IMG/VR virus record: IMGVR_UViG_3300010033_000003
Span: 1-37,744 of that record
Direction: 5' to 3' (one strand)
Length of the DNA stretch: 37,744 nucleotides
Source of the DNA: a virus
Made by a program: the position numbers and the translations under genes. This document shows, in pieces, positions 1 to 37,744 of this stretch. Positions within the stretch are counted from its first letter, which is position 1; each line of letters begins with the position of its first letter. A model generated the notes under the pieces. The model saw nothing but the letters and a program-made list of their open reading frames with translations, was not told the DNA's origin and ran no database searches.

Positions 1-123
1 ATAATTCTAAAACTGTTATTAAAACTCTACGTATGTTAGGTGATGTTGCCGCAGGTGATCAACACAGATTGGATGCTTTAACTTTAGCTTTTGCACAATC
101 ACAAGCTGCGGGAAGATTATTAG
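1..123. repeat. Terminal direct repeat, identical to 37622-37744 (circular-closure overlap)
   Basis: ATAATTCTAAAACTGTTATT...GCGGGAAGATTATTAG is read at both window ends. Joining them keeps the tape measure ORF in frame. Confidence 0.9.
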
Positions 124-1163
124 GTCAAGACCTTTTACAATTTGTTAACGCAGGTTTTAATCCTTTACAAATCATTGCAAAAAAGACAGGTAAGGAAATG
201 CTTGATCTTAAAAAAATGATGGAAAAAGGACTAGTTCCATTTAAACTTATTAGAAAAGCTTTTGAGGCAGCCACTTCAAAAGGTGGTGATTTCTATAGAT
301 TTACTCAAAAAATGTCAACCACAATGGCAGGACGATGGTCTACGGCTATGGGAAAAGGTAAAGCCGCTATAGGTGAATTAGGTTTAGTATTAAAACCTAT
401 ATTTTTAAAATTTATAAACAATGCAATAAAGGCTATAGACAGAATACGAGATTTTATAGACGGAAATAAAGAATTAATAAGAACTATAGCAAAATTGACG
501 ATTAAAATAGGTGGTACAATTTTAGCTTTAAAAGGTTTGCGATTTGCGTTTTTTGGTGCATGGACTGCAATAAAAAAGAATCCAATTGGTCTTTTGATAG
601 CTGCTTTTGTTTCATTAGATACTTATCTTCAAAAAACATCAAAAGGAACTTTTTCAATTGTAACGGGGTTAAAATTGTATTGGGCTGAATTGAAATTTGG
701 TTTTAGGACTTTAAGTAGCTTTTTTGCAAAAACTGGAAATATATTATCAAACGTTTTTAAAGGCATAGAACAAGGAATGTTCGGAAATCTAAAGTCTGCT
801 AAAATGTACTTTAAAAATGTTAAAAATATAGCTCAAGGCATATTTAAAGTTGACAAAACAAGTAGACAGCAGTACGAAAGAGAAGTATTGGCTATTATGG
901 AAAAAGCCAAAAAAACTGCTATAAAAATGCCTAGTGTCGGAGGAGTTACCCCAGAATTTGACTTTAATTTTTCGGATGAAATGAAAAAGCTGCAAGCCGA
1001 GGGCGTTGTTTCTGGAAAAATTCAAACATTCAATATTAATATTAATAGTTTGACGGGTGTTGGCACTTTATCTACTACAAACGTTACAGAAGGAGGAGCA
1101 GCAGCGGGACAAGCTGTAGTAGATGTATTGTTAAAAACTTTATCTGATATAAGACCGATTTAA
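1..1163 (+). CDS. Tail tape measure protein, C-terminal part (codon phase starts at base 3)
   Basis: Same frame as 37291 once the 123-nt overlap is collapsed. It has hydrophobic and coiled segments, and the stop is at 1161-1163. Confidence 0.8.
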   Translation, partial: NSKTVIKTLRMLGDVAAGDQHRLDALTLAFAQSQAAGRLLGQDLLQFVNAGFNPLQIIAKKTGKEMLDLKKMMEKGLVPFKLIRKAFEAATSKGGDFYRFTQKMSTTMAGRWSTAMGKGKAAIGELGLVLKPIFLKFINNAIKAIDRIRDFIDGNKELIRTIAKLTIKIGGTILALKGLRFAFFGAWTAIKKNPIGLLIAAFVSLDTYLQKTSKGTFSIVTGLKLYWAELKFGFRTLSSFFAKTGNILSNVFKGIEQGMFGNLKSAKMYFKNVKNIAQGIFKVDKTSRQQYEREVLAIMEKAKKTAIKMPSVGGVTPEFDFNFSDEMKKLQAEGVVSGKIQTFNININSLTGVGTLSTTNVTEGGAAAGQAVVDVLLKTLSDIRPI

Positions 1164-1164
1164 T

Positions 1165-2253
1165 ATGTTAACAAACAATCAACGTATAACAATAAACGGG
1201 CGCGTTTTGCCTTACGTGCAATCGGTTGAAATTGTAAGTTCAAGAAACAATTTTACTGATACGTGCGAAATAAAAATAAACAACAGAATCCCTGGTTCAA
1301 ATCAAAAAATTTCTGATTTGATTGAGCTAGGGAGTGAAGTTGTTGTACAATTGGGTTATGAACCTGAATTGGTTGAAGAATTTCGAGGTTATGTTTCTCA
1401 AGTTATACCAGAATTGACATGTGTTATAAGATGTGAAGATGAAGCGTACTTGTACAAAAGGGAAAGTGTTGGTGAGGATACTGTTGTTAAAAAAACAAAT
1501 ATTGTTAACATGATGACTGAAGTCCTTGAGAATTTAGGCGCTGTTTCTGCACCTATACCAGTGGCGGGAGCTGACTCAGATGTACAAATGATTCAGGGAA
1601 CTATTGCGGGAAGAACTTTGAATATTTTTATTCATAATTCAAACATTGGCGATTGGAAAATTTCTAAAACATCAACTATCATCGACGTAATTGCAGAATT
1701 ACAAGATAAGTTTAGATTGTATTGTTATTTTAGAGGCAGGGATCTTATTATAGATGCCAATGCAGATCAAACGCCAAAGCGAGTAGTTCGAGCACATTTT
1801 CAAAGAAATGTACCTGTTGGGCAAAGCTCTTTTAACTTTAAACAAAGTCAAGCCGATAGGATTGTGGTAAAAGCCACAAATATAACCCGTGCGGGCGTTG
1901 TGCAGGAAGTTTATGCATTTTATGAAGGTACACCACAAAGGATAAGATTTACGCGCGTAAAACCTACGTCAGGCAGTATAAATGAATTCAACATCGGAGG
2001 ACAAACCGATTTTTCAATTTCAGATTTACAGCATTTGGCACGCAGAAGGCTTGAAGCTTTATCTTTTACGGGTTGTGATGGATCGATAACAATTTACGGA
2101 CAACCTTCAGCGCGTCACGGTGATATTTGTCAAGTAATTGACGACGTTGTACCAGAAAAAAACGCAAATTACGCTATTGTTGAAGTAAGAAAGCGTTTTG
2201 GCGTAGGAATAGGATATAGACAAGAATTATTATTGGGAATAACTTTAGGATAA
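1165..2253 (+). CDS. Baseplate hub protein (P2 gpD / Mu gp44-like)
   Basis: 362 aa, directly after the tape measure and before the V-like and W-like genes. Size and position match gpD/gp44. No decisive motif was read. Confidence 0.5.
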   Translation: MLTNNQRITINGRVLPYVQSVEIVSSRNNFTDTCEIKINNRIPGSNQKISDLIELGSEVVVQLGYEPELVEEFRGYVSQVIPELTCVIRCEDEAYLYKRESVGEDTVVKKTNIVNMMTEVLENLGAVSAPIPVAGADSDVQMIQGTIAGRTLNIFIHNSNIGDWKISKTSTIIDVIAELQDKFRLYCYFRGRDLIIDANADQTPKRVVRAHFQRNVPVGQSSFNFKQSQADRIVVKATNITRAGVVQEVYAFYEGTPQRIRFTRVKPTSGSINEFNIGGQTDFSISDLQHLARRRLEALSFTGCDGSITIYGQPSARHGDICQVIDDVVPEKNANYAIVEVRKRFGVGIGYRQELLLGITLG

Positions 2254-2798
2254 TGGAAATAAATAGTTCATCAAAACCGTTTTCGTCAAACAAAATGACG
2301 CCCGCCGAAATACTGAAGGCGATTTTTGACTCTTATATGATGGGTGAAGAAATGTATCATCGAATAGGAATTGTTACCGCTGTAAATTTAGCAGAATCTA
2401 CATGTACGGTTAACATAGCAAACGGTGATACTTTCGAGGATATAAGATTACAACAATTAAATACTGAATTAGGTTTGATAATTGTTCCCGCATTGCAAAA
2501 GCCTGTTTTAGTAGGATGGAGCGACAAAACTACGGGATTTGTAGCTATGTATTCAGATATTCAGGAAATCGTATTTCAGAACGGAACATTTGGTGGTTTG
2601 ATAAAAATTTCCGAAATTACTAGTAAGCTAAATGAATTAGTAGCAAAAGTGAACGAAATTAATACATCTTTGAAAAATCATACGCACACGAGCGCGGCAT
2701 CGGGATCGCCTACATCGGCACCAGTTCCCGCAATTACAATAACAGACGCAGACGATTTCGATAAAGATGATTACGAAAACTTAAATTTTAAACACTAA
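2253..2798 (+). CDS. Baseplate spike (P2 gpV / Mu gp45-like)
   Basis: N-terminal OB-like segment GIVTAVNLAESTCTVNIANGD. The C-terminal NHTHTSAASGSPTSAP resembles the P2 gpV apex HTHKHPGDSGGTTGSP. Confidence 0.6.
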   Translation: MEINSSSKPFSSNKMTPAEILKAIFDSYMMGEEMYHRIGIVTAVNLAESTCTVNIANGDTFEDIRLQQLNTELGLIIVPALQKPVLVGWSDKTTGFVAMYSDIQEIVFQNGTFGGLIKISEITSKLNELVAKVNEINTSLKNHTHTSAASGSPTSAPVPAITITDADDFDKDDYENLNFKH

Positions 2799-3139
2799 TG
2801 TCGATACAACACGGGGATATAGTTTTAAATAGCGACAGTGAAATTCAAGCTGTAAACGGCGATTTAGTTACGGGTAATGCAATAGAGCAACATGTCGGCG
2901 CAATTGTGAACGCTCACGTTGGTAATTTTAGAAGATATCCAACACTAGGCGCAAACTTAGACCTTGATCAAGATTCACCGTTAAACTCGCGCCAAATCGC
3001 TTCAAAAGTAACAAACGCTTTAAATCTTGACGGTTGGGTTGTGGATCAATTATTCATAGATCAAGTGAATCAAGAAGAAATAAGAGTCACTATTGGAGAA
3101 GCTAGAAAAGTTACGGATGAAACTCAAAGTTTGATATAA
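2798..3139 (+). CDS. Baseplate wedge protein (gpW / gp25-like)
   Basis: 113 aa, the same size as P2 gpW. IEQHVGAIVNAHVGNFRRYPTLGANL resembles the gpW I.Q.IG.IL....G.R....YG..L segment. ATGA-type overlap with the upstream gene. Confidence 0.45.
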   Translation: MSIQHGDIVLNSDSEIQAVNGDLVTGNAIEQHVGAIVNAHVGNFRRYPTLGANLDLDQDSPLNSRQIASKVTNALNLDGWVVDQLFIDQVNQEEIRVTIGEARKVTDETQSLI

Positions 3140-3450
3140 TGGCAAATTTTACAGTAATAAAAGTTCAAAGTTTAATGGATGTGTGTCTTCAAGTTTACGG
3201 CACATCGCAATTATTGTTTAGGTTAGCCAGTGACAATAATTTATCCATTGACTCAGATATAAGAATAGGTCAAGTTTTAACCTTCGACGAGAATTTAGGA
3301 AATCTTAGAATTAAAAATAAAACAAATAATCAACGATTGGATTACGTTAACCCAGTGCCAGAAAATAGACCAAATGTAGAATACTGGACGGATTCATTTG
3401 GTACAATTTTTACGGATGGTTTAGGAAATCCATGGATTGCAAATACATAA
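3139..3450 (+). CDS. LysM-like tail protein (P2 gpX-like)
   Basis: FTVIKVQSLMDVCLQVYGTSQLLFRLASDNNLSIDSDIRIGQVLTF follows the LysM pattern. Confidence 0.5.
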   Translation: MANFTVIKVQSLMDVCLQVYGTSQLLFRLASDNNLSIDSDIRIGQVLTFDENLGNLRIKNKTNNQRLDYVNPVPENRPNVEYWTDSFGTIFTDGLGNPWIANT

Positions 3451-3454
3451 TCAA

Positions 3455-3826
3455 ATGGCAGATTTATTCAATCAAACACGAAAAACAAGATTAGATCAAA
3501 ACGATAGAATCGCGGTAGGAAAGCCAGGTGAAGCCTTAGCGGAAAATATATTTTTTTCAGATATAAAAGCTCAAATTGGTTCTGAATTGGGTGTGACTGC
3601 ATTTAGAGTGAATATAACTCAAACTGTCACTAATATACCTGTTCAGGGATTATCTGGTACTGATTACGAGATTGTAGTAGATATTTACAGGACTACTCAA
3701 GGAGCTTCGGCTATGGATATGGTAGAAATATCAAACAAATCTACAAGCGGCTTTACCGTGACAATTGCGGATCCTGATTTTAATCAAGGAACATTAATTT
3801 ACAGAATATTAAACTTTAACGTATAA
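3455..3826 (+). CDS. Hypothetical virion/tail protein
   Basis: ATG at 3455 just after the upstream stop. The track start at 3437 is TTG. The ORF is tightly packed in the tail operon. Confidence 0.5.
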   Translation: MADLFNQTRKTRLDQNDRIAVGKPGEALAENIFFSDIKAQIGSELGVTAFRVNITQTVTNIPVQGLSGTDYEIVVDIYRTTQGASAMDMVEISNKSTSGFTVTIADPDFNQGTLIYRILNFNV

Positions 3827-3830
3827 CAGC

Positions 3831-5606
3831 ATGAAAAAGTTTTTAGCTTTATTATGTATTTTGATCTTGACGCTAGGCGTTGAAGCTCAAAGAATAACCC
3901 CAAGATTAAGGGTTACAAATGAATTTTCTATCAAACCAAAAACCTCAGCTCCTACGGGAACTTTAGGAAATGGATATTTTTATATCGACAACAACGGTAT
4001 ACTACATATTCATAATGGAACAAATTGGAGGGATTTCGTTCGTGATTCTACAACAGTAGCAAGGACAAATAGACCTGTTACTTTTCAACAAAATGCAACA
4101 TTTAGCGGCGATGTTACCGTTTCAGGTAATTTCATAAGACAAAATGTTACCGATATCGATGTAAGCGATAATGTTGTTTTACTAAACAGTGGCGAAAGTG
4201 GTTCAGGTGTTACAAGTAGATTCGCAGGTGTTCAAATAGACCGTGGAACGTTAATTGATGAAGGTTTAGTATTTGATGAAAATGATGATACTTGGAAAAT
4301 TGGGGATTTTGAATCATTAAACGGAATGACCGTTTCAAGTACAAATAACACTATTGTTCTGCCTTCTACGGCTTCAACTGTTAATGGTGCTTATCACGGT
4401 ATGCCAATACGAGTTTTTAAAGCAGGTGAAACATCTCAAGTAAGAACTATAATTAATTATTTAGGTTTTTCAAGGACTGCAACGGTTGATGCAAATTGGA
4501 CAACAAATCCAGATAATACATGGAATTTTAGACTCCTCACAAATCAAAATTTAAATCCAATTTATCATCCAGGAAATTCTAATTTAACTACTGTAGATTG
4601 GTCAGCCAGAGATTTGACGGCTTTGGGTGAAATAACTTCTACAGCTTCTGGGGTTAATAATGAGAGATTTGGAAGAAGATCTCTTTCATCTAATACAACA
4701 GGAGATTTTATTTCATGTTTTGGAATTAATACACTTAGAAATAACACTACTGGTGAATATAATAGTGCTTTTGGATATGATGCTTTAAATAGTAATACCA
4801 CTGGTGATGATAATAGTGTTTTTGGATATGATGCTTTAAGTAGTAATACCACTGGTGATGATAATAGTGCTTTTGGAAGTGATGTTTTAGATAGTAATAC
4901 TACTGGTAGAAGTAATTCAGCTTTTGGATCAAGTGCTTTTGGTACACTTACTTCAGGAGATCTTAATTGTTCTTTTGGTTTTAATTCTGGTCGTACAGTT
5001 TTTTCTCATGTTATGAATAGATGTACTTTTTTAGGGGCATCAACAAGATCAGCTGCAACGCAGATAATTGAAAACTCAACCGCAATTGGATATGAATCAA
5101 CTATAACTAAATCCAATCAAATAGTATTGGGAAACACATCAGTTCAAGAAACATTATTAAACGGTCATAATTTAATGATAGGAAACGGATCAAGTACGAA
5201 TAATAAATCTATCATTGCAAACAATATTGATTCAAATAAACCCGAAATACGTTATAATGAAACGAGCGATAGATGGCAGGTTTCAAATAACGGTACAACA
5301 TTTACAAATATTGGATCAGGAGACACTTACACTGCTACTGTTACTCTTTCAGGTTGGAATATGGATGCGGATGCCTCTGTAACTGTTGGATTACCTACAG
5401 GCGTAACCGTTAATATGATAAAAGGAATTACATTTAATATTCGAAATGATGATAACAATATAGTTGTTGATTTTGATGCAATAAATGTATCTATTTCTGG
5501 ATCTATGATAACAGTAAGTAGAAGGGATGGTTCAACTTATGATTCAATTGACTTTAATAACACAATAGGGTTAAGAGGACATATTGTACTTCAAGTTCAA
5601 AATTAA
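3831..5606 (+). CDS. Tail fibre/adhesin-like protein with an N-terminal signal peptide and YadA-head-like repeats
   Basis: MKKFLALLCILILTLGVEA|Q signal-like N-terminus. About five NTTGDDNSAFGYDAL.S repeats resemble trimeric-autotransporter head repeats. Last gene of the tail block. Confidence 0.6.
   Translation: MKKFLALLCILILTLGVEAQRITPRLRVTNEFSIKPKTSAPTGTLGNGYFYIDNNGILHIHNGTNWRDFVRDSTTVARTNRPVTFQQNATFSGDVTVSGNFIRQNVTDIDVSDNVVLLNSGESGSGVTSRFAGVQIDRGTLIDEGLVFDENDDTWKIGDFESLNGMTVSSTNNTIVLPSTASTVNGAYHGMPIRVFKAGETSQVRTIINYLGFSRTATVDANWTTNPDNTWNFRLLTNQNLNPIYHPGNSNLTTVDWSARDLTALGEITSTASGVNNERFGRRSLSSNTTGDFISCFGINTLRNNTTGEYNSAFGYDALNSNTTGDDNSVFGYDALSSNTTGDDNSAFGSDVLDSNTTGRSNSAFGSSAFGTLTSGDLNCSFGFNSGRTVFSHVMNRCTFLGASTRSAATQIIENSTAIGYESTITKSNQIVLGNTSVQETLLNGHNLMIGNGSSTNNKSIIANNIDSNKPEIRYNETSDRWQVSNNGTTFTNIGSGDTYTATVTLSGWNMDADASVTVGLPTGVTVNMIKGITFNIRNDDNNIVVDFDAINVSISGSMITVSRRDGSTYDSIDFNNTIGLRGHIVLQVQN
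4692..4930 (+). repeat. Tandem ~54-nt (18-aa) coding repeats inside the fibre gene
   Basis: AATACCACTGGTGATGATAATAGTG(C/T)TTTTGGATATGATGCTTTAA(A/G)TAGT is repeated with decay at both ends. Confidence 0.8.
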
Positions 5607-5653
5607 AATAAAAATAAAGTCAATATTGACACAAAACAATTAAATCATTTATC

Positions 5654-5803
5654 ATGGTTAAAAAAGAATTTTGGCACATGTGCCCAGATCCCGAAGATGA
5701 TCCACCAACAAACGGTGGAAACAATAACGGAGGAAACAACAATGGAGGAAACAACAATGGACATAAGCCAGGCGAAAAAGATCCACCTCCTAAAACAAAT
5801 TAA
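5654..5803 (+). CDS. Candidate 49-aa micro-ORF with a (GGNNN)x3 core
   Basis: ATG 5654, TAA 5801-5803. Translation: MVKKEFWHMCPDPEDDPPTNGGNNNGGNNNGGNNNGHKPGEKDPPPKTN. Absent from the ORF track. Other frames are also open across the repeat. Confidence 0.3.
   Translation: MVKKEFWHMCPDPEDDPPTNGGNNNGGNNNGGNNNGHKPGEKDPPPKTN
5714..5761. repeat. 15-nt tandem repeat x3 (GGAGGAAACAACAAT)
   Basis: Read directly. It explains the simultaneous open frames on both strands here. Confidence 0.85.
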
Positions 5804-5807
5804 TACA

Positions 5808-6194
5808 ATGGAACAAATTAAAAATATTTTTAATAAGTTTTGGATAGTTTTACTTGTGGGGATGTACTTCATCCTTACAAGTATCTATAATGAATTAGGA
5901 GTTTTCCGAGTTGTTGAATGGAGTATTTTTATAAAAACAACTAGAGAGTTATTTATAGTATTTCTTCTTATGGGATACTTAAATAAACTTAACAATTCAT
6001 TATCCATACTTACGTGTTTAGGAGCTGTTTCATATTCTTTAGGACTAATTATTTTTCGATTTTATTCTGCAATTTCAGCAAATTTCGATTATAATACGTA
6101 TATTGAGTATATGAAAGATGGAGATATAAGAAATATCTGTTCTTTTTGTTTATTTTTAATTTTTTTAATTATTCATCTAATAAACAAGAAATAA
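5808..6194 (+). CDS. Multi-pass membrane protein (holin candidate)
   Basis: From the MEQIKNIF start there are 3-4 hydrophobic segments (FWIVLLVGMYFILTSIY, LSILTCLGAVSYSLGLIIF, ICSFCLFLIFLIIHLI). It lies upstream of the endolysin. Confidence 0.5.
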   Translation: MEQIKNIFNKFWIVLLVGMYFILTSIYNELGVFRVVEWSIFIKTTRELFIVFLLMGYLNKLNNSLSILTCLGAVSYSLGLIIFRFYSAISANFDYNTYIEYMKDGDIRNICSFCLFLIFLIIHLINKK

Positions 6195-6529
6195 TGGAAA
6201 ATTGGTTTTCCCAAAATATAGGTAAAATTATTACTGCTTTTATGACTGTTGTTTTATTTGCAGGTAGTTTAATTGGCTATATTTATACGCAAGATAAAAA
6301 CGAAAATGCTATAGAGAGGCAGAAAATATATGAAGTTCTTGAAAAGCAAAATTTACTTATTCAAAAGGAGGTAAAGGAACGAAAAAGAGAGGATGAGAAA
6401 TTGAATTCTCTTATTAATATGAAATTAGATCTTCGTGAATTTAATCAATTTGAAAAGCGTTTTGAAAGTATGCAACGAACTACGGAAGAAACAAACCGTG
6501 ATGTGAAACAAATTTTAAAGAAATTTTAA
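6194..6529 (+). CDS. Single-pass membrane protein with a charged coiled C-terminus (holin/antiholin/spanin-like)
   Basis: The start MENWF overlaps the upstream stop (TAATG). Transmembrane segment IGKIITAFMTVVLFAGSLIGYIY, then a K/E-rich tail. Confidence 0.5.
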   Translation: MENWFSQNIGKIITAFMTVVLFAGSLIGYIYTQDKNENAIERQKIYEVLEKQNLLIQKEVKERKREDEKLNSLINMKLDLREFNQFEKRFESMQRTTEETNRDVKQILKKF

Positions 6530-6531
6530 AT

Positions 6532-6924
6532 ATGAGTGTATCAAACGCACAATGGGAATTTTTACAAGATGTTGCAAAGCTTATTGAGTATGCCAAAGTT
6601 TTAGGTTTAAAGCTCACAGGAGGACATTTGTGGCGTTCTGACGCTCAGCAGCTACTTTTCTACTACGGGAAAGATATCGTCGCTAAAAACGGCGAATTAG
6701 AGTTTGTGAAAGCTCCAAAAAGGTCCTGGACTTTAAACAGTGATCATAAACGAAAATTAGCGATTGATTTCAACTTTTTCGATGATGGAAAATATTTGTC
6801 CAAGCCTCAAGAAAATTCAAAAGTGATCAAACTTGCTAGATTTTGGGAAGGTTTGAACTCTAAAAATTATTGGGGTGGTTTCTGGAAGACGCCAGACGCA
6901 CCGCATTTCGGTAGAAAACTTTGA
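6532..6924 (+). CDS. Endolysin, M15 (VanY / L-Ala-D-Glu peptidase-like) metallopeptidase
   Basis: WRSDAQQ, SDHKRKLAIDF (H-x6-D) and WGGFWKTPDAPHF match the zinc-ligand motifs of Peptidase_M15-type phage lysins. Confidence 0.8.
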   Translation: MSVSNAQWEFLQDVAKLIEYAKVLGLKLTGGHLWRSDAQQLLFYYGKDIVAKNGELEFVKAPKRSWTLNSDHKRKLAIDFNFFDDGKYLSKPQENSKVIKLARFWEGLNSKNYWGGFWKTPDAPHFGRKL

Positions 6925-6927
6925 ATT

Positions 6928-7164
6928 ATGGAAACTATTTCGTATATTGTTGCTTTCGGCTTCGGTGTTGCATTGGGTTCGTTTCTATCTTATAAGTTTC
7001 GCAAACCTACAACAGTTAACGAGTACAACGGTACAGTTAAAAATAAAGTTCGCGGAAAAGGAAACGTTCAAAACATCGATCAAAAATTCGAAATTACGCC
7101 GTCAATGTCAAACAAAGAAATTAGACAAACGGTGAGAGATTGTAAACGACAGAGAAGCAATTAA
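6928..7164 (+). CDS. Small single-pass membrane protein (lysis accessory)
   Basis: ISYIVAFGFGVALGSFLSYKF transmembrane segment followed by a basic tail, directly after the endolysin. Confidence 0.5.
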   Translation: METISYIVAFGFGVALGSFLSYKFRKPTTVNEYNGTVKNKVRGKGNVQNIDQKFEITPSMSNKEIRQTVRDCKRQRSN

Positions 7165-7197
7165 TCTGTCAAGTTTTTAATTTTAAATTTTAACAGC

Positions 7198-7545
7198 ATG
7201 AAAAAGCTAGTATTATTTTTATTATTTTTTGGGCTATTTAGCGTTGCTTCATTTGCCCTTAGTGTTGAACCTGTACAACAAGCCGTAGAAGTTGAAAAAA
7301 CTTCATGGATCGTTGAAAACATTGGTTTTTTGACCTCTGGTTTATTCGCATTGTTAACTACTGTATTCGGTAGCAAATTTGCGTTTGTAAGAAAGAAATT
7401 TTTACAATTAATAGATTTGTTGCAGGAGGTGGAAAACGCAACTAAAGACGACAAGATTACCAAAGAGGAAATGAAAAGAATCGTTAATAAAGCAAAAATT
7501 CTTTTAGGTAAGAAGTTGGACGAGGATATAAGCAAAAAAAAGTAG
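7198..7545 (+). CDS. Signal-peptide/membrane protein (spanin-like candidate)
   Basis: MKKLVLFLLFFGLFSVASFA N-terminus, a second hydrophobic segment IGFLTSGLFALLTTVFG and a charged C-terminus. Confidence 0.5.
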   Translation: MKKLVLFLLFFGLFSVASFALSVEPVQQAVEVEKTSWIVENIGFLTSGLFALLTTVFGSKFAFVRKKFLQLIDLLQEVENATKDDKITKEEMKRIVNKAKILLGKKLDEDISKKK

Positions 7546-7549
7546 AGGA

Positions 7550-7759
7550 CTAATCCCCTACTATCAATACTTTAAGCCCTAAAGGCTTTAAAATTTTATT
7601 AACCCTTTCGATACTGTTTGAAAGGGTTTTTTCTTTGTGTTTGTAAGACTGCTCTGCAATTCCTAAAGCTTCACAGTACTTTTTTTTCGTTTTAAACTTC
7701 TTTTTAATTCGAAGTCTAAAGAGCTCCATAGCTCCGATTCTTGCTTCTCCTTCTTTCAT
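7550..7759 (-). CDS. Small XRE/Cro-like HTH protein (69 aa)
   Basis: KKKYCEALGIAEQSYKHKEKTLSNSIERVNKILKPLGL fits an XRE helix-turn-helix. ATGA overlap with the upstream acidic ORF. Confidence 0.6.
   Translation of the reverse strand: MKEGEARIGAMELFRLRIKKKFKTKKKYCEALGIAEQSYKHKEKTLSNSIERVNKILKPLGLKVLIVGD
7601..7636 (+). terminator. Rho-independent terminator of the late/lysis operon
   Basis: AACCCTTTC-N10-GAAAGGGTT is a perfect 9-bp stem followed by TTTTTCTTT. It lies inside the 3' end of the convergent HTH gene. Confidence 0.6.
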
Positions 7760-8046
7760 GATAAATCATCTATTAGTTGAACAATTTCTGTTAAAGTATC
7801 ACACAAGCAAACTGCATCCGCTGAATTACTATCTTGATCGATACATTCACAGGCGTTTGCGGTTATAAATATTTTATCCAATAAATGCTCTGTTAAATCA
7901 GATTCATCTATTTTATCTATCATAGATACTATTTTTTTTAAAGTATCTTCACAATCCTTTGCCTCTTCTGTTTCAAAAGATCCCAATTGTGGCACATCAT
8001 TAGCCTTTTCTCTAATTTCCTGAATTACATCTTTTATATGTCTCAT
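7756..8046 (-). CDS. Highly acidic 96-aa protein, unknown function
   Basis: Start MRHIKD at 8046, downstream of the promoter. 24 D/E versus 9 K/R, and 5 Cys. The track start at 8082 would sit inside the promoter. Confidence 0.6.
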   Translation of the reverse strand: MRHIKDVIQEIREKANDVPQLGSFETEEAKDCEDTLKKIVSMIDKIDESDLTEHLLDKIFITANACECIDQDSNSADAVCLCDTLTEIVQLIDDLS

Positions 8047-8053
8047 AATATTT

Positions 8054-8064
8054 AAATTTGATTC
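8054..8064. repeat. Left arm of an 11-bp inverted repeat (AAATTTGATTC)
   Basis: Perfect reverse complement of 8156-8166. Each arm lies in the 5' leader of one of the two divergent transcripts. Confidence 0.7.
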
Positions 8065-8068
8065 TATA

Positions 8069-8100
8069 CAAAGATAAAACAAAAAAATTAAAAAAACAAA
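8069..8100 (-). promoter_or_regulatory. Leftward Bacteroidota-type promoter
   Basis: On the minus strand: TTTG-N20-TATCTTTG (TAnnTTTG), about 22 nt upstream of the ATG at 8046. Confidence 0.6.
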
Positions 8101-8120
8101 TAAAAAAAGTTTATAAATTA

Positions 8121-8151
8121 TTTGGTGGTAAATAAAAAAGTATTACATTTG
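8121..8151 (+). promoter_or_regulatory. Rightward Bacteroidota-type promoter for the replication module
   Basis: TTTG (8121-8124), a 19-nt spacer, then TACATTTG (8144-8151). Confidence 0.65.
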
Positions 8152-8155
8152 TAGT

Positions 8156-8166
8156 GAATCAAATTT
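8156..8166. repeat. Right arm of the 11-bp inverted repeat (GAATCAAATTT)
   Basis: Perfect reverse complement of 8054-8064. Confidence 0.7.
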
Positions 8167-8177
8167 TTATTTTAATT

Positions 8178-8750
8178 ATGAAAGCAAATATTCAAAAACA
8201 AAACGACTTTTTACCTACAGGTTACAGAGTACCTGACAAGAAAGACCAGTTCATGAAACTTTCAGTTGGTGAAAATAATGTTCGAGTTTTATCAACTCCT
8301 ATTATGGGTTATGTAGTTTTCAATGAAGACAAGCAGCCTATTCGTAGAAACATGGAAGCAGGAGACTTCACAAATGAAGATCTTGAAAAATTAAGAGCAA
8401 AACGTGGTGAAGACGGAAAATTTGAAGGCTCTCGTCACTTTTGGTTAATGCTTGTTTGGGATTACAACACCAATACACCTAAAATTCTTGAGGTGAAGCA
8501 AGTTTCTATTTTGAAAGCAATGTACGCGCTTTTCAACAATGAAAAATGGGGTGATCCTCGTAGTTATGATATCAATATCAATCGCGAGGGAACAGGTAAA
8601 ACAGATACTAAATTTACCGTAACTCCTGAACCACCTAGTGAACCTGCAAAGAGTATTATTCAAACTCTTGAGCAAATCGAGAAAAAGCAGCTTTGTCGAT
8701 TAGAAGCTATTTGGGAAAACGAGTATCCATTTGAACTTTATAATTTTTAA
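8178..8750 (+). CDS. Putative ssDNA-binding protein
   Basis: ATG at 8178; the track start at 8154 is GTG inside the leader. First gene of the replication operon, next to an exonuclease. The acidic/aromatic C-terminal tail ENEYPFELYNF is typical of SSB tails. No firm family motif. Confidence 0.4.
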   Translation: MKANIQKQNDFLPTGYRVPDKKDQFMKLSVGENNVRVLSTPIMGYVVFNEDKQPIRRNMEAGDFTNEDLEKLRAKRGEDGKFEGSRHFWLMLVWDYNTNTPKILEVKQVSILKAMYALFNNEKWGDPRSYDININREGTGKTDTKFTVTPEPPSEPAKSIIQTLEQIEKKQLCRLEAIWENEYPFELYNF

Positions 8751-8753
8751 ACT

Positions 8754-9974
8754 ATGAACCAATTTTTAAAAAACGCACAAGCCTTCGATATGGAGGCTGT
8801 GCTTAACGCAGAAGAGGCAAAAGTAGAATCTTTTAATTCTACACTTGAGTACACAAGACCTTTGGGAGAATATCCAACAGTTAGTGAAATTGTTAATTTC
8901 TTACAAAATAGAAAACGCAATATTCACGTTTACACGGACGATATTAGATCAAATGGTATTGTTGTACAGGACGACATGAGAAAGTACCTAGAATCTCCTA
9001 ATTTGAGCTCTGGGACTATCAAGAAGGCATTAAATACAATGCTACATTATGAATTTGAAAAAAATTGCCGTAAAAAGCTTGAAGCTTTACAAGGTGAAAA
9101 AGATCATTTCAAATTGGGTACTTACCTTCATGAATGTGTACTTGAACCTACTAAATTTTCGCGTGTAATTGTTGAACCGAAAGCTTCACGAGCAAACAAT
9201 AGTGATTTAGATATGCTTTGTGATTTTTGGGAAGAAACTATACGTGATAAAGGTGAAGTTTTTCCAGAAGGTTCAGCGCCAATACAAGCAGAAGAAGCGA
9301 TCGAAAAAGCTTACAAAGATACTGTTAAAGATATCGACAAGCGCGACGGAAAGAAAGAATACTTGAATAACTTGATTCAAATTTCTGGTTTACGCGTTGT
9401 AAGTGAAGATATGAAAATGATTATCGATATCGCTCATTCAAATTACATGCGTTACGGTAATGGTATTCTTCCTGAATTGTTGAAACATTCAAAGCGTGAA
9501 ATTTCAATGTACGTGAAAGATGAAGAAACAGGTCTTGACGTTAAAATTCGACCTGATGCCATCCAATTCGCTGAAAACATTGGTGTAGATGCTATCATTT
9601 CGGTAAAAACTACATCATGCGAAACACTTGGACACTTTTACTATCATTCAGCAAAGTTGAATTATGAAACAAGTGAAGGAATGTATCAAGAGGTAGCTAG
9701 TAAAGCAACTGGTAGAGATTTTGCCACTACTTTAATGATCATGATTCAAACTGTTCCTCCTTATGGAGTAGCTTTGTTGAAATGGAATCCCGAAGATATA
9801 GAGATAGGGAAACATAAATATCGCCACGCTTTACAATCTATCGCAGATGCGGACTTTTCAAAAGTTGTACCTAGTTTCGATATGTACGCTGAACAAGGTC
9901 ACTTTGGAATCATTGAAATGAAGCAACCTGACTGGAACAAAAAGAACATTCACCCAGTAGACGTAAACGATTAA
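8754..9974 (+). CDS. PD-(D/E)XK (RecB/Cas4-like) exonuclease
   Basis: GTYLHECVLEP, then IRPDAI...VDAIISVKTT (D...D/ExK), then a tyrosine-rich tail segment SAKLNYETSEGMYQEV. Confidence 0.6.
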   Translation: MNQFLKNAQAFDMEAVLNAEEAKVESFNSTLEYTRPLGEYPTVSEIVNFLQNRKRNIHVYTDDIRSNGIVVQDDMRKYLESPNLSSGTIKKALNTMLHYEFEKNCRKKLEALQGEKDHFKLGTYLHECVLEPTKFSRVIVEPKASRANNSDLDMLCDFWEETIRDKGEVFPEGSAPIQAEEAIEKAYKDTVKDIDKRDGKKEYLNNLIQISGLRVVSEDMKMIIDIAHSNYMRYGNGILPELLKHSKREISMYVKDEETGLDVKIRPDAIQFAENIGVDAIISVKTTSCETLGHFYYHSAKLNYETSEGMYQEVASKATGRDFATTLMIMIQTVPPYGVALLKWNPEDIEIGKHKYRHALQSIADADFSKVVPSFDMYAEQGHFGIIEMKQPDWNKKNIHPVDVND

Positions 9975-9978
9975 TCAT

Positions 9979-10004
9979 AGCCCCTTTATTGGGGCTTTAT
10001 TTTA
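9979..10004 (+). terminator. Rho-independent terminator
   Basis: AGCCCC-TTTATT-GGGGCT followed by TTATTTT. Confidence 0.7.
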
Positions 10005-10047
10005 AACATAATTTAACCGCCTCTTTAAAGAGGATTAATCAAACACT

Positions 10048-10167
10048 ATGGAAACAATAATTGGAAAAACACATTTAGAATTCATACAATACGCAAACCA
10101 ATATCCTAACGTAGTTTATAGATGGGATTCGGAAAAAGAAATAGGTTACATCTTAAAAAAGTTTTAA
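10048..10167 (+). CDS. Candidate 39-aa ORF
   Basis: METIIGKTHLEFIQYANQYPNVVYRWDSEKEIGYILKKF. Its stop is 1 nt before the next ATG. Absent from the ORF track. Confidence 0.35.
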   Translation: METIIGKTHLEFIQYANQYPNVVYRWDSEKEIGYILKKF

Positions 10168-10168
10168 A

Positions 10169-10579
10169 ATGGATTATTCAAAAAAAACTCTTTCGCAACT
10201 ACAAGCTGAATTAGATAGACTCTTTTCTCTATACGTTAGACAGCTTCACGCGGACGATCGCGGCTTTGTCCGATGCATAACATGTAATTTTGAAGATCAT
10301 TGGAGAAACGTCGACGCAGGACACTTTATATCTAGAAAGTTCTTGAAAACAAGATTCAGCCTTTTAAATGTTTATCCACAATGTAGAGTTTGTAATCGAC
10401 ACAAAGACGGTGACGAAATTCGATACCGAAAAAAGTTAATTCAATTACATGGAGAACAAGAGGTAAAAAATCTTGAAGAAATCTCAAAGAGAACTTTTAA
10501 AATGGATAGAGTCGATTATATAACAGGTATCGAAATAATAAAAAATAAGCTCAAAGATAAAGGCTTCAAGATTAGATAA
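10169..10579 (+). CDS. ninG: NinG/Rap-like recombination endonuclease
   Basis: CITCNF...DAGHFISRKF...NVYPQCRVCNRHKDG matches the NinG Cys/His pattern. Confidence 0.6.
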   Translation: MDYSKKTLSQLQAELDRLFSLYVRQLHADDRGFVRCITCNFEDHWRNVDAGHFISRKFLKTRFSLLNVYPQCRVCNRHKDGDEIRYRKKLIQLHGEQEVKNLEEISKRTFKMDRVDYITGIEIIKNKLKDKGFKIR

Positions 10580-10583
10580 AATT

Positions 10584-10612
10584 TCCCTAGTTAAAATCTA
10601 GGGATTTTTTTT
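10584..10612 (+). terminator. Rho-independent terminator
   Basis: TCCCTAG-TTAAAAT-CTAGGGA followed by T8. Confidence 0.75.
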
Positions 10613-10634
10613 ATTAAAATTTTCACGTTAAAGA

Positions 10635-10666
10635 TTTGCACTAGTTAAAAAAAATAACTTACTTTG
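10635..10666 (+). promoter_or_regulatory. Near-consensus Bacteroidota-type promoter
   Basis: TTTG-N20-TTACTTTG, with one mismatch in the -7 box. Confidence 0.5.
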
Positions 10667-10690
10667 ATGTAAATATTAAAATTATAAATT

Positions 10691-10909
10691 ATGCCTAAAA
10701 GAATTAAAAAAGGTGAAGTACCTAAAAACGATTTAATAGCAAAATCAGCACTAGCAAAAAAATTAGGAATTAGTCCTGTAGCTATTCAGAATAGAGTTAA
10801 TAGAGGAACTTTGCACATTTACAAGGAAATTCCTGGTATCGAATTAATTTACGTTGAAAATCTTCATGATTGGATTCAAGAACAGATTAAAATCAAAAAC
10901 AATGGCTAA
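10691..10909 (+). CDS. Small HTH DNA-binding protein
   Basis: LAKKLGISPVAIQNRVNRGTL helix-turn-helix. Confidence 0.55.
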   Translation: MPKRIKKGEVPKNDLIAKSALAKKLGISPVAIQNRVNRGTLHIYKEIPGIELIYVENLHDWIQEQIKIKNNG

Positions 10910-11756
10910 AGACAAAAAATCTTTCGTCTTGTACGCAGATCAAAAAAGCGTTGTCGATATGTTGCCCGATGAAATTGCAGGAAAGCTTTTAAAGCATATT
11001 TTCGCTTACGTAAACGATGAAAATCCTGTAAGTGATGATATGATGGTAAATTTAGCTTTCGAGCCGATTAAACAGCAGCTAAAGCGCGATTTGAAAAAGT
11101 ACGAATCTGCTATAGAGAGAAAAGAACAAGGCGCAAAAATTGGAAATCTCAAAAGATGGCACCCTGATATATATCTTCGATATGAGAATGGTGAAGTATC
11201 TTTTGAAGAGGCTTTGAAAATCGCTAAGGATCGCAAAGAATCAAATAGCGATAGCAAAACATCGCATACCGATCGCATAGCGATAGTTACCGATGAGTTA
11301 CCGATCGCAGACCGATCGCATAGCGATAGTGAGCGATCAGATAGCGAAACTAAGCAATCGCATACGATCGCTTCTATCGCTGATAATGTTAATGATAATG
11401 TTAATGTAAATGATAATGTTAATGTTAATGTTAATGATATTAAAAAGGATAATAAGGGGAAAACAAGTTTTCCAACTACACCTAAAAAAAGAAATATTTT
11501 TTCTAAACCTTCTCTTGAAGAAGTTAAAGCTTATTGTCAAGAAAGAAAAAACGACGTGGACGCGCAAAGATTTGTCGATTTTTACGAGTCTAAAGGTTGG
11601 ATGGTAGGCAAAAATAAAATGAAAGACTGGAAAGCCGCCGTCAGAAATTGGGAACGAGGAGAAAATAAAACCAGACCAGAGGTTAAAAAACTGGCTAAAG
11701 AATTTGGATTACAAACCGCAAAAAACAGAATAGGATATGCAAGCGATAAATTTTGA
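10902..11756 (+). CDS. Replication initiator / replisome-organizer-like protein
   Basis: Start MAKDKKSF. The N- and C-terminal domains are joined by a low-complexity linker encoded by the iteron DNA. The C-terminus has FVDFYESKGWMVGKNKMKDWKAAVRNWE. Lies upstream of a DnaC-like loader. Confidence 0.5.
   Translation: MAKDKKSFVLYADQKSVVDMLPDEIAGKLLKHIFAYVNDENPVSDDMMVNLAFEPIKQQLKRDLKKYESAIERKEQGAKIGNLKRWHPDIYLRYENGEVSFEEALKIAKDRKESNSDSKTSHTDRIAIVTDELPIADRSHSDSERSDSETKQSHTIASIADNVNDNVNVNDNVNVNVNDIKKDNKGKTSFPTTPKKRNIFSKPSLEEVKAYCQERKNDVDAQRFVDFYESKGWMVGKNKMKDWKAAVRNWERGENKTRPEVKKLAKEFGLQTAKNRIGYASDKF
11245..11440. other. Putative origin of replication: iterons plus an AT-rich hexamer array inside the initiator gene
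   Basis: The 20-bp ACCGATCGCATAGCGATAGT is perfectly repeated at 11268-11287 and 11311-11330. There are extra ATCGCATA / ATAGCGAT cores in both orientations, then (GTTAAT/GATAAT)n at 11383-11437. Confidence 0.55.
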
Positions 11757-12432
11757 AAAGATGTTACAATGTGCCAAAAATCTTGCTAAAAAAGCAAAAG
11801 AAAGGCAATTAAGACCTTTTTTTAAAGGTTGTTCGGTAGAAATGTTTAGAGAGCTTTTTATAGCTTATGCAAATGTAGAGCTTTCAAAGCGTGACCCAAA
11901 CTCTGAATTTATTATCGATGATGATAATAGAGATGTTATAAATCAGCTTTATTTCTACATGATTGGAAGCGATAAATACGAAGGAAACTTGAATAAAGGA
12001 ATTCTTTTGCTTGGTAATCTTGGAAGTGGTAAAACTATCATCATGCAAACTTTCGTCAATGTTTGGAATGATATCAGCTTACAATCTGGATACAACAAGG
12101 TTATAAAATCATGTTCAGCAGTAAAGATCGTTGATTTGATTTCTCAAAAAAAGCTAAGCGATCAAGATGCAATGTTAAAAGATCAAATGTACAATGCTGC
12201 ATTCTTTGTTGATGATATTGGGAAAGAAAAATTAAAAGTAGTAAACTACGGTACTGAGGAATTTCCGCTTATCGATATGTTTTTGAAGCGATACGATAAA
12301 GGATGTGTTACTTTCGCTACTGGAAATTATAAGATCGCTACTTTGACAGAATTGTACGGTGAAACCGTAGCAGATCGTTTAATAGAATTGTTTCATACTC
12401 TTGTTTTAAAGGGTGATAGTCGTAGAAAATAA
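11737..12432 (+). CDS. DnaC/IstB-like AAA+ helicase loader
   Basis: Walker A LLLGNLGSGKT and Walker B AAFFVDDIGKE. Confidence 0.65.
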   Translation: MQAINFEKMLQCAKNLAKKAKERQLRPFFKGCSVEMFRELFIAYANVELSKRDPNSEFIIDDDNRDVINQLYFYMIGSDKYEGNLNKGILLLGNLGSGKTIIMQTFVNVWNDISLQSGYNKVIKSCSAVKIVDLISQKKLSDQDAMLKDQMYNAAFFVDDIGKEKLKVVNYGTEEFPLIDMFLKRYDKGCVTFATGNYKIATLTELYGETVADRLIELFHTLVLKGDSRRK

Positions 12433-12448
12433 ATTAAAATTTAATAAC

Positions 12449-12661
12449 ATGAATAAGAGAAAATTATCCCGTTTAGGTTTTTTAGTTTTAGTAATTCAAG
12501 TATTATTCTTGTTTGGTTTAATGTTAACATCTTGTGAAAAAACTTATTTGGATCAAGAGGAATTGGATAGAGTTTCCAAAACTAAAAAAGACACCACTCA
12601 AAAAGGTGGTGGAATTACTTTTGAAGAATGGAATAAGGACACAACTGAAGTAAAATTTTAG
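12449..12661 (+). CDS. Small lipoprotein (70 aa)
   Basis: MNKRKLSRLGFLVLVIQVLFLFGLMLTS|C has an LTSC lipobox. Confidence 0.55.
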   Translation: MNKRKLSRLGFLVLVIQVLFLFGLMLTSCEKTYLDQEELDRVSKTKKDTTQKGGGITFEEWNKDTTEVKF

Positions 12662-12662
12662 T

Positions 12663-14123
12663 ATGGAAAAAATAACTAAAAATGTTGTCTTCAAGCCTAA
12701 TAATAAAAAGCAGGTACAGTTTATAGATACTGTAATGAAGGCAGAACATACAGTTTTCTTATTTGGTGGTGCAATTCGTGGTGGCAAGACTTTCGTAGTC
12801 TTGTGCATCACGATTTTACTTTGTAAGATTTTTCCAGGGTCTAGATGGGTAATAGTGCGAAAAGATTTGAAAAGACTACGTGAAAATACAAGACCTTCAC
12901 TAAATAAGTTTATAACTGGTGTAGACGTAAAAATTAATGAACAACACCAAACTTTTATGTTTCCAAACGGTTCAATGATCATGTTTAAAGGTGAAAACTA
13001 TGATCGAGATAAAACGTTAGAATCATTTAAAGGACTAGAAACAAACGGTTTTATACTTGAAGAGGTTTCGGAAATTAGAGAGGTAACATATTACAAATGT
13101 ATCGAGCGTGCGGGCTCTTATATCATCCCAAACGTACCACTTGATAAGCAGCCGCCTCCATTGGTTTTAATGACTTGTAACCCTACGCAAACTTGGGTAA
13201 AACAATTGATTTATGATCCTTGGAAACTTGATCAAGAATTGATTCAGAAAAATGCAAAGCCGAAACATTTGCCGAAACACGTTTATTATTTGCCTTCATA
13301 TGTAACCGATAATGAAGCAAACTTAACAAAGTCATATTTAGAAAATATCAAGAATATGCCTCTTTATGAATACGAGGTGTTTGTTTTGGGGAACTGGGAC
13401 GTGGTTTTAAAGACCTCAAATGCTTTTTGGCATCAGTTTACTATGGATCAAGTAAAAGGTGTCTTCTATGATCCCGAAACGACTGTGCACGTTTCCATCG
13501 ATGCGAACAGTTTGCCTTATTGCTCAGCTTCATTCTGGCAGGTGTACCCAAAACAAAAGAAATTGGTACAGTTTCACGAAATTGCCGCTTCAGATCCAAA
13601 TAATCATGCTAGCGGTTTAGGTCGATTGGTTGCAGAATATTTGAATGAAGTTGAATACGCGGATGTTTTATACATTTACGGCGATGCTTCTACAAAGAAT
13701 CAAAACACAATTGATCCTGACAAAAAATCATTCTTTGATTTGTTTCTAGAACAATTAGCCTCAGAATTTAAAACAATCGATGAAATTGCACAATCAAATC
13801 CTAGAATTGCTAAAACAGGAGAATTTGTGAACGCACTTCACGCGGGTTATGATGGATGGAAATTAATAATCGGAGAAACATGCAAATACTCGATTTCAGA
13901 TTACATGAGTGTTAAAAAAGCGATGGACGGAACAATGGAGAAAAAGAGGGAAACCGATGATGAAGGTAGTAGTTACGAAAAACACGGTCACTTTTCAGAT
14001 TGTAAAAGATATCTATGCCACCGATTAATAAATGATGTGTTTCATAAATGGGATGGTCGTTTTTCTGAACCTTCTGAACCTTTGTCGGTCGATCCTTTTG
14101 AAGACTATGAAGAAAGTTATTGA
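12663..14123 (+). CDS. terL: Terminase large subunit
   Basis: Walker A FGGAIRGGKT, Walker B GFILEEVSE, coupling motif MTCNP, and a C-terminal nuclease-like VSIDANS...GDAS. Confidence 0.85.
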   Translation: MEKITKNVVFKPNNKKQVQFIDTVMKAEHTVFLFGGAIRGGKTFVVLCITILLCKIFPGSRWVIVRKDLKRLRENTRPSLNKFITGVDVKINEQHQTFMFPNGSMIMFKGENYDRDKTLESFKGLETNGFILEEVSEIREVTYYKCIERAGSYIIPNVPLDKQPPPLVLMTCNPTQTWVKQLIYDPWKLDQELIQKNAKPKHLPKHVYYLPSYVTDNEANLTKSYLENIKNMPLYEYEVFVLGNWDVVLKTSNAFWHQFTMDQVKGVFYDPETTVHVSIDANSLPYCSASFWQVYPKQKKLVQFHEIAASDPNNHASGLGRLVAEYLNEVEYADVLYIYGDASTKNQNTIDPDKKSFFDLFLEQLASEFKTIDEIAQSNPRIAKTGEFVNALHAGYDGWKLIIGETCKYSISDYMSVKKAMDGTMEKKRETDDEGSSYEKHGHFSDCKRYLCHRLINDVFHKWDGRFSEPSEPLSVDPFEDYEESY

Positions 14124-14127
14124 TTTT

Positions 14128-14158
14128 TTTGCATTTATAAGGATAATTTGTATATTTG
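14128..14158 (+). promoter_or_regulatory. Consensus Bacteroidota-type promoter, 5 nt after the terL stop
   Basis: TTTG (14128-14131), a 19-nt spacer, then TATATTTG (14151-14158). Confidence 0.65.
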
Positions 14159-14164
14159 TACAAA

Positions 14165-14254
14165 GTGATAGCAAAAATTGTTCATAGTTATTTTGTTTTT
14201 TGGTTAAAGTGGCGGGTAGTCGTTGTAGGTGCCCGCCCACAAAAAATTTTTTAA
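14165..14254 (+). ncRNA. Candidate ~85-90 nt small RNA, or alternatively a leaderless 29-aa hydrophobic micro-ORF
   Basis: Bounded by the promoter above and a GC hairpin plus A6T6. A GTG-initiated frame reads VIAKIVHSYFVFWLKWRVVVVGARPQKIF. Confidence 0.3.
14209..14252 (+). terminator. GC-rich hairpin plus an A6T6 tract
   Basis: GGCGGG (14211-14216) pairs with CCCGCC (14232-14237). Flanking pairs are extendable. It is followed by AAAAAATTTTTT. Confidence 0.4.
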
Positions 14255-14335
14255 TTGTTATGTTTTTATTATTCAGTGGTAAAGTCAACCCTCAAGACTT
14301 TAAGATCTCCCAAATAACGCGGTAAATAGCTCAAT

Positions 14336-14409
14336 AGTCCATTGGCTCAGTTGGTTAGAGTACTAGGTTGTCAGCCTAGGGATCACGGGTTCGAGTCCCG
14401 TATGGACTG
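14336..14409 (+). tRNA. tRNA-Asp (anticodon GTC)
   Basis: Folded by hand. Acceptor AGTCCAT/ATGGACT; D arm GCTC/GAGT; anticodon arm CTAGG-TTGTCAG-CCTAG with GTC at 14370-14372; 5-nt variable loop; T arm ACGGG-TTCGAGT-CCCGT; discriminator G. CCA is not encoded. Confidence 0.9.
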
Positions 14410-14411
14410 CT

Positions 14412-14485
14412 AAAGAACCTTTTTTTAAAAACTGAGTGCGAAAGTGGATAATTCCATTTAGTAGCACTCCACTGGTTCTTTTTAA
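14412..14485 (+). ncRNA. Nested-helix RNA element / long-range terminator after the tRNA
   Basis: Outer helix AAAGAACC (14412-14419) with GGTTCTTT (14474-14481), then T-rich sequence. Inner helix GAGTGC (14434-14439) with GCACTC (14464-14469). Competing helices AGTGGA/TCCACT and TGGA/TCCA. Confidence 0.4.
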
Positions 14486-14502
14486 TATTAAAAATAATAA
14501 AT

Positions 14503-14781
14503 ATGTACAAAACATATAAAGAACAAGAGACTCACGGAAAACTAAATGGTAGAATAATAAGGTATCTATTAGATAGTTATTTGATTGGTGTTATAGAATT
14601 TAGAGCTCCACATAAGCAATACAAAGATGAATTTACAATAAAGACAATACATAAAAAAGCTTTTAGTAGAAGATTCTTAATTACAAAGCTCAGAATAGAA
14701 ACACCAAAAGAAGTGTACAAGAGAGCTGAGAAGTGGTTAGAAAAAAGAATGGTAAAAAACGAGTTTGATAAATATTTTTAA
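14503..14781 (+). CDS. Hypothetical basic protein (92 aa)
   Basis: Clean ORF in the island, K/R-rich, with no motif recognised. Confidence 0.6.
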   Translation: MYKTYKEQETHGKLNGRIIRYLLDSYLIGVIEFRAPHKQYKDEFTIKTIHKKAFSRRFLITKLRIETPKEVYKRAEKWLEKRMVKNEFDKYF

Positions 14782-14786
14782 AAACA

Positions 14787-14814
14787 CTCAAGAGTCACGA
14801 GAAGAGGTTGACTC
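14787..14814 (+). promoter_or_regulatory. Hairpin A of a covarying 5'-UTR hairpin family
   Basis: CTCAAGA flank. Stem GAGTCA/TGACTC, loop CGAGAAGAGGT. 27 nt upstream of the ATG at 14842. Confidence 0.5.
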
Positions 14815-14841
14815 ATCCATTAATAATTAAAATCAATCAAA

Positions 14842-15117
14842 ATGGAAAATGCAAAACAAATGAAAGAATTAAGCTTGAGAAGTGCAAGCGGTAGAGTAGA
14901 TGACATGATTCATGATTCTGCCAATAAAGGTTTTAATCATTGTGATATTAATTTCATATTATCTAAAGATAAAATAATTGAATTGGTTGATCTTGGTTAT
15001 ATAATTGACTGCAAAGATGAATCTTTTTATAAATCAAATGAATATTTTTACAAACCAGATGGATATAAATCTTATTTACCTTCAAGAGATAAAAAAGTTT
15101 TGAGAATTGAATGGTAG
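14842..15117 (+). CDS. Hypothetical protein (91 aa)
   Basis: Clean ORF with no motif recognised. Confidence 0.6.
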   Translation: MENAKQMKELSLRSASGRVDDMIHDSANKGFNHCDINFILSKDKIIELVDLGYIIDCKDESFYKSNEYFYKPDGYKSYLPSRDKKVLRIEW

Positions 15118-15123
15118 AAACAC

Positions 15124-15145
15124 AGCCCCTTAACGGGGGCTTATT
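15124..15145 (+). terminator. Rho-independent terminator (weak T tract)
   Basis: AGCCCC-TTAACG-GGGGCT followed by TATTT. Confidence 0.55.
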
Positions 15146-15148
15146 TCG

Positions 15149-15176
15149 CTCAAGATCTACGAGAAGTGGTTAGATC
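15149..15176 (+). promoter_or_regulatory. Hairpin B of the covarying hairpin family
   Basis: CTCAAGA flank. Stem GATCTA/TAGATC, loop CGAGAAGTGGT. Three stem pairs differ from hairpin A and all are compensated. Confidence 0.5.
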
Positions 15177-15307
15177 AAATTTAAAAATTAAAACCATGGG
15201 AACTGATATTTAAAATTCAGGACTAGTAATCCGATTAGGTTTTAAAAATCCTCTTCCCCGCCATCATTAAGATGTAAGTGCAAAGGGGCGAATTTTAAAG
15301 GCACAAC

Positions 15308-15330
15308 GCACAGTTTCGAGGGTTCTGTGC
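15308..15330 (+). promoter_or_regulatory. Hairpin C (related loop)
   Basis: Stem GCACAG/CTGTGC, loop TTTCGAGGGTT. 25 nt upstream of the ATG at 15356. Confidence 0.4.
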
Positions 15331-15355
15331 AAATTTAAATCAAAAACGAAATAGA

Positions 15356-15709
15356 ATGAGAGATGTTATAAAGAATATAATAAAGAAAAAAATTTCTGAG
15401 CTAGAAGAAAAAGGTAGAAAATGCATTTTGCCGTTAGAGATGAAATTTCCTATAAAATTCAACAATAAAGAATATGAACTGACAATTCCTTTTAAGGGTA
15501 AGAATAACAAAAAACCAAAAATTTTGGAAATAATCAAATACAAAGGAATTAAAGGTTGTGTTATTTATTCAAAAGAAGATGAAATATTTCACGGTAAAAT
15601 ACTAGATACAAGACATCTTTTTTTATATGAAGGCAAAACCAGAGAAGAATTAAAAAAGAATTTTGAAGATATGGTCTTAATGTTCATTGAAGACAAAATA
15701 AAAGACTAA
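15356..15709 (+). CDS. HicB-family antitoxin-like protein, with an N-terminal extension and no DNA-binding tail
   Basis: YKGIKGCVIYSKEDEIFHGKILDTRHLFLYEGKTREELKKNFEDMVLMFIED matches the HicB-family signature YKGY.G.V....ED..FHG.I......I.FEG.T..EL...F...VD.YL. No HicA-like ORF is nearby. Confidence 0.65.
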   Translation: MRDVIKNIIKKKISELEEKGRKCILPLEMKFPIKFNNKEYELTIPFKGKNNKKPKILEIIKYKGIKGCVIYSKEDEIFHGKILDTRHLFLYEGKTREELKKNFEDMVLMFIEDKIKD

Positions 15710-15713
15710 TTTC

Positions 15714-15744
15714 TTTGCAGATTAAAAAATAATTACTATCATTG
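15714..15744 (+). promoter_or_regulatory. Near-consensus promoter
   Basis: TTTG-N19-TATCATTG, with one mismatch. Confidence 0.4.
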
Positions 15745-15784
15745 CATAGGACATATACATAGAGACTACGTTTTTGACATTCGA

Positions 15785-15822
15785 GAGCCAGATCCAAATT
15801 TTTGCGGTCTGGTTCTTTTTTT
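15785..15822 (+). terminator. Rho-independent terminator immediately upstream of terS
   Basis: GAGCCAGATC-N11-GGTCTGGTTC (with G-U pairs) followed by TTTTTTT. Confidence 0.65.
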
Positions 15823-15851
15823 GTATATTGATTAAAACAAACACAGCAAAC

Positions 15852-16448
15852 ATGGATAAGAATACAGAAAAGGAGTATGAAGACAGATTACAAATAGCGT
15901 TTTCACTCGTTGAAGATTTAAAAGATAAGGTAGAAGGTTTACAGACTCAAAAAGTAGCGCCGATTTGGGAGAATACGAAAATGGAGTTTGATAAAGACGG
16001 AAAAGTAAAGAAAAACCCAGGTGGAAGACCAAGAGCGTTTGAGAATCCAAAAGTACTTTGGGAAAAAGCAGTAGAGTATTTCCAGTGGTGTGATGAAAAC
16101 CCATACTTTAAAAATGAACTCGTTAAAGGTGGTAAGATGGCAGGAAAACTCATTTCTGTACCAACTGTAAGACCTTACACTTTAGGAGGGCTCTGCACCT
16201 TCATGAGTACTGGTACAAGCACTCTACACGACTACGAGAATAGAGAAGGCTTTGAAGAGTATTCGGAAATCATAAAGCGTATTAAGGAAATTATTAGGAC
16301 CCAAAAGTTTGAAGGTGCATCGATTGGCGCGTTTAATCCAAACATTATAGCTCAAGATTTAGGGCTTGCAAATAAGATCGAACACAAAGGTGAAGTAAAA
16401 ACAACTGAAAGTATAATTATCTACGCAGGTGAGGAAATAAAAATTTGA
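15852..16448 (+). CDS. terS: Terminase small subunit
   Basis: From MDKNTEK. GGRPRAFENPKVLWEKAVEYFQWC, then RPYTLGGLCTFMSTGTSTLHDYE...FEEYSEIIKRIK. This is the pattern of HTH-type small terminases. Confidence 0.65.
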   Translation: MDKNTEKEYEDRLQIAFSLVEDLKDKVEGLQTQKVAPIWENTKMEFDKDGKVKKNPGGRPRAFENPKVLWEKAVEYFQWCDENPYFKNELVKGGKMAGKLISVPTVRPYTLGGLCTFMSTGTSTLHDYENREGFEEYSEIIKRIKEIIRTQKFEGASIGAFNPNIIAQDLGLANKIEHKGEVKTTESIIIYAGEEIKI

Positions 16449-16547
16449 TTCAAAACGATTTCCATGCTGTGGGGGTGGTCTTTAGGGGCTGCCCTTTACT
16501 TTGTATCAGAATGAAAAGAAAGTCGCTTAGAAGCGATAAAAAGCATG

Positions 16548-16582
16548 AAAAAAGCAGCACGTTGATTTGGCGTGCTGCTTTT
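16548..16582. terminator. Bidirectional terminator between convergent terS and the leftward early block
   Basis: A6-AGCAGCACG-N9-CGTGCTGCT-TTT. Confidence 0.7.
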
Positions 16583-16603
16583 GGTTGATGGAAAAGTGAA
16601 AAA

Positions 16604-17329
16604 TTACTTGATCCATGCTTGTTTTGCTTGTACTAAAGCTTCTAAAGTACTAACATCTTTATATTCTTTAATTGTAAAGATAAGTTCCCTTATAATCTCA
16701 ACAGCTAGATCACTTTTTAAGATCTCTAATATAATCTTATTTTCCTCTTGGTTAACTATTTCTAGCTTTAATCTGTGAGCTTCTTCGGTTTTACCTTCTG
16801 CATAAAGTCTACCAAGTTTTTCATATTTTTCAGAATTAAGTCTAGAAAAAGTTTTTTTAACAACATCCTTATTAGACACTTCTTCATTAGATGTAAAATC
16901 AAGTACTTCTTTAATAGGATAATTCTTACAGATATAAGAGGCTAATCTTATTTGCCTCATTGTTGATATTTTTTTAAACATTTTATTAATAGTTCCATCA
17001 CTTAGATTATGAATTCTTTCAATAGATGCTGGGTTATGACCAAGAGGTGATAATACATATGAAAGATTAAATCTCATTTTTGATAACTGTTTTTCCGAAT
17101 AATCTTCTATAGTTCTGTTGTTAAATTCAGGATCAAGCTCGTCATTTATATACTGAACTATGACGAATCTACTTAAAGACCCAATTTCATAATCTTCATT
17201 AATGTATCTACTAACAAGAGTACTGCTTAAACCAATTTTTTTACTTACAGAAACTAAAGTTTCATTACCAATCTTTGCTCTTAATAGCTTTGAAATTTCG
17301 TCTTTCGACATTTTGTAGCTTGCTTTCAT
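16604..17329 (-). CDS. Putative transcriptional regulator with two HTH-like segments (241 aa)
   Basis: LVSVSKKIGLSSTLVSRYIN, and a second segment IERIHNLSDGTINKMFKK. Last gene of the leftward block. Confidence 0.5.
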   Translation of the reverse strand: MKASYKMSKDEISKLLRAKIGNETLVSVSKKIGLSSTLVSRYINEDYEIGSLSRFVIVQYINDELDPEFNNRTIEDYSEKQLSKMRFNLSYVLSPLGHNPASIERIHNLSDGTINKMFKKISTMRQIRLASYICKNYPIKEVLDFTSNEEVSNKDVVKKTFSRLNSEKYEKLGRLYAEGKTEEAHRLKLEIVNQEENKIILEILKSDLAVEIIRELIFTIKEYKDVSTLEALVQAKQAWIK

Positions 17330-17355
17330 GTTTTTATTTTTAAAATTATTAATAT

Positions 17356-17736
17356 TTATTTTTTACTTCTCTTAGGTTGAAATGCCATTTGTTCTTTCCA
17401 CCAGTCTTCTGTACTTTGTTCAGGTATTTCCTTTTTCTTACTCTTATTATACCCAATAAAGACTTGTTTCTCACACTTGACATACACTTTTGATTTTTCA
17501 CCTGCAATAATACAAGTAACAATAACATCAGGATTTTCAACTTCTTTCAATGTGGCTTCAATTTTTACTTTTTCTCCGTAAAATCTAGCCTCCCAAATAT
17601 GTTTTCTTTTACTCTCTTGTTCAACTGCAAGTAAATAGTTTGTTCTATCACTCAAAAAGAAATAAGCCGCTCTAATTGGTTCACTTTCGCAAACGTTCCA
17701 CTTGTCTATTGTTCTAAATCTTAATATTTTTTTCAT
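17356..17736 (-). CDS. Hypothetical early protein (126 aa)
   Basis: Clean ORF downstream of the promoter at 17760-17791. Confidence 0.6.
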   Translation of the reverse strand: MKKILRFRTIDKWNVCESEPIRAAYFFLSDRTNYLLAVEQESKRKHIWEARFYGEKVKIEATLKEVENPDVIVTCIIAGEKSKVYVKCEKQVFIGYNKSKKKEIPEQSTEDWWKEQMAFQPKRSKK

Positions 17737-17759
17737 GATGTATGAATTTGATTACACCA

Positions 17760-17791
17760 CTAATATAGAAACAATATTTAAAAAAATCAAA
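17760..17791 (-). promoter_or_regulatory. Early promoter (family member)
   Basis: Minus strand: TTTG-N20-TATATTAG, then the leader TGGTGTAATCAAATT. Confidence 0.5.
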
Positions 17792-17823
17792 CAAAAATGT
17801 TTATAAATATCGAGGAAAGTAAG

Positions 17824-17858
17824 CAAAAAATAATACCGTCATTATTAGTGACGGTATT
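17824..17858 (-). terminator. Rho-independent terminator (leftward)
   Basis: 10-bp stem AATACCGTCA/TGACGGTATT with a 7-nt loop, followed on the minus strand by TTTTTTG. Confidence 0.65.
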
Positions 17859-17879
17859 GGTTGTGTTTGGCGGTTAAAA

Positions 17880-18011
17880 TTAATCTTCTAAATATCTCAC
17901 TGAATGGTTTAAATTCTTACACATCTTCTTGTGATCATTAAAATTGTAAGGGAGTGGTATGTATCTTTTGCAATATGGACATACTCTGTAATTGTTTCTT
18001 TTTGGCTTCAT
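17880..18011 (-). CDS. Candidate 43-aa zinc-ribbon-like ORF
   Basis: MKPKRNNYRVCPYCKRYIPLPYNFNDHKKMCKNLNHSVRYLED (CxxC...HxxxC). Absent from the track. It fills the gap between YopX and the terminator. Confidence 0.4.
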   Translation of the reverse strand: MKPKRNNYRVCPYCKRYIPLPYNFNDHKKMCKNLNHSVRYLED

Positions 18012-18023
18012 ATGTTTTTTATG

Positions 18024-18431
18024 CTATGCCTTTCGGCGGTTGTTTATAAAATCGTAAATATCTCCAATTATTTTGTAATTAAATTTATGATATTCATGAA
18101 GCGAAATATATTTAGGAAGACGACCTCTACCTTTAATTCTTTTCAACACAATAGAACCTTCATGCCAACACACTACTCTAATTACTTCTTTGTCTGTTCC
18201 GTAATTGTTAGAACACACATCACCAATAAATACTTTTTCTCCAAACATTTCGTATCCTGTATATTGACAAACTGTATTCGGATCTACTTCTATTCCTGTG
18301 TAAAATCCAGTAGGGGTAATAATGTGTTTGCCTGTCTCAAAAATCCTACAATTAATTCCTGAATCAATAATAGATCCGTATAGCCATTCGTTATGACTAG
18401 CCCTTCGTGCTTTGAATAATATTTCTTTCAT
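18024..18431 (-). CDS. YopX-family protein
   Basis: Overall pattern MKEILFKARR...EWLYG...CQYTG...D..GKEIF.GD plus the C-terminal IIGDIYD, typical of YopX. Confidence 0.6.
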   Translation of the reverse strand: MKEILFKARRASHNEWLYGSIIDSGINCRIFETGKHIITPTGFYTGIEVDPNTVCQYTGYEMFGEKVFIGDVCSNNYGTDKEVIRVVCWHEGSIVLKRIKGRGRLPKYISLHEYHKFNYKIIGDIYDFINNRRKA

Positions 18432-18498
18432 TTTATTTGTTTTTAGTTAGACATGTTGTAAATATACAAAACTATTTATATATATCGAGGAAAATAAA

Positions 18499-18536
18499 CA
18501 AAAAAGCTGATATCGATTTAACGACATCAGCTTTTA
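18499..18536 (-). terminator. Rho-independent terminator (leftward)
   Basis: AGCTGAT.TCG-N6-CGA.ATCAGCT with one mismatch. There is a T tract on the minus strand. Confidence 0.6.
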
Positions 18537-18552
18537 AATAGGTTTTTAAGCT

Positions 18553-19005
18553 TTACGCTTTACACATCGGCTTTGATGGACGTATTTTTTTGCCTTCATG
18601 ATCAAGATTGAATAGTTTGTGATACCACTTTCTTGAACGTTCTTTATTCCAACTGTTACGCAAAGTACTACAATTGTCTACTAGACGCGAGTTTTGTTCC
18701 TCTAGCTTTGCTTTTTCATCTTGTAGATAATCGACAAGAGTTTTAGATTCCTTTTTGTGCTTGTCAAAAGCTTCCTTTATCTCTTGTACCTTTATAGAAT
18801 CTTTTTGAGTTTTCTCTATTAAAAACTTGTTGTCAACTTCTAGCTGAGTTTTTTTGTCCGATAGATCATTAAAGTTCTTTTGTAGTGACTTATGCCACGC
18901 TTCAAGATTGTTGTATTTTTCTTGAAGAATCTCGTTAGACTTTTCAATATTCTGAGCTACTTTAATAACGTGAGCTTTTGTTTTGCAATTTTCAAATTTT
19001 GACAT
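18553..19005 (-). CDS. Coiled-coil early protein (150 aa)
   Basis: Heptad-rich K/E/L/Q sequence with a basic C-terminus. Confidence 0.6.
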   Translation of the reverse strand: MSKFENCKTKAHVIKVAQNIEKSNEILQEKYNNLEAWHKSLQKNFNDLSDKKTQLEVDNKFLIEKTQKDSIKVQEIKEAFDKHKKESKTLVDYLQDEKAKLEEQNSRLVDNCSTLRNSWNKERSRKWYHKLFNLDHEGKKIRPSKPMCKA

Positions 19006-19049
19006 TGTAATTATTTATTTAATTAGACATTGGTGAAATGAATCACCGA

Positions 19050-19271
19050 TTAAGATAATTTTAAATGATTGAAGGTTTCGCAATGCTTTTTTGCATCCTC
19101 AAGATCATTGAAAAAAAGATTCTCTTCTCTTGAATCGAAACGCGTATAATCTTTAGCGTGATTAGCTGTAAGATAATACATATCTTTTCTAGCGCTGTAA
19201 AATATACGGAATAAAACGTTTTTACTTTTACCTTCGAAATGGGATAACCCAATAGATTTAAATCTGATCAT
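19050..19271 (-). CDS. Hypothetical early protein (73 aa)
   Basis: The start MIRFK at 19271 overlaps the upstream stop (ATGA). Confidence 0.55.
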   Translation of the reverse strand: MIRFKSIGLSHFEGKSKNVLFRIFYSARKDMYYLTANHAKDYTRFDSREENLFFNDLEDAKKHCETFNHLKLS

Positions 19272-19447
19272 AGTTTTACATTGTTTTTGTACCAATCTTC
19301 AAATTGGTCCATATTTGATTCATAAAAAAGGCATTTTGAACACGGGATATCAAAACAATTATCGTTATTGGCTAAACAATACGCTCTTTGTATCATATCT
19401 ATTTCGTGCTTTTTGCCTGGATATTTCAAACTTTTATACTTATGCAT
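19268..19447 (-). CDS. Candidate 59-aa Cys-rich ORF
   Basis: MHKYKSLKYPGKKHEIDMIQRAYCLANNDNCFDIPCSKCLFYESNMDQFEDWYKNNVKL. Directly downstream of promoter 19471-19502. Absent from the track. Confidence 0.45.
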   Translation of the reverse strand: MHKYKSLKYPGKKHEIDMIQRAYCLANNDNCFDIPCSKCLFYESNMDQFEDWYKNNVKL

Positions 19448-19470
19448 ATCAAACGTTTTTGATTACACTG

Positions 19471-19502
19471 CTAATGTATACACAATATATGTAAAAAGCA
19501 AA
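19471..19502 (-). promoter_or_regulatory. Early promoter (family member)
   Basis: Minus strand: TTTG-N20-TACATTAG, then the leader CAGTGTAATCAAAAA. Confidence 0.5.
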
Positions 19503-19511
19503 TAAAATTAT

Positions 19512-19541
19512 AAAAAAAACACCCCTATCGAAATAGAGGTG
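19512..19541 (-). terminator. Rho-independent terminator (leftward)
   Basis: Minus strand: CACCTCTAT-TTCG-ATAGGGGTG followed by T8. Confidence 0.65.
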
Positions 19542-19548
19542 ATTTAAT

Positions 19549-19863
19549 TTAAACTTTCCAGTCTTCAAAGACTTCTTCTTTTTGTGGTGTTTCGTCGAAA
19601 GGTCTTAATACTTCAACATAGATTTCCCGCATTTTAAGCGGCTTATTTTTATAACTATGTTTAAACTGAACCATATCGATAACACCAGTGAAGGGGCAAA
19701 GTAAAACGTTATTGTATGAATGTTTTCCGTTAACAATTACATTGCATCGGTAAATAGTTTTTTCACCGTTGTATTTGTAATTTGGGCTAAATGATACTAC
19801 CAAGCCCGTTTGATCTGTTCTTTCGTCTTCTGGTAGTTGAAAACGGTCGTTATCGCTACTCAT
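19549..19863 (-). CDS. Hypothetical early protein (104 aa)
   Basis: The start MSSDNDR at 19863 overlaps the upstream stop by 1 nt. Confidence 0.55.
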   Translation of the reverse strand: MSSDNDRFQLPEDERTDQTGLVVSFSPNYKYNGEKTIYRCNVIVNGKHSYNNVLLCPFTGVIDMVQFKHSYKNKPLKMREIYVEVLRPFDETPQKEEVFEDWKV

Positions 19864-20084
19864 TAGAATAAGTGAATTATAAGACAACCTATTGCGGCAC
19901 AACCTCCAATTATTATAGCTGCAAGGGCTATAGGATCCATTTTTTTCGCACTAACTCTACACATTCTTATAATTGAATTGTGAGCTTTCACGGTGTCCTT
20001 GATTAATTTCTTATCGTAGCGGTTTAGCTTGTAGTTTTCCTTCTCTTGAAGGATGCTTTCTACTTGTTGTATTGTCTTGTTCAT
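19863..20084 (-). CDS. Small tail-anchored membrane protein (73 aa)
   Basis: C-terminal hydrophobic segment IALAAIIIGGCAAIGCLIIHLF. Confidence 0.55.
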   Translation of the reverse strand: MNKTIQQVESILQEKENYKLNRYDKKLIKDTVKAHNSIIRMCRVSAKKMDPIALAAIIIGGCAAIGCLIIHLF

Positions 20085-20632
20085 TACACTAGGTCTTTAA
20101 GAATTGAATTTGGTTTATTAATTGGTGCAAATGCAAAATCGATTGTGAAGCCGTTTTCATCTGCTACTTGACGACCGAAAATATTTCCAATATGCTCAGC
20201 GCAAAAGAAAACTTCATAGGTTAAAAAGGCTGCTGAGCCTTTTGGGTTTGACACCTTACAAACTGCAAACTTTCTCAAGTAGTCTTTGTTTGGAGAATGT
20301 ACACCTTGTTGTTTGCATATTTCAACAATAATTTTTTGCAAACTCATTAAGATTTTTTCGTCCAAATCTTCAATTGTGTTTTTAATACTAGGTAATTGAC
20401 CTTTTGACAGATGATAATTGTAAACTTTTTCAATTTCTTTTCTCACTGCTGAAGGTCGGTTTGATTTTCTATTCAAAACAAGATTCATTTCTTCCTCTAA
20501 TTTTTCAAGTGACCAATCATGTACTTCATCTGTGTTACTGTGTTTTGGTCTTTTAGTTGGAAAATTTTGAAATTCAAGATCTTTAAGCTTTTTAAATTCA
20601 AAATTAATTTCGTTGTTTTCATTTACTACCAT
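20084..20632 (-). CDS. Hypothetical early protein (182 aa)
   Basis: Clean ORF with overlapping start and stop junctions on both sides. Confidence 0.6.
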   Translation of the reverse strand: MVVNENNEINFEFKKLKDLEFQNFPTKRPKHSNTDEVHDWSLEKLEEEMNLVLNRKSNRPSAVRKEIEKVYNYHLSKGQLPSIKNTIEDLDEKILMSLQKIIVEICKQQGVHSPNKDYLRKFAVCKVSNPKGSAAFLTYEVFFCAEHIGNIFGRQVADENGFTIDFAFAPINKPNSILKDLV

Positions 20633-21099
20633 ACTTTAATCCTCCTTTTAGCTAATCGGTTAAAAAATTCATAGTTGTATCCTGCATCCTTTACCCATGC
20701 TTTTAGGCGGTGCATGAATGCAGTTTTGTTAAGCTTTGGAAATAGATTGCAATACTCTTCGTAAACGTCTTTAACCAAAACTTTAACGTTTTTAACGTTT
20801 TCGAATACATTTTCAAAGAAAATCATTTCTTTATTTACTAGCAACAATTGTTCGTATTGCTCTTTAGTAATTGGATCAATTGAATGTATTCCTTCGGTAA
20901 CTTCGTTGATATCCACTAAAGGACGTACACCTTTTTGATCAGACATAGCCTTTTGACAGGTGTTTTTAATACTCCACTTGATAGTTTCAATATCATAGTA
21001 TTTTCCTGTATCAAGGGAAATGATTCTACTTTTAAAATAGTTAGAACCTGCATACTGCTTTGACGCAATATCTTTTACTTTGTCTACAATCGTAATCAT
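20626..21099 (-). CDS. Hypothetical early protein (157 aa), first gene of the leftward block
   Basis: Clean ORF downstream of promoter 21129-21159. Confidence 0.6.
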   Translation of the reverse strand: MITIVDKVKDIASKQYAGSNYFKSRIISLDTGKYYDIETIKWSIKNTCQKAMSDQKGVRPLVDINEVTEGIHSIDPITKEQYEQLLLVNKEMIFFENVFENVKNVKVLVKDVYEEYCNLFPKLNKTAFMHRLKAWVKDAGYNYEFFNRLAKRRIKVW

Positions 21100-21128
21100 A
21101 TTTTTGTTTTTTATAATTATTTACACCA

Positions 21129-21159
21129 CTAAAGTATACATTAAGAATGTAAAAAGCAA
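21129..21159 (-). promoter_or_regulatory. Early promoter (family member)
   Basis: Minus strand: TTG-N20-TACTTTAG, then the leader TGGTGTAAATAA. Confidence 0.5.
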
Positions 21160-21233
21160 TTAAAACATATACAAAATGATTTTTGATACCAAATATTTTT
21201 GTATATGCACTAAATTTTGATTAATTTATAGTT

Positions 21234-21845
21234 ATGGCACTCGGATATATATTGAGACAAGATATTGAAACGCATCTTTCCGACACAACTTTGGACGAGT
21301 TGACAGGAGGAAAGAAAGCAATTGGCACAAATCCAGCAGTTCAAGGAACTGATAGAATTTGGCAAGCTTTAGTAAGTCCATCCATGGAAAAAATGCTAGG
21401 TTATACTAGACATTGGTACAATATGGATGTAGAGGTAAGAGGTTTTGTGGAATATTCCAATACTGCAACTTACGTAGTAAACCAAAGGGTTGCATCTACA
21501 GAAGACAGCAACGGAAATAGGCGTTTATTTCGTGCAAAAGTTGCCGTTCCTGCGGGCACTCCATTGGCAGAAAACGAGTTTTTTGCAGAAGAAGACGACC
21601 GAAATAGCGTACTAGTTGAGATAGTCGTTATTTTGATCATTTATTCACTTTCAAGACGTTTGAACCCTCGTCAAATCCCTGAACAAAGGCAAATAGACTA
21701 TGACAATGCAATGAAAATGTTGCGCGATATCCAAATGGGTAAAATGCAATTAAAGATTGCTGAAAGGACGAACGTAGCCGACGACGATCCAGGTCAAGAA
21801 GTTGCATTTGGAGAATTTGAAGATCTAACATTAGATGATTATTAA
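21234..21845 (+). CDS. Head-associated protein, possibly Mu gp36/DUF1320-like
   Basis: First late gene, upstream of the portal. The N-terminus MALGYILRQDIETHLSDTTLDELTGG and the YDNAMKMLRDIQMGK segment resemble DUF1320. Weak call. Confidence 0.35.
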   Translation: MALGYILRQDIETHLSDTTLDELTGGKKAIGTNPAVQGTDRIWQALVSPSMEKMLGYTRHWYNMDVEVRGFVEYSNTATYVVNQRVASTEDSNGNRRLFRAKVAVPAGTPLAENEFFAEEDDRNSVLVEIVVILIIYSLSRRLNPRQIPEQRQIDYDNAMKMLRDIQMGKMQLKIAERTNVADDDPGQEVAFGEFEDLTLDDY

Positions 21846-21846
21846 G

Positions 21847-23253
21847 ATGAAGATATTTAGAAATATAAAAGGCTTATTTCCTCAGCGGCAAAAAGCAACA
21901 AAGATTATAGTTGCTGAAAAGAAAACAAACGAGGAAAACCATGTTGAAGGTTTTGCGGATGCATTTGAAAACTTCCTTAATGAAAAAGGCGTTACAGATG
22001 TAAGAATGCGTGATTTTGTCAACCAGATAAGAAACGCAGATCGAAAAGGCATTAATATCGATAAAGATATAGACGAGATTGTTGGAAACGATTATAGGCC
22101 AACTACTATTAGAGATTGGCTTGTTGCTATGCGTGCAGCCGATCAACCTTATGAGCGTGGATATCAATCTTCATGGGTAGAAATATTCAATCTTTATGCA
22201 AATCTTATTCAAGATTCACACGTTGAAGGTGCAATCGAAGCCTTAAACGAGGGTGTTTTATCGAAAGATTTCTTTATAGTGGATGAAAAAGGCGAAAGAC
22301 TTGATGAAGTTACAAAGCTATTTCAACGCCGTTGGTTTGCCGATTATGCCAAAGCTGAAGTAAATGTACGTCTTTGGGGTTTTAGTTTGATACAGTTTAT
22401 CAATTTTGACCCTAAAACGATGAATATTCAGGTTGAAGAGGTGAACCGTAAGCACGTACGCCCAGATTTAGGAGGTTTAGTAAAACAACAATACGATCAA
22501 GAAGTTTGGCGTAAATGGGATGATGAACCGTATAATAAATATTGTATTTACCGATTTGAAAAGAAGCTTGGTAAATTAAATAAGTGTTTGCGTTGGTTCA
22601 TTTACAAGAATGATACAGCTAAATATTGGGCTTTGTTTAACAAGCTTTACGGAATTCCTCCAATTGCATCGAAGACCAGTTTGAAAGATAACACTAGAAA
22701 AAACAACATGATTAAAATGTTGAAGAATTGGGTCAACATGCGTTGGATTGTTATGGATAAAGATGATGAACTTATGAACGTTCAGCCAGGCAGCGCAAAC
22801 GGACATCAGTTTTTTCTTGATTTCTTAGAATTCTGTAATAAGGAAATGTCTAAAGCTTTAATGAGCTCTACAATGCTATTGGATGCAGAAGGCGGGCAAT
22901 ATAAAGCCGATGCACATCAAGATACGACGAATAACATTATACAGTCTATTTGTAGATCTATCATGTATTCAATGAATGAAAATGTTATTCCTAGATTGAT
23001 TGAAATTGGTTTTCCGATTCCGAAAGGTGCACAATTTATGTGGGACAAGTCCGAAAAATTGAAAATGACGGAAAGAGCTACAGTAATAAGCACACTTTCG
23101 AACAAATATGATATCGATCCTAAAGTTGTGACTGAATTTGTAGGAGTCGAGGTGAAGGAGAAAAAAGAAGTTGAACAAGATCCTTTTAAACCTAATCCAG
23201 GAGTAATGAAGAACGCTTTTAATAATTATAAAAATAATTTTGATCATGAGTAA
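21847..23253 (+). CDS. Portal protein (Mu gp29-like by size and position)
   Basis: 468 aa and the only portal-sized ORF. Head module context. ATG at 21847, just after the upstream stop. Confidence 0.55.
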   Translation: MKIFRNIKGLFPQRQKATKIIVAEKKTNEENHVEGFADAFENFLNEKGVTDVRMRDFVNQIRNADRKGINIDKDIDEIVGNDYRPTTIRDWLVAMRAADQPYERGYQSSWVEIFNLYANLIQDSHVEGAIEALNEGVLSKDFFIVDEKGERLDEVTKLFQRRWFADYAKAEVNVRLWGFSLIQFINFDPKTMNIQVEEVNRKHVRPDLGGLVKQQYDQEVWRKWDDEPYNKYCIYRFEKKLGKLNKCLRWFIYKNDTAKYWALFNKLYGIPPIASKTSLKDNTRKNNMIKMLKNWVNMRWIVMDKDDELMNVQPGSANGHQFFLDFLEFCNKEMSKALMSSTMLLDAEGGQYKADAHQDTTNNIIQSICRSIMYSMNENVIPRLIEIGFPIPKGAQFMWDKSEKLKMTERATVISTLSNKYDIDPKVVTEFVGVEVKEKKEVEQDPFKPNPGVMKNAFNNYKNNFDHE

Positions 23254-23959
23254 TATTTTAACTGGTGTTACGGTAAGAAATGCTGAGAGCGGTTTTTACT
23301 TAAACGGTATATTTGACGGAATGACTTACTTTGTTTCTCCTTTTGGAAGTGGAGTAGTTCGGCTTTATCCTGCGAACGTCTCAGATGAAGTGAACGAGAT
23401 GCAAATTGATTTAGCTAGCTTAATACTACAAGATACAGGAGGCAGTCCAGTCACGCCCGCAAATTTACAAGAAAGATCGGCAATGTTAAACACATTTGTC
23501 TCAAAAAAAAAATTAGCTAGTGGAGGCAGCGGTGGCAGACAAGTATTTTTACCTACTCAGTCACCGTTTGCCAATGTTGCAGCTCGAAACACTTGGGCTA
23601 CTGCTAATCTAAGCGATTTGCATAATGATGCTACAGAGGTGACGCGTGCGGTTGTGGGAGGAACTACATACGAGTGGAATGGTGAAGATACTCCTTCAAG
23701 TTACGACGCAAATGGGTGGGCAGCTATTTCACAAATGGCAGATTTATCGCTAGTAGTGAAATGTTCGGGACCTCACACATTGACAGCGGATCAAGTTGCA
23801 AACGGTGTGACTTTACCTGCGGGAGCAGGAGCGGGAGTTATTCAAGTTTTCCGTGAAGGTGTAGTGATTTATAATTACACAGTTACAGGAAATGTTTTAT
23901 CGGGTCCAACTCCTACGGATTGGGCTGTGGGTCAAGAATTACTTATTTATTATAAATAA
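23246..23959 (+). CDS. Hypothetical structural protein (237 aa)
   Basis: ATG at 23246; the track start at 23240 is TTG. It has a G/S-rich linker. Confidence 0.55.
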   Translation: MSNILTGVTVRNAESGFYLNGIFDGMTYFVSPFGSGVVRLYPANVSDEVNEMQIDLASLILQDTGGSPVTPANLQERSAMLNTFVSKKKLASGGSGGRQVFLPTQSPFANVAARNTWATANLSDLHNDATEVTRAVVGGTTYEWNGEDTPSSYDANGWAAISQMADLSLVVKCSGPHTLTADQVANGVTLPAGAGAGVIQVFREGVVIYNYTVTGNVLSGPTPTDWAVGQELLIYYK

Positions 23960-23972
23960 AACTAGGGGAAAA

Positions 23973-26900
23973 ATGAAAAAATTATTATTATTTATTTCGT
24001 TGTTGTTTATTTCTGTTTTAGCAGAAGCGCAAAGTTCGGTGGTATTTAGAAGGGTAGCAAATGCAACCGTTACGGCTAGTAGAAACAACTACGCAAATAC
24101 ATACGTAATGAATGAAGCTACGGGAGAGTGGTTTCGTTTAACTGGTACATGGACAAGCGGAACAGCTTTTTCAGCAGCTCCAAAATCTATGATATCTCGC
24201 TTACCTGCATTGACTCAAAGCGGTGCAATGTTAACTTCATCATTGGATTTTACAGTACCAACAAGCGCGATATTCTTTGATAATTCAGTACACTTAAGAT
24301 CTAATTCTAGGGTCGGTGAATTTGTAGATTTGTCAAGAAATCATAATCATGAAGTTATAACAACGTCTTATGACAATACTGGTAGTAATGTTCCTGTTTA
24401 CTATGAAAAATCGGCAATAGCTTCATTTTTAGTTCAAACACAAGAGGACGCGACTAGCTCAAGTTTTTCGTTTATAGCTCCTGTATTGGAAGTAGCAAAC
24501 AGAGATGGTGTAAAGTTCTTGCAGGTGGTTATTGAAGCATCTACGGCGGGAAATGGTGCTTTTACAATGCGTTATATGAATTCAACAGGTAGAATTTTAG
24601 TAACGGAAACCGATTTTACTATTTTATCCAGTGATGTAAACAACGATAAAACGATTACTCTTGAAAATCCAGTTGATTTATTCGATACAGAAATAGTTCA
24701 TATAACATATAGCGGTACAGCTACAATAAAAGGGCATATTTTTACAAATGATCCAAATTTCGGGAGTGGTTTTGTACCTAAAATCACGACTATGTCTTTG
24801 CCTTTTGTTGCTAAAAATATGGCTTTGGATGAAGATGTACCAGATAACGCGAGTCAATTACCGTTTGTGAAAGAAGGTGAACCAAATACGAATGTACGCA
24901 CTGAATTACTAGCGCGTGAAAGTAGCCTTGGTAATCCTAGTTCAAACGGTCAAGTTTTAAGCTCTACAACTGCGGGGGCTCGTTCATGGATAAGTTTACC
25001 CGATGCCACTGGAAGCTTTAGAAGTGTTTTCAATGTAAGAAATGTTAATGCTTCTACATTAAACATTGGCGATTTAGTTACTTATGATGATTTTAGCGCT
25101 GTATCTAATCATGTTGACGCGGCAAGTGCAAGCGGACAGCTAGCAGGAGATAGAATTTTAGCGGGAATCATGATTAAACAGGTAAATAGTTTCACCGATT
25201 CAGACGATGCACTATTAACCCGTGGATATGGTACATTTACTTTATCTAGCTTAACTGGTTTAAGTTTACATTCTAAATTATATGCAGCTCGTTCAGGTTC
25301 GGGATCTTCATTTGCTTGGAATCTTTCTACAACTAAAACGGCTAATTCTTTTGAAGTTGGAATCATAACCGAAGCGACAAACCCAACAATCGGACTATAT
25401 AACATCTATTTTAATTTCGAAGATGTCACAGCTCAGATTTTAGCGGAAACAAAAGAGCCTCGTTTAGGAAATCCAACAGCGACACAAAGATTTCTTACTT
25501 CTACAACTACAGGAACAAGAAGTTGGCAAGAAATAGTAAGTAAATTGTTTTTGAGAGAGCCAACAACATATTCAGGACAAATCAATTTAAGTACCGATAT
25601 TAATTCTGTAACTGGATTTGATAGATTTTATGTATTTAATGGAACAAGCTCGACAATTGGAGCGCGAGAAATTAATTTACCAACATCGGGAAAAGCTCAG
25701 GAACAAGTTGGACGATTTTATTTGATGTCAAATAGAGGAAGTGTAACGCAGGTAATCACCGCGGGAACTGGTAACACTATTAGAGGAGGTTTATCGACTG
25801 TGAATGTACCAAGTATGACAAATGTCATTATAACGCTTTCGGATTATAACGCAACAGGTGATGAAACTTGGGATGTAATTAGTTTGGGAAATGTTGCTAG
25901 CGGTTCAGGTGGTGCAGGTGGTGCAAGTGGAGCGAGTTCGATGGATCAACACATAGATTTACAATTAGTAAATAAAACAGGTTCAGCAATAAACGCAGGT
26001 GATGCAGCAGAATTAAAAGCACTAAATGGATCATATGCGGGTATAAAAGCAAATACAGGTCAACAATTAGGCGGTTTTTTTACTGAAGATGCTGAAAACA
26101 ATACAAATGTAAATGTTAGAATTATTGGTCCTGTTTCAAATGTTAGAATTTGGGGTAAAAACAATGATGATTCTCAAGAACATTATGAAACTATATCGCA
26201 AAATACGCTAGTTTATTATGATGATGATAATGATAGGCTTACAACAAAATCAAGCTATATTGTAGGGTCTACAACTATTCAAAGACATTCATTAGGCGGC
26301 ATTTTAACAAGTACACAAACTTTAAGCTCTACAGTAGCGAGAACTTTAGGAACTAATTACCAAAATTCATCAGGAGCAGAAGCGGGAATTTCAATTAATA
26401 AAGTGAATGCTTTTACTGGTCAAGGTACTTCTACGTATACTATGCCTACAAATGTATTTTCTCAAGTAAGTATTGGCGACGAAATTATAATTGAAATTAC
26501 TCCTAATTCTGGACAAACGGGAATTGTTAACGTTATTCCTGCATCTGGCGTTTATTTAAGGGATAAATCAGATAATTCTTATACTTCTGGATCTCCTTTG
26601 GCTATGAGTTCAGCAAACGGAAAACAAGTAAGAAAATTCAAACTTGAGGCGGCTGCTGAGGGTGAAAGTTATCCTACTTGGAGAGCAATGGACAACGCTG
26701 AGAATATAACAAATCATTCTTTTGCATTTAATGTAATAGAATACAATAAAACAATGTTAGCAGCTCAAGTCACAAATAATTCAGCGGGAATATCGCAAAA
26801 TAAAAGCGCTTTGGCAGGTGTTCAAAATTCTAATGTAATTCCAAACGTTGTAGATGCTACGCAGTCAGGAAATGAAAACGGCTACACTATAACTCAATCA

Positions 26901-27191
26901 GTAGTTCAGAATAACGAAACCGTGTTTTTTGCTGCAAATAGTCCTTCAGCTAACAACCAAAGAGTTTGGACTGTTAATATGGATCATACACAATGGAGTA
27001 ATTTAGGAGTTAACAAAGGCTATATTTTTAGGGTTTGGAATCCAAGCTCATTTACTGTTCAGGTTAAGCCTAGTACTGGAACTTTTGAAGGATCAGGTTT
27101 GAATGTAATTACAATTAGTGGCTCAAATAGTGCCGTATTTCTTATCAGAAGAACAAGTACGACAAACGTTGAGATCGCACATATAGGATAA
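23973..27191 (+). CDS. Large (1072 aa) fibre/receptor-binding-like protein with an N-terminal signal peptide
   Basis: MKKLLLFISLLFISVLAEA|Q. The fibre-type motif LGNP...L(S/T)STT.G.RSW occurs twice. GSGGAGGASGASS linker. Confidence 0.6.
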   Translation: MKKLLLFISLLFISVLAEAQSSVVFRRVANATVTASRNNYANTYVMNEATGEWFRLTGTWTSGTAFSAAPKSMISRLPALTQSGAMLTSSLDFTVPTSAIFFDNSVHLRSNSRVGEFVDLSRNHNHEVITTSYDNTGSNVPVYYEKSAIASFLVQTQEDATSSSFSFIAPVLEVANRDGVKFLQVVIEASTAGNGAFTMRYMNSTGRILVTETDFTILSSDVNNDKTITLENPVDLFDTEIVHITYSGTATIKGHIFTNDPNFGSGFVPKITTMSLPFVAKNMALDEDVPDNASQLPFVKEGEPNTNVRTELLARESSLGNPSSNGQVLSSTTAGARSWISLPDATGSFRSVFNVRNVNASTLNIGDLVTYDDFSAVSNHVDAASASGQLAGDRILAGIMIKQVNSFTDSDDALLTRGYGTFTLSSLTGLSLHSKLYAARSGSGSSFAWNLSTTKTANSFEVGIITEATNPTIGLYNIYFNFEDVTAQILAETKEPRLGNPTATQRFLTSTTTGTRSWQEIVSKLFLREPTTYSGQINLSTDINSVTGFDRFYVFNGTSSTIGAREINLPTSGKAQEQVGRFYLMSNRGSVTQVITAGTGNTIRGGLSTVNVPSMTNVIITLSDYNATGDETWDVISLGNVASGSGGAGGASGASSMDQHIDLQLVNKTGSAINAGDAAELKALNGSYAGIKANTGQQLGGFFTEDAENNTNVNVRIIGPVSNVRIWGKNNDDSQEHYETISQNTLVYYDDDNDRLTTKSSYIVGSTTIQRHSLGGILTSTQTLSSTVARTLGTNYQNSSGAEAGISINKVNAFTGQGTSTYTMPTNVFSQVSIGDEIIIEITPNSGQTGIVNVIPASGVYLRDKSDNSYTSGSPLAMSSANGKQVRKFKLEAAAEGESYPTWRAMDNAENITNHSFAFNVIEYNKTMLAAQVTNNSAGISQNKSALAGVQNSNVIPNVVDATQSGNENGYTITQSVVQNNETVFFAANSPSANNQRVWTVNMDHTQWSNLGVNKGYIFRVWNPSSFTVQVKPSTGTFEGSGLNVITISGSNSAVFLIRRTSTTNVEIAHIG

Positions 27192-27194
27192 ATT

Positions 27195-28052
27195 ATGGCT
27201 AGAACAAAGGAACAAATTTTTCAGAATTTAATAACCCGTAAAAATGCGGATTCAGTGCTTTCACTTATTTTAACGAGTGAAAGCAAGGCTTCGTTTTATC
27301 AATCATTGTTTGCATTATATGCAGATGTGACGGGCGATTTCGAATTGACTTTCGACGCTTTTCAAGCTAGAATAAACAATTTACTAGATGCAAAACAGGT
27401 TCAAACTAGTGCGTGGTGGAGGCGTTCATCTTTGGGTTTTCAATTAGGTGATGCATTAAGCACAAACGCAAGCGGAAACCTTGTTTATAATCCAGTAGTT
27501 GCAGCAAATCAAATTGTAAAACGTGCTGCGGTAATCGTAACGGCTGCGGGAAATATTACTTTGAAGGTCGCTAAACTTCAAAATAATCTACCTGTACCGT
27601 TGATTTCATCGGAAAATTCTGCATTTAGAGAATACGTGAATGATATAGGACCTGCGGGAGTTGTGGTAACTATAGTATCGGAAACAGGTGATGAAATTAG
27701 AGTTGCGGTTGCTGTTGAAGTAGATTCACAAATTATAAACGTGTCAAACGGTCAATTGTTAAGCGATTCAAGCGTAAAGCCTGTTGAAAGAGCTATTAAT
27801 AATTACTTTGCTACTTTCCAAAGCGATGATTTTGGAGGAACTTTCTTTGCAAACAAATTATTGCAAAATATTTTGGCTACAAGTGGAGTAATTAATGCCA
27901 CTTTGACAACATTAGAACAGAAAGCAAGCGGTCAAGGAACATTTACAAATGTTTTGACAGCTTCAGGAAAGAAATTTTTAACATTTGCGGGATACGTTCG
28001 TTTAGCGGATGGATTCGATTTAAGTGCTAATATAACTTATACAGCGGGATAA
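27195..28052 (+). CDS. Baseplate J-like wedge protein
   Basis: 285 aa versus 302 aa for P2 gpJ. Alternating beta-rich segments (AAVIVTAAGNITLKV, GVVVTIVSETGDEIRVAVAVEV), followed by an I-sized gene. Confidence 0.5.
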   Translation: MARTKEQIFQNLITRKNADSVLSLILTSESKASFYQSLFALYADVTGDFELTFDAFQARINNLLDAKQVQTSAWWRRSSLGFQLGDALSTNASGNLVYNPVVAANQIVKRAAVIVTAAGNITLKVAKLQNNLPVPLISSENSAFREYVNDIGPAGVVVTIVSETGDEIRVAVAVEVDSQIINVSNGQLLSDSSVKPVERAINNYFATFQSDDFGGTFFANKLLQNILATSGVINATLTTLEQKASGQGTFTNVLTASGKKFLTFAGYVRLADGFDLSANITYTAG

Positions 28053-28564
28053 TGTCAAATAAATATAACATACCAAAGCTTTCAAGGTCGTTTACACCTC
28101 ATTTCTGGCAGAATGATGTAAATAATCGATTCATTGATATTTTGATGGCTTCTTTAGCTGTAGTAAATGAAAACACTCAAAGTTTAGAAGAAGAAATTTT
28201 GGAGCGTGTTGGATACTCAGTACAAAGATTATCATTAGAAAGATCATTGAATAATAGATTTGATCGTGAAAGACAAAGGATAATTATCGAAAACGGTGCG
28301 GTCGGAACTTCAGGTTTTGTTTTTAATGAAAACGAAAGTCCATCGGCAAATAAAATTATCTACGTTTTTAACGAGGCTGAAACAACACCGTCGGGTAGTG
28401 ATACTCCTTACTTTTTTAACGAGGACGAAAGTGGAACAACATCGATTACAGAATTTACCGTAACTTTGCCGATGACGCTTTCAAGTCGTGAAAACGAAAT
28501 TCGTTCATGGATCGATTTCGTGAGAATTTTTGGAACAAGATACACATTAAGATTTGTACTATGA
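28052..28564 (+). CDS. Baseplate/tail protein I-like
   Basis: 170 aa versus 176 aa for P2 gpI. Overlapping junctions with the J-like and fibre-like genes. Confidence 0.4.
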   Translation: MSNKYNIPKLSRSFTPHFWQNDVNNRFIDILMASLAVVNENTQSLEEEILERVGYSVQRLSLERSLNNRFDRERQRIIIENGAVGTSGFVFNENESPSANKIIYVFNEAETTPSGSDTPYFFNEDESGTTSITEFTVTLPMTLSSRENEIRSWIDFVRIFGTRYTLRFVL

Positions 28565-29841
28565 TTAGAAATACAGCATTACCAGGAGGGCGACAAGCCA
28601 AAAACGAAGACTTTCAACAATATGTTCAAGCTTTCGGAGTTTTTGAACAAATGTTTTTAGCCTTAGGACACGACGATTTTATTGTAAGTGGTTGTACAAT
28701 TACAGGAAATAACGTTTCAAGCGGGATAATCATGTTTGGCGGTGAATTAACGCTTTTTGATGGTGCAAACGGTGTCACTTTTCCGCTTAGATTATCGAAG
28801 CGTACAAGAGCTATAAACCCAAGGGCGTTTGATGATGGATCTACAAAAACAACGGCTGAACGTGTTGAAGCAATTCAGGATCCAGTTGGCACATTCATGT
28901 TAAGCGCTACGACTCCACGAGCAAACAATAAATTTTTAAGAACTGTAGGTGATGCACTGAGAGGAAATATAGACGGAAACAATAGAGGCAGAAATAATAT
29001 TTATAAAACTTTACTTTCAGATAGATTCGAAAGTGTTAGAATTATAACGAAAGCACCTGCAGCAAATCGCTATTTGAAAATTGGTACATTTCCAATTACT
29101 CCAAATAGTCAAGCTTATCAATTGATTTTTTCTGGTGGTGGAGTGAATAGAGGTAATTTGGCATCGATAACAATAAATCGCGTCAATATAAGTGGAACAA
29201 ACAACGCTACAGGTGAAGTATTTTTCAGTACTTCTGAACCAATAGCAAATTTACCTCAATTCTACATTAGAAGAAACGACGGTGAAAGTGTGTTTGAAGT
29301 GTGGACAAGATCCCCAAATCCATCGGGCGGGATTACAGGCGATATTTTAAGCTCGATTGTTGAATTAATTGGTGAAGCTTTTTCGGTTGCTACAACAAGC
29401 GATTTCGTATTTGAAGAAACGTTTACTTGGCAATCCTCTACACCTAGTAATCTAGTAACTTTAACAGCTAGTGTAATTGCTACAAGTAATCAGTTAAATA
29501 CTATTAATACAAGATTGGGAACTGATGCTTCACAAAATATTTCGCCTCAGTCACCTTATTCAGGTTTAATAAATGCAGAGGTTAAAAACGGAATTGCTTT
29601 TTTGAATGGTACTTTTGTTATACCTGACGGTGAAGACGTAGATCCAAACGATTTACTTTATAATATACCCGCAGCATATAGACCAAAAACGATAATTCAT
29701 ATAAACGGATACGATCATGAAGTATCTGTTGATCCTCTTTTCGGGATGACATTGGGAACTGACGGAAGATTAATTTCAAAAGAAACTGATAACCCAGTGA
29801 ATAGAGTGACTTATTATTTTTCAGTATCTTATCCAGTATAA
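28561..29841 (+). CDS. Tail fibre-like protein (426 aa)
   Basis: The start MIRNTALPGG overlaps the upstream stop (ATGA). It occupies the position equivalent to P2 gpH, after J and I. Confidence 0.45.
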   Translation: MIRNTALPGGRQAKNEDFQQYVQAFGVFEQMFLALGHDDFIVSGCTITGNNVSSGIIMFGGELTLFDGANGVTFPLRLSKRTRAINPRAFDDGSTKTTAERVEAIQDPVGTFMLSATTPRANNKFLRTVGDALRGNIDGNNRGRNNIYKTLLSDRFESVRIITKAPAANRYLKIGTFPITPNSQAYQLIFSGGGVNRGNLASITINRVNISGTNNATGEVFFSTSEPIANLPQFYIRRNDGESVFEVWTRSPNPSGGITGDILSSIVELIGEAFSVATTSDFVFEETFTWQSSTPSNLVTLTASVIATSNQLNTINTRLGTDASQNISPQSPYSGLINAEVKNGIAFLNGTFVIPDGEDVDPNDLLYNIPAAYRPKTIIHINGYDHEVSVDPLFGMTLGTDGRLISKETDNPVNRVTYYFSVSYPV

Positions 29842-29843
29842 TT

Positions 29844-30650
29844 ATGGCATTGAACAACGAAGAATTTGAAAGATTAGCGCAAGGCGTTTACGATGGTACA
29901 ATTTCTGTATTTCAATTGCCTACATTTCTATATCAAAGATTTGTAGAATTGTTTGATAAGGACTTTTTCAAAGGTTTTGGAGAAGTACCAAGAGGCGAAA
30001 TACTAGAAATAGAAAAAGCGGTGAATTTCCGTGCCAATATAGGACGCTTTTCGGGTGCAAAAACTTTTCAAGAGGTAAAAGACTTGACAAATTTTGTATT
30101 TGACGAAAACGGTAGAAAGCGACCTTTTGCGGAGTTTAAAAAATTGGCTAAACAAATTAGTAATACATACAATAAAAATTGGTTAGAAGCTGAAAGAGAT
30201 AGTGTATTTACGCAAAGCCAAAACGCTCGAAAGTGGATTCGATACGAAAAAGAAGCGGAATTGTTTCCAGTTTTAGAGTACAGGACTGTAGGCGATGATC
30301 GCGTAAGGCATTCTCACGCAGAATTAAACGGTTTAAAATTACCTGTAAATCATCCATTGTGGAATCGAGTAGCACCTCAAAATGGTTGGCGTTGTCGCTG
30401 TATCCTTATTCAGAGAAGGGAACAAGTGGTAACATCCGAAAGGGATGCACTAGGAAAATCAAAATCGATGTTGAATGAGTTTTCGAAAGAAGGAACTTTC
30501 GATTATAATCCAGGCAAAACCGATTTTATATTTCGTGAAAAAGGCAAAGGAAAACATGATTATTTCAAAGTGCCAAGACAATTTAATCAACAATTGGAAA
30601 TTAATTTTGGCTTTCCATCTGTTGAAGAAGTAACAAGAAAATTTATATAG
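29844..30650 (+). CDS. Head morphogenesis protein (Mu F / SPP1 gp7 family)
   Basis: DDRVRHSHAELNGLKLPVNHPLWNRVAPQNGWRCRCILIQ is the family signature. Confidence 0.8.
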   Translation: MALNNEEFERLAQGVYDGTISVFQLPTFLYQRFVELFDKDFFKGFGEVPRGEILEIEKAVNFRANIGRFSGAKTFQEVKDLTNFVFDENGRKRPFAEFKKLAKQISNTYNKNWLEAERDSVFTQSQNARKWIRYEKEAELFPVLEYRTVGDDRVRHSHAELNGLKLPVNHPLWNRVAPQNGWRCRCILIQRREQVVTSERDALGKSKSMLNEFSKEGTFDYNPGKTDFIFREKGKGKHDYFKVPRQFNQQLEINFGFPSVEEVTRKFI

Positions 30651-30651
30651 C

Positions 30652-31269
30652 ATGCAAGTATTTATAAACAATTTAACCGATCAATTTGCACCCGTTGGAG
30701 TTTCAGAACTGGGTACAATTGTACATGATAATGTTGTATTTCCTGCAAATCCAAACGAAGATTATCCCGAAGTTGTTTTGAACGCTGTAACAATTCGTCA
30801 CAATAGACCGAAAAATATTGTTATTTCTCAAATTTCAGGTCGTCAAGGAAATATAAAGGAGTACACAGGCGTAGGAGATCAAGAAATAGTAGTGACCGCA
30901 ATAATTGCACCAAAGGCGCTTTCTGCTGCTGCTATTGCGGAATTAGTTGCAGGTGCAGCGGTAAATTTGGGAGGACAAGCAGCACAAAGAATATTATCAC
31001 CAGTTCAAACGGCTGCGGGTGCTGTAGGTCTTACACCTGACAGCCAAAACAACGAGCTTTTGATAGCAATAAGGCGTTTAGATGATTTTCAAGGATCTGT
31101 TCCAATTGAAAGTAAATATATAAATAACATTTTGGGCGTTCAATTTGTTGTTGTTGAAGATGTAGCTTTAGAGCATTTACAGAATGGTACTTGGCAAGCT
31201 AGATTTAGATTATTAAGTGATGATCTTATTGACCTTGGCGATTACGGTGGATATGGAGGAGGTTCATAA
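30652..31269 (+). CDS. Hypothetical virion protein, possibly a tail/baseplate-associated fold
   Basis: ISGRQGNIKEYTGVGDQEIVVTAII, followed by an Ala-rich linker. No firm family. Confidence 0.5.
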   Translation: MQVFINNLTDQFAPVGVSELGTIVHDNVVFPANPNEDYPEVVLNAVTIRHNRPKNIVISQISGRQGNIKEYTGVGDQEIVVTAIIAPKALSAAAIAELVAGAAVNLGGQAAQRILSPVQTAAGAVGLTPDSQNNELLIAIRRLDDFQGSVPIESKYINNILGVQFVVVEDVALEHLQNGTWQARFRLLSDDLIDLGDYGGYGGGS

Positions 31270-31688
31270 TGGGATTTAGAAAAATAGGCGATTTGCCAAA
31301 CATAGAAAAAGAGCTAAAGCGATTTAATAACGAAATCCCTAAAATTCTAGCCAATGAAGCTAAGAATCATTATCTACTAGGTTTCGAAAAAGGAGGAGGA
31401 CAAACGGACAAGTCTCAAGGTGGTTGGGCTAAAAGAAAACGTGAAAGGAGAAAAGGACCAGGAAAAAGAGCGATTCTTGTAGATACTGGACAATTAAGAG
31501 GCGATATCGATATAAGACGTACAACGTTTAAAGAAATTGTTTTGGGAACTCTTGATACTGATTATGCATCATATCACAATGAAGGAACTGAAATACATCC
31601 TCAGCGTGAATTTTTGGGTCCATCAAGAAAACTTGATAATAAATTTCGTAGAATATTTAATAGAGAACTAAATAAAAGATTAAAATAA
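31269..31688 (+). CDS. Virion morphogenesis / tail completion protein (Mu G / HK97 gp10-like)
   Basis: ILVDTGQLRGDI...YASYHNEGT pattern. Confidence 0.5.
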   Translation: MGFRKIGDLPNIEKELKRFNNEIPKILANEAKNHYLLGFEKGGGQTDKSQGGWAKRKRERRKGPGKRAILVDTGQLRGDIDIRRTTFKEIVLGTLDTDYASYHNEGTEIHPQREFLGPSRKLDNKFRRIFNRELNKRLK

Positions 31689-32224
31689 TGGCAAATTGGA
31701 GAAGCGATATAAAAACATTTTTTGAGAACATGATCGGTTCTGTTACTCAAGTTCAAAAATTTGGTGAATGGAACAATAAAGTAAGAAATGTAAGTGATGA
31801 GGAAACTTACAGCGGTGATTTAGCTGTTTTTTTTCAATATACTTCAATTGGATCTATGATTGAATACACGAACACCGAAAGAGTAAAACAAGCAGGTAGA
31901 ACGCCTGTAGTGGTTACATTGTATTTGGTCTTTAACTCTTTTAATGAAGATGCTCAAGATTTGGCATATTCTTACGCACATTTAATAAACTGTGAGGTTT
32001 TAGGATCGAAACACAATTTAATCCATGGACGTATTTTAAAAGAAAGTGAATTGGAAGATGCTAATCACAAAGCGCAATACGTTTATGAACTTTCGTACAG
32101 ATTTGAGGTGATTGAGAAGGTAGATTTGACTTTAACAGATGCAAATCCAGAAACTCAAGTTAATCCAGATCCAAACACAGGAAGAAGATTAAGAAGACAA
32201 GTAACGGTAACTTTTCCCGATTAA
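31688..32224 (+). CDS. Hypothetical head-tail joining protein
   Basis: Clean ORF in the head module with an ATGA-type overlap. Confidence 0.5.
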   Translation: MANWRSDIKTFFENMIGSVTQVQKFGEWNNKVRNVSDEETYSGDLAVFFQYTSIGSMIEYTNTERVKQAGRTPVVVTLYLVFNSFNEDAQDLAYSYAHLINCEVLGSKHNLIHGRILKESELEDANHKAQYVYELSYRFEVIEKVDLTLTDANPETQVNPDPNTGRRLRRQVTVTFPD

Positions 32225-32260
32225 ATTAGTTTTTTTATCAAAATTTTAATATATTAAAGT

Positions 32261-33502
32261 ATGACGAAAAAAATACAGATATTTAATAATGTATCAGACG
32301 GTGTGCCAGAATTGTCTTTAATAGGCGATATTGGTATGTATGATGCCGAAACAATCGCTAAAGAAATAGGCGGTTTGCGCAATTTGTCGCTATGGGGTGA
32401 ACACAAATTGTTAAGATTAAGAATTAATTCTTACGGTGGTTCAATCATGGCAGCTTATACAATTATTGAAGCAATGAACACCTATTATCAAAACGGTGGA
32501 CAAATTGAAACAATAAATTCAGGTCGTGCCGATTCTGCTGCGGGATGGATTTTTGCATTTGGTACGCGTGAGCTACGTAAGATTATGCCTTTTGCGGGCA
32601 TGGCTTTTCACCCTCCAATTTTGAAAAACGGTTTAAAAATGAATGATCTACCCGAGGATGATCCACGCCGTATTCAAATGAAAGAAGCTTATAAAAATCT
32701 AAGAGATATTTTCAAAGCTGCAACAGGCATTAAGGAGGACGACATTAAAAAAATAATGGATAACGAAATGTCTTTAACAGCAGATCAAGCAGTAAGTTTA
32801 GGATTTGCAGATGAAAAAGTGAGAATTTCAAATATGCCAAGTCTTAAAAATAATATGACACCTGAGGAATTTGTGAACTGTACTCAGGGTTTGGATTTTG
32901 ATATAGTGAACGAGAAGCCTGAAAATGGCATTAGTATTAATAATAAAAAATCTATTAAGATGAGTAAGATTCTATCAGACTTATTGAATTTGCAGCCAGA
33001 GGCTTCCGAAGGAGCAAAAGAACAGGCTGTTAAAAACCTTATTTCAGAACACGATTCATACAAAGAAAAGTATGAATTGGAAAATAAGAGAGCCAATGAA
33101 CTTAAGGCAGAGCTTGACGAATTAAAATCTAAATTTGAAGCTCAGCAAAATAAGGACATGATCAATTACATCGACAAAGTAATTGAACTTGATCCGACCA
33201 AGAAAGATAAGAAGGACATTTTGTTGAATATGGCAAAGGTTGACTTTGAATCTTTCAAGTTAATGAACCCGTTGAAAGACGAGAAAGGCGAAACAGTTGA
33301 TATCACAAACGGTATGCAGCCTGAAAGTGGTTCGGGTGCAGGTGCTGAAGGTAAAGACAATGCCAAAGAAGAAGGTATCAAGAATGCAAAAGAATTCTAC
33401 AATTTAACTCTTTCAGATAAGGAAAAATTGCAAAAAGAAGATCCTACAAAGTACGATCTTTTGAGGAATTCATACGATAATCATAGTTTAGAAATTTTTT
33501 AA
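32261..33502 (+). CDS. ClpP-like prohead protease fused to a coiled-coil scaffold domain
   Basis: INSYGGSIMAAYTIIEAM, GRADSAAGWIF (Ser) and MAFHPP (His) match the ClpP/S14 motifs. The C-terminal half is K/E-rich coiled coil. Confidence 0.75.
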   Translation: MTKKIQIFNNVSDGVPELSLIGDIGMYDAETIAKEIGGLRNLSLWGEHKLLRLRINSYGGSIMAAYTIIEAMNTYYQNGGQIETINSGRADSAAGWIFAFGTRELRKIMPFAGMAFHPPILKNGLKMNDLPEDDPRRIQMKEAYKNLRDIFKAATGIKEDDIKKIMDNEMSLTADQAVSLGFADEKVRISNMPSLKNNMTPEEFVNCTQGLDFDIVNEKPENGISINNKKSIKMSKILSDLLNLQPEASEGAKEQAVKNLISEHDSYKEKYELENKRANELKAELDELKSKFEAQQNKDMINYIDKVIELDPTKKDKKDILLNMAKVDFESFKLMNPLKDEKGETVDITNGMQPESGSGAGAEGKDNAKEEGIKNAKEFYNLTLSDKEKLQKEDPTKYDLLRNSYDNHSLEIF

Positions 33503-33512
33503 ATAATAGATC

Positions 33513-34697
33513 ATGTATAGAGAAGCGTTTGAAATAATGAATAAGATTAAAGACCCGAAAATGAAAAAGGTCTTTCAATCTCACGGTTTAAAAGAAGATT
33601 CACTGGTTTATGAGGTAATGAAGAATTTGTCTAAAAATGAAGAAATGATGAATTCTACTGAACCACGTATGACCCTTTATTCTGCGGAAATTAATCAGTA
33701 TTTATATCCACAATCTGATTTTATTATGAAATCTGAAAATGATGCAAATTTTGCAGCTAGTGGAGAGGTTCGTAAATTGCAGGATAGCGTTATAGGTCCA
33801 AACGTAACAAAAGGACGTTTTGCACCTTTAACATTATCAAACAACGATAATGCACCTCAAAAAACGGTTAAGATTCGTAAGAATTTAAGTCAAGATTGGG
33901 CTATTGAATATTTCCACACTGATCCTACCGTATTGAGTATGGAAACTAGTATGGAAGTTCCTTACGAAGCACGTCAAGAGCAATTAAAAGCTCACGCGGA
34001 TATTTTACGTTTATCAATTGGTAATTTTGCCGCTGTAGAGTGGGCGCAAGGTGTTGTAGGTACTGCTACAAGTGCGATCAATATCGCAGCAGGAAACGAC
34101 TTTTTCGTGTTTACTTCTGGTTCAGCACAAAGACAAAATTCAGTTCCAAATAACACAGGAAATGTTAGAAAGATTACTAAGCAAGATTTGCAAAATGTGC
34201 AAAAAGCTTTCCAACGTCAACAGATTTCTAGAGCTGCTAAAATGTATTGTTTACCAACAGTAGAGCAGTATAGCGATATGCTTGATATTCCTGATTTCGT
34301 TGATTACGAAAAAACTGGACGTCAATCTAAGTTGATCATGGGTGAAGTAGGAATGTTGTACGGAATTACAATTTTAGATCCTCGTCACCGCGAAGATTGG
34401 AATGCAAATGTATTGTACACGTACACTGCGGCTCAAGGTTCTGGTACTGCGGCTACAACCACTTTAACTAAGGTTGAAGATACTGCAAGTCCTGCGGCAA
34501 ATATGACTTCTGCGGCGTTATTCTGGTGCGAAACTATGGTTAAAAGAGCTCAAGGTTCTGCAATTGTTTTCCCTTGGAATAATTCACCGATTTATATGGG
34601 TGATGTATATGCTGTCGAGCAGCGTTTCGGAGCGGTTAAAAAGCGTTTAGATCGCAAAGGTGTTGTTATGTTATTAGATAATCCATTTACATCATAA
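33513..34697 (+). CDS. Major capsid protein
   Basis: 394 aa, directly after the protease-scaffold gene. Confidence 0.6.
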   Translation: MYREAFEIMNKIKDPKMKKVFQSHGLKEDSLVYEVMKNLSKNEEMMNSTEPRMTLYSAEINQYLYPQSDFIMKSENDANFAASGEVRKLQDSVIGPNVTKGRFAPLTLSNNDNAPQKTVKIRKNLSQDWAIEYFHTDPTVLSMETSMEVPYEARQEQLKAHADILRLSIGNFAAVEWAQGVVGTATSAINIAAGNDFFVFTSGSAQRQNSVPNNTGNVRKITKQDLQNVQKAFQRQQISRAAKMYCLPTVEQYSDMLDIPDFVDYEKTGRQSKLIMGEVGMLYGITILDPRHREDWNANVLYTYTAAQGSGTAATTTLTKVEDTASPAANMTSAALFWCETMVKRAQGSAIVFPWNNSPIYMGDVYAVEQRFGAVKKRLDRKGVVMLLDNPFTS

Positions 34698-34699
34698 TC

Positions 34700-35035
34700 A
34701 TGGGAAAAGATTTTAAAATATCAGAAGACTATAACGGGGAAAAAATAACCCTTGCACTAAACATTAGACAGTTAAAATCTGCAATCGGTGCTTGTGAAGC
34801 GAATTCTTCAAAAGAAGTTTTGATTTTGAAGAAAAACGGCGAACCTTTATTTTTCTTTGAGGAGAAAAATGCAATTAACTGCATGTATCGCCACAATTTC
34901 CAAGGTTGCTTTAAAGTAGAATTGGAAACAATGGTTAACTTTTACGAGAAGAATAAGCCTAAGCAAACTCAGCCTAAAAAAACTGAGCCTAAGCAAACTG
35001 AAATCAAAACAGAAGGCGAAGCTTCTCAAAAATAG
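34700..35035 (+). CDS. Hypothetical head protein with a PKQT-rich tail
   Basis: C-terminal KPKQTQPKKTEPKQTEIKTEGE. Confidence 0.5.
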   Translation: MGKDFKISEDYNGEKITLALNIRQLKSAIGACEANSSKEVLILKKNGEPLFFFEEKNAINCMYRHNFQGCFKVELETMVNFYEKNKPKQTQPKKTEPKQTEIKTEGEASQK

Positions 35036-35045
35036 GAGGTAATCC

Positions 35046-36269
35046 ATGGGACAAATTAATGTTAACATAGTAACTGGCGGTCTGGGTAGACAGACCGCCA
35101 ATCAAGATACATGGGCGGGTTTGTTCGTCGAGGTAAGTGCTTTACCTACTAATTGGACAGCAAATCAAGTTCGTCGTATTTTTAGACCTGAGGACGTTGC
35201 TAGTTTTGGTATTACTGCTGACGCATCGAACGACTCTTATAAATTAGCTTATTGGCATATCTCTGAATTTTTTAGATTAGCTCCAAACGGCACTTTGTAC
35301 GTTCAGTTAGCAACTAATACAGGAAACAACGACGAGCCTGCAACTATTGTAGCAGCGTTTAAAAATGCTGAATCTAGATTACGTCTTATTGGTTGTGTAT
35401 TTTTTAATACTACAATTTCGACGGCTAATGTTACAGCAATGCAAACCGCATTGAATACAGAAGCTACAAATAATCAATTTCGCGCTAGAGCTGTTGTTTC
35501 GTATAAGAAAGATTCAGGGGATACGATCCCTAATTTTTCAGCCGCAAATAATCCGCGCGTGATGGTCGATATTGCAAACGATATTACAGCAAATGGACTA
35601 GCGGCTCAAGTTTTTGCAGCCTCTACAATTGGAATGTGTGGAGCAGCGGGGACGATTCTAGGACAATTAGTACGTTTGAGAGTTCACCAGAAAATATCAT
35701 GGAGAAGCTTTCAAGTAAATTCGGGTACAAGGTGGCAAACTTTGGGCGATATTAACGGCGATAGTGTAGAATCTAAAACACAAACAGAAATTAACGCTTA
35801 TGATACTCAAGGTGTTGTTTTGGTTGTGAGAACTCCACGTTTGCCAAACGCATATTTTTCAAGTGCTAGAATGGCAATCGCTACAAGTTCAGACTATGCA
35901 AATATGAATAACGCTAGAGTTATCGATAAAGCGATAGGTCTTGTTTATGATTCATTAGTGCAGTCTTTGAGTGGTCCTGTTTACGTGAATCCTGCAAACG
36001 GTAGAATTTCAGCAGAAACTATTACAAGACTACAGCGAGACGCTTATAACGCAATAAACAATAATATGATTTTGGGTTTAAGCGGAAACGACGTGGAATT
36101 ATCTGTTGATGTTGCTACGGGTGCACTTTCACAAGAGGCGATTTTTATTGATCCAAATCAAGATGTATTAGCAAATAGTACAGTGACAGTTCAAATTCGT
36201 TTAGTTCCTGTTGGATCTGCGGATACAATTGTTATAAATATTGGTTTAGTAGCACAATTTAATAATTAA
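35046..36269 (+). CDS. Tail sheath protein
   Basis: 407 aa, immediately upstream of the tube, chaperone and tape measure genes. N-terminus MGQINVNIVTGGLGRQ. Strong TAGGAGGT 6 nt upstream. Confidence 0.6.
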   Translation: MGQINVNIVTGGLGRQTANQDTWAGLFVEVSALPTNWTANQVRRIFRPEDVASFGITADASNDSYKLAYWHISEFFRLAPNGTLYVQLATNTGNNDEPATIVAAFKNAESRLRLIGCVFFNTTISTANVTAMQTALNTEATNNQFRARAVVSYKKDSGDTIPNFSAANNPRVMVDIANDITANGLAAQVFAASTIGMCGAAGTILGQLVRLRVHQKISWRSFQVNSGTRWQTLGDINGDSVESKTQTEINAYDTQGVVLVVRTPRLPNAYFSSARMAIATSSDYANMNNARVIDKAIGLVYDSLVQSLSGPVYVNPANGRISAETITRLQRDAYNAINNNMILGLSGNDVELSVDVATGALSQEAIFIDPNQDVLANSTVTVQIRLVPVGSADTIVINIGLVAQFNN

Positions 36270-36274
36270 AAATC

Positions 36275-36706
36275 ATGGCAAATAACAATACACCTTTTAA
36301 AATTCGTGGATTCTCCTATTCAGATGCAAAGATAGAATTCAACGGGGTCGATTTGCCAGGAGTTACGGCTTTCGATCTACCAGAAGTAAACACGAAAAAC
36401 AATAATTACGGTTTGGGTGTAAATCCAGTTTCTCGCTCAAGCGGAATAAAGGAATATAATGGTTCAATGGATATGGATTTTGACACACAAAAATTATTGC
36501 GTGGATTTTCTCCTACGGGTAAAATGACCGATATACCTCCAGGGGTTTTAGTTTTATCCTTGGAAGCTGTTGACGGATCTAAAGAAATTGTAACGTATCC
36601 TTTTTTCCAATTTAACGCAACAGGGATTTCGGGATCTCAAGGAGATGAAAATTTAGTTCAATCGATCGACGTAATTTACGGCGGTTATGTTCAATCATCA
36701 TTTTAA
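36275..36706 (+). CDS. Tail tube protein
   Basis: 143 aa, between the sheath and the chaperone. Confidence 0.55.
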   Translation: MANNNTPFKIRGFSYSDAKIEFNGVDLPGVTAFDLPEVNTKNNNYGLGVNPVSRSSGIKEYNGSMDMDFDTQKLLRGFSPTGKMTDIPPGVLVLSLEAVDGSKEIVTYPFFQFNATGISGSQGDENLVQSIDVIYGGYVQSSF

Positions 36707-36719
36707 TAATTAACACAGT

Positions 36720-37106
36720 ATGGAAAATACAATTTTAAATCCAGTAGAATTAGCCGAAAAAGGCGATTTGGAAGCTTTGGAAGAAGGTGGAAAGTATGAA
36801 GTAATCGAGCTTAAACTTAAATATAAAAAAGAAGTTATAAGACTTGTTTGTCGTGCAGATTTCGATTTGCTTAAAAAGGCAATGAATTCCATGATGAATA
36901 TGGATATTTCAGGAGATAAAAATGTTTCTGCTTCTTTAGATATATTTGGTGCAGGAGACAAGATTTTATTCTTTGGTGGATTATTAAACAAAGAAGAGGT
37001 TTTATCAAAAGCATCTTTGAGAATGAAAGCTTGTTCAAAACTTGGTGAATGGGTACAGGATCTTATGGATTTTGAAGATGAAGAAATAGAGGAAAAAAAA
37101 AGTTAA
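36720..37106 (+). CDS. Tail assembly chaperone (G-like, zero frame)
   Basis: 128 aa, acidic, directly upstream of the tape measure. It ends in an A9 run. Confidence 0.55.
   Translation: MENTILNPVELAEKGDLEALEEGGKYEVIELKLKYKKEVIRLVCRADFDLLKKAMNSMMNMDISGDKNVSASLDIFGAGDKILFFGGLLNKEEVLSKASLRMKACSKLGEWVQDLMDFEDEEIEEKKS
37094..37100 (+). promoter_or_regulatory. Slippery heptamer A_AAA_AAA for a -1 programmed frameshift
   Basis: Zero-frame codons GAA AAA AAA AGT TAA. The -1 frame is open from 37100. Confidence 0.5.
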
Positions 37107-37312
37107 GCAATACTGAAAAGATTGATTGTATTCTTAATCTACTAGGGAAGAAACCAACCAATTTCCGAGAATGGCGTGAAATGCAAAACGACGTTGTCGG
37201 AGGGTTGGTTTTTTTTACGGAAATGATTCAGGAAGCAACGAGAGCAGGTGTAGCACTCGCAATTAATGATTGTTTTGGAGGAAAAAAATAATGGCACAAA
37301 CTACGTATATAA
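37100..37312 (+). CDS. -1 frame extension giving a G-T-type chaperone fusion (70 codons)
   Basis: Hand translation: KLSNTEKIDCILNLLGKKPTNFREWREMQNDVVGGLVFFTEMIQEATRAGVALAINDCFGGKNKWHKLRI, with no stops until the TAA at 37310-37312. Confidence 0.5.
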
Positions 37313-37744
37313 TTAGGCTTAGGGATCGAGTAACGAAACAAGCCCAAAGAATGCAAAAGTCAATTAATAGAACTGAAAGAAGCGCTAAAAGGTTGGGCAA
37401 TACTTTGGATTTTGTTGGGAGAATTTCCGCGGCTGTTGCTGTTGGAGGAATTTTTAAATTTGGTGCTGAACTAGAGCAAGCAAAATTAAAATTTAATACT
37501 TTGACTGGATCTGTTGAAAAAGGTACAAAATTATTTAATGATCTACGAGACTTTGCAAACACTACACCTTTTCAAGATAATAGATTACAGAAAAATGCAT
37601 CTACTCTACTAGCTTTCGGAAATAATTCTAAAACTGTTATTAAAACTCTACGTATGTTAGGTGATGTTGCCGCAGGTGATCAACACAGATTGGATGCTTT
37701 AACTTTAGCTTTTGCACAATCACAAGCTGCGGGAAGATTATTAG
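37291..37744 (+). CDS. Tail tape measure protein, N-terminal part. The full ORF is 37291..37621 joined to 1..1163, 497 aa.
   Basis: ATG at 37291 with GGAGGA 8 nt upstream, open to the window end. It carries the ...LRMLGDVAAGDQHRLDALTLAFAQSQAAGRL tape-measure core motif and follows the sheath, tube and chaperone genes. Confidence 0.8.
   Translation, partial: MAQTTYIIRLRDRVTKQAQRMQKSINRTERSAKRLGNTLDFVGRISAAVAVGGIFKFGAELEQAKLKFNTLTGSVEKGTKLFNDLRDFANTTPFQDNRLQKNASTLLAFGNNSKTVIKTLRMLGDVAAGDQHRLDALTLAFAQSQAAGRLL
37622..37744. repeat. Second copy of the terminal direct repeat (equals 1-123)
   Basis: Exact 123-nt identity with the window start. Confidence 0.9.

Follow-up and report, generated by a model that had tools for sequence, protein, structure and literature searches.

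Our analysis supports a separate operon of two genes, the acidic orf96 followed by the basic orf69, that has a Bacteroidota-type promoter and a terminator of its own. We propose that this unit is an immediate-early accessory cassette combining a host-directed acidic inhibitor with a small basic autoregulator, a tentative reading to which we assign a probability of roughly one in three (0.35). The preliminary description of this DNA had read the pair as an acr-aca-like operon. That interpretation is partly supported, and the pair is a reasonable candidate for screening, not a demonstrated acr-aca locus.

The window analyzed here, the whole stretch of 37,744 nucleotides, holds a complete 37.6-kb phage genome with 53 predicted proteins. 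The source is a phage of marine Flavobacteriales of the myophage type, which is probably virulent. Flavobacteria had been suggested as the host group, and the relatives of the genes flanking orf96 and orf69 do derive from Flavobacteriales. Across the complete genome we found no integrase, no S24 domain and no supported HTH repressor, and the phage appears to be devoid of recognizable lysogeny functions. A megablast search of GenBank phages with positions 6500 to 10000 gave no match, and an Rfam scan of the window returned nothing beyond one tRNA.

Organization of the two-gene operon

The operon and the divergent region upstream of it comprise the following features.

7534 to 7562, minus strand: intrinsic terminator (hairpin 7562-7541), a 9-bp stem over the orf69 stop codon, then T7
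7550 to 7759, minus strand: orf69, 69 aa (59 aa if translation begins at ATG 7729), net charge +10, pI 10; no other protein of this phage is as basic
7756 to 8046 (read from 8046 to 7756), minus strand: orf96, 96 aa, net charge -15, pI 4.15, predicted to be all-helical
8047 to 8058, no strand assigned: the 12-mer AATATTTAAATT, located in the leader of orf96 and including the palindrome ATTTAAAT; its exact sequence occurs once in the window
8054 to 8076, minus strand: 23-nt promoter/leader module TATCTTTGTATAGAATCAAATTT, spanning the -7 box and the start-site region, with inverted repeat I1; candidate operator
8069 to 8100, minus strand: leftward Bacteroidota-type promoter, -33 TTTG at 8100-8097, a 20-nt spacer and -7 TATCTTTG at 8076-8069
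8121 to 8151, plus strand: rightward promoter, TTTG at 8121-8124, N19 and TACATTTG at 8144-8151; expresses the genes for the SSB-like protein, the exonuclease and NinG
8144 to 8166, plus strand: mirror copy of the 23-nt module, TACATTTGTAGTGAATCAAATTT, part of the rightward promoter
8178 to 8750, plus strand: SSB-like gene, which opens the divergent early recombination/replication operon and has its promoter module in common with the orf96 side

All sequence facts reported previously hold: the host-type promoter TTTG-N20-TATCTTTG on the minus strand upstream of orf96, the acidic 96-aa ORF, the 69-aa ORF (7759 to 7550) and the ATGA at which the TGA of the former overlaps the ATG of the latter. 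For both genes the codon-usage score is positive in the annotated frame only, and on this basis, together with the rarity of long ORFs at 31% GC, we rejected the possibility that they are spurious. Another assembly of this phage, in which genes were called independently, yields identical 96-aa and 69-aa products. The position of the leftward promoter places the start of orf96 at ATG 8046 and not at TTG 8082, since the latter (a 108-aa product) sits in the spacer that separates the -33 and -7 elements, ahead of any transcription start that these would specify. At the other end of the unit, the terminator hairpin has a folding energy of -21.5 kcal/mol (z = -2.7), and terminator-like sites number 2 against 0.3 expected. 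The transcript of the unit is predicted to overlap the convergent late transcript by roughly 100 nt at its 3' end. The two genes also encode the proteins at either end of the charge scale among the 53 predicted, orf96 being the most acidic and orf69 the most basic, and the probability that these would be adjacent by chance is about 2/52.

A short-gene operon of the acr-aca kind is defined as lying on one strand of a phage or other mobile element, with all products below 200 aa and all gaps below 250 bp. Here, the products are 96 and 69 aa, the genes overlap or are separated by at most 26 nt, and the phage genome is complete. The two spacings reflect two possible starts of orf69. Because its sole homologue starts at the counterpart of Met11, translation may in fact begin at ATG 7729 and not at the overlapping ATG 7759; the protein would then have 59 aa, and 26 nt would separate its gene from the stop of orf96.

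The acidic protein orf96

The unusual composition noted for orf96 is confirmed: the protein contains 14 D and 10 E (24 D/E, or 25%) against 7 K and 2 R, and five cysteines (C32, C66xC68 and C80xC82, with a CxC-x11-CxC pattern). Its charge of -0.156 per residue makes it the most acidic of the 53 predicted proteins, the next having -0.080. A D+E content of 25% and a pI of about 4 are within the compositional range of T7 Ocr, ArdA, T4 Arn, Ugi and AcrIIA4, proteins of about 90 to 170 aa with a pI near 4 and about 25% D+E, and orf96 also shares with DNA mimics the position of a first early gene, which in this phage we infer. orf96 has no sequence or predicted-fold similarity to any of them, and five cysteines with a CxC-x11-CxC pattern are not a feature of Ocr, ArdA, Arn, Ugi or AcrIIA4. 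Small acidic early proteins have many other roles, and orphan ones are common in phage genomes.

orf96 is a strict orphan. An exhaustive phmmer search of 1.84 billion cluster representatives and a word-indexed search of 5.8e9 clusters each returned only the protein itself, tblastn against GenBank phages gave only noise, and there was no match in Pfam, PHROGs, NCBIfam or PADLOC, among PDB sequences, or by phmmer among all ORFs of 11 related loci. The structure model, built from the single sequence, is helical with modest confidence (pLDDT 69), and Foldseek searches of the PDB and BFVD with this model returned generic helical bundles only (E of at least 0.26). By predicted fold, orf96 resembles neither the DNA mimics Ocr and ArdA nor any Acr structure. 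We rejected as marginal an internal duplication of the protein (DTLKKIVSMIDKI / DTLTEIVQLIDDL), its score being reached by 32-41 of 2,000 shuffles.

We hypothesize that orf96, a small, helical, Cys-containing protein with the charge density of known DNA-mimic inhibitors, most likely acts on a nucleic acid-binding target of the host, which could be a defense nuclease or another DNA-binding protein. An improbable proposal is that the cassette takes over host transcription, with orf96 as an AsiA-like or Gp2-like binder of host sigma or RNA polymerase and orf69 as its co-factor, so that the polymerase would be redirected from -33/-7 early promoters to later ones. A small, helical and acidic protein encoded first in an early unit would suit this role; moreover, the candidate later promoters at 18465 (minus strand) and 21194 (plus strand) keep the -7 element TAnnTTTG without a well-spaced -33 TTTG, and three promoters have the full -33/-7 configuration (8069-8100, 8121-8151 and 14128-14158). 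However, orf96 is unlike AsiA, Gp2 or any RNA polymerase binder in PDB sequence and fold searches, and these promoter classes are drawn from the sequences of five sites.

The basic protein orf69

The identification of the 69-aa protein as an XRE-type HTH protein was an interpretation that profiles, the PDB, hhalign and the AlphaFold model do not support. An XRE/Cro protein is expected to match HTH_3 or a related profile and to form a compact helix-turn-helix domain of about five helices, and orf69 shows neither. It matches no Pfam family even at an E-value of ≤10 and nothing in NCBIfam, PHROG or PADLOC, finds no PDB sequence either singly or as a 2-sequence profile, and reaches a probability of 1-4% when aligned by hhalign to the HTH domains of related phage repressors. 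The AlphaFold (AF2) model shows two long helices that form a hairpin, not a helix-turn-helix, and retrieves generic helical bundles only from the PDB (Foldseek, E of at least 0.26). On an improvised HTH matrix orf69 scores 4.1 bits, a value reached by 118 of 5,000 shuffles, compared to 18-22 bits for true HTHs, and only YCEALGIAEQSY fits a loose HTH pattern. Stronger HTH candidates than orf69 are present elsewhere in the window, namely, a 72-aa ORF at 10691-10909 and a 241-aa ORF at 16604-17329.

One homologue of orf69 is known, with 41-44% identity, on the mobile element IMGVR_UViG_3300033565_000049. The motifs KKKFK, Y..A.GI and N.ILKPLGLK[IV].I are conserved between the two proteins. There, too, the gene comes second: it follows a 64-aa ORF unrelated to orf96, in an operon that also has RadC and N6_Mtase genes and within a longer array of small genes. 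For the expectation that the regulator would recur as a neighbor of diverse small genes, this is one observation in the predicted direction, in a family of two members. The ORF upstream of the homologue has a net charge of -2 and is not acidic, so within the orf69 family an acidic partner is not conserved. The exhaustive phmmer search of 1.84e9 representatives covered orf96, and the near-orphan status of orf69 rests on weaker searches: a word-indexed search of 5.8e9 clusters that found only the protein itself, tblastn against GenBank phages that gave only noise, phmmer against all ORFs of the 11 related loci and two metagenome scans without a match, and a scan of IMG/VR with back-translated ILKPLGLK[VI], where the contig of the homologue already known was the only real one among 22 matches.

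These data bear directly on the strict acr-aca reading, in which orf96 would inhibit a host CRISPR-Cas effector and orf69 would be the Aca repressor of the acr promoter. Type II-C and VI-B CRISPR systems are common in Bacteroidota, and their effectors would be examples of such a target. The layout fits: as in AcrIF1-Aca1 and AcrIF8-Aca2, a short one-strand operon with a strong early promoter and products below 200 aa begins with a small, poorly conserved and, in some cases, very acidic gene, and a gene for a small regulator, here a basic protein, comes next. Characteristically, the regulator family also recurs behind different small genes; the sole homologue of orf69 points in this direction (n = 2). 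Some Aca proteins regulate bidirectionally (PMC12282945), which would suit a divergent region. On the other hand, the characterized HTH Aca families all match the Pfam HTH clan, whereas orf69 has no such match at an E-value of ≤10; AcaFinder calls an Aca by a hit to clan CL0123 (hmmscan, E < 1e-3) (PMC9765179). Aca14 is an RHH and not an HTH protein (PMC13551039), but orf69 matches neither an HTH-clan nor an RHH model, nor any Aca structure in the PDB. Likewise, orf96 corresponds to no Acr, being unmatched in 1.84e9 representatives and the PDB, which should include the published Acr families. We consider it quite unlikely that the pair is an acr-aca operon in this strict sense.

With an acidic and then a basic product, both of them small, and with stop and start codons that overlap, the unit is also reminiscent of type II toxin-antitoxin operons, and the acidic upstream protein could neutralize the basic downstream one in a toxin-antitoxin-like or abortive/addiction pair. 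In Pfam, NCBIfam and PADLOC, however, neither product matches any family of toxins or antitoxins, the carrier phage is without recognizable lysogeny functions, and the gene array around the orf69 homologue is longer than a pair. We regard such a pair as highly improbable.

Divergent promoters and candidate operators

The intergenic region between orf96 and the SSB-like gene has 131 bp and a GC content of 13%, and contains two mirror-image promoters with a common 23-nt module, TAnnTTTGTAnnGAATCAAATTT. Under the proposed accessory cassette model, host RNA polymerase would fire both sigma-A-type promoters of this AT-rich region on infection. The rightward promoter would supply the recombination and replication genes, and the leftward one would supply orf96 and then, via translational coupling or close spacing, orf69, before transcription ends at the hairpin. 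The lysine-rich orf69 would be a nucleic acid-binding protein that regulates its own cassette, and perhaps also the early promoter on the other side, by way of the start-site sequences GAATCAAATTT and/or the ATTTAAAT dyad. Aca regulators can control a neighboring or divergent operon besides their own (PMC13551039, PMC12282945).

The generic pattern TTTG-N17-21-TAnnTTTG is not rare, with 5 matches found compared to 2.6 expected and 13 of 100 shuffles reaching 5. Two of these five stand back to back within the 131-bp region and carry an identical extension, which is absent from other TAnnTTTGTA promoters and limited to the two divergent ones. The complete 23-nt module has 2 copies in the window compared to 0.12 expected, a number not reached in any of 100 shuffles. 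This common module may be a duplicated promoter and 5' leader and not an operator. A scan of IMG/VR for TTTGTAnnGAATCAAATTT gave 9 single matches, none in the -7 register of TAnnTTTG and none paired, and we take them as unrelated.

The preliminary description had named an inverted repeat in the leader as characteristic of anti-CRISPR promoters. No convincing local dyad operator was found here; the local dyads in the orf96 promoter region, the 8-bp palindrome ATTTAAAT and the imperfect 18-bp repeat I11, consist of A and T only. In acr-aca operons, the Aca binds an inverted-repeat operator in the acr promoter. At this locus, the significant repeat is the 23-nt module, with one copy per mirror-image promoter, and the lack of a clear inverted-repeat operator counts to some degree against the strict acr-aca reading. 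The 12-mer AATATTTAAATT recurs upstream of the operon encoding the orf69 homologue (L026, 2725-2736). Exact matches of 12 nt between the two regions are reached by 8 of 300 shuffles (p ~0.03) in this AT-rich DNA, and the shared 12-mer may be a lead, albeit a weak and marginal one.

A bolder version of the accessory cassette, which we think unlikely, is that orf96 is the founder of a new family of DNA-mimic anti-defense proteins, run by a regulator family outside the HTH clan (orf69, two members) that would corepress both mirror-image promoters via the transcription-start site. To our knowledge, few or no anti-defense proteins have been characterized for Bacteroidota phages. If the cassette is an anti-defense unit, it would add an inhibitor and a regulator family that are invisible to current Aca/Acr finders, because neither protein matches any profile. 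The mirror-image promoters with their identical start-site module also provide a compact natural case for studying early-promoter control in Bacteroidota phages.

The equivalent position in related loci

The position of the operon resembles that of a lambdoid immunity region with divergent cI and cro. It lies immediately upstream of recombination genes, its minus-strand unit diverges from the rightward early operon over short, AT-rich paired promoters, and in prophages of related Flavobacteriales this place is taken by a repressor gene or a gene in repressor position. We read the upstream DNA of 11 related loci. In 5 of them, the equivalent divergent promoter region has a minus-strand gene that scores as a repressor, with HTH-S24 or Peptidase_S24 in three loci (L001, L002 and L007) and HTH_3 in two (L008 and L011); 4 more have a minus-strand gene without a family match at that site. 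Unlike a lambdoid immunity region, orf96-orf69 has no HTH-S24 repressor, integrase or three-operator array, and the putative regulator is encoded second, behind an acidic protein.

This position suggests another explanation, in which the two genes form a regulatory pair in a former immunity slot, orf69 being a Cro-like early repressor and orf96 an acidic, DNA-mimicking partner or antagonist that titrates it. SinI/SinR and CarS/CarA are model pairs for such titration. The genes at the equivalent slot are consistent with this explanation, as is the lack of an integrase and of any other CI-type repressor in this phage. The two proteins lie at opposite extremes of charge and their genes are adjacent and closely coupled, as for proteins that bind in fixed proportion, and each early promoter carries the module, which would also be expected of an operator of the Cro type. 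However, orf69 has no supported HTH, stronger HTH candidates are encoded at the two other sites in the window, and the upstream partner of the orf69 homologue (net charge -2) is not acidic. We regard such a pair as conceivable but rather unlikely. A simpler variant, the alternative offered by the preliminary description itself, is a Cro-like switch gene with a passenger ORF, which is possible.

The same slot provides a parallel for orf96. Three related prophages share the recombination module, and in each of them the early gene nearest to the switch, the first of its operon, encodes a very acidic protein whose acidity matches that of orf96 (96 aa and net charge -16, 102 aa and -16, and 202 aa and -24). 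These proteins are homologous neither to orf96 nor to each other; homology among those of L023, L024 and L010 was rejected at BLASTP E-values of 12 and 4.7. Since three prophages have non-homologous acidic first genes, the slot recurrently holds exchangeable acidic proteins.

Organization and transcription of the cassette

The two small minus-strand genes opposite the rightward recombination and replication operon of this phage form a real and neatly organized unit. The preliminary description of it was accurate: the two minus-strand open reading frames, the promoter, the acidity of the first product and the ATGA overlap between the orf96 stop and the orf69 start codon are all borne out by the sequence. 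The unit and its surroundings comprise the following features.

8046 to 7756, minus strand: orf96, ORF within 7550-8100 (96 aa, acidic)
7759 to 7550, minus strand: orf69, ORF within 7550-8100 (69 aa, basic)
Across the orf69 stop: hairpin, then T7, the intrinsic terminator of the unit (-21.5 kcal/mol, z = -2.7)
8100-8097 and 8076-8069, minus strand: leftward promoter, TTTG, 20-nt spacer, TATCTTTG
8121-8124 and 8144-8151, plus strand: rightward promoter, TTTG, N19, TACATTTG, the second promoter in the 131-bp intergenic region

For both genes the codon-usage log-odds are positive in the annotated frame only, and gene calling on a separate ENA assembly of this phage yields identical 96-aa and 69-aa products. 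The leftward promoter agrees with the sigma-A consensus of the Bacteroidota, which reportedly consists of TTTG at -33 and TAnnTTTG at -7, with a spacer of about 19 to 20 nt. It is predicted to place the transcription start about 15 to 20 nt upstream of ATG 8046, a start site that rules out a longer reading of orf96 from TTG-8082.

The most solid new finding is that this promoter has a mirror image within the same intergenic region (131 bp, 13% GC). The sequence after the -7 box is identical in both divergent promoters, and the window contains exactly two copies of the 23-nt pattern TAnnTTTGTAnnGAATCAAATTT, as mirror images (8054-8076, minus strand, and 8144-8166, plus strand), versus 0.12 copies expected and none of 100 shuffles with two copies; the pair constitutes I1, a long inverted repeat. 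The GAATCAAATTT extension is absent from the other intergenic TAnnTTTGTA promoters (14151 plus, 18465 minus and 21194 plus). Because both promoters share the module, the leftward cassette and the rightward recombination/replication operon appear to be built for joint expression, and they are possibly under joint control. The shared start-site element may be an operator, or simply the outcome of duplicating a promoter together with its leader.

Our favored reading, to which we assign a probability of about 0.35, is that of an immediate-early accessory cassette. In this reading the acidic orf96 product would act as a DNA-mimic inhibitor directed against the host, its target being a defence nuclease or some other DNA-binding factor, and the orf69 product, small and basic, would bind nucleic acid and exert feedback on the cassette and perhaps also on the opposing early promoter. 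The functional label given to the cassette is unproven. Ordinary in appearance but wholly orphan, this early unit has an interesting pair of mirrored promoters and merits a place in an anti-defence screen.

The plus strand carries a perfect hairpin with a 9-bp stem and a T-run inside the orf69 coding region (7601-7638). It has the appearance of a terminator for the convergent late (tail/lysis) operon, whose end lies at 7545, in which case late transcripts would run antisense over the 3' end of orf69 by about 90 to 100 nt.

The acidic protein

Sequence searches indicate that the orf96 product is a strict orphan. It retrieved only itself from 5.8e9 clusters and, in an exhaustive phmmer search, from 1.84e9 representatives, and it had no match in GenBank phages, IMG/VR, PDB sequences, Pfam, PHROGs, NCBIfam or PADLOC. 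A single-sequence AlphaFold model shows a four-to-five-helix bundle with modest confidence (pLDDT 69, pTM 0.52), for which Foldseek returned just designed helical bundles and similar folds from the PDB (best E = 0.5) and an unnamed 94-aa viral protein from BFVD (E = 0.26). This model gave no Foldseek match to Ocr, ArdA or any Acr. The remaining evidence on the type of protein is physicochemical. Acidic residues (14 Asp, 10 Glu) far outnumber basic ones (7 Lys, 2 Arg), for a net charge of -15 and a pI of 4.15, and none of the other 52 predicted proteins comes close to it in acidity (-0.156 per residue versus -0.080 for the next of the 53). Its 5 Cys residues amount to a six-fold enrichment (5.2% versus 0.86% in the proteome). 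An AsiA/Gp2-like takeover factor that acts on RNA polymerase seems improbable to us, and we give very little credence to a toxin-antitoxin-like pair.

The model is poorest at residues 61-80, the region of four of the five cysteines. Their pattern, C66xC68-x11-C80xC82 (residues 66-82, window 7849-7801), lies in this lowest-confidence stretch and could be a metal site that single-sequence prediction cannot fold.

The basic protein

No other protein of the phage is as basic as the orf69 product (net charge +10, pI 10). Its designation as an XRE-type HTH protein, the one specific structural claim of the preliminary description, is unsupported and failed all the tests that could be applied. There was no Pfam match even at E<=10 and no PDB sequence match to an HTH protein, although many of these have been solved; alignment by hhalign to the N-terminal HTH domains of repressors from five related loci gave a probability of 4% (1.4% with a two-sequence profile); the AlphaFold model (pLDDT 80) consists of two long helices (3-21 and 25-60) and not a helix-turn-helix; and Foldseek found nothing. 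An improvised position matrix, compiled from a set of 17 classical HTH motifs and used as a lead, not a test, picked the expected segment KKKYCEALGIAEQSYKHKEK at 4.1 bits, a score reached by 118 of 5000 shuffles, while real HTHs of related loci score 18-22 bits. On the same matrix the best HTH-like segments of the genome lie in a 72-aa ORF (10691-10909, plus strand; KSALAKKLGISPVAIQNRVN, 18.5 bits) and a 241-aa ORF (16604-17329, minus strand; LVSVSKKIGLSSTLVSRYIN, 8.4 bits). Both exceed orf69, and by these scores they are better candidates for classical DNA-binding regulators. The 241-aa protein lies at the end of a nine-gene minus-strand block (16604-21099), nearly all of whose products are orphans.

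The sole homologue of orf69, with no additional family members in further scans, is a 58-aa ORF on IMGVR_UViG_3300033565_000049 (L026 2998-3174), 41-44% identical over residues 11-69 and sharing the motifs KKKFK, Y..A.GI and N.ILKPLGLK[IV].I. It starts at the position of orf69 Met11, so the true orf69 start could be ATG 7729. Like orf69, the homologue is a second gene: 8 nt separate it from the preceding 64-aa ORF, which is unrelated to orf96 and has a net charge of -2. A short tyrosine-recombinase gene lies just upstream, and downstream come two further small ORFs that overlap, along with genes for a RadC-like JAB protein and an N6 DNA methylase. This array of small overlapping ORFs (L026 2176-5209) looks like an accessory or anti-restriction-type island. 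A conserved small gene behind variable cargo in an accessory island is the pattern that would be expected of an Aca-like regulator, although this is a single case. One 12-mer, AATATTTAAATT, with the palindrome ATTTAAAT inside it, is present without mismatch both upstream of the cassette and upstream of the L026 operon, and it is unique in the window. A 12-nt exact match between these regions arose in 8 of 300 shuffles, and in such AT-rich DNA we take the sharing as a lead and nothing more.

A strict acr-aca operon would be a special case of the accessory cassette. Operational definitions of such operons include an Acr homologue and an Aca that belongs to the HTH clan (PMC9765179). However, orf69 had no Pfam match to that clan at E<=10 and orf96 had no Acr homologue among the 1.84e9 phmmer representatives, and we consider the strict acr-aca reading improbable, at roughly one in ten.

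Related loci

We read the upstream DNA of eleven related loci that share the recombination genes. At the divergent promoter upstream of these genes, the minus-strand gene scores as a repressor in 5 of the 11, with HTH-S24 or Peptidase_S24 matches in L001, L002 and L007 and HTH_3 matches in L008 and L011. A minus-strand gene without a family match holds the same position in L005, L010, L023 and L024, whereas no repressor was called in either L006 or L009; at least two relatives (L005 and L010) encode an integrase. These repressor-position genes and integrases suggest that the orf96-orf69 unit occupies the immunity-gene slot of temperate relatives. Its position there, and the adjacency of the two charge extremes of the proteome, would also suit a Cro-like regulator (orf69) with an acidic partner or antagonist (orf96) in a former immunity slot, which we regard as unlikely but worth weighing.

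The accessory-cassette reading draws on a further property of these loci, their acidic proteins.

L023 4119-4409: 96 aa, net charge -16, pI 4.15; first rightward gene beside the repressor-position gene
L010 4438-4746: 102 aa, net charge -16; first rightward gene beside the repressor-position gene
L024 3086-3694: 202 aa, net charge -24; first rightward gene beside the repressor-position gene
L007 2356-2670: 104 aa, net charge -18, eight cysteines; a few genes further into the rightward operon

L023, L010 and L024 are Flavobacteriales prophages with the same recombination module. Their first-position proteins (about 100 aa in two cases and 202 aa in the third) match orf96 in acidity, and the pI values of all four proteins are about 4.1-4.4. 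No homology is detectable among the four or to orf96, and none has an informative Pfam family: three lack any match, and the L007 protein has just a sub-threshold DnaJ Cys-rich match. The first early-unit position at the switch thus appears to hold exchangeable acidic proteins repeatedly, as might be expected of host-directed inhibitors under diversifying pressure. This recurrence is the best indirect support for the anti-defence idea of the preliminary description.

Genome and host

A 123-bp exact terminal direct repeat (1-123 and 37622-37744) and an ENA contig of the same phage that is a rotated copy of the window indicate that the genome is complete, being either circular or terminally redundant, with a length of about 37.6 kb. 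Its gene products include tail sheath, baseplate, portal, protease, capsid, terminase and M15 endolysin, as well as SSB-like, DUF3799/exonuclease VIII-like nuclease, NinG, DnaC-like loader and HicB-like proteins and one tRNA-Asp; the ORF scans detected neither an integrase nor a CI-type repressor. The exonuclease has relatives at 45-54% identity, and the SSB-like protein at 52-59%, in assemblies of Tenacibaculum, Crocinitomicaceae, Flavobacteriaceae and Sinomicrobium or in IMG/VR contigs, an origin that supports a Flavobacteriales host. The HicB-like antitoxin PHROG match (E = 1e-9) belongs to a 117-aa ORF (15356-15709, plus strand) with no recognizable HicA partner adjoining it. A full promoter precedes the tRNA gene.

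14128-14158, plus strand: full -33/-7 promoter, TTTG-N19-TATATTTG, upstream of the tRNA-Asp(GTC) gene
14336-14410, plus strand: phage-encoded tRNA-Asp(GTC)

In orf96 every one of the 14 Asp codons is GAT; across the long genes of the genome, GAT outnumbers GAC by 277 to 67.

Follow-up and report, generated by a model that had tools for sequence, protein, structure and literature searches.

The interval that separates the terminase genes terL and terS in this phage is probably a moron-type, hyperplastic hotspot for the insertion of accessory genes, located at an inherited junction of a clade of ∼38 kb Bacteroidota myovirus-like phages. The island is a case of ordinary phage genome plasticity, and the hotspot belongs to an already known type of phage region.

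Within the window, by which we mean the whole 37,744-nt stretch of DNA that was analysed, terL (12663..14123; 486 aa; Pfam Terminase_3, E = 4e-6; phrog_979, E = 6e-28) adjoins replication genes upstream, including a DnaC-like loader at 11737-12432. The P22 gp3-type small terminase gene terS (15852..16448; 198 aa; Pfam GP3_package, E = 1.6e-26; phrog_606, E = 8.5e-38) lies 1728 nt downstream of terL, in place of the canonical operon order with terS directly upstream. These genes and the features between them are on the plus strand. A preliminary description of this DNA had listed, between the two genes, a promoter (P1) that starts 5 nt past the terL stop, a GC hairpin, a tRNA-Asp, a nested-helix RNA, open reading frames (ORFs) of 92, 91 and 117 aa and a second promoter-terminator unit; all of these, together with terL and terS, were recovered in place. 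The island also deviates in composition from the surrounding genome, as do moron and hyperplastic insertions, its ORFs containing 24.9-27.6% G+C, whereas the genome has 34.4% and the two terminase genes have 36-37%.

The claim that promoters, terminators and hairpins are denser here than anywhere else in the genome did not hold. A GC-corrected sliding-fold scan finds 2 outliers in the island and as many as 4 in stretches of 1728 nt outside it, and a relaxed terminator scan finds 2 in the island and up to 5 in other regions. The exact promoter pattern occurs 5 times in the window against 2.6 expected, a count at chance level (13/100 shuffles reach 5); its significance derives from the conservation of its position in relatives. 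Further exact matches in the divergent intergenic region 8069-8151 speak for the pattern being this phage's genuine promoter type.

The terL-terS order is inherited and the gap is variable

Searches with terL returned 451 homologues, the closest of which are 55-63% identical and lie on ∼38 kb contigs; no relative above 63% identity was present in any collection searched. Where terL is at least 53% identical and the available sequence extends far enough downstream, terS lies downstream of terL in all nine loci, with gaps of 110-735 nt. These correspond to eight distinct phages, L009 being a duplicate of L007. The same order is found in L131 and L132, with gaps of 920 and 1018 nt. In relatives at 35-44% terL identity, terS is upstream of terL, and in L133 (terL 52% identical) a terS of another family, Terminase_2, is placed upstream. 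The terL-then-terS order is a clade-wide inherited trait, present in members with a gap of just 110 nt, and is not special to this phage. The inversion remarked on previously is real, but with 10 clade relatives sharing it, it is neither peculiar to the island nor caused by it.

In a set of 12 distinct relatives that belong to this terL clade or border on it (terL 51-62% identical), gap lengths are 110, 111, 123, 129, 193, 636, 735, 920 and 1018 nt and, as lower bounds, 887 and 1544 nt, compared with 1728 nt here. None of the 11 other clade loci (gaps of 110 to at least 1018 nt) contains the cargo of this island; their content is different. Some gaps carry no cargo at all, and others hold a DNA methylase (L002), a 58-aa ORF (L007), A-rich repeats (L004), three antisense ORFs (L131), ORFs of 164 aa and 43 aa (L132), at least five antisense ORFs (L005) or an HTH-like antisense ORF (L011). 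This is the alignment that the preliminary description had proposed for its view of the interval as a variable hotspot at a recombination-permissive site, and it bears that view out: both the length and the content of the gap vary from phage to phage.

Predicted promoter-hairpin units flank the cargo

P1 (14128..14158) is an exact match to the Bacteroidota sigma-A-type promoter pattern, TTTG-N19-TATATTTG, and the same post-terL slot is occupied in L003, L010 and L052. More broadly, the −7 box TAnnTTTG is found near the terL stop in 37/116 related loci, compared with 8/116 for a reverse-complement control. The second predicted promoter, P2 (15714..15744; TTTG-N19-TATCATTG), aligns with L003, L010 and L002, its pattern is also found in L010 and L052, and the window has no second occurrence of its extended motif. 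The alignment identifies P2 as the putative orthologue of the relatives' terS-proximal promoter (ATTAAAAAATAATTnCTATnnTTG), and P2 together with the following hairpin, T3, aligns with the spacer units of relatives, including ATTAAAAAATAATTnCTAT and TTCGAGAG. P1 and P2 share about 68% identity over 38 nt, which is little above the expectation from a common consensus and AT-richness.

Hairpin 1 (14209..14240), a GC-rich stem (GGCGGG...CCCGCC) followed by A6T6, folds with z = -2.5 within 14160-14256 (97 nt) and is not a canonical terminator because its T-run begins 9 nt after the stem. T1 (14412..14485) comprises the nested-helix element (14412-14481) and a U-run; it matches no Rfam family, has an MFE of -22.8 kcal/mol (z = -4.6, 90 nt folded; 0/200 shuffles as stable) and is predicted to be the intrinsic terminator of the P1-tRNA unit. 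T2 (15124..15141), a short GC hairpin after ORF91 (AGCCCC-ttaac-GGGGGCT) with a weak U-tail, is predicted to be terminator-like. T3 (15783..15824) is a 12-bp hairpin with U7 that ends 28 nt before the terS ATG (z = -3.3, 107 nt folded; 0/200 shuffles as stable; scan score 17). An equivalent hairpin and T-run stands 15-35 nt before terS in L002, L003, L006, L010 and L132, within the short gaps of L003, L010 and L006 and in the terS-proximal part of the gap in L002 and L132, and is preceded by a promoter in four. No clear promoter-hairpin unit is seen in L007, L008 or L131. Judged by these alignments, T3 is a predicted terminator-like element conserved in the lineage's terL-terS spacer, and the two putative units flanking the cargo are its ordinary spacer, not island-specific regulators. 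P1, the tRNA-Asp and T1 are predicted to make a complete small transcription unit, with P2 and T3 closing the island.

The spacer unit could itself be regulatory. A promoter, a leader of about 35-60 nt and a terminator before terS might act by attenuation or antitermination to time terS and the late genes, with the unit duplicated in this phage and the cargo incidental. The promoter precedes the terminator, opposite to the usual order seen at 10584-10670, and in 6/10 clade members the terminator lies so close to the terS ATG (15-35 nt) that there is no room for another promoter. The promoter core is kept across phages with terL only 54-61% identical, yet the leader sequences are not conserved and three members, as noted above, have no clear unit. 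In L006 and L008 terS heads a gp36-portal morphogenesis operon, but no antiterminator candidate was found, and the hairpin may merely terminate the long replication-terL operon. We regard this possibility as unlikely, though worth keeping in mind; it leaves the variable cargo unexplained and is compatible with an insertion hotspot, not exclusive of it.

A single tRNA-Asp gene

The tRNA-Asp (anticodon GUC; 14336..14410) was detected by ARAGORN and scores 65.5 bits against Rfam RF00005 (gathering score 29). CCA is not encoded, the acceptor pair is A1:U72, and the sequence reads G73 at the discriminator, G10, G18G19 and T54-C56. By its cloverleaf, conserved D- and T-loop residues and GUC anticodon, it has the sequence characteristics of an elongator tRNA-Asp. 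Its anticodon loop is UUGUCAG (U32/G38), compared with C32/C38 in the aligned tRNA-Asp of Cellulophaga phage phi4:1, and a search of IMG/VR yielded nothing matching its anticodon arm. tRNAs are absent from the close relatives. The phage does not use Asp codons in an unusual way (5.65% of codons, with GAT making up 77% of these).

tRNA genes are common integration sites for temperate phages, and terL homologues of the wider family are present in Pedobacter and Chitinophagales genomes. The tRNA might accordingly be read as the scar of attP integration or transduction and the island as host-derived DNA. This is extremely improbable: PHROG scans of the whole window reveal no integrase, GTDB genomes contain no close terL relative (best 45% identity), and the full-length, divergent tRNA (A1:U72) resembles the phi4:1 phage tRNA and not any searched record.

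Some phages overcome tRNA-cleaving defences with tRNAs of their own (PMC11464382, PMC11555353): the tRNA-Lys of T5 counters PARIS (PMC11464382), and others act against retron effectors (PMC11555353). By analogy with these published cases, tRNA replacement is plausible here. Among the targets of defence systems, tRNA-Asp is mentioned in neither PMC11555353 nor PMC13056530.

Orphan genes and a repeated hairpin

ORF92 (14503..14781; 27.6% G+C) and ORF91 (14842..15117; 26.4% G+C) match no family in Pfam, PHROG, NCBIfam or PADLOC. ORF92 matched only itself when 1.84 billion representatives were searched exhaustively with phmmer, as did ORF91 among 5.8 billion clusters, and the AF2 single-sequence model of ORF91 is unusable (pLDDT 50). 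As singletons, these two ORFs and ORF117 offer no evidence of purifying selection and may be young or decaying. In the extreme, none of the three would be functional, and the tRNA gene would be the only useful element amid decaying filler, in keeping with their lack of detectable homologues, the low-confidence AF2 models of ORF91 and ORF117 and an adjacent cassette visibly reduced to a 5-codon ORF. We consider this very improbable, given that in an ORF-length null model none of 2000 shuffles of DNA with 30% G+C produced three ORFs of at least 90 aa running in the same direction without overlap, that gene callers called all three in public assemblies and that a domain of ORF117 significantly matches real HicB proteins. 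The three ORFs are likely to be real genes. None has a recognisable promoter of its own, and their expression therefore depends on assumed read-through.

A hairpin motif that we term D1 occurs twice, only in the island within the window (0 expected in shuffles). Copy A (14787..14814), CTCAAGA-GTC-[ACGAGAAGAGGTT]-GAC-TC, precedes the ATG of ORF91 by about 28 nt, and aligns with copy B (15149..15176), CTCAAGA-TCTA-[CGAGAAGTGGT]-TAGA-TC. Three stem pairs are altered on both sides between the copies, in a compensatory manner, around a conserved loop of 11-13 nt. D1 has been duplicated together with an AT-rich spacer and ATGG, and copy B heads just the 5-codon ORF (15196-15213; MGTDI*). The compensatory changes hint at some island-specific regulation, which the hotspot explanation leaves over. 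One elaboration would make the D1 hairpins operators for an island-encoded RNA-binding protein and the promoter-leader-terminator unit both an attenuation or antitermination switch gating terS and late genes and a portable stretch of homology for cargo swapping, a Bacteroidota analogue of the PeSL cassettes of T4-like phages or of lambda PR'-tR'. We think this combination rather unlikely; if true, the cargo would come under post-transcriptional control of its own through these operators.

Copy B and T2 fall within the 238-nt spacer 15118-15355, described earlier as structured and non-coding. It is indeed non-coding (37% G+C, stops in all frames), and those two hairpins stand out, but the 150 nt at 15206-15355 fold like shuffled sequence (z = -0.5). 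The rest of the spacer (15214..15355) contains a small hairpin at 15308-15330 and shows no similarity to island proteins or HicA; the best Rfam match to the spacer is at E = 4, with no family assigned. This remainder may be the relic of a lost cassette whose body has decayed.

A HicB-like domain without a partner

ORF117 (15356..15709; 117 aa) contains a HicB N-terminal-like domain at residues 58-112 (phrog_9151, E = 1.2e-9), preceded by 57 aa without a match. Residues 59-107 are 43% identical over 49 aa to residues 4-52 of the HicB of phage mEp234, whose neighbour gene is a Pfam HicA_toxin, and ORF117 is 46% identical over 50 aa to a 73-aa 'HicB-like' protein of a Vibrio phage. It finds only itself among 5.8 billion clusters, and Pfam, NCBIfam (including the HicB models) and PADLOC are silent. 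The AF2 model (pLDDT 55) is too weak to confirm the fold and gives no significant fold match. A C-terminal DNA-binding domain (RHH, HTH or PF05534) is absent, the PHROG match ending at residue 112/117; the PF05534 domain of mEp234 HicB (residues 55-104) has no counterpart in ORF117. PHROG and Pfam scans of the window ORFs reveal no hicA partner. A tblastn search with mEp234 HicA gave its best match inside the tail-tube gene (E = 0.046), which is at chance level and was rejected. The orphan HicB-like ORF of the preliminary description is thereby confirmed, as an N-terminal-like domain only. A role as an antitoxin mimic, suggested by one match of about 50 aa, would involve binding a HicA-type toxin, as ORF117 could.

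Considered together, the tRNA and ORF117 invite the reading originally put forward, of one integrated host-takeover or counter-defence cassette in which dedicated RNA elements jointly control a nuclease-resistant replacement tRNA-Asp and an orphan antitoxin mimic of HicB type. The published anti-defence tRNAs, the unusual U32/G38 loop, the retention of only the toxin-binding-type HicB domain without a HicA and the island-only, compensatory D1 hairpins are all consistent with it. These parts nowhere co-occur in our searches, however, and no cargo element recurs even singly: the three proteins are all singletons, the tRNA anticodon arm is unmatched and close relatives are without a tRNA. No PADLOC or anti-defence family is matched, tRNA-Asp is not named as a target in the two papers noted above, the supposedly structured spacer is not structured, and each sub-unit resembles a separate insertion with its own terminator. 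The flanking promoter-hairpin units are the lineage's normal spacer. A single self-contained cassette under its own RNA-level regulation is thus not supported, and we consider it quite unlikely.

A model for growth of the island

We favour a model in which the insertion hotspot grew from an ancestral spacer of 110-130 nt, with a host sigma-A-type promoter abutting the end of terL and, 15-35 nt ahead of terS, a terminator-like hairpin. Between two copies of this unit, unrelated low-G+C cargo amounting to about 1.5 kb would have gathered in three blocks: P1, hairpin 1, tRNA-Asp and T1; ORF92, the first D1 hairpin, ORF91 and T2; and the second D1 hairpin heading the decayed cassette, then ORF117, with P2, T3 and terS after it. 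P1 would be fired by host RNA polymerase without phage factors and the tRNA processed out of its transcript, partial read-through at T1 and T2 would give graded expression of the small ORFs, and P2 would restore terS transcription beyond the inserted terminators. The repeated units may provide short homology for cargo exchange between co-infecting relatives. Our best guess is that the cargo supplies dispensable, host-specific helper functions, the tRNA-Asp perhaps adding Asp-decoding capacity or resilience to tRNA loss.

Comparison with known systems

Composite promoter-early/stem-loop (PeSL) terminator cassettes mediate modular shuffling in T4-like phages (PMC2839356, PMC4122927), and this precedent for promoter-terminator motifs mediating indels lends conceptual support to the hotspot explanation. 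Here too, predicted short promoter and hairpin units flank variable cargo, and such a unit marks the equivalent junction in relatives. In contrast to the 'terminator/promoter' composites of the PeSL paper, the promoter comes first and the hairpin second; this genome has just two copies, whose promoters P1 and P2 share about 68% identity, and their sequences bear no relation to the T4 motifs. Lambda PR'-tR' (6S RNA, Q antitermination) offers a likeness of architecture only, in which a host-type promoter and an intrinsic terminator within <100 nt head the packaging and morphogenesis genes; here, neither a Q-like protein nor a binding element for one was identified, and not every clade member has the unit.

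Among the cargo, ORF117 aligns with the N-terminal domain of HicB from type II HicAB toxin-antitoxin systems such as that of mEp234 (43% identity), but differs in having no hicA neighbour, no C-terminal DNA-binding part and an extra 57-aa N-terminal part; it is similar to the 73-aa 'HicB-like' proteins that occur on their own in Vibrio phages. Like the anti-defence tRNAs (T5 tRNA-Lys against PARIS; those against retron effectors), the tRNA-Asp is phage-borne, with an anticodon loop unlike that of its nearest phage relative. It is, in contrast, a single tRNA-Asp, known here from its sequence, and no tRNA-Asp-targeting system is implicated.

The island as a whole most resembles the morons and hyperplastic regions exemplified by the lambdoid morons, the lambda nin region and the T4 HPRs. 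It differs from these in its site, between terL and terS in a rearranged packaging module of uncultured Bacteroidota phages, and in its Bacteroidota-type signals (TTTG / TAnnTTTG). In common with them, it consists of small accessory genes with their own promoter and/or terminator (here predicted), inserted between two conserved genes and co-oriented with them, with deviant G+C and a content that differs among otherwise syntenic relatives.

The Terminase Interval and Its Contents

The window represents approximately an entire phage contig; a public contig with the same terL is 37,762 nt long. Its large terminase gene, terL (12663-14123; Pfam Terminase_3; phrog_979, E = 6e-28), is separated by a 1728-nt interval, hereafter the island, from the small terminase gene, terS (15852-16448; Pfam GP3_package, E = 1.6e-26; phrog_606, E = 8.5e-38). 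The island opens 5 nt past the terL stop with a predicted promoter, P1 (14128-14158), that matches the Bacteroidota pattern exactly (TTTG-N19-TATATTTG). Behind it lie a GC hairpin (14209-14240; fold z = -2.5), a tRNA-Asp(GUC) (14336-14410; ARAGORN; Rfam, 65.5 bits), and a nested-helix element ending in a U-run (14412-14481; fold z = -4.6). Three small open reading frames, named for their lengths in amino acids, follow: ORF92 (14503-14781), ORF91 (14842-15117), and, beyond a short GC hairpin (15124-15141) and an ORF-free stretch of 238 nt, ORF117 (15356-15709). A second, promoter-like site, P2 (15714-15744; TTTG-N19-TATCATTG), and a 12-bp hairpin with a U7 run, the predicted terminator T3 (15783-15824; fold z = -3.3), precede terS. 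All of the elements listed in the preliminary description, from terL through the promoter, hairpins, tRNA, ORFs, and second promoter-terminator unit to terS, were located, and its inventory is accurate.

Two of its characterizations did not survive closer analysis. Most of the 238-nt stretch described as structured and non-coding is unstructured; the fold of positions 15206-15355 is no better than that of shuffled sequence (z = -0.5), and Rfam is empty there. A search of 14050-15950 against Rfam at a permissive E-value returned the tRNA alone, a RAGATH-11 match at E = 4 being noise. We also rejected the stretch as a decayed hicA or a paralog of an island ORF, as tblastn detected no such similarity. 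The proposal that the island is the densest part of the genome in hairpins and terminators was rejected by two independent scans. A GC-corrected sliding-fold scan gave two outliers in the island versus up to four per 1728 nt elsewhere, and a relaxed terminator scan gave two versus up to five.

terS Lies Downstream of terL throughout the Clade

We located terS by tblastn in eight loci around the closest terL homologs (55-62% identity, mostly contigs of ∼38 kb) and in 80 metagenome loci. A GP3_package terS lies 3′ of terL in every locus whose terL reaches 53% identity and whose downstream sequence is long enough (L002, L003, L004, L006, L007 with its duplicate L009, L008, and L010), and two loci fetched later, L131 and L132, have the same order. 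Among relatives whose terL is 35-44% identical and in which a gp3-type terS is detectable (L018, L022, L024, L029, L064, L078, L079, and L081), terS lies directly upstream, the canonical order. In L133 (terL 52% identical), a terS of another family, Terminase_2, is upstream, and terL is directly followed by Mu gp36-like and Mu-type portal genes. One terL family therefore presents three terS states: gp3-type upstream, Terminase_2 upstream (L133, 4432-6461), and gp3-type downstream, as in the clade that includes the window (12663-16448).

The apparent inversion of the terminase genes reflects a relocation or replacement of terS that was inherited. The order is shared clade-wide, even where terL and terS are just 110 nt apart, and the island is not its cause.

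The region has no megablast match among GenBank phages. The sole IMG/VR relative of terL is 34% identical, and a GTDB genome scan with terL reached 45% identity at best, with no host or prophage context. The wider terL family in Bacteroidota, as represented in GTDB, comprises Pedobacter, Chitinophagales, and Sphingobacteriales members at no more than 45% identity. A Flavobacteriia-like candidate host would fit the promoter type, the G+C content of 34%, and the likeness of the tRNA to that of a Cellulophaga phage.

The Gap Is Variable in Length and Content

The comparison of terL-terS intervals among relatives, suggested in the preliminary description as a check on its variable hotspot, bears that claim out. 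The gap holds nothing in L006, L003, L008, and L010 (110, 111, 123, and 129 nt, respectively), a 58-aa ORF in L007 (193 nt), a DNA methylase in L002 (735 nt), three antisense ORFs in L131 (920 nt), and ORFs of 164 and 43 aa in L132 (1018 nt). It contains two antisense ORFs, one of them HTH-like, in L011 (at least 887 nt), at least five antisense ORFs in L005 (at least 1544 nt), and the tRNA-Asp with three ORFs in the window (1728 nt). The cargos of the clade members have nothing in common, and tblastn found no match to the island proteins in the 88 loci, which include most clade members.

The 636-nt gap of L004 (1838-2473) has no ORF; approximately nine A-rich boxes, AAAA(C/T)TAAAAGT(T/A)GAA, are dispersed through it, with weak TRF scores. 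These could be candidate protein-binding iterons or pac-type sites.

The stretch just after terS is a second variable region. In the window, small, mostly unannotated antisense genes occupy the minus strand between terS and the gp36/portal operon (16604-21099). Such a block has the same position in L003, L004, L131, and L132, is nearly gone in L006 (one 52-aa antisense ORF), and is absent from L008.

Conserved Promoter-Hairpin Units Flank the Island

The exact promoter pattern occurs five times in the window against 2.6 expected, an excess that is not significant alone. We nevertheless read it as the real promoter type of this phage because three of the five matches, P1 and a divergent pair at 8069-8151, are intergenic and correctly oriented. 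That pair consists of back-to-back exact TTTG-N-TAnnTTTG promoters on opposite strands, between a minus-strand ORF (7756-8082) and the recombination/replication operon starting at 8154, and is probably an early control region.

In the short gaps of L003 and L010, a predicted promoter (TTTG, then ATTAAAAAATAATTnCTATATTTG) lies over or immediately next to the terL stop, a GC hairpin with a T7-T9 run lies ∼35-60 nt past it, and the terS ATG follows 15-35 nt further on. The same promoter-hairpin unit is found 3′ of the methylase gene in L002, and a hairpin and T-run are present before terS in L006 and L132. P2/T3 aligns with these units: the extended core of its promoter is shared with L010 and L003, and TTCGAGAG, at the hairpin foot, with L002; on this alignment we assign P2/T3 as the orthologous terS-proximal unit.

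P1 occupies the other conserved slot, directly at the terL stop. Of 116 related loci, 37 have the Bacteroidota -7 box, TAnnTTTG, in the interval from -25 to +52 nt relative to the terL stop, versus 8 of 116 in a reverse-complement control of the same windows (binomial p ∼1e-15, with loci partly non-independent). Boxes within ∼60 nt of the stop include those of L003, L010, L012, L018, and L052, the last with a terL of 37% identity; the gene behind the L052 box looks gp36-type, judged by its N-terminal sequence and position. The promoter just after terL thus looks family-wide and older than the terS relocation. With P2/T3 assigned as the orthologous unit and P1 in the conserved terL-stop slot, the island appears to be bracketed by two copies of the normal promoter-hairpin unit of the lineage.

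An identical 12-mer, CTGGTTCTTTTT, is present at 14472-14483 and 15809-15820, in the 3′ arm and U-run of the post-tRNA and pre-terS terminators. It could mark a recombination junction or be due to chance (∼0.1 matches expected in 2 kb).

Before terS the signals come in an unusual order, with the promoter preceding the terminator, and 6 of 10 clade members conserve the unit. An attractive reading, by analogy with lambda PR′-tR′, is that this unit, 15-35 nt before terS, may act as an attenuation or antitermination switch, although no antiterminator is known. Such a switch is compatible with a cargo hotspot at the same junction.

The tRNA-Asp Is Divergent and Particular to the Window

The tRNA-Asp has a canonical cloverleaf and a divergent sequence. 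Like the tRNA-Asp of Cellulophaga phage phi4:1 (L135, 560-633), it has an unusual A1:U72 acceptor pair, and the two T-arms are identical, with a compensatory change at 5:68; the anticodon loops differ, with U32/G38 in the window and C32/C38 in phi4:1. The T-arm/acceptor pattern matches only phi4:1 in IMG/VR, and the anticodon arm has no match there. A tRNA common to the relatives was rejected: clade members have none, and tRNAs, of other identities, occur only in the distant L050, L056, and L092. Codon usage was likewise rejected as its reason, Asp codons being unremarkable (5.65% of codons, 77% GAT). That the tRNA is a scar left by integration is unlikely.

The Small ORFs Are Orphans

None of 2000 shuffles of this AT-rich interval yielded three co-oriented ORFs of 90 aa or more; ORF92, ORF91, and ORF117 are probably real genes, and it is unlikely that they are non-functional. 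Their G+C content is 25-28%, versus 34% for the genome. For ORF92, phmmer run exhaustively on 1.84 billion representatives returned only the self-match, and neither ORF91 nor ORF117 had any match but itself among 5.8 billion clusters. None of the three matched Pfam (E ≤ 10), NCBIfam, or PADLOC, or any protein in a PDB sequence search. Single-sequence AF2 models of ORF117 and ORF91 (pLDDT 55 and 50) are too weak for use; Foldseek of the ORF117 model against the PDB gave nothing below E = 0.2, the top weak matches being dsRBDs.

Residues 58-112 of ORF117 match phrog_9151, "HicB-like antitoxin" (E = 1.2e-9). This domain is 46% identical to a stand-alone, 73-aa Vibrio phage protein with no annotated HicA beside it, and 43% identical to residues 4-52 of mEp234 HicB, whose neighbor is a Pfam HicA_toxin. 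In contrast to ORF117, mEp234 HicB has a PF05534/DNA-binding part. Because ORF117 has no counterpart to that part and the window contains no HicA, we classify it as an orphan HicB-N-domain protein and not as a toxin-antitoxin system.

The preliminary description joined the tRNA and a HicB mimic into an integrated counter-defence cassette. We regard this as improbable, since nothing ties the parts together and the supposed regulatory elements are the normal spacer of the lineage.

A Hairpin Repeat within the Island

A 23-nt motif, D1, occurs twice, as copy A at 14787 (CTCAAGAGTCACGAGAAGAGGTT) and copy B at 15149 (CTCAAGATCTACGAGAAGTGGTT), both in the island, with 0 occurrences expected by chance. 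It is absent from IMG/VR and from the eight related loci fetched by then, and with just these two copies a genome-wide or family-wide repeat is rejected. Each copy is predicted to form a hairpin with a conserved 11-13-nt loop. Three internal stem pairs are changed on both sides (G-C, U-A, and C-G in one copy; U-A, C-G, and U-A in the other) and pairing is thereby preserved; this covariation, from two copies only, is suggestive.

After each copy come an AT-rich spacer, similar in the two, and then ATGG, which is the start of ORF91 for copy A and of only a 5-codon ORF (15196-15213) for copy B. We read copy B and the following 140 nt as the head of a putative decayed cassette. An integron attC-like site was rejected on reading the sequence, as one copy lacks the RYYYAAC/GTTRRRY cores and there is no integrase. 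A third, partial copy lies within the 3′ end of ORF92 (14716-14744), where it encodes ...AEKWLEK... and contains a 13-nt exact match, AGAAGTGGTTAGA, to copy B at 15162. This hints that D1 may have arisen by duplication of coding sequence.

Repeats also occur elsewhere in the window. Within the ORF at 10854-11756 (a DUF6291 protein of the replication module), positions 11261-11436 carry tandem 11-nt and 21-nt repeats, with ATCGCATACCG ∼6 times and then (TAATGT) × 8.8; these are iteron-like and a candidate origin of replication. A 51-nt tandem repeat (4742-4929; 3.7 copies, 85% identity) lies within the tail-spike-like gene at 3831-5606.

A Model for the Interval and Comparison with Known Systems

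The interval is most likely a series of stacked moron-type insertions at a junction that carries a promoter and was inherited by the clade. The evidence for a hotspot comprises synteny, variability between phages, conserved flanking units, and orphan, low-G+C cargo. In our model, host RNA polymerase would initiate at P1, the tRNA would be matured from the P1 transcript, and T1, the predicted post-tRNA terminator, would end most of that transcript. Read-through would supply ORF92 and ORF91, ended by T2, the predicted terminator hairpin after ORF91, as well as ORF117, and P2 would re-initiate transcription and keep terS made. The repeated promoter-hairpin units would provide short homologies where relatives swap cargo.

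If correct, this adds another case of small phages gathering and swapping optional genes at one fixed junction equipped with a promoter. As an example it is usable, since throughout a clade of uncultured Bacteroidota phages the junction is easily found, between terL and the gp3-type terS behind it, and it offers a potential catalog of host-interaction genes in a phylum with poorly known phage biology. The clade-wide terS relocation and the family-wide post-terL promoter should aid annotation of such genomes, and late-gene control in Bacteroidota phages gains a concrete, testable candidate in the conserved promoter-terminator pair before terS. The counter-defence proposal would carry weight only if demonstrated by experiment.

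Four points are mildly new, none of them categorically so. These are the downstream position, relative to terL, of a gp3-type terS across the clade, the promoter that directly follows terL family-wide, the conserved pairing of promoter and terminator before terS, and the two compensatory hairpins. In kind, the island belongs with what is already known, as a hotspot of phage accessory genes or a set of morons. For cargo exchange at repeated units, T4-like phages provide a precedent in their PeSL promoter-terminator motifs (PMC2839356, PMC4122927).

What the first reader, a model, noticed from the sequence alone, without database searches (positions are those of the whole stretch)
14787..15330. 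Family of 5'-UTR hairpins with a conserved loop and fully compensated stem changes
Hairpin A (14792-14814) has stem GAGTCA/TGACTC and hairpin B (15154-15176) has stem GATCTA/TAGATC. Three of the six base pairs differ, and every change is compensated. The 11-nt loops are nearly identical (CGAGAAG[A/T]GGT) and both share the 5' flank CTCAAGA. Hairpin C (15308-15330, GCACAG/CTGTGC, loop TTTCGAGGGTT) keeps CGAG..GGT. The element before the first island ORF carries GAGTG-CGAAAGTGG in the same position. Each sits 17-27 nt upstream of a start codon. A third CTCAAGA lies at 14291-14297, just upstream of the tRNA. Covariation with loop conservation points to an RNA element read by a trans factor. That factor could be a translational repressor, an antiterminator of the boxA/boxB kind (the flank of B, CGCTCAAGA, loosely recalls boxA CGCTCTTA), or a nuclease or processing signal. 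I do not recognise it as any described motif.
Basis: seen in the sequence. Interest (0 to 1): 0.72.

Follow-up and report, generated by a model that had tools for sequence, protein, structure and literature searches.

The report
Repeated leader hairpins in a phage island
Two (perhaps three) small hairpins with the same loop but different, fully compensated stems sit in front of orphan genes in a 1.65-kb accessory island of one Bacteroidota-type phage; they are real and probably a small regulatory RNA signal, but they occur nowhere else that could be searched, so their function is inferred only.

Summary
The core observation holds. Hairpins A (14792-14814) and B (15154-15176) are exactly as described. 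Both have a 6-bp stem, and 3 of the 6 pairs are changed and fully compensated. The 11-nt loops are CGAGAAG[A/T]GGT, and both share the 5' flank CTCAAGA. This is not chance: 0 of 1000 shuffled genomes gave a comparable pair. Loop and flank are more conserved than the stem (p = 0.02).

Other candidate copies are weaker:
- C (15308-15330) has the same geometry and a related AU-rich leader, but only a weakly similar loop.
- A decayed copy, D (14716-14744), lies inside the end of ORF92.
- The element after the tRNA folds differently.
- The third CTCAAGA is not significant.

The window is a complete circular phage genome. The hairpins lie in an island between terL and terS that holds tRNA-Asp and three ORFan genes. 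All nine sampled clade relatives lack the island. No related hairpin turned up in Rfam, in 168 terL-related loci, or in pattern scans of IMG/VR and GTDB genomes.

Best reading (about 0.4): paralogous leader cassettes whose loop is read on the + strand RNA by an unknown factor, spread by local recombination. The boxA/boxB analogy is not supported. Interest is modest.

The parts
14128..14158 (+). Bacteroidota-type promoter-like site P1 (TTTG, 19 nt, TATATTTG) just after terL; the likely start of the island transcript
   Evidence: Own scan for TAnnTTTG with TTTG 16-23 nt upstream. The region resembles the pre-terS promoter of relative L170 by eye.
14209..14240 (+). GC-rich hairpin (GTGGCGGG...CCCGCCCAC) followed by A6T6, about 50 nt after P1
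   Evidence: Sequence; fold.
14280..14302 (+). Hairpin F (TAAAGT-CAACCCTCAAG-ACTTTA) containing the third CTCAAGA. Doubtful relative; predicted to fold as 7 bp with a 9-nt loop.
   Evidence: CTCAAGA alone is not significant.
14336..14410 (+). tRNA-Asp (GTC)
   Evidence: ARAGORN; Rfam RF00005, 65.5 bits.
14412..14481 (+). Element E: a stable nested structure after the tRNA, followed by a short run of three U. Its 5' half (TTTTTAAAAAC..GAGTGCGAAAGTGG) resembles A, but the fold differs.
   Evidence: -22.8 kcal/mol, z = -4.8, 0/200 shuffles. TTTTTAAAAAC occurs exactly only at 14422 and 14775. E-A alignment p = 0.05.
14503..14781 (+). ORF92, a basic ORFan protein
   Evidence: Only itself among 1.84 billion representatives. 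Phage-like codon usage in frame. Called independently.
14716..14744 (+). Copy D: a decayed copy of the element inside the 3' end of ORF92. It shares the exact 14-mer GAGAAGTGGTTAGA with B and has no hairpin.
   Evidence: B-D local alignment p < 0.001.
14787..14841 (+). Cassette A: CTCAAGA, hairpin 14792-14814 (loop CGAGAAGAGGT) and a 27-nt AU-rich leader up to the ORF91 ATG
14842..15117 (+). ORF91, an ORFan flanked by cassettes A and B
   Evidence: No homologue among 5.8 billion proteins. Codon usage.
15124..15141 (+). Intrinsic-terminator-like GC hairpin after ORF91, immediately before cassette B
15149..15214 (+). Cassette B: CTCAAGA, hairpin 15154-15176 (loop CGAGAAGTGGT), a 20-nt leader and a 5-codon ORF (15197-15214). 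Probably an orphaned leader.
15308..15355 (+). Cassette C: hairpin 15308-15330 (6 bp, 11-nt loop TTTCGAGGGTT) and a 25-nt leader up to the ORF117 ATG. Probable diverged member.
   Evidence: Shares CAAATTTAAA with B in the same register and AATT(A/T)AAATCAA with A.
15356..15709 (+). ORF117, an ORFan whose C-terminal half weakly resembles a HicB-like domain
   Evidence: phrog_9151, 1.2e-9. No other homologue.
15714..15824 (+). Conserved terS leader, marking the right-hand end of the island: promoter-like site (TTTG, 19 nt, TATCATTG), a hairpin at 15783-15817 and a T-run
   Evidence: Fold z = -2.8. Same architecture in L170 and L169.
12663..14123 (+). terL, the left border of the island slot
   Evidence: phrog_979/phrog_2 and PF04466.
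15852..16448 (+). terS (P22 gp3-like), the right border of the island slot
   Evidence: PF16677, 1.6e-26. A 198-aa gene was called independently.

Best explanation
A and B, probably the diverged C, and the decayed relic D are paralogous copies of a leader cassette of about 55 nt.

**What the cassette contains**
- CUCAAGA.
- A 6-bp hairpin that presents an 11-nt purine-rich loop, CGAGAAGNGGU.
- An AU-rich spacer and a start codon.

**Where it sits**
- The cassette is attached to the ORFan accessory genes of a 1.65-kb island inserted in the terL-terS slot of this phage.

**Proposed mechanism**
- The island is transcribed rightward, probably from P1 at 14128-14158, as one RNA that also carries tRNA-Asp.
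- On that RNA the stem only has to pair. The loop and the single-stranded 5' heptamer are read sequence-specifically by an unidentified phage or host factor.
- That factor co-regulates the island cistrons after transcription, either by blocking or timing translation or by directing processing and stability of the individual cistrons.
- The copies arose and spread by local duplication or recombination between cassettes. This also left relic D inside ORF92 and the orphan leader B with its 5-codon ORF.

**Shown**
- The sequences, the pairing and the compensated changes.
- Stronger conservation of loop and flank than of stem.
- Same orientation as the genes, and positions 20-27 nt before ATGs.
- The island genes are ORFans, and the island is absent from relatives.

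**Inferred**
- That the active molecule is RNA.
- That a trans-acting reader exists.
- What the regulatory outcome is.
For: - The A/B pair is not chance: 0/1000 shuffles; alignment p < 0.001.
- All three variable stem pairs are compensated.
- Loop plus flank has 1/16 differences against 6/12 in the stem (p = 0.023). The loop sequence is therefore constrained, but the stem sequence is not.
- A, B and C all have exactly 6 bp and 11 nt. Four of the 22 hairpins of that geometry in the genome fall within the 1 kb at 14280-15330.
- All copies lie on the coding strand, 20-27 nt before an ATG, and are followed by related AU-rich leaders.
- The loops are predicted to be open.
- The island ORFs look like real genes and are ORFans. 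Genes like these, in a variable slot, are the usual carriers of private regulatory signals.
- A P1 promoter-like site lies upstream and several terminator-like hairpins lie in series, which fits a single processed or regulated transcript.
- Relic D and the 5-codon ORF after B fit turnover by recombination at the cassettes.
Against: - There are only two solid copies, all in one genome. No homologue was found anywhere, so no independent covariation exists.
- No candidate reader protein could be recognised. AlphaFold models of ORF92 and ORF117 were too poor to use.
- The hairpins are weak and not more stable than shuffled sequence.
- All 18 pairs are Watson-Crick, so nothing distinguishes RNA from DNA or one strand from the other.
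- B stands directly after a terminator and in front of no real gene.
- There are no expression data.
Confidence: 0.4

Rival explanations
1. The cassettes are recombination joints or duplication remnants with only a generic role. They are leftovers of the events that built the island, comparable to the PeSL cassettes of T4-like phages. The hairpin is at most a generic 5' stabiliser or insulator between cistrons, and nothing reads the loop specifically.
For: - The island is unique to this phage, in a slot where relatives have nothing, one methylase gene or a repeat tract.
- The genes are ORFans.
- Relic D and the orphan leader B show turnover.
- The island is bounded by two promoter-plus-hairpin modules.
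- The phage encodes its own exonuclease and annealing-protein pair.
- PeSL recombination has been documented experimentally (PMC2839356, PMC4122927).
Against: - Recent duplication with neutral drift should not leave the stem 50% diverged yet perfectly compensated while loop and flank are 6% diverged (p = 0.023).
- The longest identical runs between A and B are only 7-8 nt, which is short for homologous exchange.
- A generic stabiliser has no need for a fixed 11-nt loop.
Confidence: 0.25
2. The element acts as DNA. The inverted repeat extrudes as a hairpin in single-stranded or supercoiled DNA, and its loop is recognised by a DNA enzyme such as a recombinase, nuclease or terminase-associated factor. 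An example would be a cassette-insertion or packaging-related site near the terminase genes.
For: - All stem pairs are Watson-Crick, with no G-T.
- Conserved loops with variable, compensated stems are typical of the origin and recombination hairpins read by HUH enzymes and of integron attC sites (general knowledge).
- The element lies between terL and terS. Relative L171 carries a 600-bp repeat tract in the same slot.
- Quasipalindrome correction can produce compensated arms without selection on RNA (general knowledge).
Against: - No HUH nuclease, integrase or transposase was recognised in the genome.
- The copies lie in one orientation, tied to start codons and AU-rich leaders.
- Relatives with related terminases have no such element.
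- P22 gp3-type small terminases recognise a pac site inside their own gene (general knowledge).
- A 6-bp AT-rich stem is a poor cruciform.
Confidence: 0.1
3. The element is a processive antitermination site, nut-like or LoaP-like. The hairpin in the nascent RNA recruits a factor that makes RNA polymerase read through the terminators in the island and in front of terS.
For: - A lies upstream of the terminator at 15124-15141, and B lies upstream of the terS-leader terminator at 15783-15817.
- Two copies with a one-base loop difference recall lambda nutL and nutR (general knowledge).
- The promoter, short leader, terminator, terS layout is conserved in the clade, and it implies that some read-through mechanism exists.
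Against: - The boxA match is only CGCTC, and only in B. There is no spacer between the flank and the hairpin.
- The loop is 11 nt rather than a GNRA-like pentaloop.
- No arginine-rich N-like protein or NusG paralogue was found.
- Relatives have the same terS-leader terminator but no such hairpin, so read-through there does not depend on it.
- Two sites 362 nt apart in a single operon would be redundant.
Confidence: 0.07
4. The functional strand is the minus strand. B and C each abut TAAATTTG, a perfect Bacteroidota -7 promoter box on the minus strand. The hairpins would then lie at or just after leftward transcription starts and act as operators or 5' ends of small antisense RNAs.
For: - TAAATTTG lies directly next to the hairpin, in the same register, at both B (15183-15176) and C (15337-15330).
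- On the minus strand at B, the distance from the box to the terminator (about 35 nt) resembles that of the terS leader.
Against: - Neither box has a -33 TTG/TTTG at 16-23 nt.
- A lacks the box.
- There is no minus-strand ORF downstream.
- The predicted start would fall inside the stem, so the RNA would not contain the hairpin.
- An operator should have conserved arms and a free centre, which is the opposite of what is seen.
- The shared flank is equally well explained as an AU-rich + strand leader.
Confidence: 0.06
5. The whole pattern is a chance resemblance in AT-rich intergenic DNA.
For: - The hairpins are not unusually stable.
- 6-bp hairpins are common: 22 in the genome have an 11-nt loop.
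- C, E, F and the third CTCAAGA are individually weak.
Against: - 0/1000 shuffles reproduce the A/B pair.
- A-B and B-D alignments have p < 0.001.
Confidence: 0.02

Closest known systems
PeSL cassettes (promoter-early stem-loops) of T4-like phages (PMC2839356, PMC4122927)
   Same: - Short repeated non-coding cassettes containing a stem-loop.
- They flank ORFan genes in a hypervariable region of a phage genome.
- They are plausibly the points at which genes are gained and lost. Here, relic D and the orphan leader B look like traces of such events.
   Different: - A PeSL contains a strong host-type promoter and a GC-rich stem-loop that terminates transcription.
- Cassettes A and B contain no + strand Bacteroidota promoter box and no terminator-like hairpin.
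- Their conserved part is the loop rather than the stem.
- Only 2-4 copies exist.
Lambda-type nut sites (boxA plus the boxB hairpin bound by N)
   Same: - A small hairpin in the leader RNA with a short conserved 5' element.
- Two copies per genome that differ by one loop base.
- Located upstream of terminators.
   Different: - boxB is a 5-bp stem with a 5-nt GNRA-like loop. Here the stem is 6 bp and the loop 11 nt.
- boxA is CGCTCTTA and is separated from boxB by a spacer. Here the flank is C(A/G)CTCAAGA and runs into the stem.
- No N-like protein was found, and relatives lack the element.
Phage translational operator hairpins (MS2/PP7 coat-protein operators; T4 RegA and gp32 sites; Mu Com)
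   Same: - A small hairpin near the start of a cistron.
- The loop bases are read by a protein while the stem sequence is free to covary.
   Different: - Those operators overlap or adjoin the ribosome-binding site or start codon. These end 20-27 nt upstream.
- The sequences are unrelated.
- Here the binding protein is unknown.
Leader hairpins or ops-type elements read by specialised NusG paralogues (LoaP, RfaH, Bacteroides UpxY)
   Same: - A short, operon-specific leader element with a small hairpin that licenses expression of accessory gene clusters. UpxY shows that this logic exists in Bacteroidota (general knowledge).
   Different: - No NusG/KOW protein is recognisable in the phage.
- There is no sequence similarity.
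- This was not tested functionally.
Integron attC sites and other DNA hairpins with conserved loops (HUH origins, REP/RAYT)
   Same: - The structure is conserved more than the stem sequence.
- One element accompanies each small gene cassette.
   Different: - attC sites are 57-141 nt, with R''/L''-L'/R' cores and extrahelical bases, and they need an integrase.
- REP elements occur in many copies per genome with conserved stems and a 5' GTAG.
- None of these features or enzymes is present.

Membership tests
Lambda-type nut site (boxA/boxB) | boxA consensus (CGCTCTTA-like) 5' of the hairpin, separated from it by a spacer | tested here: not met
   The flank is CACTCAAGA in A and CGCTCAAGA in B. 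Only CGCTC matches, and only in B. The flank overlaps the stem by 2 nt.
Lambda-type nut site (boxA/boxB) | boxB is a stem of about 5 bp with a 5-nt GNRA-like loop | tested here: not met
   The stem is 6 bp and the loop 11 nt, or 8 nt if C1-G10 pairs.
Lambda-type nut site (boxA/boxB) | A cognate small arginine-rich N-type protein encoded by the phage | tested here: inconclusive
   No small ORF has an arginine-rich N-terminus and there are no family hits. N proteins are hard to recognise by sequence.
Lambda-type nut site (boxA/boxB) | Located between a promoter and downstream terminators | tested here: met
   P1-like site at 14128-14158; terminator-like hairpins at 15124-15141 and 15783-15817. 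All are predictions only.
PeSL (promoter-early stem-loop) cassettes | The cassette contains a host-consensus promoter | tested here: not met
   No TAnnTTTG box on the + strand within cassettes A, B or C. The sigma-70 scan is at background level.
PeSL (promoter-early stem-loop) cassettes | The stem-loop is a stable, GC-rich terminator or attenuator | tested here: not met
   -6 to -9 kcal/mol, no T-run, and not called by the terminator scan.
PeSL (promoter-early stem-loop) cassettes | Repeated copies flank ORFans in a hyperplastic region | tested here: met
   A and B flank ORFan ORF91. The island is absent from all nine clade relatives sampled.
Any Rfam family | Match to a curated covariance model | tested here: not met
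   In 13900-16100, at E up to 10, only the tRNA matched. Nothing overlaps A or B. Across C there is only a sub-threshold chance-level hit, RAGATH-11 at 17.4 bits against a gathering score of 79.4.
Intrinsic terminator | GC-rich stem followed by a U-tract | tested here: not met
   The stems have 2-4 GC pairs and are followed by ATCCATT or AAATTTA.
Shine-Dalgarno / anti-SD pairing site | GGAGG-like sequence 5-10 nt upstream of the start codon | tested here: not met
   The purine tract lies about 28-38 nt upstream. The one variable loop position turns GAGG (A) into GUGG (B). Bacteroidota ribosomes ignore SD sequences (PMC7797042, PMC9976891).
Integron attC | 57-141 nt imperfect palindrome with RYYYAAC/GTTRRRY cores, plus an integron integrase | tested here: not met
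   The element is 23 nt. GTTRRRY fits only B. No integrase was recognised.
REP/RAYT-type repeats | Many copies per genome with conserved stem sequence and a 5' GTAG | tested here: not met
   There are two copies, with variable stems.

The most novel reading that the evidence does not exclude
The hairpin would be the address tag of a previously undescribed phage accessory-gene cassette system. Each ORFan would carry a leader hairpin whose invariant loop (CGAGAAGNGGU) and 5' CUCAAGA are read by a dedicated factor. The same element would also serve as the joint at which cassettes are inserted, duplicated and lost in the terL-terS slot. One 30-nt signal would then couple gene mobility to expression control in a lineage that lacks Shine-Dalgarno-based initiation.
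Probability: 0.07. Interest if true: 0.7.

Novelty: new variant of a known kind. Interest (0 to 1): 0.3.

Why it matters
**If the loop is read by a factor**
- It would be a compact operator of about 30 nt controlling accessory genes in a Bacteroidota phage. This host group does not use Shine-Dalgarno sequences, and little is known about how individual cistrons of phage polycistronic RNAs are regulated there.
- It would also be a second, independent example, after the PeSLs of T4-like phages, of small non-coding cassettes that travel with ORFan genes.

**As it stands**
- The element is private to one metagenomic phage and has two solid copies.
- It is a well-defined hypothesis for an experiment rather than a finding that changes a field.

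Tried and rejected
**Homologue searches (all negative)**
- The exact pattern CTCAAGANNNNCGAGAAGNGGT gave 7 matches in IMG/VR and more than 120 in GTDB genomes. This is about the number expected by chance, and none forms a hairpin. The double hit in a Flavobacteriales MAG (L213) lies in a repetitive R/D-rich coding region.
- Two relaxed patterns in IMG/VR gave nothing.
- A mismatch-tolerant hairpin scan of 168 terL-related and other loci gave nothing.
- Covariance model R1, built from A, B and C, found only its own training copies in the window. It found nothing significant in 164 related loci or in the nearest relatives with filters off.
- blastn of 12000-19900 against INPHARED phages matched only the tRNA.
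- Searches with the island proteins found nothing: ORF91, ORF117 and ORF92 have no homologue but themselves. Their exact sequences occur only on contigs identical to the window.

**Functional ideas tested and dropped**
- The idea that the gap after B is a decayed hicA gene got no support from Pfam or NCBIfam.
- AlphaFold models of ORF92 and ORF117 without alignments were too poor (pLDDT 47 and 55) to justify fold searches.
- The SD-like reading of the loop was rejected on distance and on the variable position.
- CsrA, Hfq, TRAP and PyrR-type motif resemblances were considered from memory. They were dropped as partial and untestable here. Rfam gave no hit, the PyrR-binding element included.
- A link between the loop's CGAG(G/A)A and the ATATCGAGGAAA repeats of the minus-strand block was rejected: 4 of 22 occurrences are intergenic, which is not compelling.
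- Partial resemblance of B to the tRNA D-arm (GCTCA...TGGTTAGA), and the GANTC/GATC methylation-type sites in the stems of A and B, were noted by eye. Both are treated as coincidence, because the stem sequence varies between copies.
- The MAFFT alignment of the two promoter-leader modules with those of relatives was too noisy to use quantitatively.
Full report
**What the window is**

The last 124 bases repeat the first 124, so the window is a circularly assembled, complete phage genome of about 37.6 kb with about 33% G+C. The gene order is as follows:
- tail and lysis genes;
- a replication/recombination block (single-strand annealing protein, exonuclease, NinG/Rap, DUF6291-HTH, DnaC-like loader);
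- terL (12663-14123);
- the region of the finding;
- terS (15852-16448, P22 gp3 family);
- a leftward block of small genes;
- a Mu gp36-like head-tail adaptor, the portal and other structural genes.

TerL relatives come from Bacteroidota-type phages and prophages.

**The observation**

- A and B have 6-bp stems that differ at three pairs, all compensated.
- Their 11-nt loops differ at one base (CGAGAAG[A/T]GGT).
- Both are preceded by CTCAAGA, whose last two bases open the stem.
- The exact loop pattern occurs only at these two places in the genome.

The A/B pair is not chance.
- Of 1000 dinucleotide-preserving shuffles, 16 contained any pair of perfect 6-bp hairpins with near-identical loops of at least 10 nt. 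None also shared the 5-nt flank.
- The A-B local alignment beats all 1000 shuffles.
- The divergence is unevenly spread. Loop plus flank shows 1 difference in 16 positions, against 6 in 12 in the stem (Fisher p = 0.023).
- Counted formally on A, B and C, every cell pairs and five of six pairs change on both sides. Slid registers pair at 17-39%. This count is partly circular, because the structure was read from these same sequences.

The hairpins are thermodynamically unremarkable: -6 to -9 kcal/mol, with z between +0.3 and -1.3.

**The weaker parts of the observation**
- *C.* It has exactly the same geometry as A and B (6 bp, 11 nt, no possible extension). It shares CAAATTTAAA with B in the same register after the stem, and AATT(A/T)AAATCAA with A in the leader (p = 0.025 and 0.036). 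Its loop shares only CGAG and GGT, in a different register. I treat it as a probable diverged member.
- *D.* A further, decayed copy (14716-14744) lies inside the last 20 codons of ORF92. It shares the exact 14-mer GAGAAGTGGTTAGA with B (B-D p < 0.001) but has lost the complementary arm.
- *E.* The element after the tRNA (14412-14481) begins with TTTTTAAAAAC. This 11-mer occurs exactly only there and in front of A. It contains GAGTGCGAAAGTGG, but it folds into a nested structure of -22.8 kcal/mol (z = -4.8) followed by a short run of three U. It is at best a remodelled relative (E-A p = 0.05).
- *Third CTCAAGA.* The copy at 14291 lies in another small hairpin, F. The heptamer occurs 10 times in the genome against 5.2 expected, so it is not significant.
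- *B's start codon.* The ATG after B opens only a 5-codon ORF, and no ORF of 20 codons or more follows on that strand before ORF117.

**Context**

The hairpins lie in a 1.65-kb island between terL and terS. In order, the island contains:
- a Bacteroidota-type promoter-like site (TTTG, 19 nt, TATATTTG at 14128-14158);
- a GC hairpin;
- tRNA-Asp;
- element E;
- ORF92, with relic D at its end;
- cassette A;
- ORF91;
- a terminator-like hairpin;
- cassette B with the mini-ORF;
- about 90 nt of non-coding sequence;
- cassette C;
- ORF117.

The terS leader follows. It consists of a second promoter-like site, a strong hairpin with a T-run, and terS about 30 nt further on. Relatives L169 and L170 show the same leader layout.

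The three ORFs have the phage's codon usage in frame, and an independent gene caller also called them. None has any homologue but itself in searches of 5.8 and 1.84 billion proteins. ORF117 has a weak HicB-like C-terminal match.

In all nine clade relatives sampled (TerL 49-62% identical), terL is followed by terS almost directly. The two exceptions carry one methylase gene (L169) or a 600-bp repeat tract (L171) in the slot. The island, and with it the hairpins, is therefore an accessory insertion private to this phage.

**Search for relatives of the element**

Nothing was found by any of the following:
- Rfam at E up to 10;
- a mismatch-tolerant hairpin scan and a covariance model on 164-168 related loci;
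- the covariance model on the rest of the genome;
- exact and relaxed pattern scans of IMG/VR;
- blastn against deposited phages.

The number of pattern matches equals the chance expectation, and none forms a hairpin. The qualification is that close relatives of this phage do not exist in the collections and the homologous slot is empty in the relatives that do.

**How it most likely works**

The data require three things:
- an element whose arms must pair but may have any sequence;
- a loop and 5' heptamer that are held constant;
- copies that sit in one orientation, at a fixed short distance before start codons, followed by related AU-rich leaders.

That combination is what a hairpin presenting a loop to a sequence-specific reader looks like. 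The orientation and the start-codon linkage favour the + strand RNA. My best explanation (about 0.4) has two parts:
- These are paralogous leader cassettes on a rightward island transcript. An unknown phage or host factor reads them to co-regulate the ORFan cistrons after transcription, through translation timing or through processing and stability. A transcript that also contains a tRNA must be processed in any case.
- The cassettes multiplied by local recombination, which left relic D and the orphan leader B.

Only the anatomy is shown.

**Rivals**
1. *Relics or recombination joints with at most a generic structural role (0.25).* The ORFan island, the relics and the flanking promoter-hairpin modules all fit. 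The contrast between a 50%-diverged but compensated stem and a 6%-diverged loop does not.
2. *A DNA-level hairpin read by a recombinase or a packaging factor (0.1).* The all-Watson-Crick stems and the location between the terminase genes fit. The absence of any such enzyme, and the linkage to start codons, do not.
3. *A nut-like or LoaP-like antitermination site (0.07).* The position upstream of terminators fits. The boxA/boxB features fail, no N-like or NusG-like protein is seen, and relatives keep the terS-leader terminator without the hairpin.
4. *Minus-strand promoters (0.06).* B and C each abut a perfect TAAATTTG -7 box on the minus strand. There is no -33 element, A has no box, no downstream gene exists, and the conservation pattern is the wrong way round for an operator.
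5. *Chance (0.02).* This is excluded for A and B.

**Comparison with known systems**

By function, the closest analogues are:
- the PeSL cassettes of T4-like phages (PMC2839356, PMC4122927);
- small protein-binding leader hairpins such as boxB, coat-protein operators and the LoaP leader hairpin.

The element is a member of none of them.
- PeSLs are defined by a host-consensus promoter and a terminator stem-loop. Both were tested here and not met.
- nut sites are defined by boxA, a spacer, a pentaloop boxB and an N protein. None of these is met.
- Integron attC, REP elements, intrinsic terminators and Shine-Dalgarno sites fail on size, copy number, U-tract or distance.
- The SD-like reading is also undercut because the single variable loop base breaks the GAGG, and because Bacteroidota ribosomes do not use SD pairing (PMC7797042, PMC9976891).

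**Verdict**
- A and B are a real, non-random pair of paralogous hairpins with a constrained loop.
- C is probably related, D is a relic, and E and F are doubtful.
- The element is undescribed but private to one genome. Its function is unproven, and no independent covariation can be obtained from current data.
- I rate it a new variant of a known kind (a phage accessory-gene leader or regulatory cassette), with interest about 0.3.

Noticed in passing
window 15714-15852; L170 11430-11545; L169 12035-12160: A conserved layout lies directly upstream of terS: a Bacteroidota-type promoter-like site, 40-60 nt of leader, a strong hairpin with a T-run, and the terS ATG about 30 nt further on. It resembles the lambda PR'-tR' late leader and suggests that late genes in this clade depend on antitermination or regulated read-through. 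The window carries a second such promoter-hairpin module at 14128-14240, so the island is bracketed by two of them.
   Followed up: partly
window 12663-16448 and loci L009, L010, L089, L169-L171, L335-L337 compared with L016, L018, L024, L092, L102, L338: In the close clade (TerL 49-62% identical) the gene order is terL then terS. More distant relatives (TerL 44% identical or less) have the usual terS directly upstream of terL.
   Followed up: partly
L171 1840-2400: The terL-terS slot of this relative holds about 600 bp of degenerate repeats (aaaactaaaaagt / ttgaaattt units) instead of genes. They may be iterons or protein-binding repeats.
   Followed up: no
window about 17795-17830 and 18470-18505 (motif read on the minus strand): TTTCCTCGATAT(A/T)TATAAA is repeated just after terminators and before promoter-like boxes in the leftward gene block. 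It is a candidate operator or promoter-associated motif.
   Followed up: no
window about 17755-17775, 19460-19480 and 21115-21135 (minus strand): Three copies of TAnnTTAG followed by (T/C)(G/A)GTGTAA(T/A) (consensus TGGTGTAAT), 25-160 nt upstream of leftward genes. They are probably a shared promoter type for that block.
   Followed up: no
window 1-124 and 37621-37744: The two ends are identical, showing a circular assembly. The repeat falls inside the tape-measure-like gene that spans the ends.
   Followed up: yes
window 14503-15709: All three island ORFs (92, 91 and 117 aa) have no homologue among billions of proteins, yet they show the phage's codon usage. ORF92 is strongly basic (pI 9.9).
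   Followed up: yes
window 14792-14814 and 15154-15176: The stems of A contain GANTC twice (GAGTC and GACTC), and the stems of B contain GATC twice. These are the target motifs of CcrM-type and Dam-type methylases. Relatives encode N6_N4_Mtase, MethyltransfD12 and DNA_methylase genes near this slot. This is probably coincidence.
   Followed up: no
window 37107-37290: The ORF ending at 37106 is followed by an overlapping reading frame upstream of the tape-measure-like gene. This is the usual position of a tail-chaperone frameshift.
   Followed up: no

Follow-up and report, generated by a model that had tools for sequence, protein, structure and literature searches.

The window analysed here, the whole stretch of viral DNA of 37,744 nucleotides, contains at 15356–15709 a real open reading frame (ORF), and residues 58–113 of its 117-residue product are very probably homologous to the N-terminal, HicA-neutralising domain of the "YKGY-type" HicB antitoxins. 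In the ENA record of the source contig (37,762 bp), the gene was called independently with the same boundaries. The phage appears to carry an antitoxin homologue without a detectable HicA toxin. Of several explanations for this arrangement, we tentatively favour one in which the gene is a stand-alone HicB accessory gene that acts against a HicA toxin of the host.

The HicB-like domain and its N-terminal extension

The gene and the two parts of its product are located as follows.

15356–15709, plus strand: solo HicB-like gene with an ATG start, encoding 117 aa (the span takes in the stop codon)
15356–15526, plus strand: residues 1–57, lysine-rich orphan N-terminal extension with a predicted helix (2–18) and beta-hairpin (28–45)
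15527–15694, plus strand: residues 58–113, HicB-family (UPF0150-like) domain of the toxin-binding type, four beta strands followed by a helix

An initial annotation of the window had reported a HicB-family signature at about residues 62–117, and such a signature is indeed present, at residues 58–113. This part of the protein matches PHROG 9151 'HicB-like antitoxin' with E=1.2e-9 (residues 58–112 against profile positions 3–57 of 119), and phmmer, run exhaustively against 1.84 billion cluster representatives, returned 312 relatives at E<=1e-3, essentially all of them aligned over residues ~58–113. In a word-indexed search of 5.8 billion proteins, the sole match was the protein itself. The family consensus reads xLxYKGYxGSVEYSxEDxxFxGKVLxxxxLxxYEGxTxxELxxDFxxxVDxY, and the protein retains each of the eight positions that are invariant or nearly so in the family (Y62, G67, S72, D75, G80, Y91, G93 and F103), so that the motif is real and far beyond what chance would produce. 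The protein ends only four residues past the domain and has no C-terminal tail; the DNA-binding tail that the initial annotation had described as missing is therefore absent.

The proteins to which the domain is most readily compared are encoded next to HicA. By BLASTP, residues 58–113 align without gaps to residues 3–57 of a HicB from Pontibacter silvestris (52% identity, E=3e-17) and of a HicB from a Helicobacter pametensis prophage (44% identity, E=5e-14), and both of these are encoded directly downstream of PF07927 HicA genes. Three tailed relatives were examined more closely, on the Helicobacter pametensis prophage, a Haematospirillum phage-plasmid and the Pontibacter silvestris chromosome. 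In all three, a PF07927 HicA (E about 1e-11) lies immediately upstream and the tail of the HicB corresponds to PF05534 'HicB'. As far as these three examples go, the relatives with a C-terminal tail are true HicB antitoxins.

A lack of any significant hit to the Pfam HicB families had been named as a result that would speak against the assignment, and no such hit was obtained. The 117-aa protein has no match in Pfam, NCBIfam or PADLOC, even at E<=10, and matches none of the curated models of the HicB clan (PF15919, PF21748, PF05534 and NCBIfam HicB). In part, this is because PF05534 models the linker and tail and not the N-terminal domain: in the HicBs of L013, L014 and L021, this 51-position model matches residues 55–105, comprising the linker and an RHH-like tail, and the N-terminal toxin-binding domain lies outside the match. 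Tail-less members of this HicB subfamily thus escape Pfam annotation. PF21748 (UPF0150-like), which is reached by 14 of 73 relatives with a best E=1.8e-9, covers the N-terminal domain of the subfamily only loosely.

The AlphaFold2 model of the full-length protein (73 relatives in the alignment) has a mean pLDDT of 82.9 and consists of a helix (2–18), a beta-hairpin (28–45), four strands and a helix (96–116), the secondary structure of the N-terminal extension being of moderate confidence. Modelled alone, the domain reaches a pLDDT of 94 with the order beta-beta-beta-beta-alpha. Foldseek comparison with the PDB gave nothing significant for either the full model or the domain alone, and the first 50 matches contain no HicB and are led by dsRNA-binding domains at a non-significant E~0.14. 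The best fold matches in BFVD, at E~1e-3 and a probability of 1.0, were small proteins of phages, among them one annotated as "nuclease of the RNAse H fold, HicB family". At the sequence level, the 117-aa protein had no match in the PDB, and the profile of 73 relatives retrieved only designed proteins and noise from PDB sequences. When the family profile was aligned by hhalign with two HicB sequences, the match to E. coli HicB (E=0.16) and that to B. pseudomallei HicB, in the expected register (only E=0.026), were both too weak to be of use. The fold comparison is not decisive; the HicB assignment is based on homology, at the sequence level, to proteins that have a HicA partner.

The domain is preceded by 57 residues that, as had been claimed earlier, are rich in lysine (14 by direct count) and unrelated to anything known. 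Homologues of residues 1–57 were found neither by the word search of 5.8 billion proteins nor by phmmer among 1.84 billion representatives, and no likeness to the N-terminal extensions of other relatives was found; there is a match with E=0.002 to PHROG 28437, a family without annotated function. In codon usage, the extension scores +0.18 per codon in the ORF frame, where the two alternative frames give −0.74 and −0.46; the mean for real genes is +0.34, and the spacer upstream has −0.54. The extension looks coding, translated in the frame of the ORF. Both of its halves score as coding-like, and translation may start at M1 or, instead, at M29. A BLAST alignment to a three-domain relative (P0002) ran into the extension. 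An origin as a decayed tandem copy of the HicB-like domain was considered and rejected: hhalign finds nothing, and the domain HMM gives −1.4 bits on the extension, a score equalled or exceeded by 475 of 854 shuffles. Nothing points to the new partner-binding or RNA-binding module that the initial annotation had suggested, and we regard the extension as unique, with no function attributable to it.

The phage genome and the setting of the gene

The window contains genes of a tailed phage (sheath, baseplate, portal, protease, major capsid protein, TerL and TerS), and the phage is a Bacteroidota-type myovirus. Its GC content is 34% and its nearest TerL sequences are those of Flavobacterium, Polaribacter and Bacteroides phages; the host phylum is likely to be Bacteroidota. 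About 30 of 80 cellular loci with relatives of the domain belong to this phylum (as counted from record titles), including the best match, Pontibacter, so that the likely hosts would commonly own a hicAB locus with this subtype of HicB.

Positions 1–123 of the window are identical to positions 37622–37744, an exact terminal overlap of 123 bp, and a tape-measure ORF runs across the junction, from which we conclude that the window represents a complete genome of ~37.6 kb, circular or circularly permuted. The initial annotation had noted the absence of a HicA near the gene and had allowed for a cognate hicA elsewhere in the phage; because the genome is complete, the absence extends to the whole phage, and none was found in any of the six frames. 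Pfam recognised no family at all among the 66 small ORFs for which a long open frame does not cover most of the length, and a HicA HMM, which was built and then iterated on fetched loci up to 71 sequences, detected no HicA in the six-frame translation of the window (best E=2.3). In its starting form, this HMM recovered HicAs outside its training set (those of L017 and L018).

The surroundings of the gene comprise the following features.

12663–14123, plus strand: TerL, large terminase, 5' of TerS
14336–14410: tRNA-Asp, found by Rfam
14503–14781, plus strand: orphan ORF without family match
14842–15117, plus strand: orphan ORF without family match
15124–15141: GC-rich hairpin with T-run, flagged on both strands by a terminator scan and seen in the intergenic RNA fold
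15783–15825, plus strand: stem-loop with U-run, a candidate terminator (RNA fold of 15705–15850, z=−2.97)
15849–16448, plus strand: TerS (GP3_package), small terminase, downstream of the HicB-like gene

The gene thus shares with the tRNA-Asp and the two orphan ORFs an insert of 1.7 kb that separates TerL from TerS. In a distant relative, Flavobacterium phage lotta8-1, TerS stands directly before TerL and the insert is absent, and neither a HicB-like domain nor a HicA is present within 5 kb in any of 80 phage loci with a related TerS. Transcription from upstream probably stops at the hairpin at 15124–15141, in which case the HicB-like gene would need a promoter of its own; no Bacteroidota-type promoter motif was found directly upstream of it, and the RNA fold of the intergenic region upstream of the gene is unremarkable (z=−1.6). 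The stem-loop at 15783–15825 was not called by the simple terminator scan, whose limit its loop seems to exceed. With hairpins on both sides, the gene looks like a self-contained accessory cassette.

Some further features of the genome may be recorded. The tRNA-Asp was the sole match of the Rfam search. A Bacteroidota-type promoter motif (TTTG, spacer, TAnnTTTG) occurs at 14128–14158, just behind TerL and ahead of the tRNA-Asp cassette; with 6 matches versus 3.7 expected, the window shows no enrichment of this motif. Nine minus-strand ORFs (16604–21099) interrupt the plus-strand packaging and morphogenesis genes, and this block has one family match only, YopX at 18024–18431, with no integrase or toxin domain among its scanned ORFs. 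In the structural module, the ORFs at 23892–27191 (1099 aa) and 28507–29841 (444 aa) have no PHROG or Pfam match.

Relatives of the protein and possible explanations

The initial annotation described the gene as an orphan, rearranged HicB. It is an orphan, but to call it rearranged overstates the case, since tail-less and N-extended forms are common among its relatives. Among the best 150 relatives, 65 consist of the domain only, 51 of the N-terminal domain and a tail, and 24 (this protein included) of the domain behind an N-terminal extension without a tail, with a further 6 extended on both sides and 4 being tandem arrays of two or three domains. The architecture would accordingly be described as one of several common variants and not as a singular rearrangement. 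The N-terminal extensions of the relatives are mutually unrelated, several being Zn-ribbon-like and one membrane-like. Tandem arrays with two or three HicB-like domains are found in P0002 (182 aa, three domains), P0003 (160 aa), P0064 and P0099, and of all relatives P0002 scores best against the window protein. The relatives P0005 and P0009 come from contigs whose shortness makes them uninformative about context.

Loss of the tail is linked to the solitary state. An adjacent HicA is found for 67 of 77 tailed relatives versus 2 of 15 tail-less ones (Fisher's exact test, p=4e-8), in a de-duplicated set of phage records, metagenome contigs and 80 loci with one genome per species, and both of the tail-less relatives that do adjoin a HicA look like decayed or fused loci. 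A search of viral contigs for related loci with the 117-aa protein as single query found none, and one viral locus was obtained with a narrow alignment as query. Among phages, solo copies without a tail are found in unrelated settings, namely in Vibrio phages, on contigs of the rumen or gut type and in a faecal phage, and these other phage copies are likewise without HicA.

Several individual loci deserve mention. Joostella sp. CR20 has a 60-aa solo tail-less HicB-like gene (L029, 2989–3171) flanked by a tyrosine integrase and the R subunit of a type I restriction system, and in Tenacibaculum sp. a 66-aa solo tail-less gene (L096, 2995–3195) adjoins McrBC; both settings are defence or mobile islands. 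In a Saprospiraceae MAG (L087, 2692–3219), a single frame encodes a HicA domain followed by a HicB-like domain with a truncated tail, which represents a fused hicAB gene or else an artefact of assembly or of a frameshift. The faecal phage MT835571 (L016, 1967–2695) has a 242-aa ORF with a long, CxxC-bearing N-terminal region and a C-terminal HicB-like domain; no HicA is nearby, and the next ORF has a motif, read by eye, that resembles uracil-DNA-glycosylase.

The process that we favour is one of counter-defence, in which an accessory gene of a Bacteroidota-type myovirus encodes a lone antitoxin domain of the HicB family. At an early stage of infection, this protein would bind a HicA-type mRNA interferase of the host through its domain at residues 58–113, in the way that the N-domain of HicB masks the catalytic His of HicA, and the sequestration of HicA would block an abortive-infection or growth-arrest response, to the benefit of the phage. 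As it has no DNA-binding domain, the protein would act as a toxin sponge only and not as the repressor of an operon. The idea fits the observation that tail-less relatives are almost never, and tailed ones almost always, adjacent to HicA, the presence of HicA-partnered Bacteroidota HicBs among the closest cellular relatives, and the location of the gene in a non-conserved insert between TerL and TerS. Solo phage antitoxins are established as counter-defence for other toxin-antitoxin families (PMC11825919, PMC10760071). Our literature search found no published report of a solo phage HicB that neutralises HicA. As a rule, a type II antitoxin recognises its own toxin specifically, and an identity of 40–52% to cellular HicBs would be no guarantee of cross-neutralisation. 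We put forward the anti-HicA function itself with reserve, as a plausible proposal in which our confidence is limited.

A more general binding role is conceivable, because the N-terminal modules to which the domain is joined are many and unrelated, and because it is also found in tandem arrays. The HicB/UPF0150-like domain might be a general binding module whose target is not HicA but a different toxin or defence effector, a protein of phage or host, or RNA, with the N-terminal module providing specificity or activity. The variety of extensions among the relatives, Zn-ribbon-like and membrane-like ones included, and the arrays of two to three domains would agree with this, as would the dsRNA-binding domains among the top PDB fold matches, though these are not significant, and the bacterial solo copies that adjoin type I R-M and McrBC and not HicA. 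We nevertheless consider it rather unlikely, given that HicA is the partner of every relative with an identifiable partner (67 of the 77 tailed ones), that the residues conserved here are the ones found in proteins paired with HicA, and that there is no positive sign of nucleic-acid binding. A further idea, in which tail-less HicB domains with variable N-terminal modules form an unrecognised modular family of anti-toxin-antitoxin counter-defence proteins, the domain capturing HicA-type RNases and the N-terminal module adding a second activity (RNA binding, targeting or broadened specificity), is a speculation to which we attach little probability.

The gene might also be a drifting remnant of a former phage hicAB module (a superinfection exclusion or addiction cassette) that has lost its toxin and its tail. 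Complete hicAB pairs do occur in phages and prophages (L013, L014, L017 and L018), and the bacterial tail-less copies L062, L072 and L078 look like truncated canonical HicBs. A decaying gene would, however, hardly be expected to keep eight out of eight conserved positions and a domain modelled at pLDDT 94, to end cleanly after a helix without the linker sequence found in the truncated copies, or to have gained a coding-like N-terminal extension, and the recurrence of tail-less solo copies across unrelated phages also argues against decay, which we judge to be improbable. More improbable still, by a clear step, is that the protein is the antitoxin of a non-canonical pair whose toxin is a neighbouring orphan ORF (14503–14781 or 14842–15117). 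These two ORFs of 91–92 aa lie upstream on the same strand and match no family, but they are separated from the gene by a terminator-like hairpin and a gap of 238 bp, they resemble neither HicA nor any Pfam toxin family, and the downstream gene is the small terminase.

If the anti-HicA explanation is true, the gene represents another phage escape from toxin-antitoxin immunity, in this case in Bacteroidota, the phage-defence biology of which has to our knowledge been little studied. The absence of a tail in copies of this HicB subtype offers a simple rule for picking candidate solo antitoxins, and the analysis accounts for the escape of such genes from Pfam annotation. By itself, the gene is a routine accessory gene from an already catalogued family.

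Comparison with known systems

Phage proteins that act as lone antitoxins are known from other systems, as when T4 Dmd counters RnlA/LsoA. The counter-defences of the Dmd and anti-DarTG type belong to other protein families, with other chemistry, and have been demonstrated experimentally, unlike the window protein, which is known from sequence. What is shared is the concept of the solo antitoxin, both with the orphan antitoxin-like enzymes of T4-like phages directed against DarTG1 (PMC11825919) and with the antitoxin mimic of ICP1 directed against DarTG (PMC10760071), and the use of phage solo antitoxins as counter-defence has been stated generally (PMC10367356). For the HicAB system, HicB N-domains have been reported to neutralise HicA and to bind it without the C-terminal domain, and the Y. 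pestis complex still forms when the C-terminal domain of HicB is lacking (PMC11594946).

With the YKGY-type HicBs of Pontibacter silvestris (NZ_JAJJWI010000043.1) and the Helicobacter pametensis prophage (BK070131), the window protein shares a domain of 44–52% identity and its conserved positions; it differs from them in having neither the linker nor the RHH-type tail, in lacking an upstream hicA, and in carrying 57 unrelated residues before the domain. A parallel in setting is a 73-aa protein of Vibrio phage 166E36-1, also from PHROG 9151 (a family in the category moron, auxiliary metabolic gene and host takeover), which is likewise phage-borne and tail-less with no adjoining HicA; it consists of the domain only, and the window protein adds the N-terminal extension.

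In the classification of Gerdes 2024, small HicBs that lack a DNA-binding domain form classes 1 and 2, HicBs with a C-terminal HicB fold form classes 7 and 8, and solitary hicB genes are reported from defence islands (PMC10865869). Most HicB classes have a C-terminal RHH or HTH domain for autoregulation, which these four classes lack. The window protein resembles all four in the missing DNA-binding domain and classes 7 and 8 in having its HicB-like domain placed C-terminally behind other sequence, but these classes are defined by an adjacent hicA, which the window protein does not have, and the N-terminal regions are unrelated. The gene belongs to an already catalogued kind, that of PHROG 9151 and of HicBs which are solitary or devoid of a DNA-binding domain.
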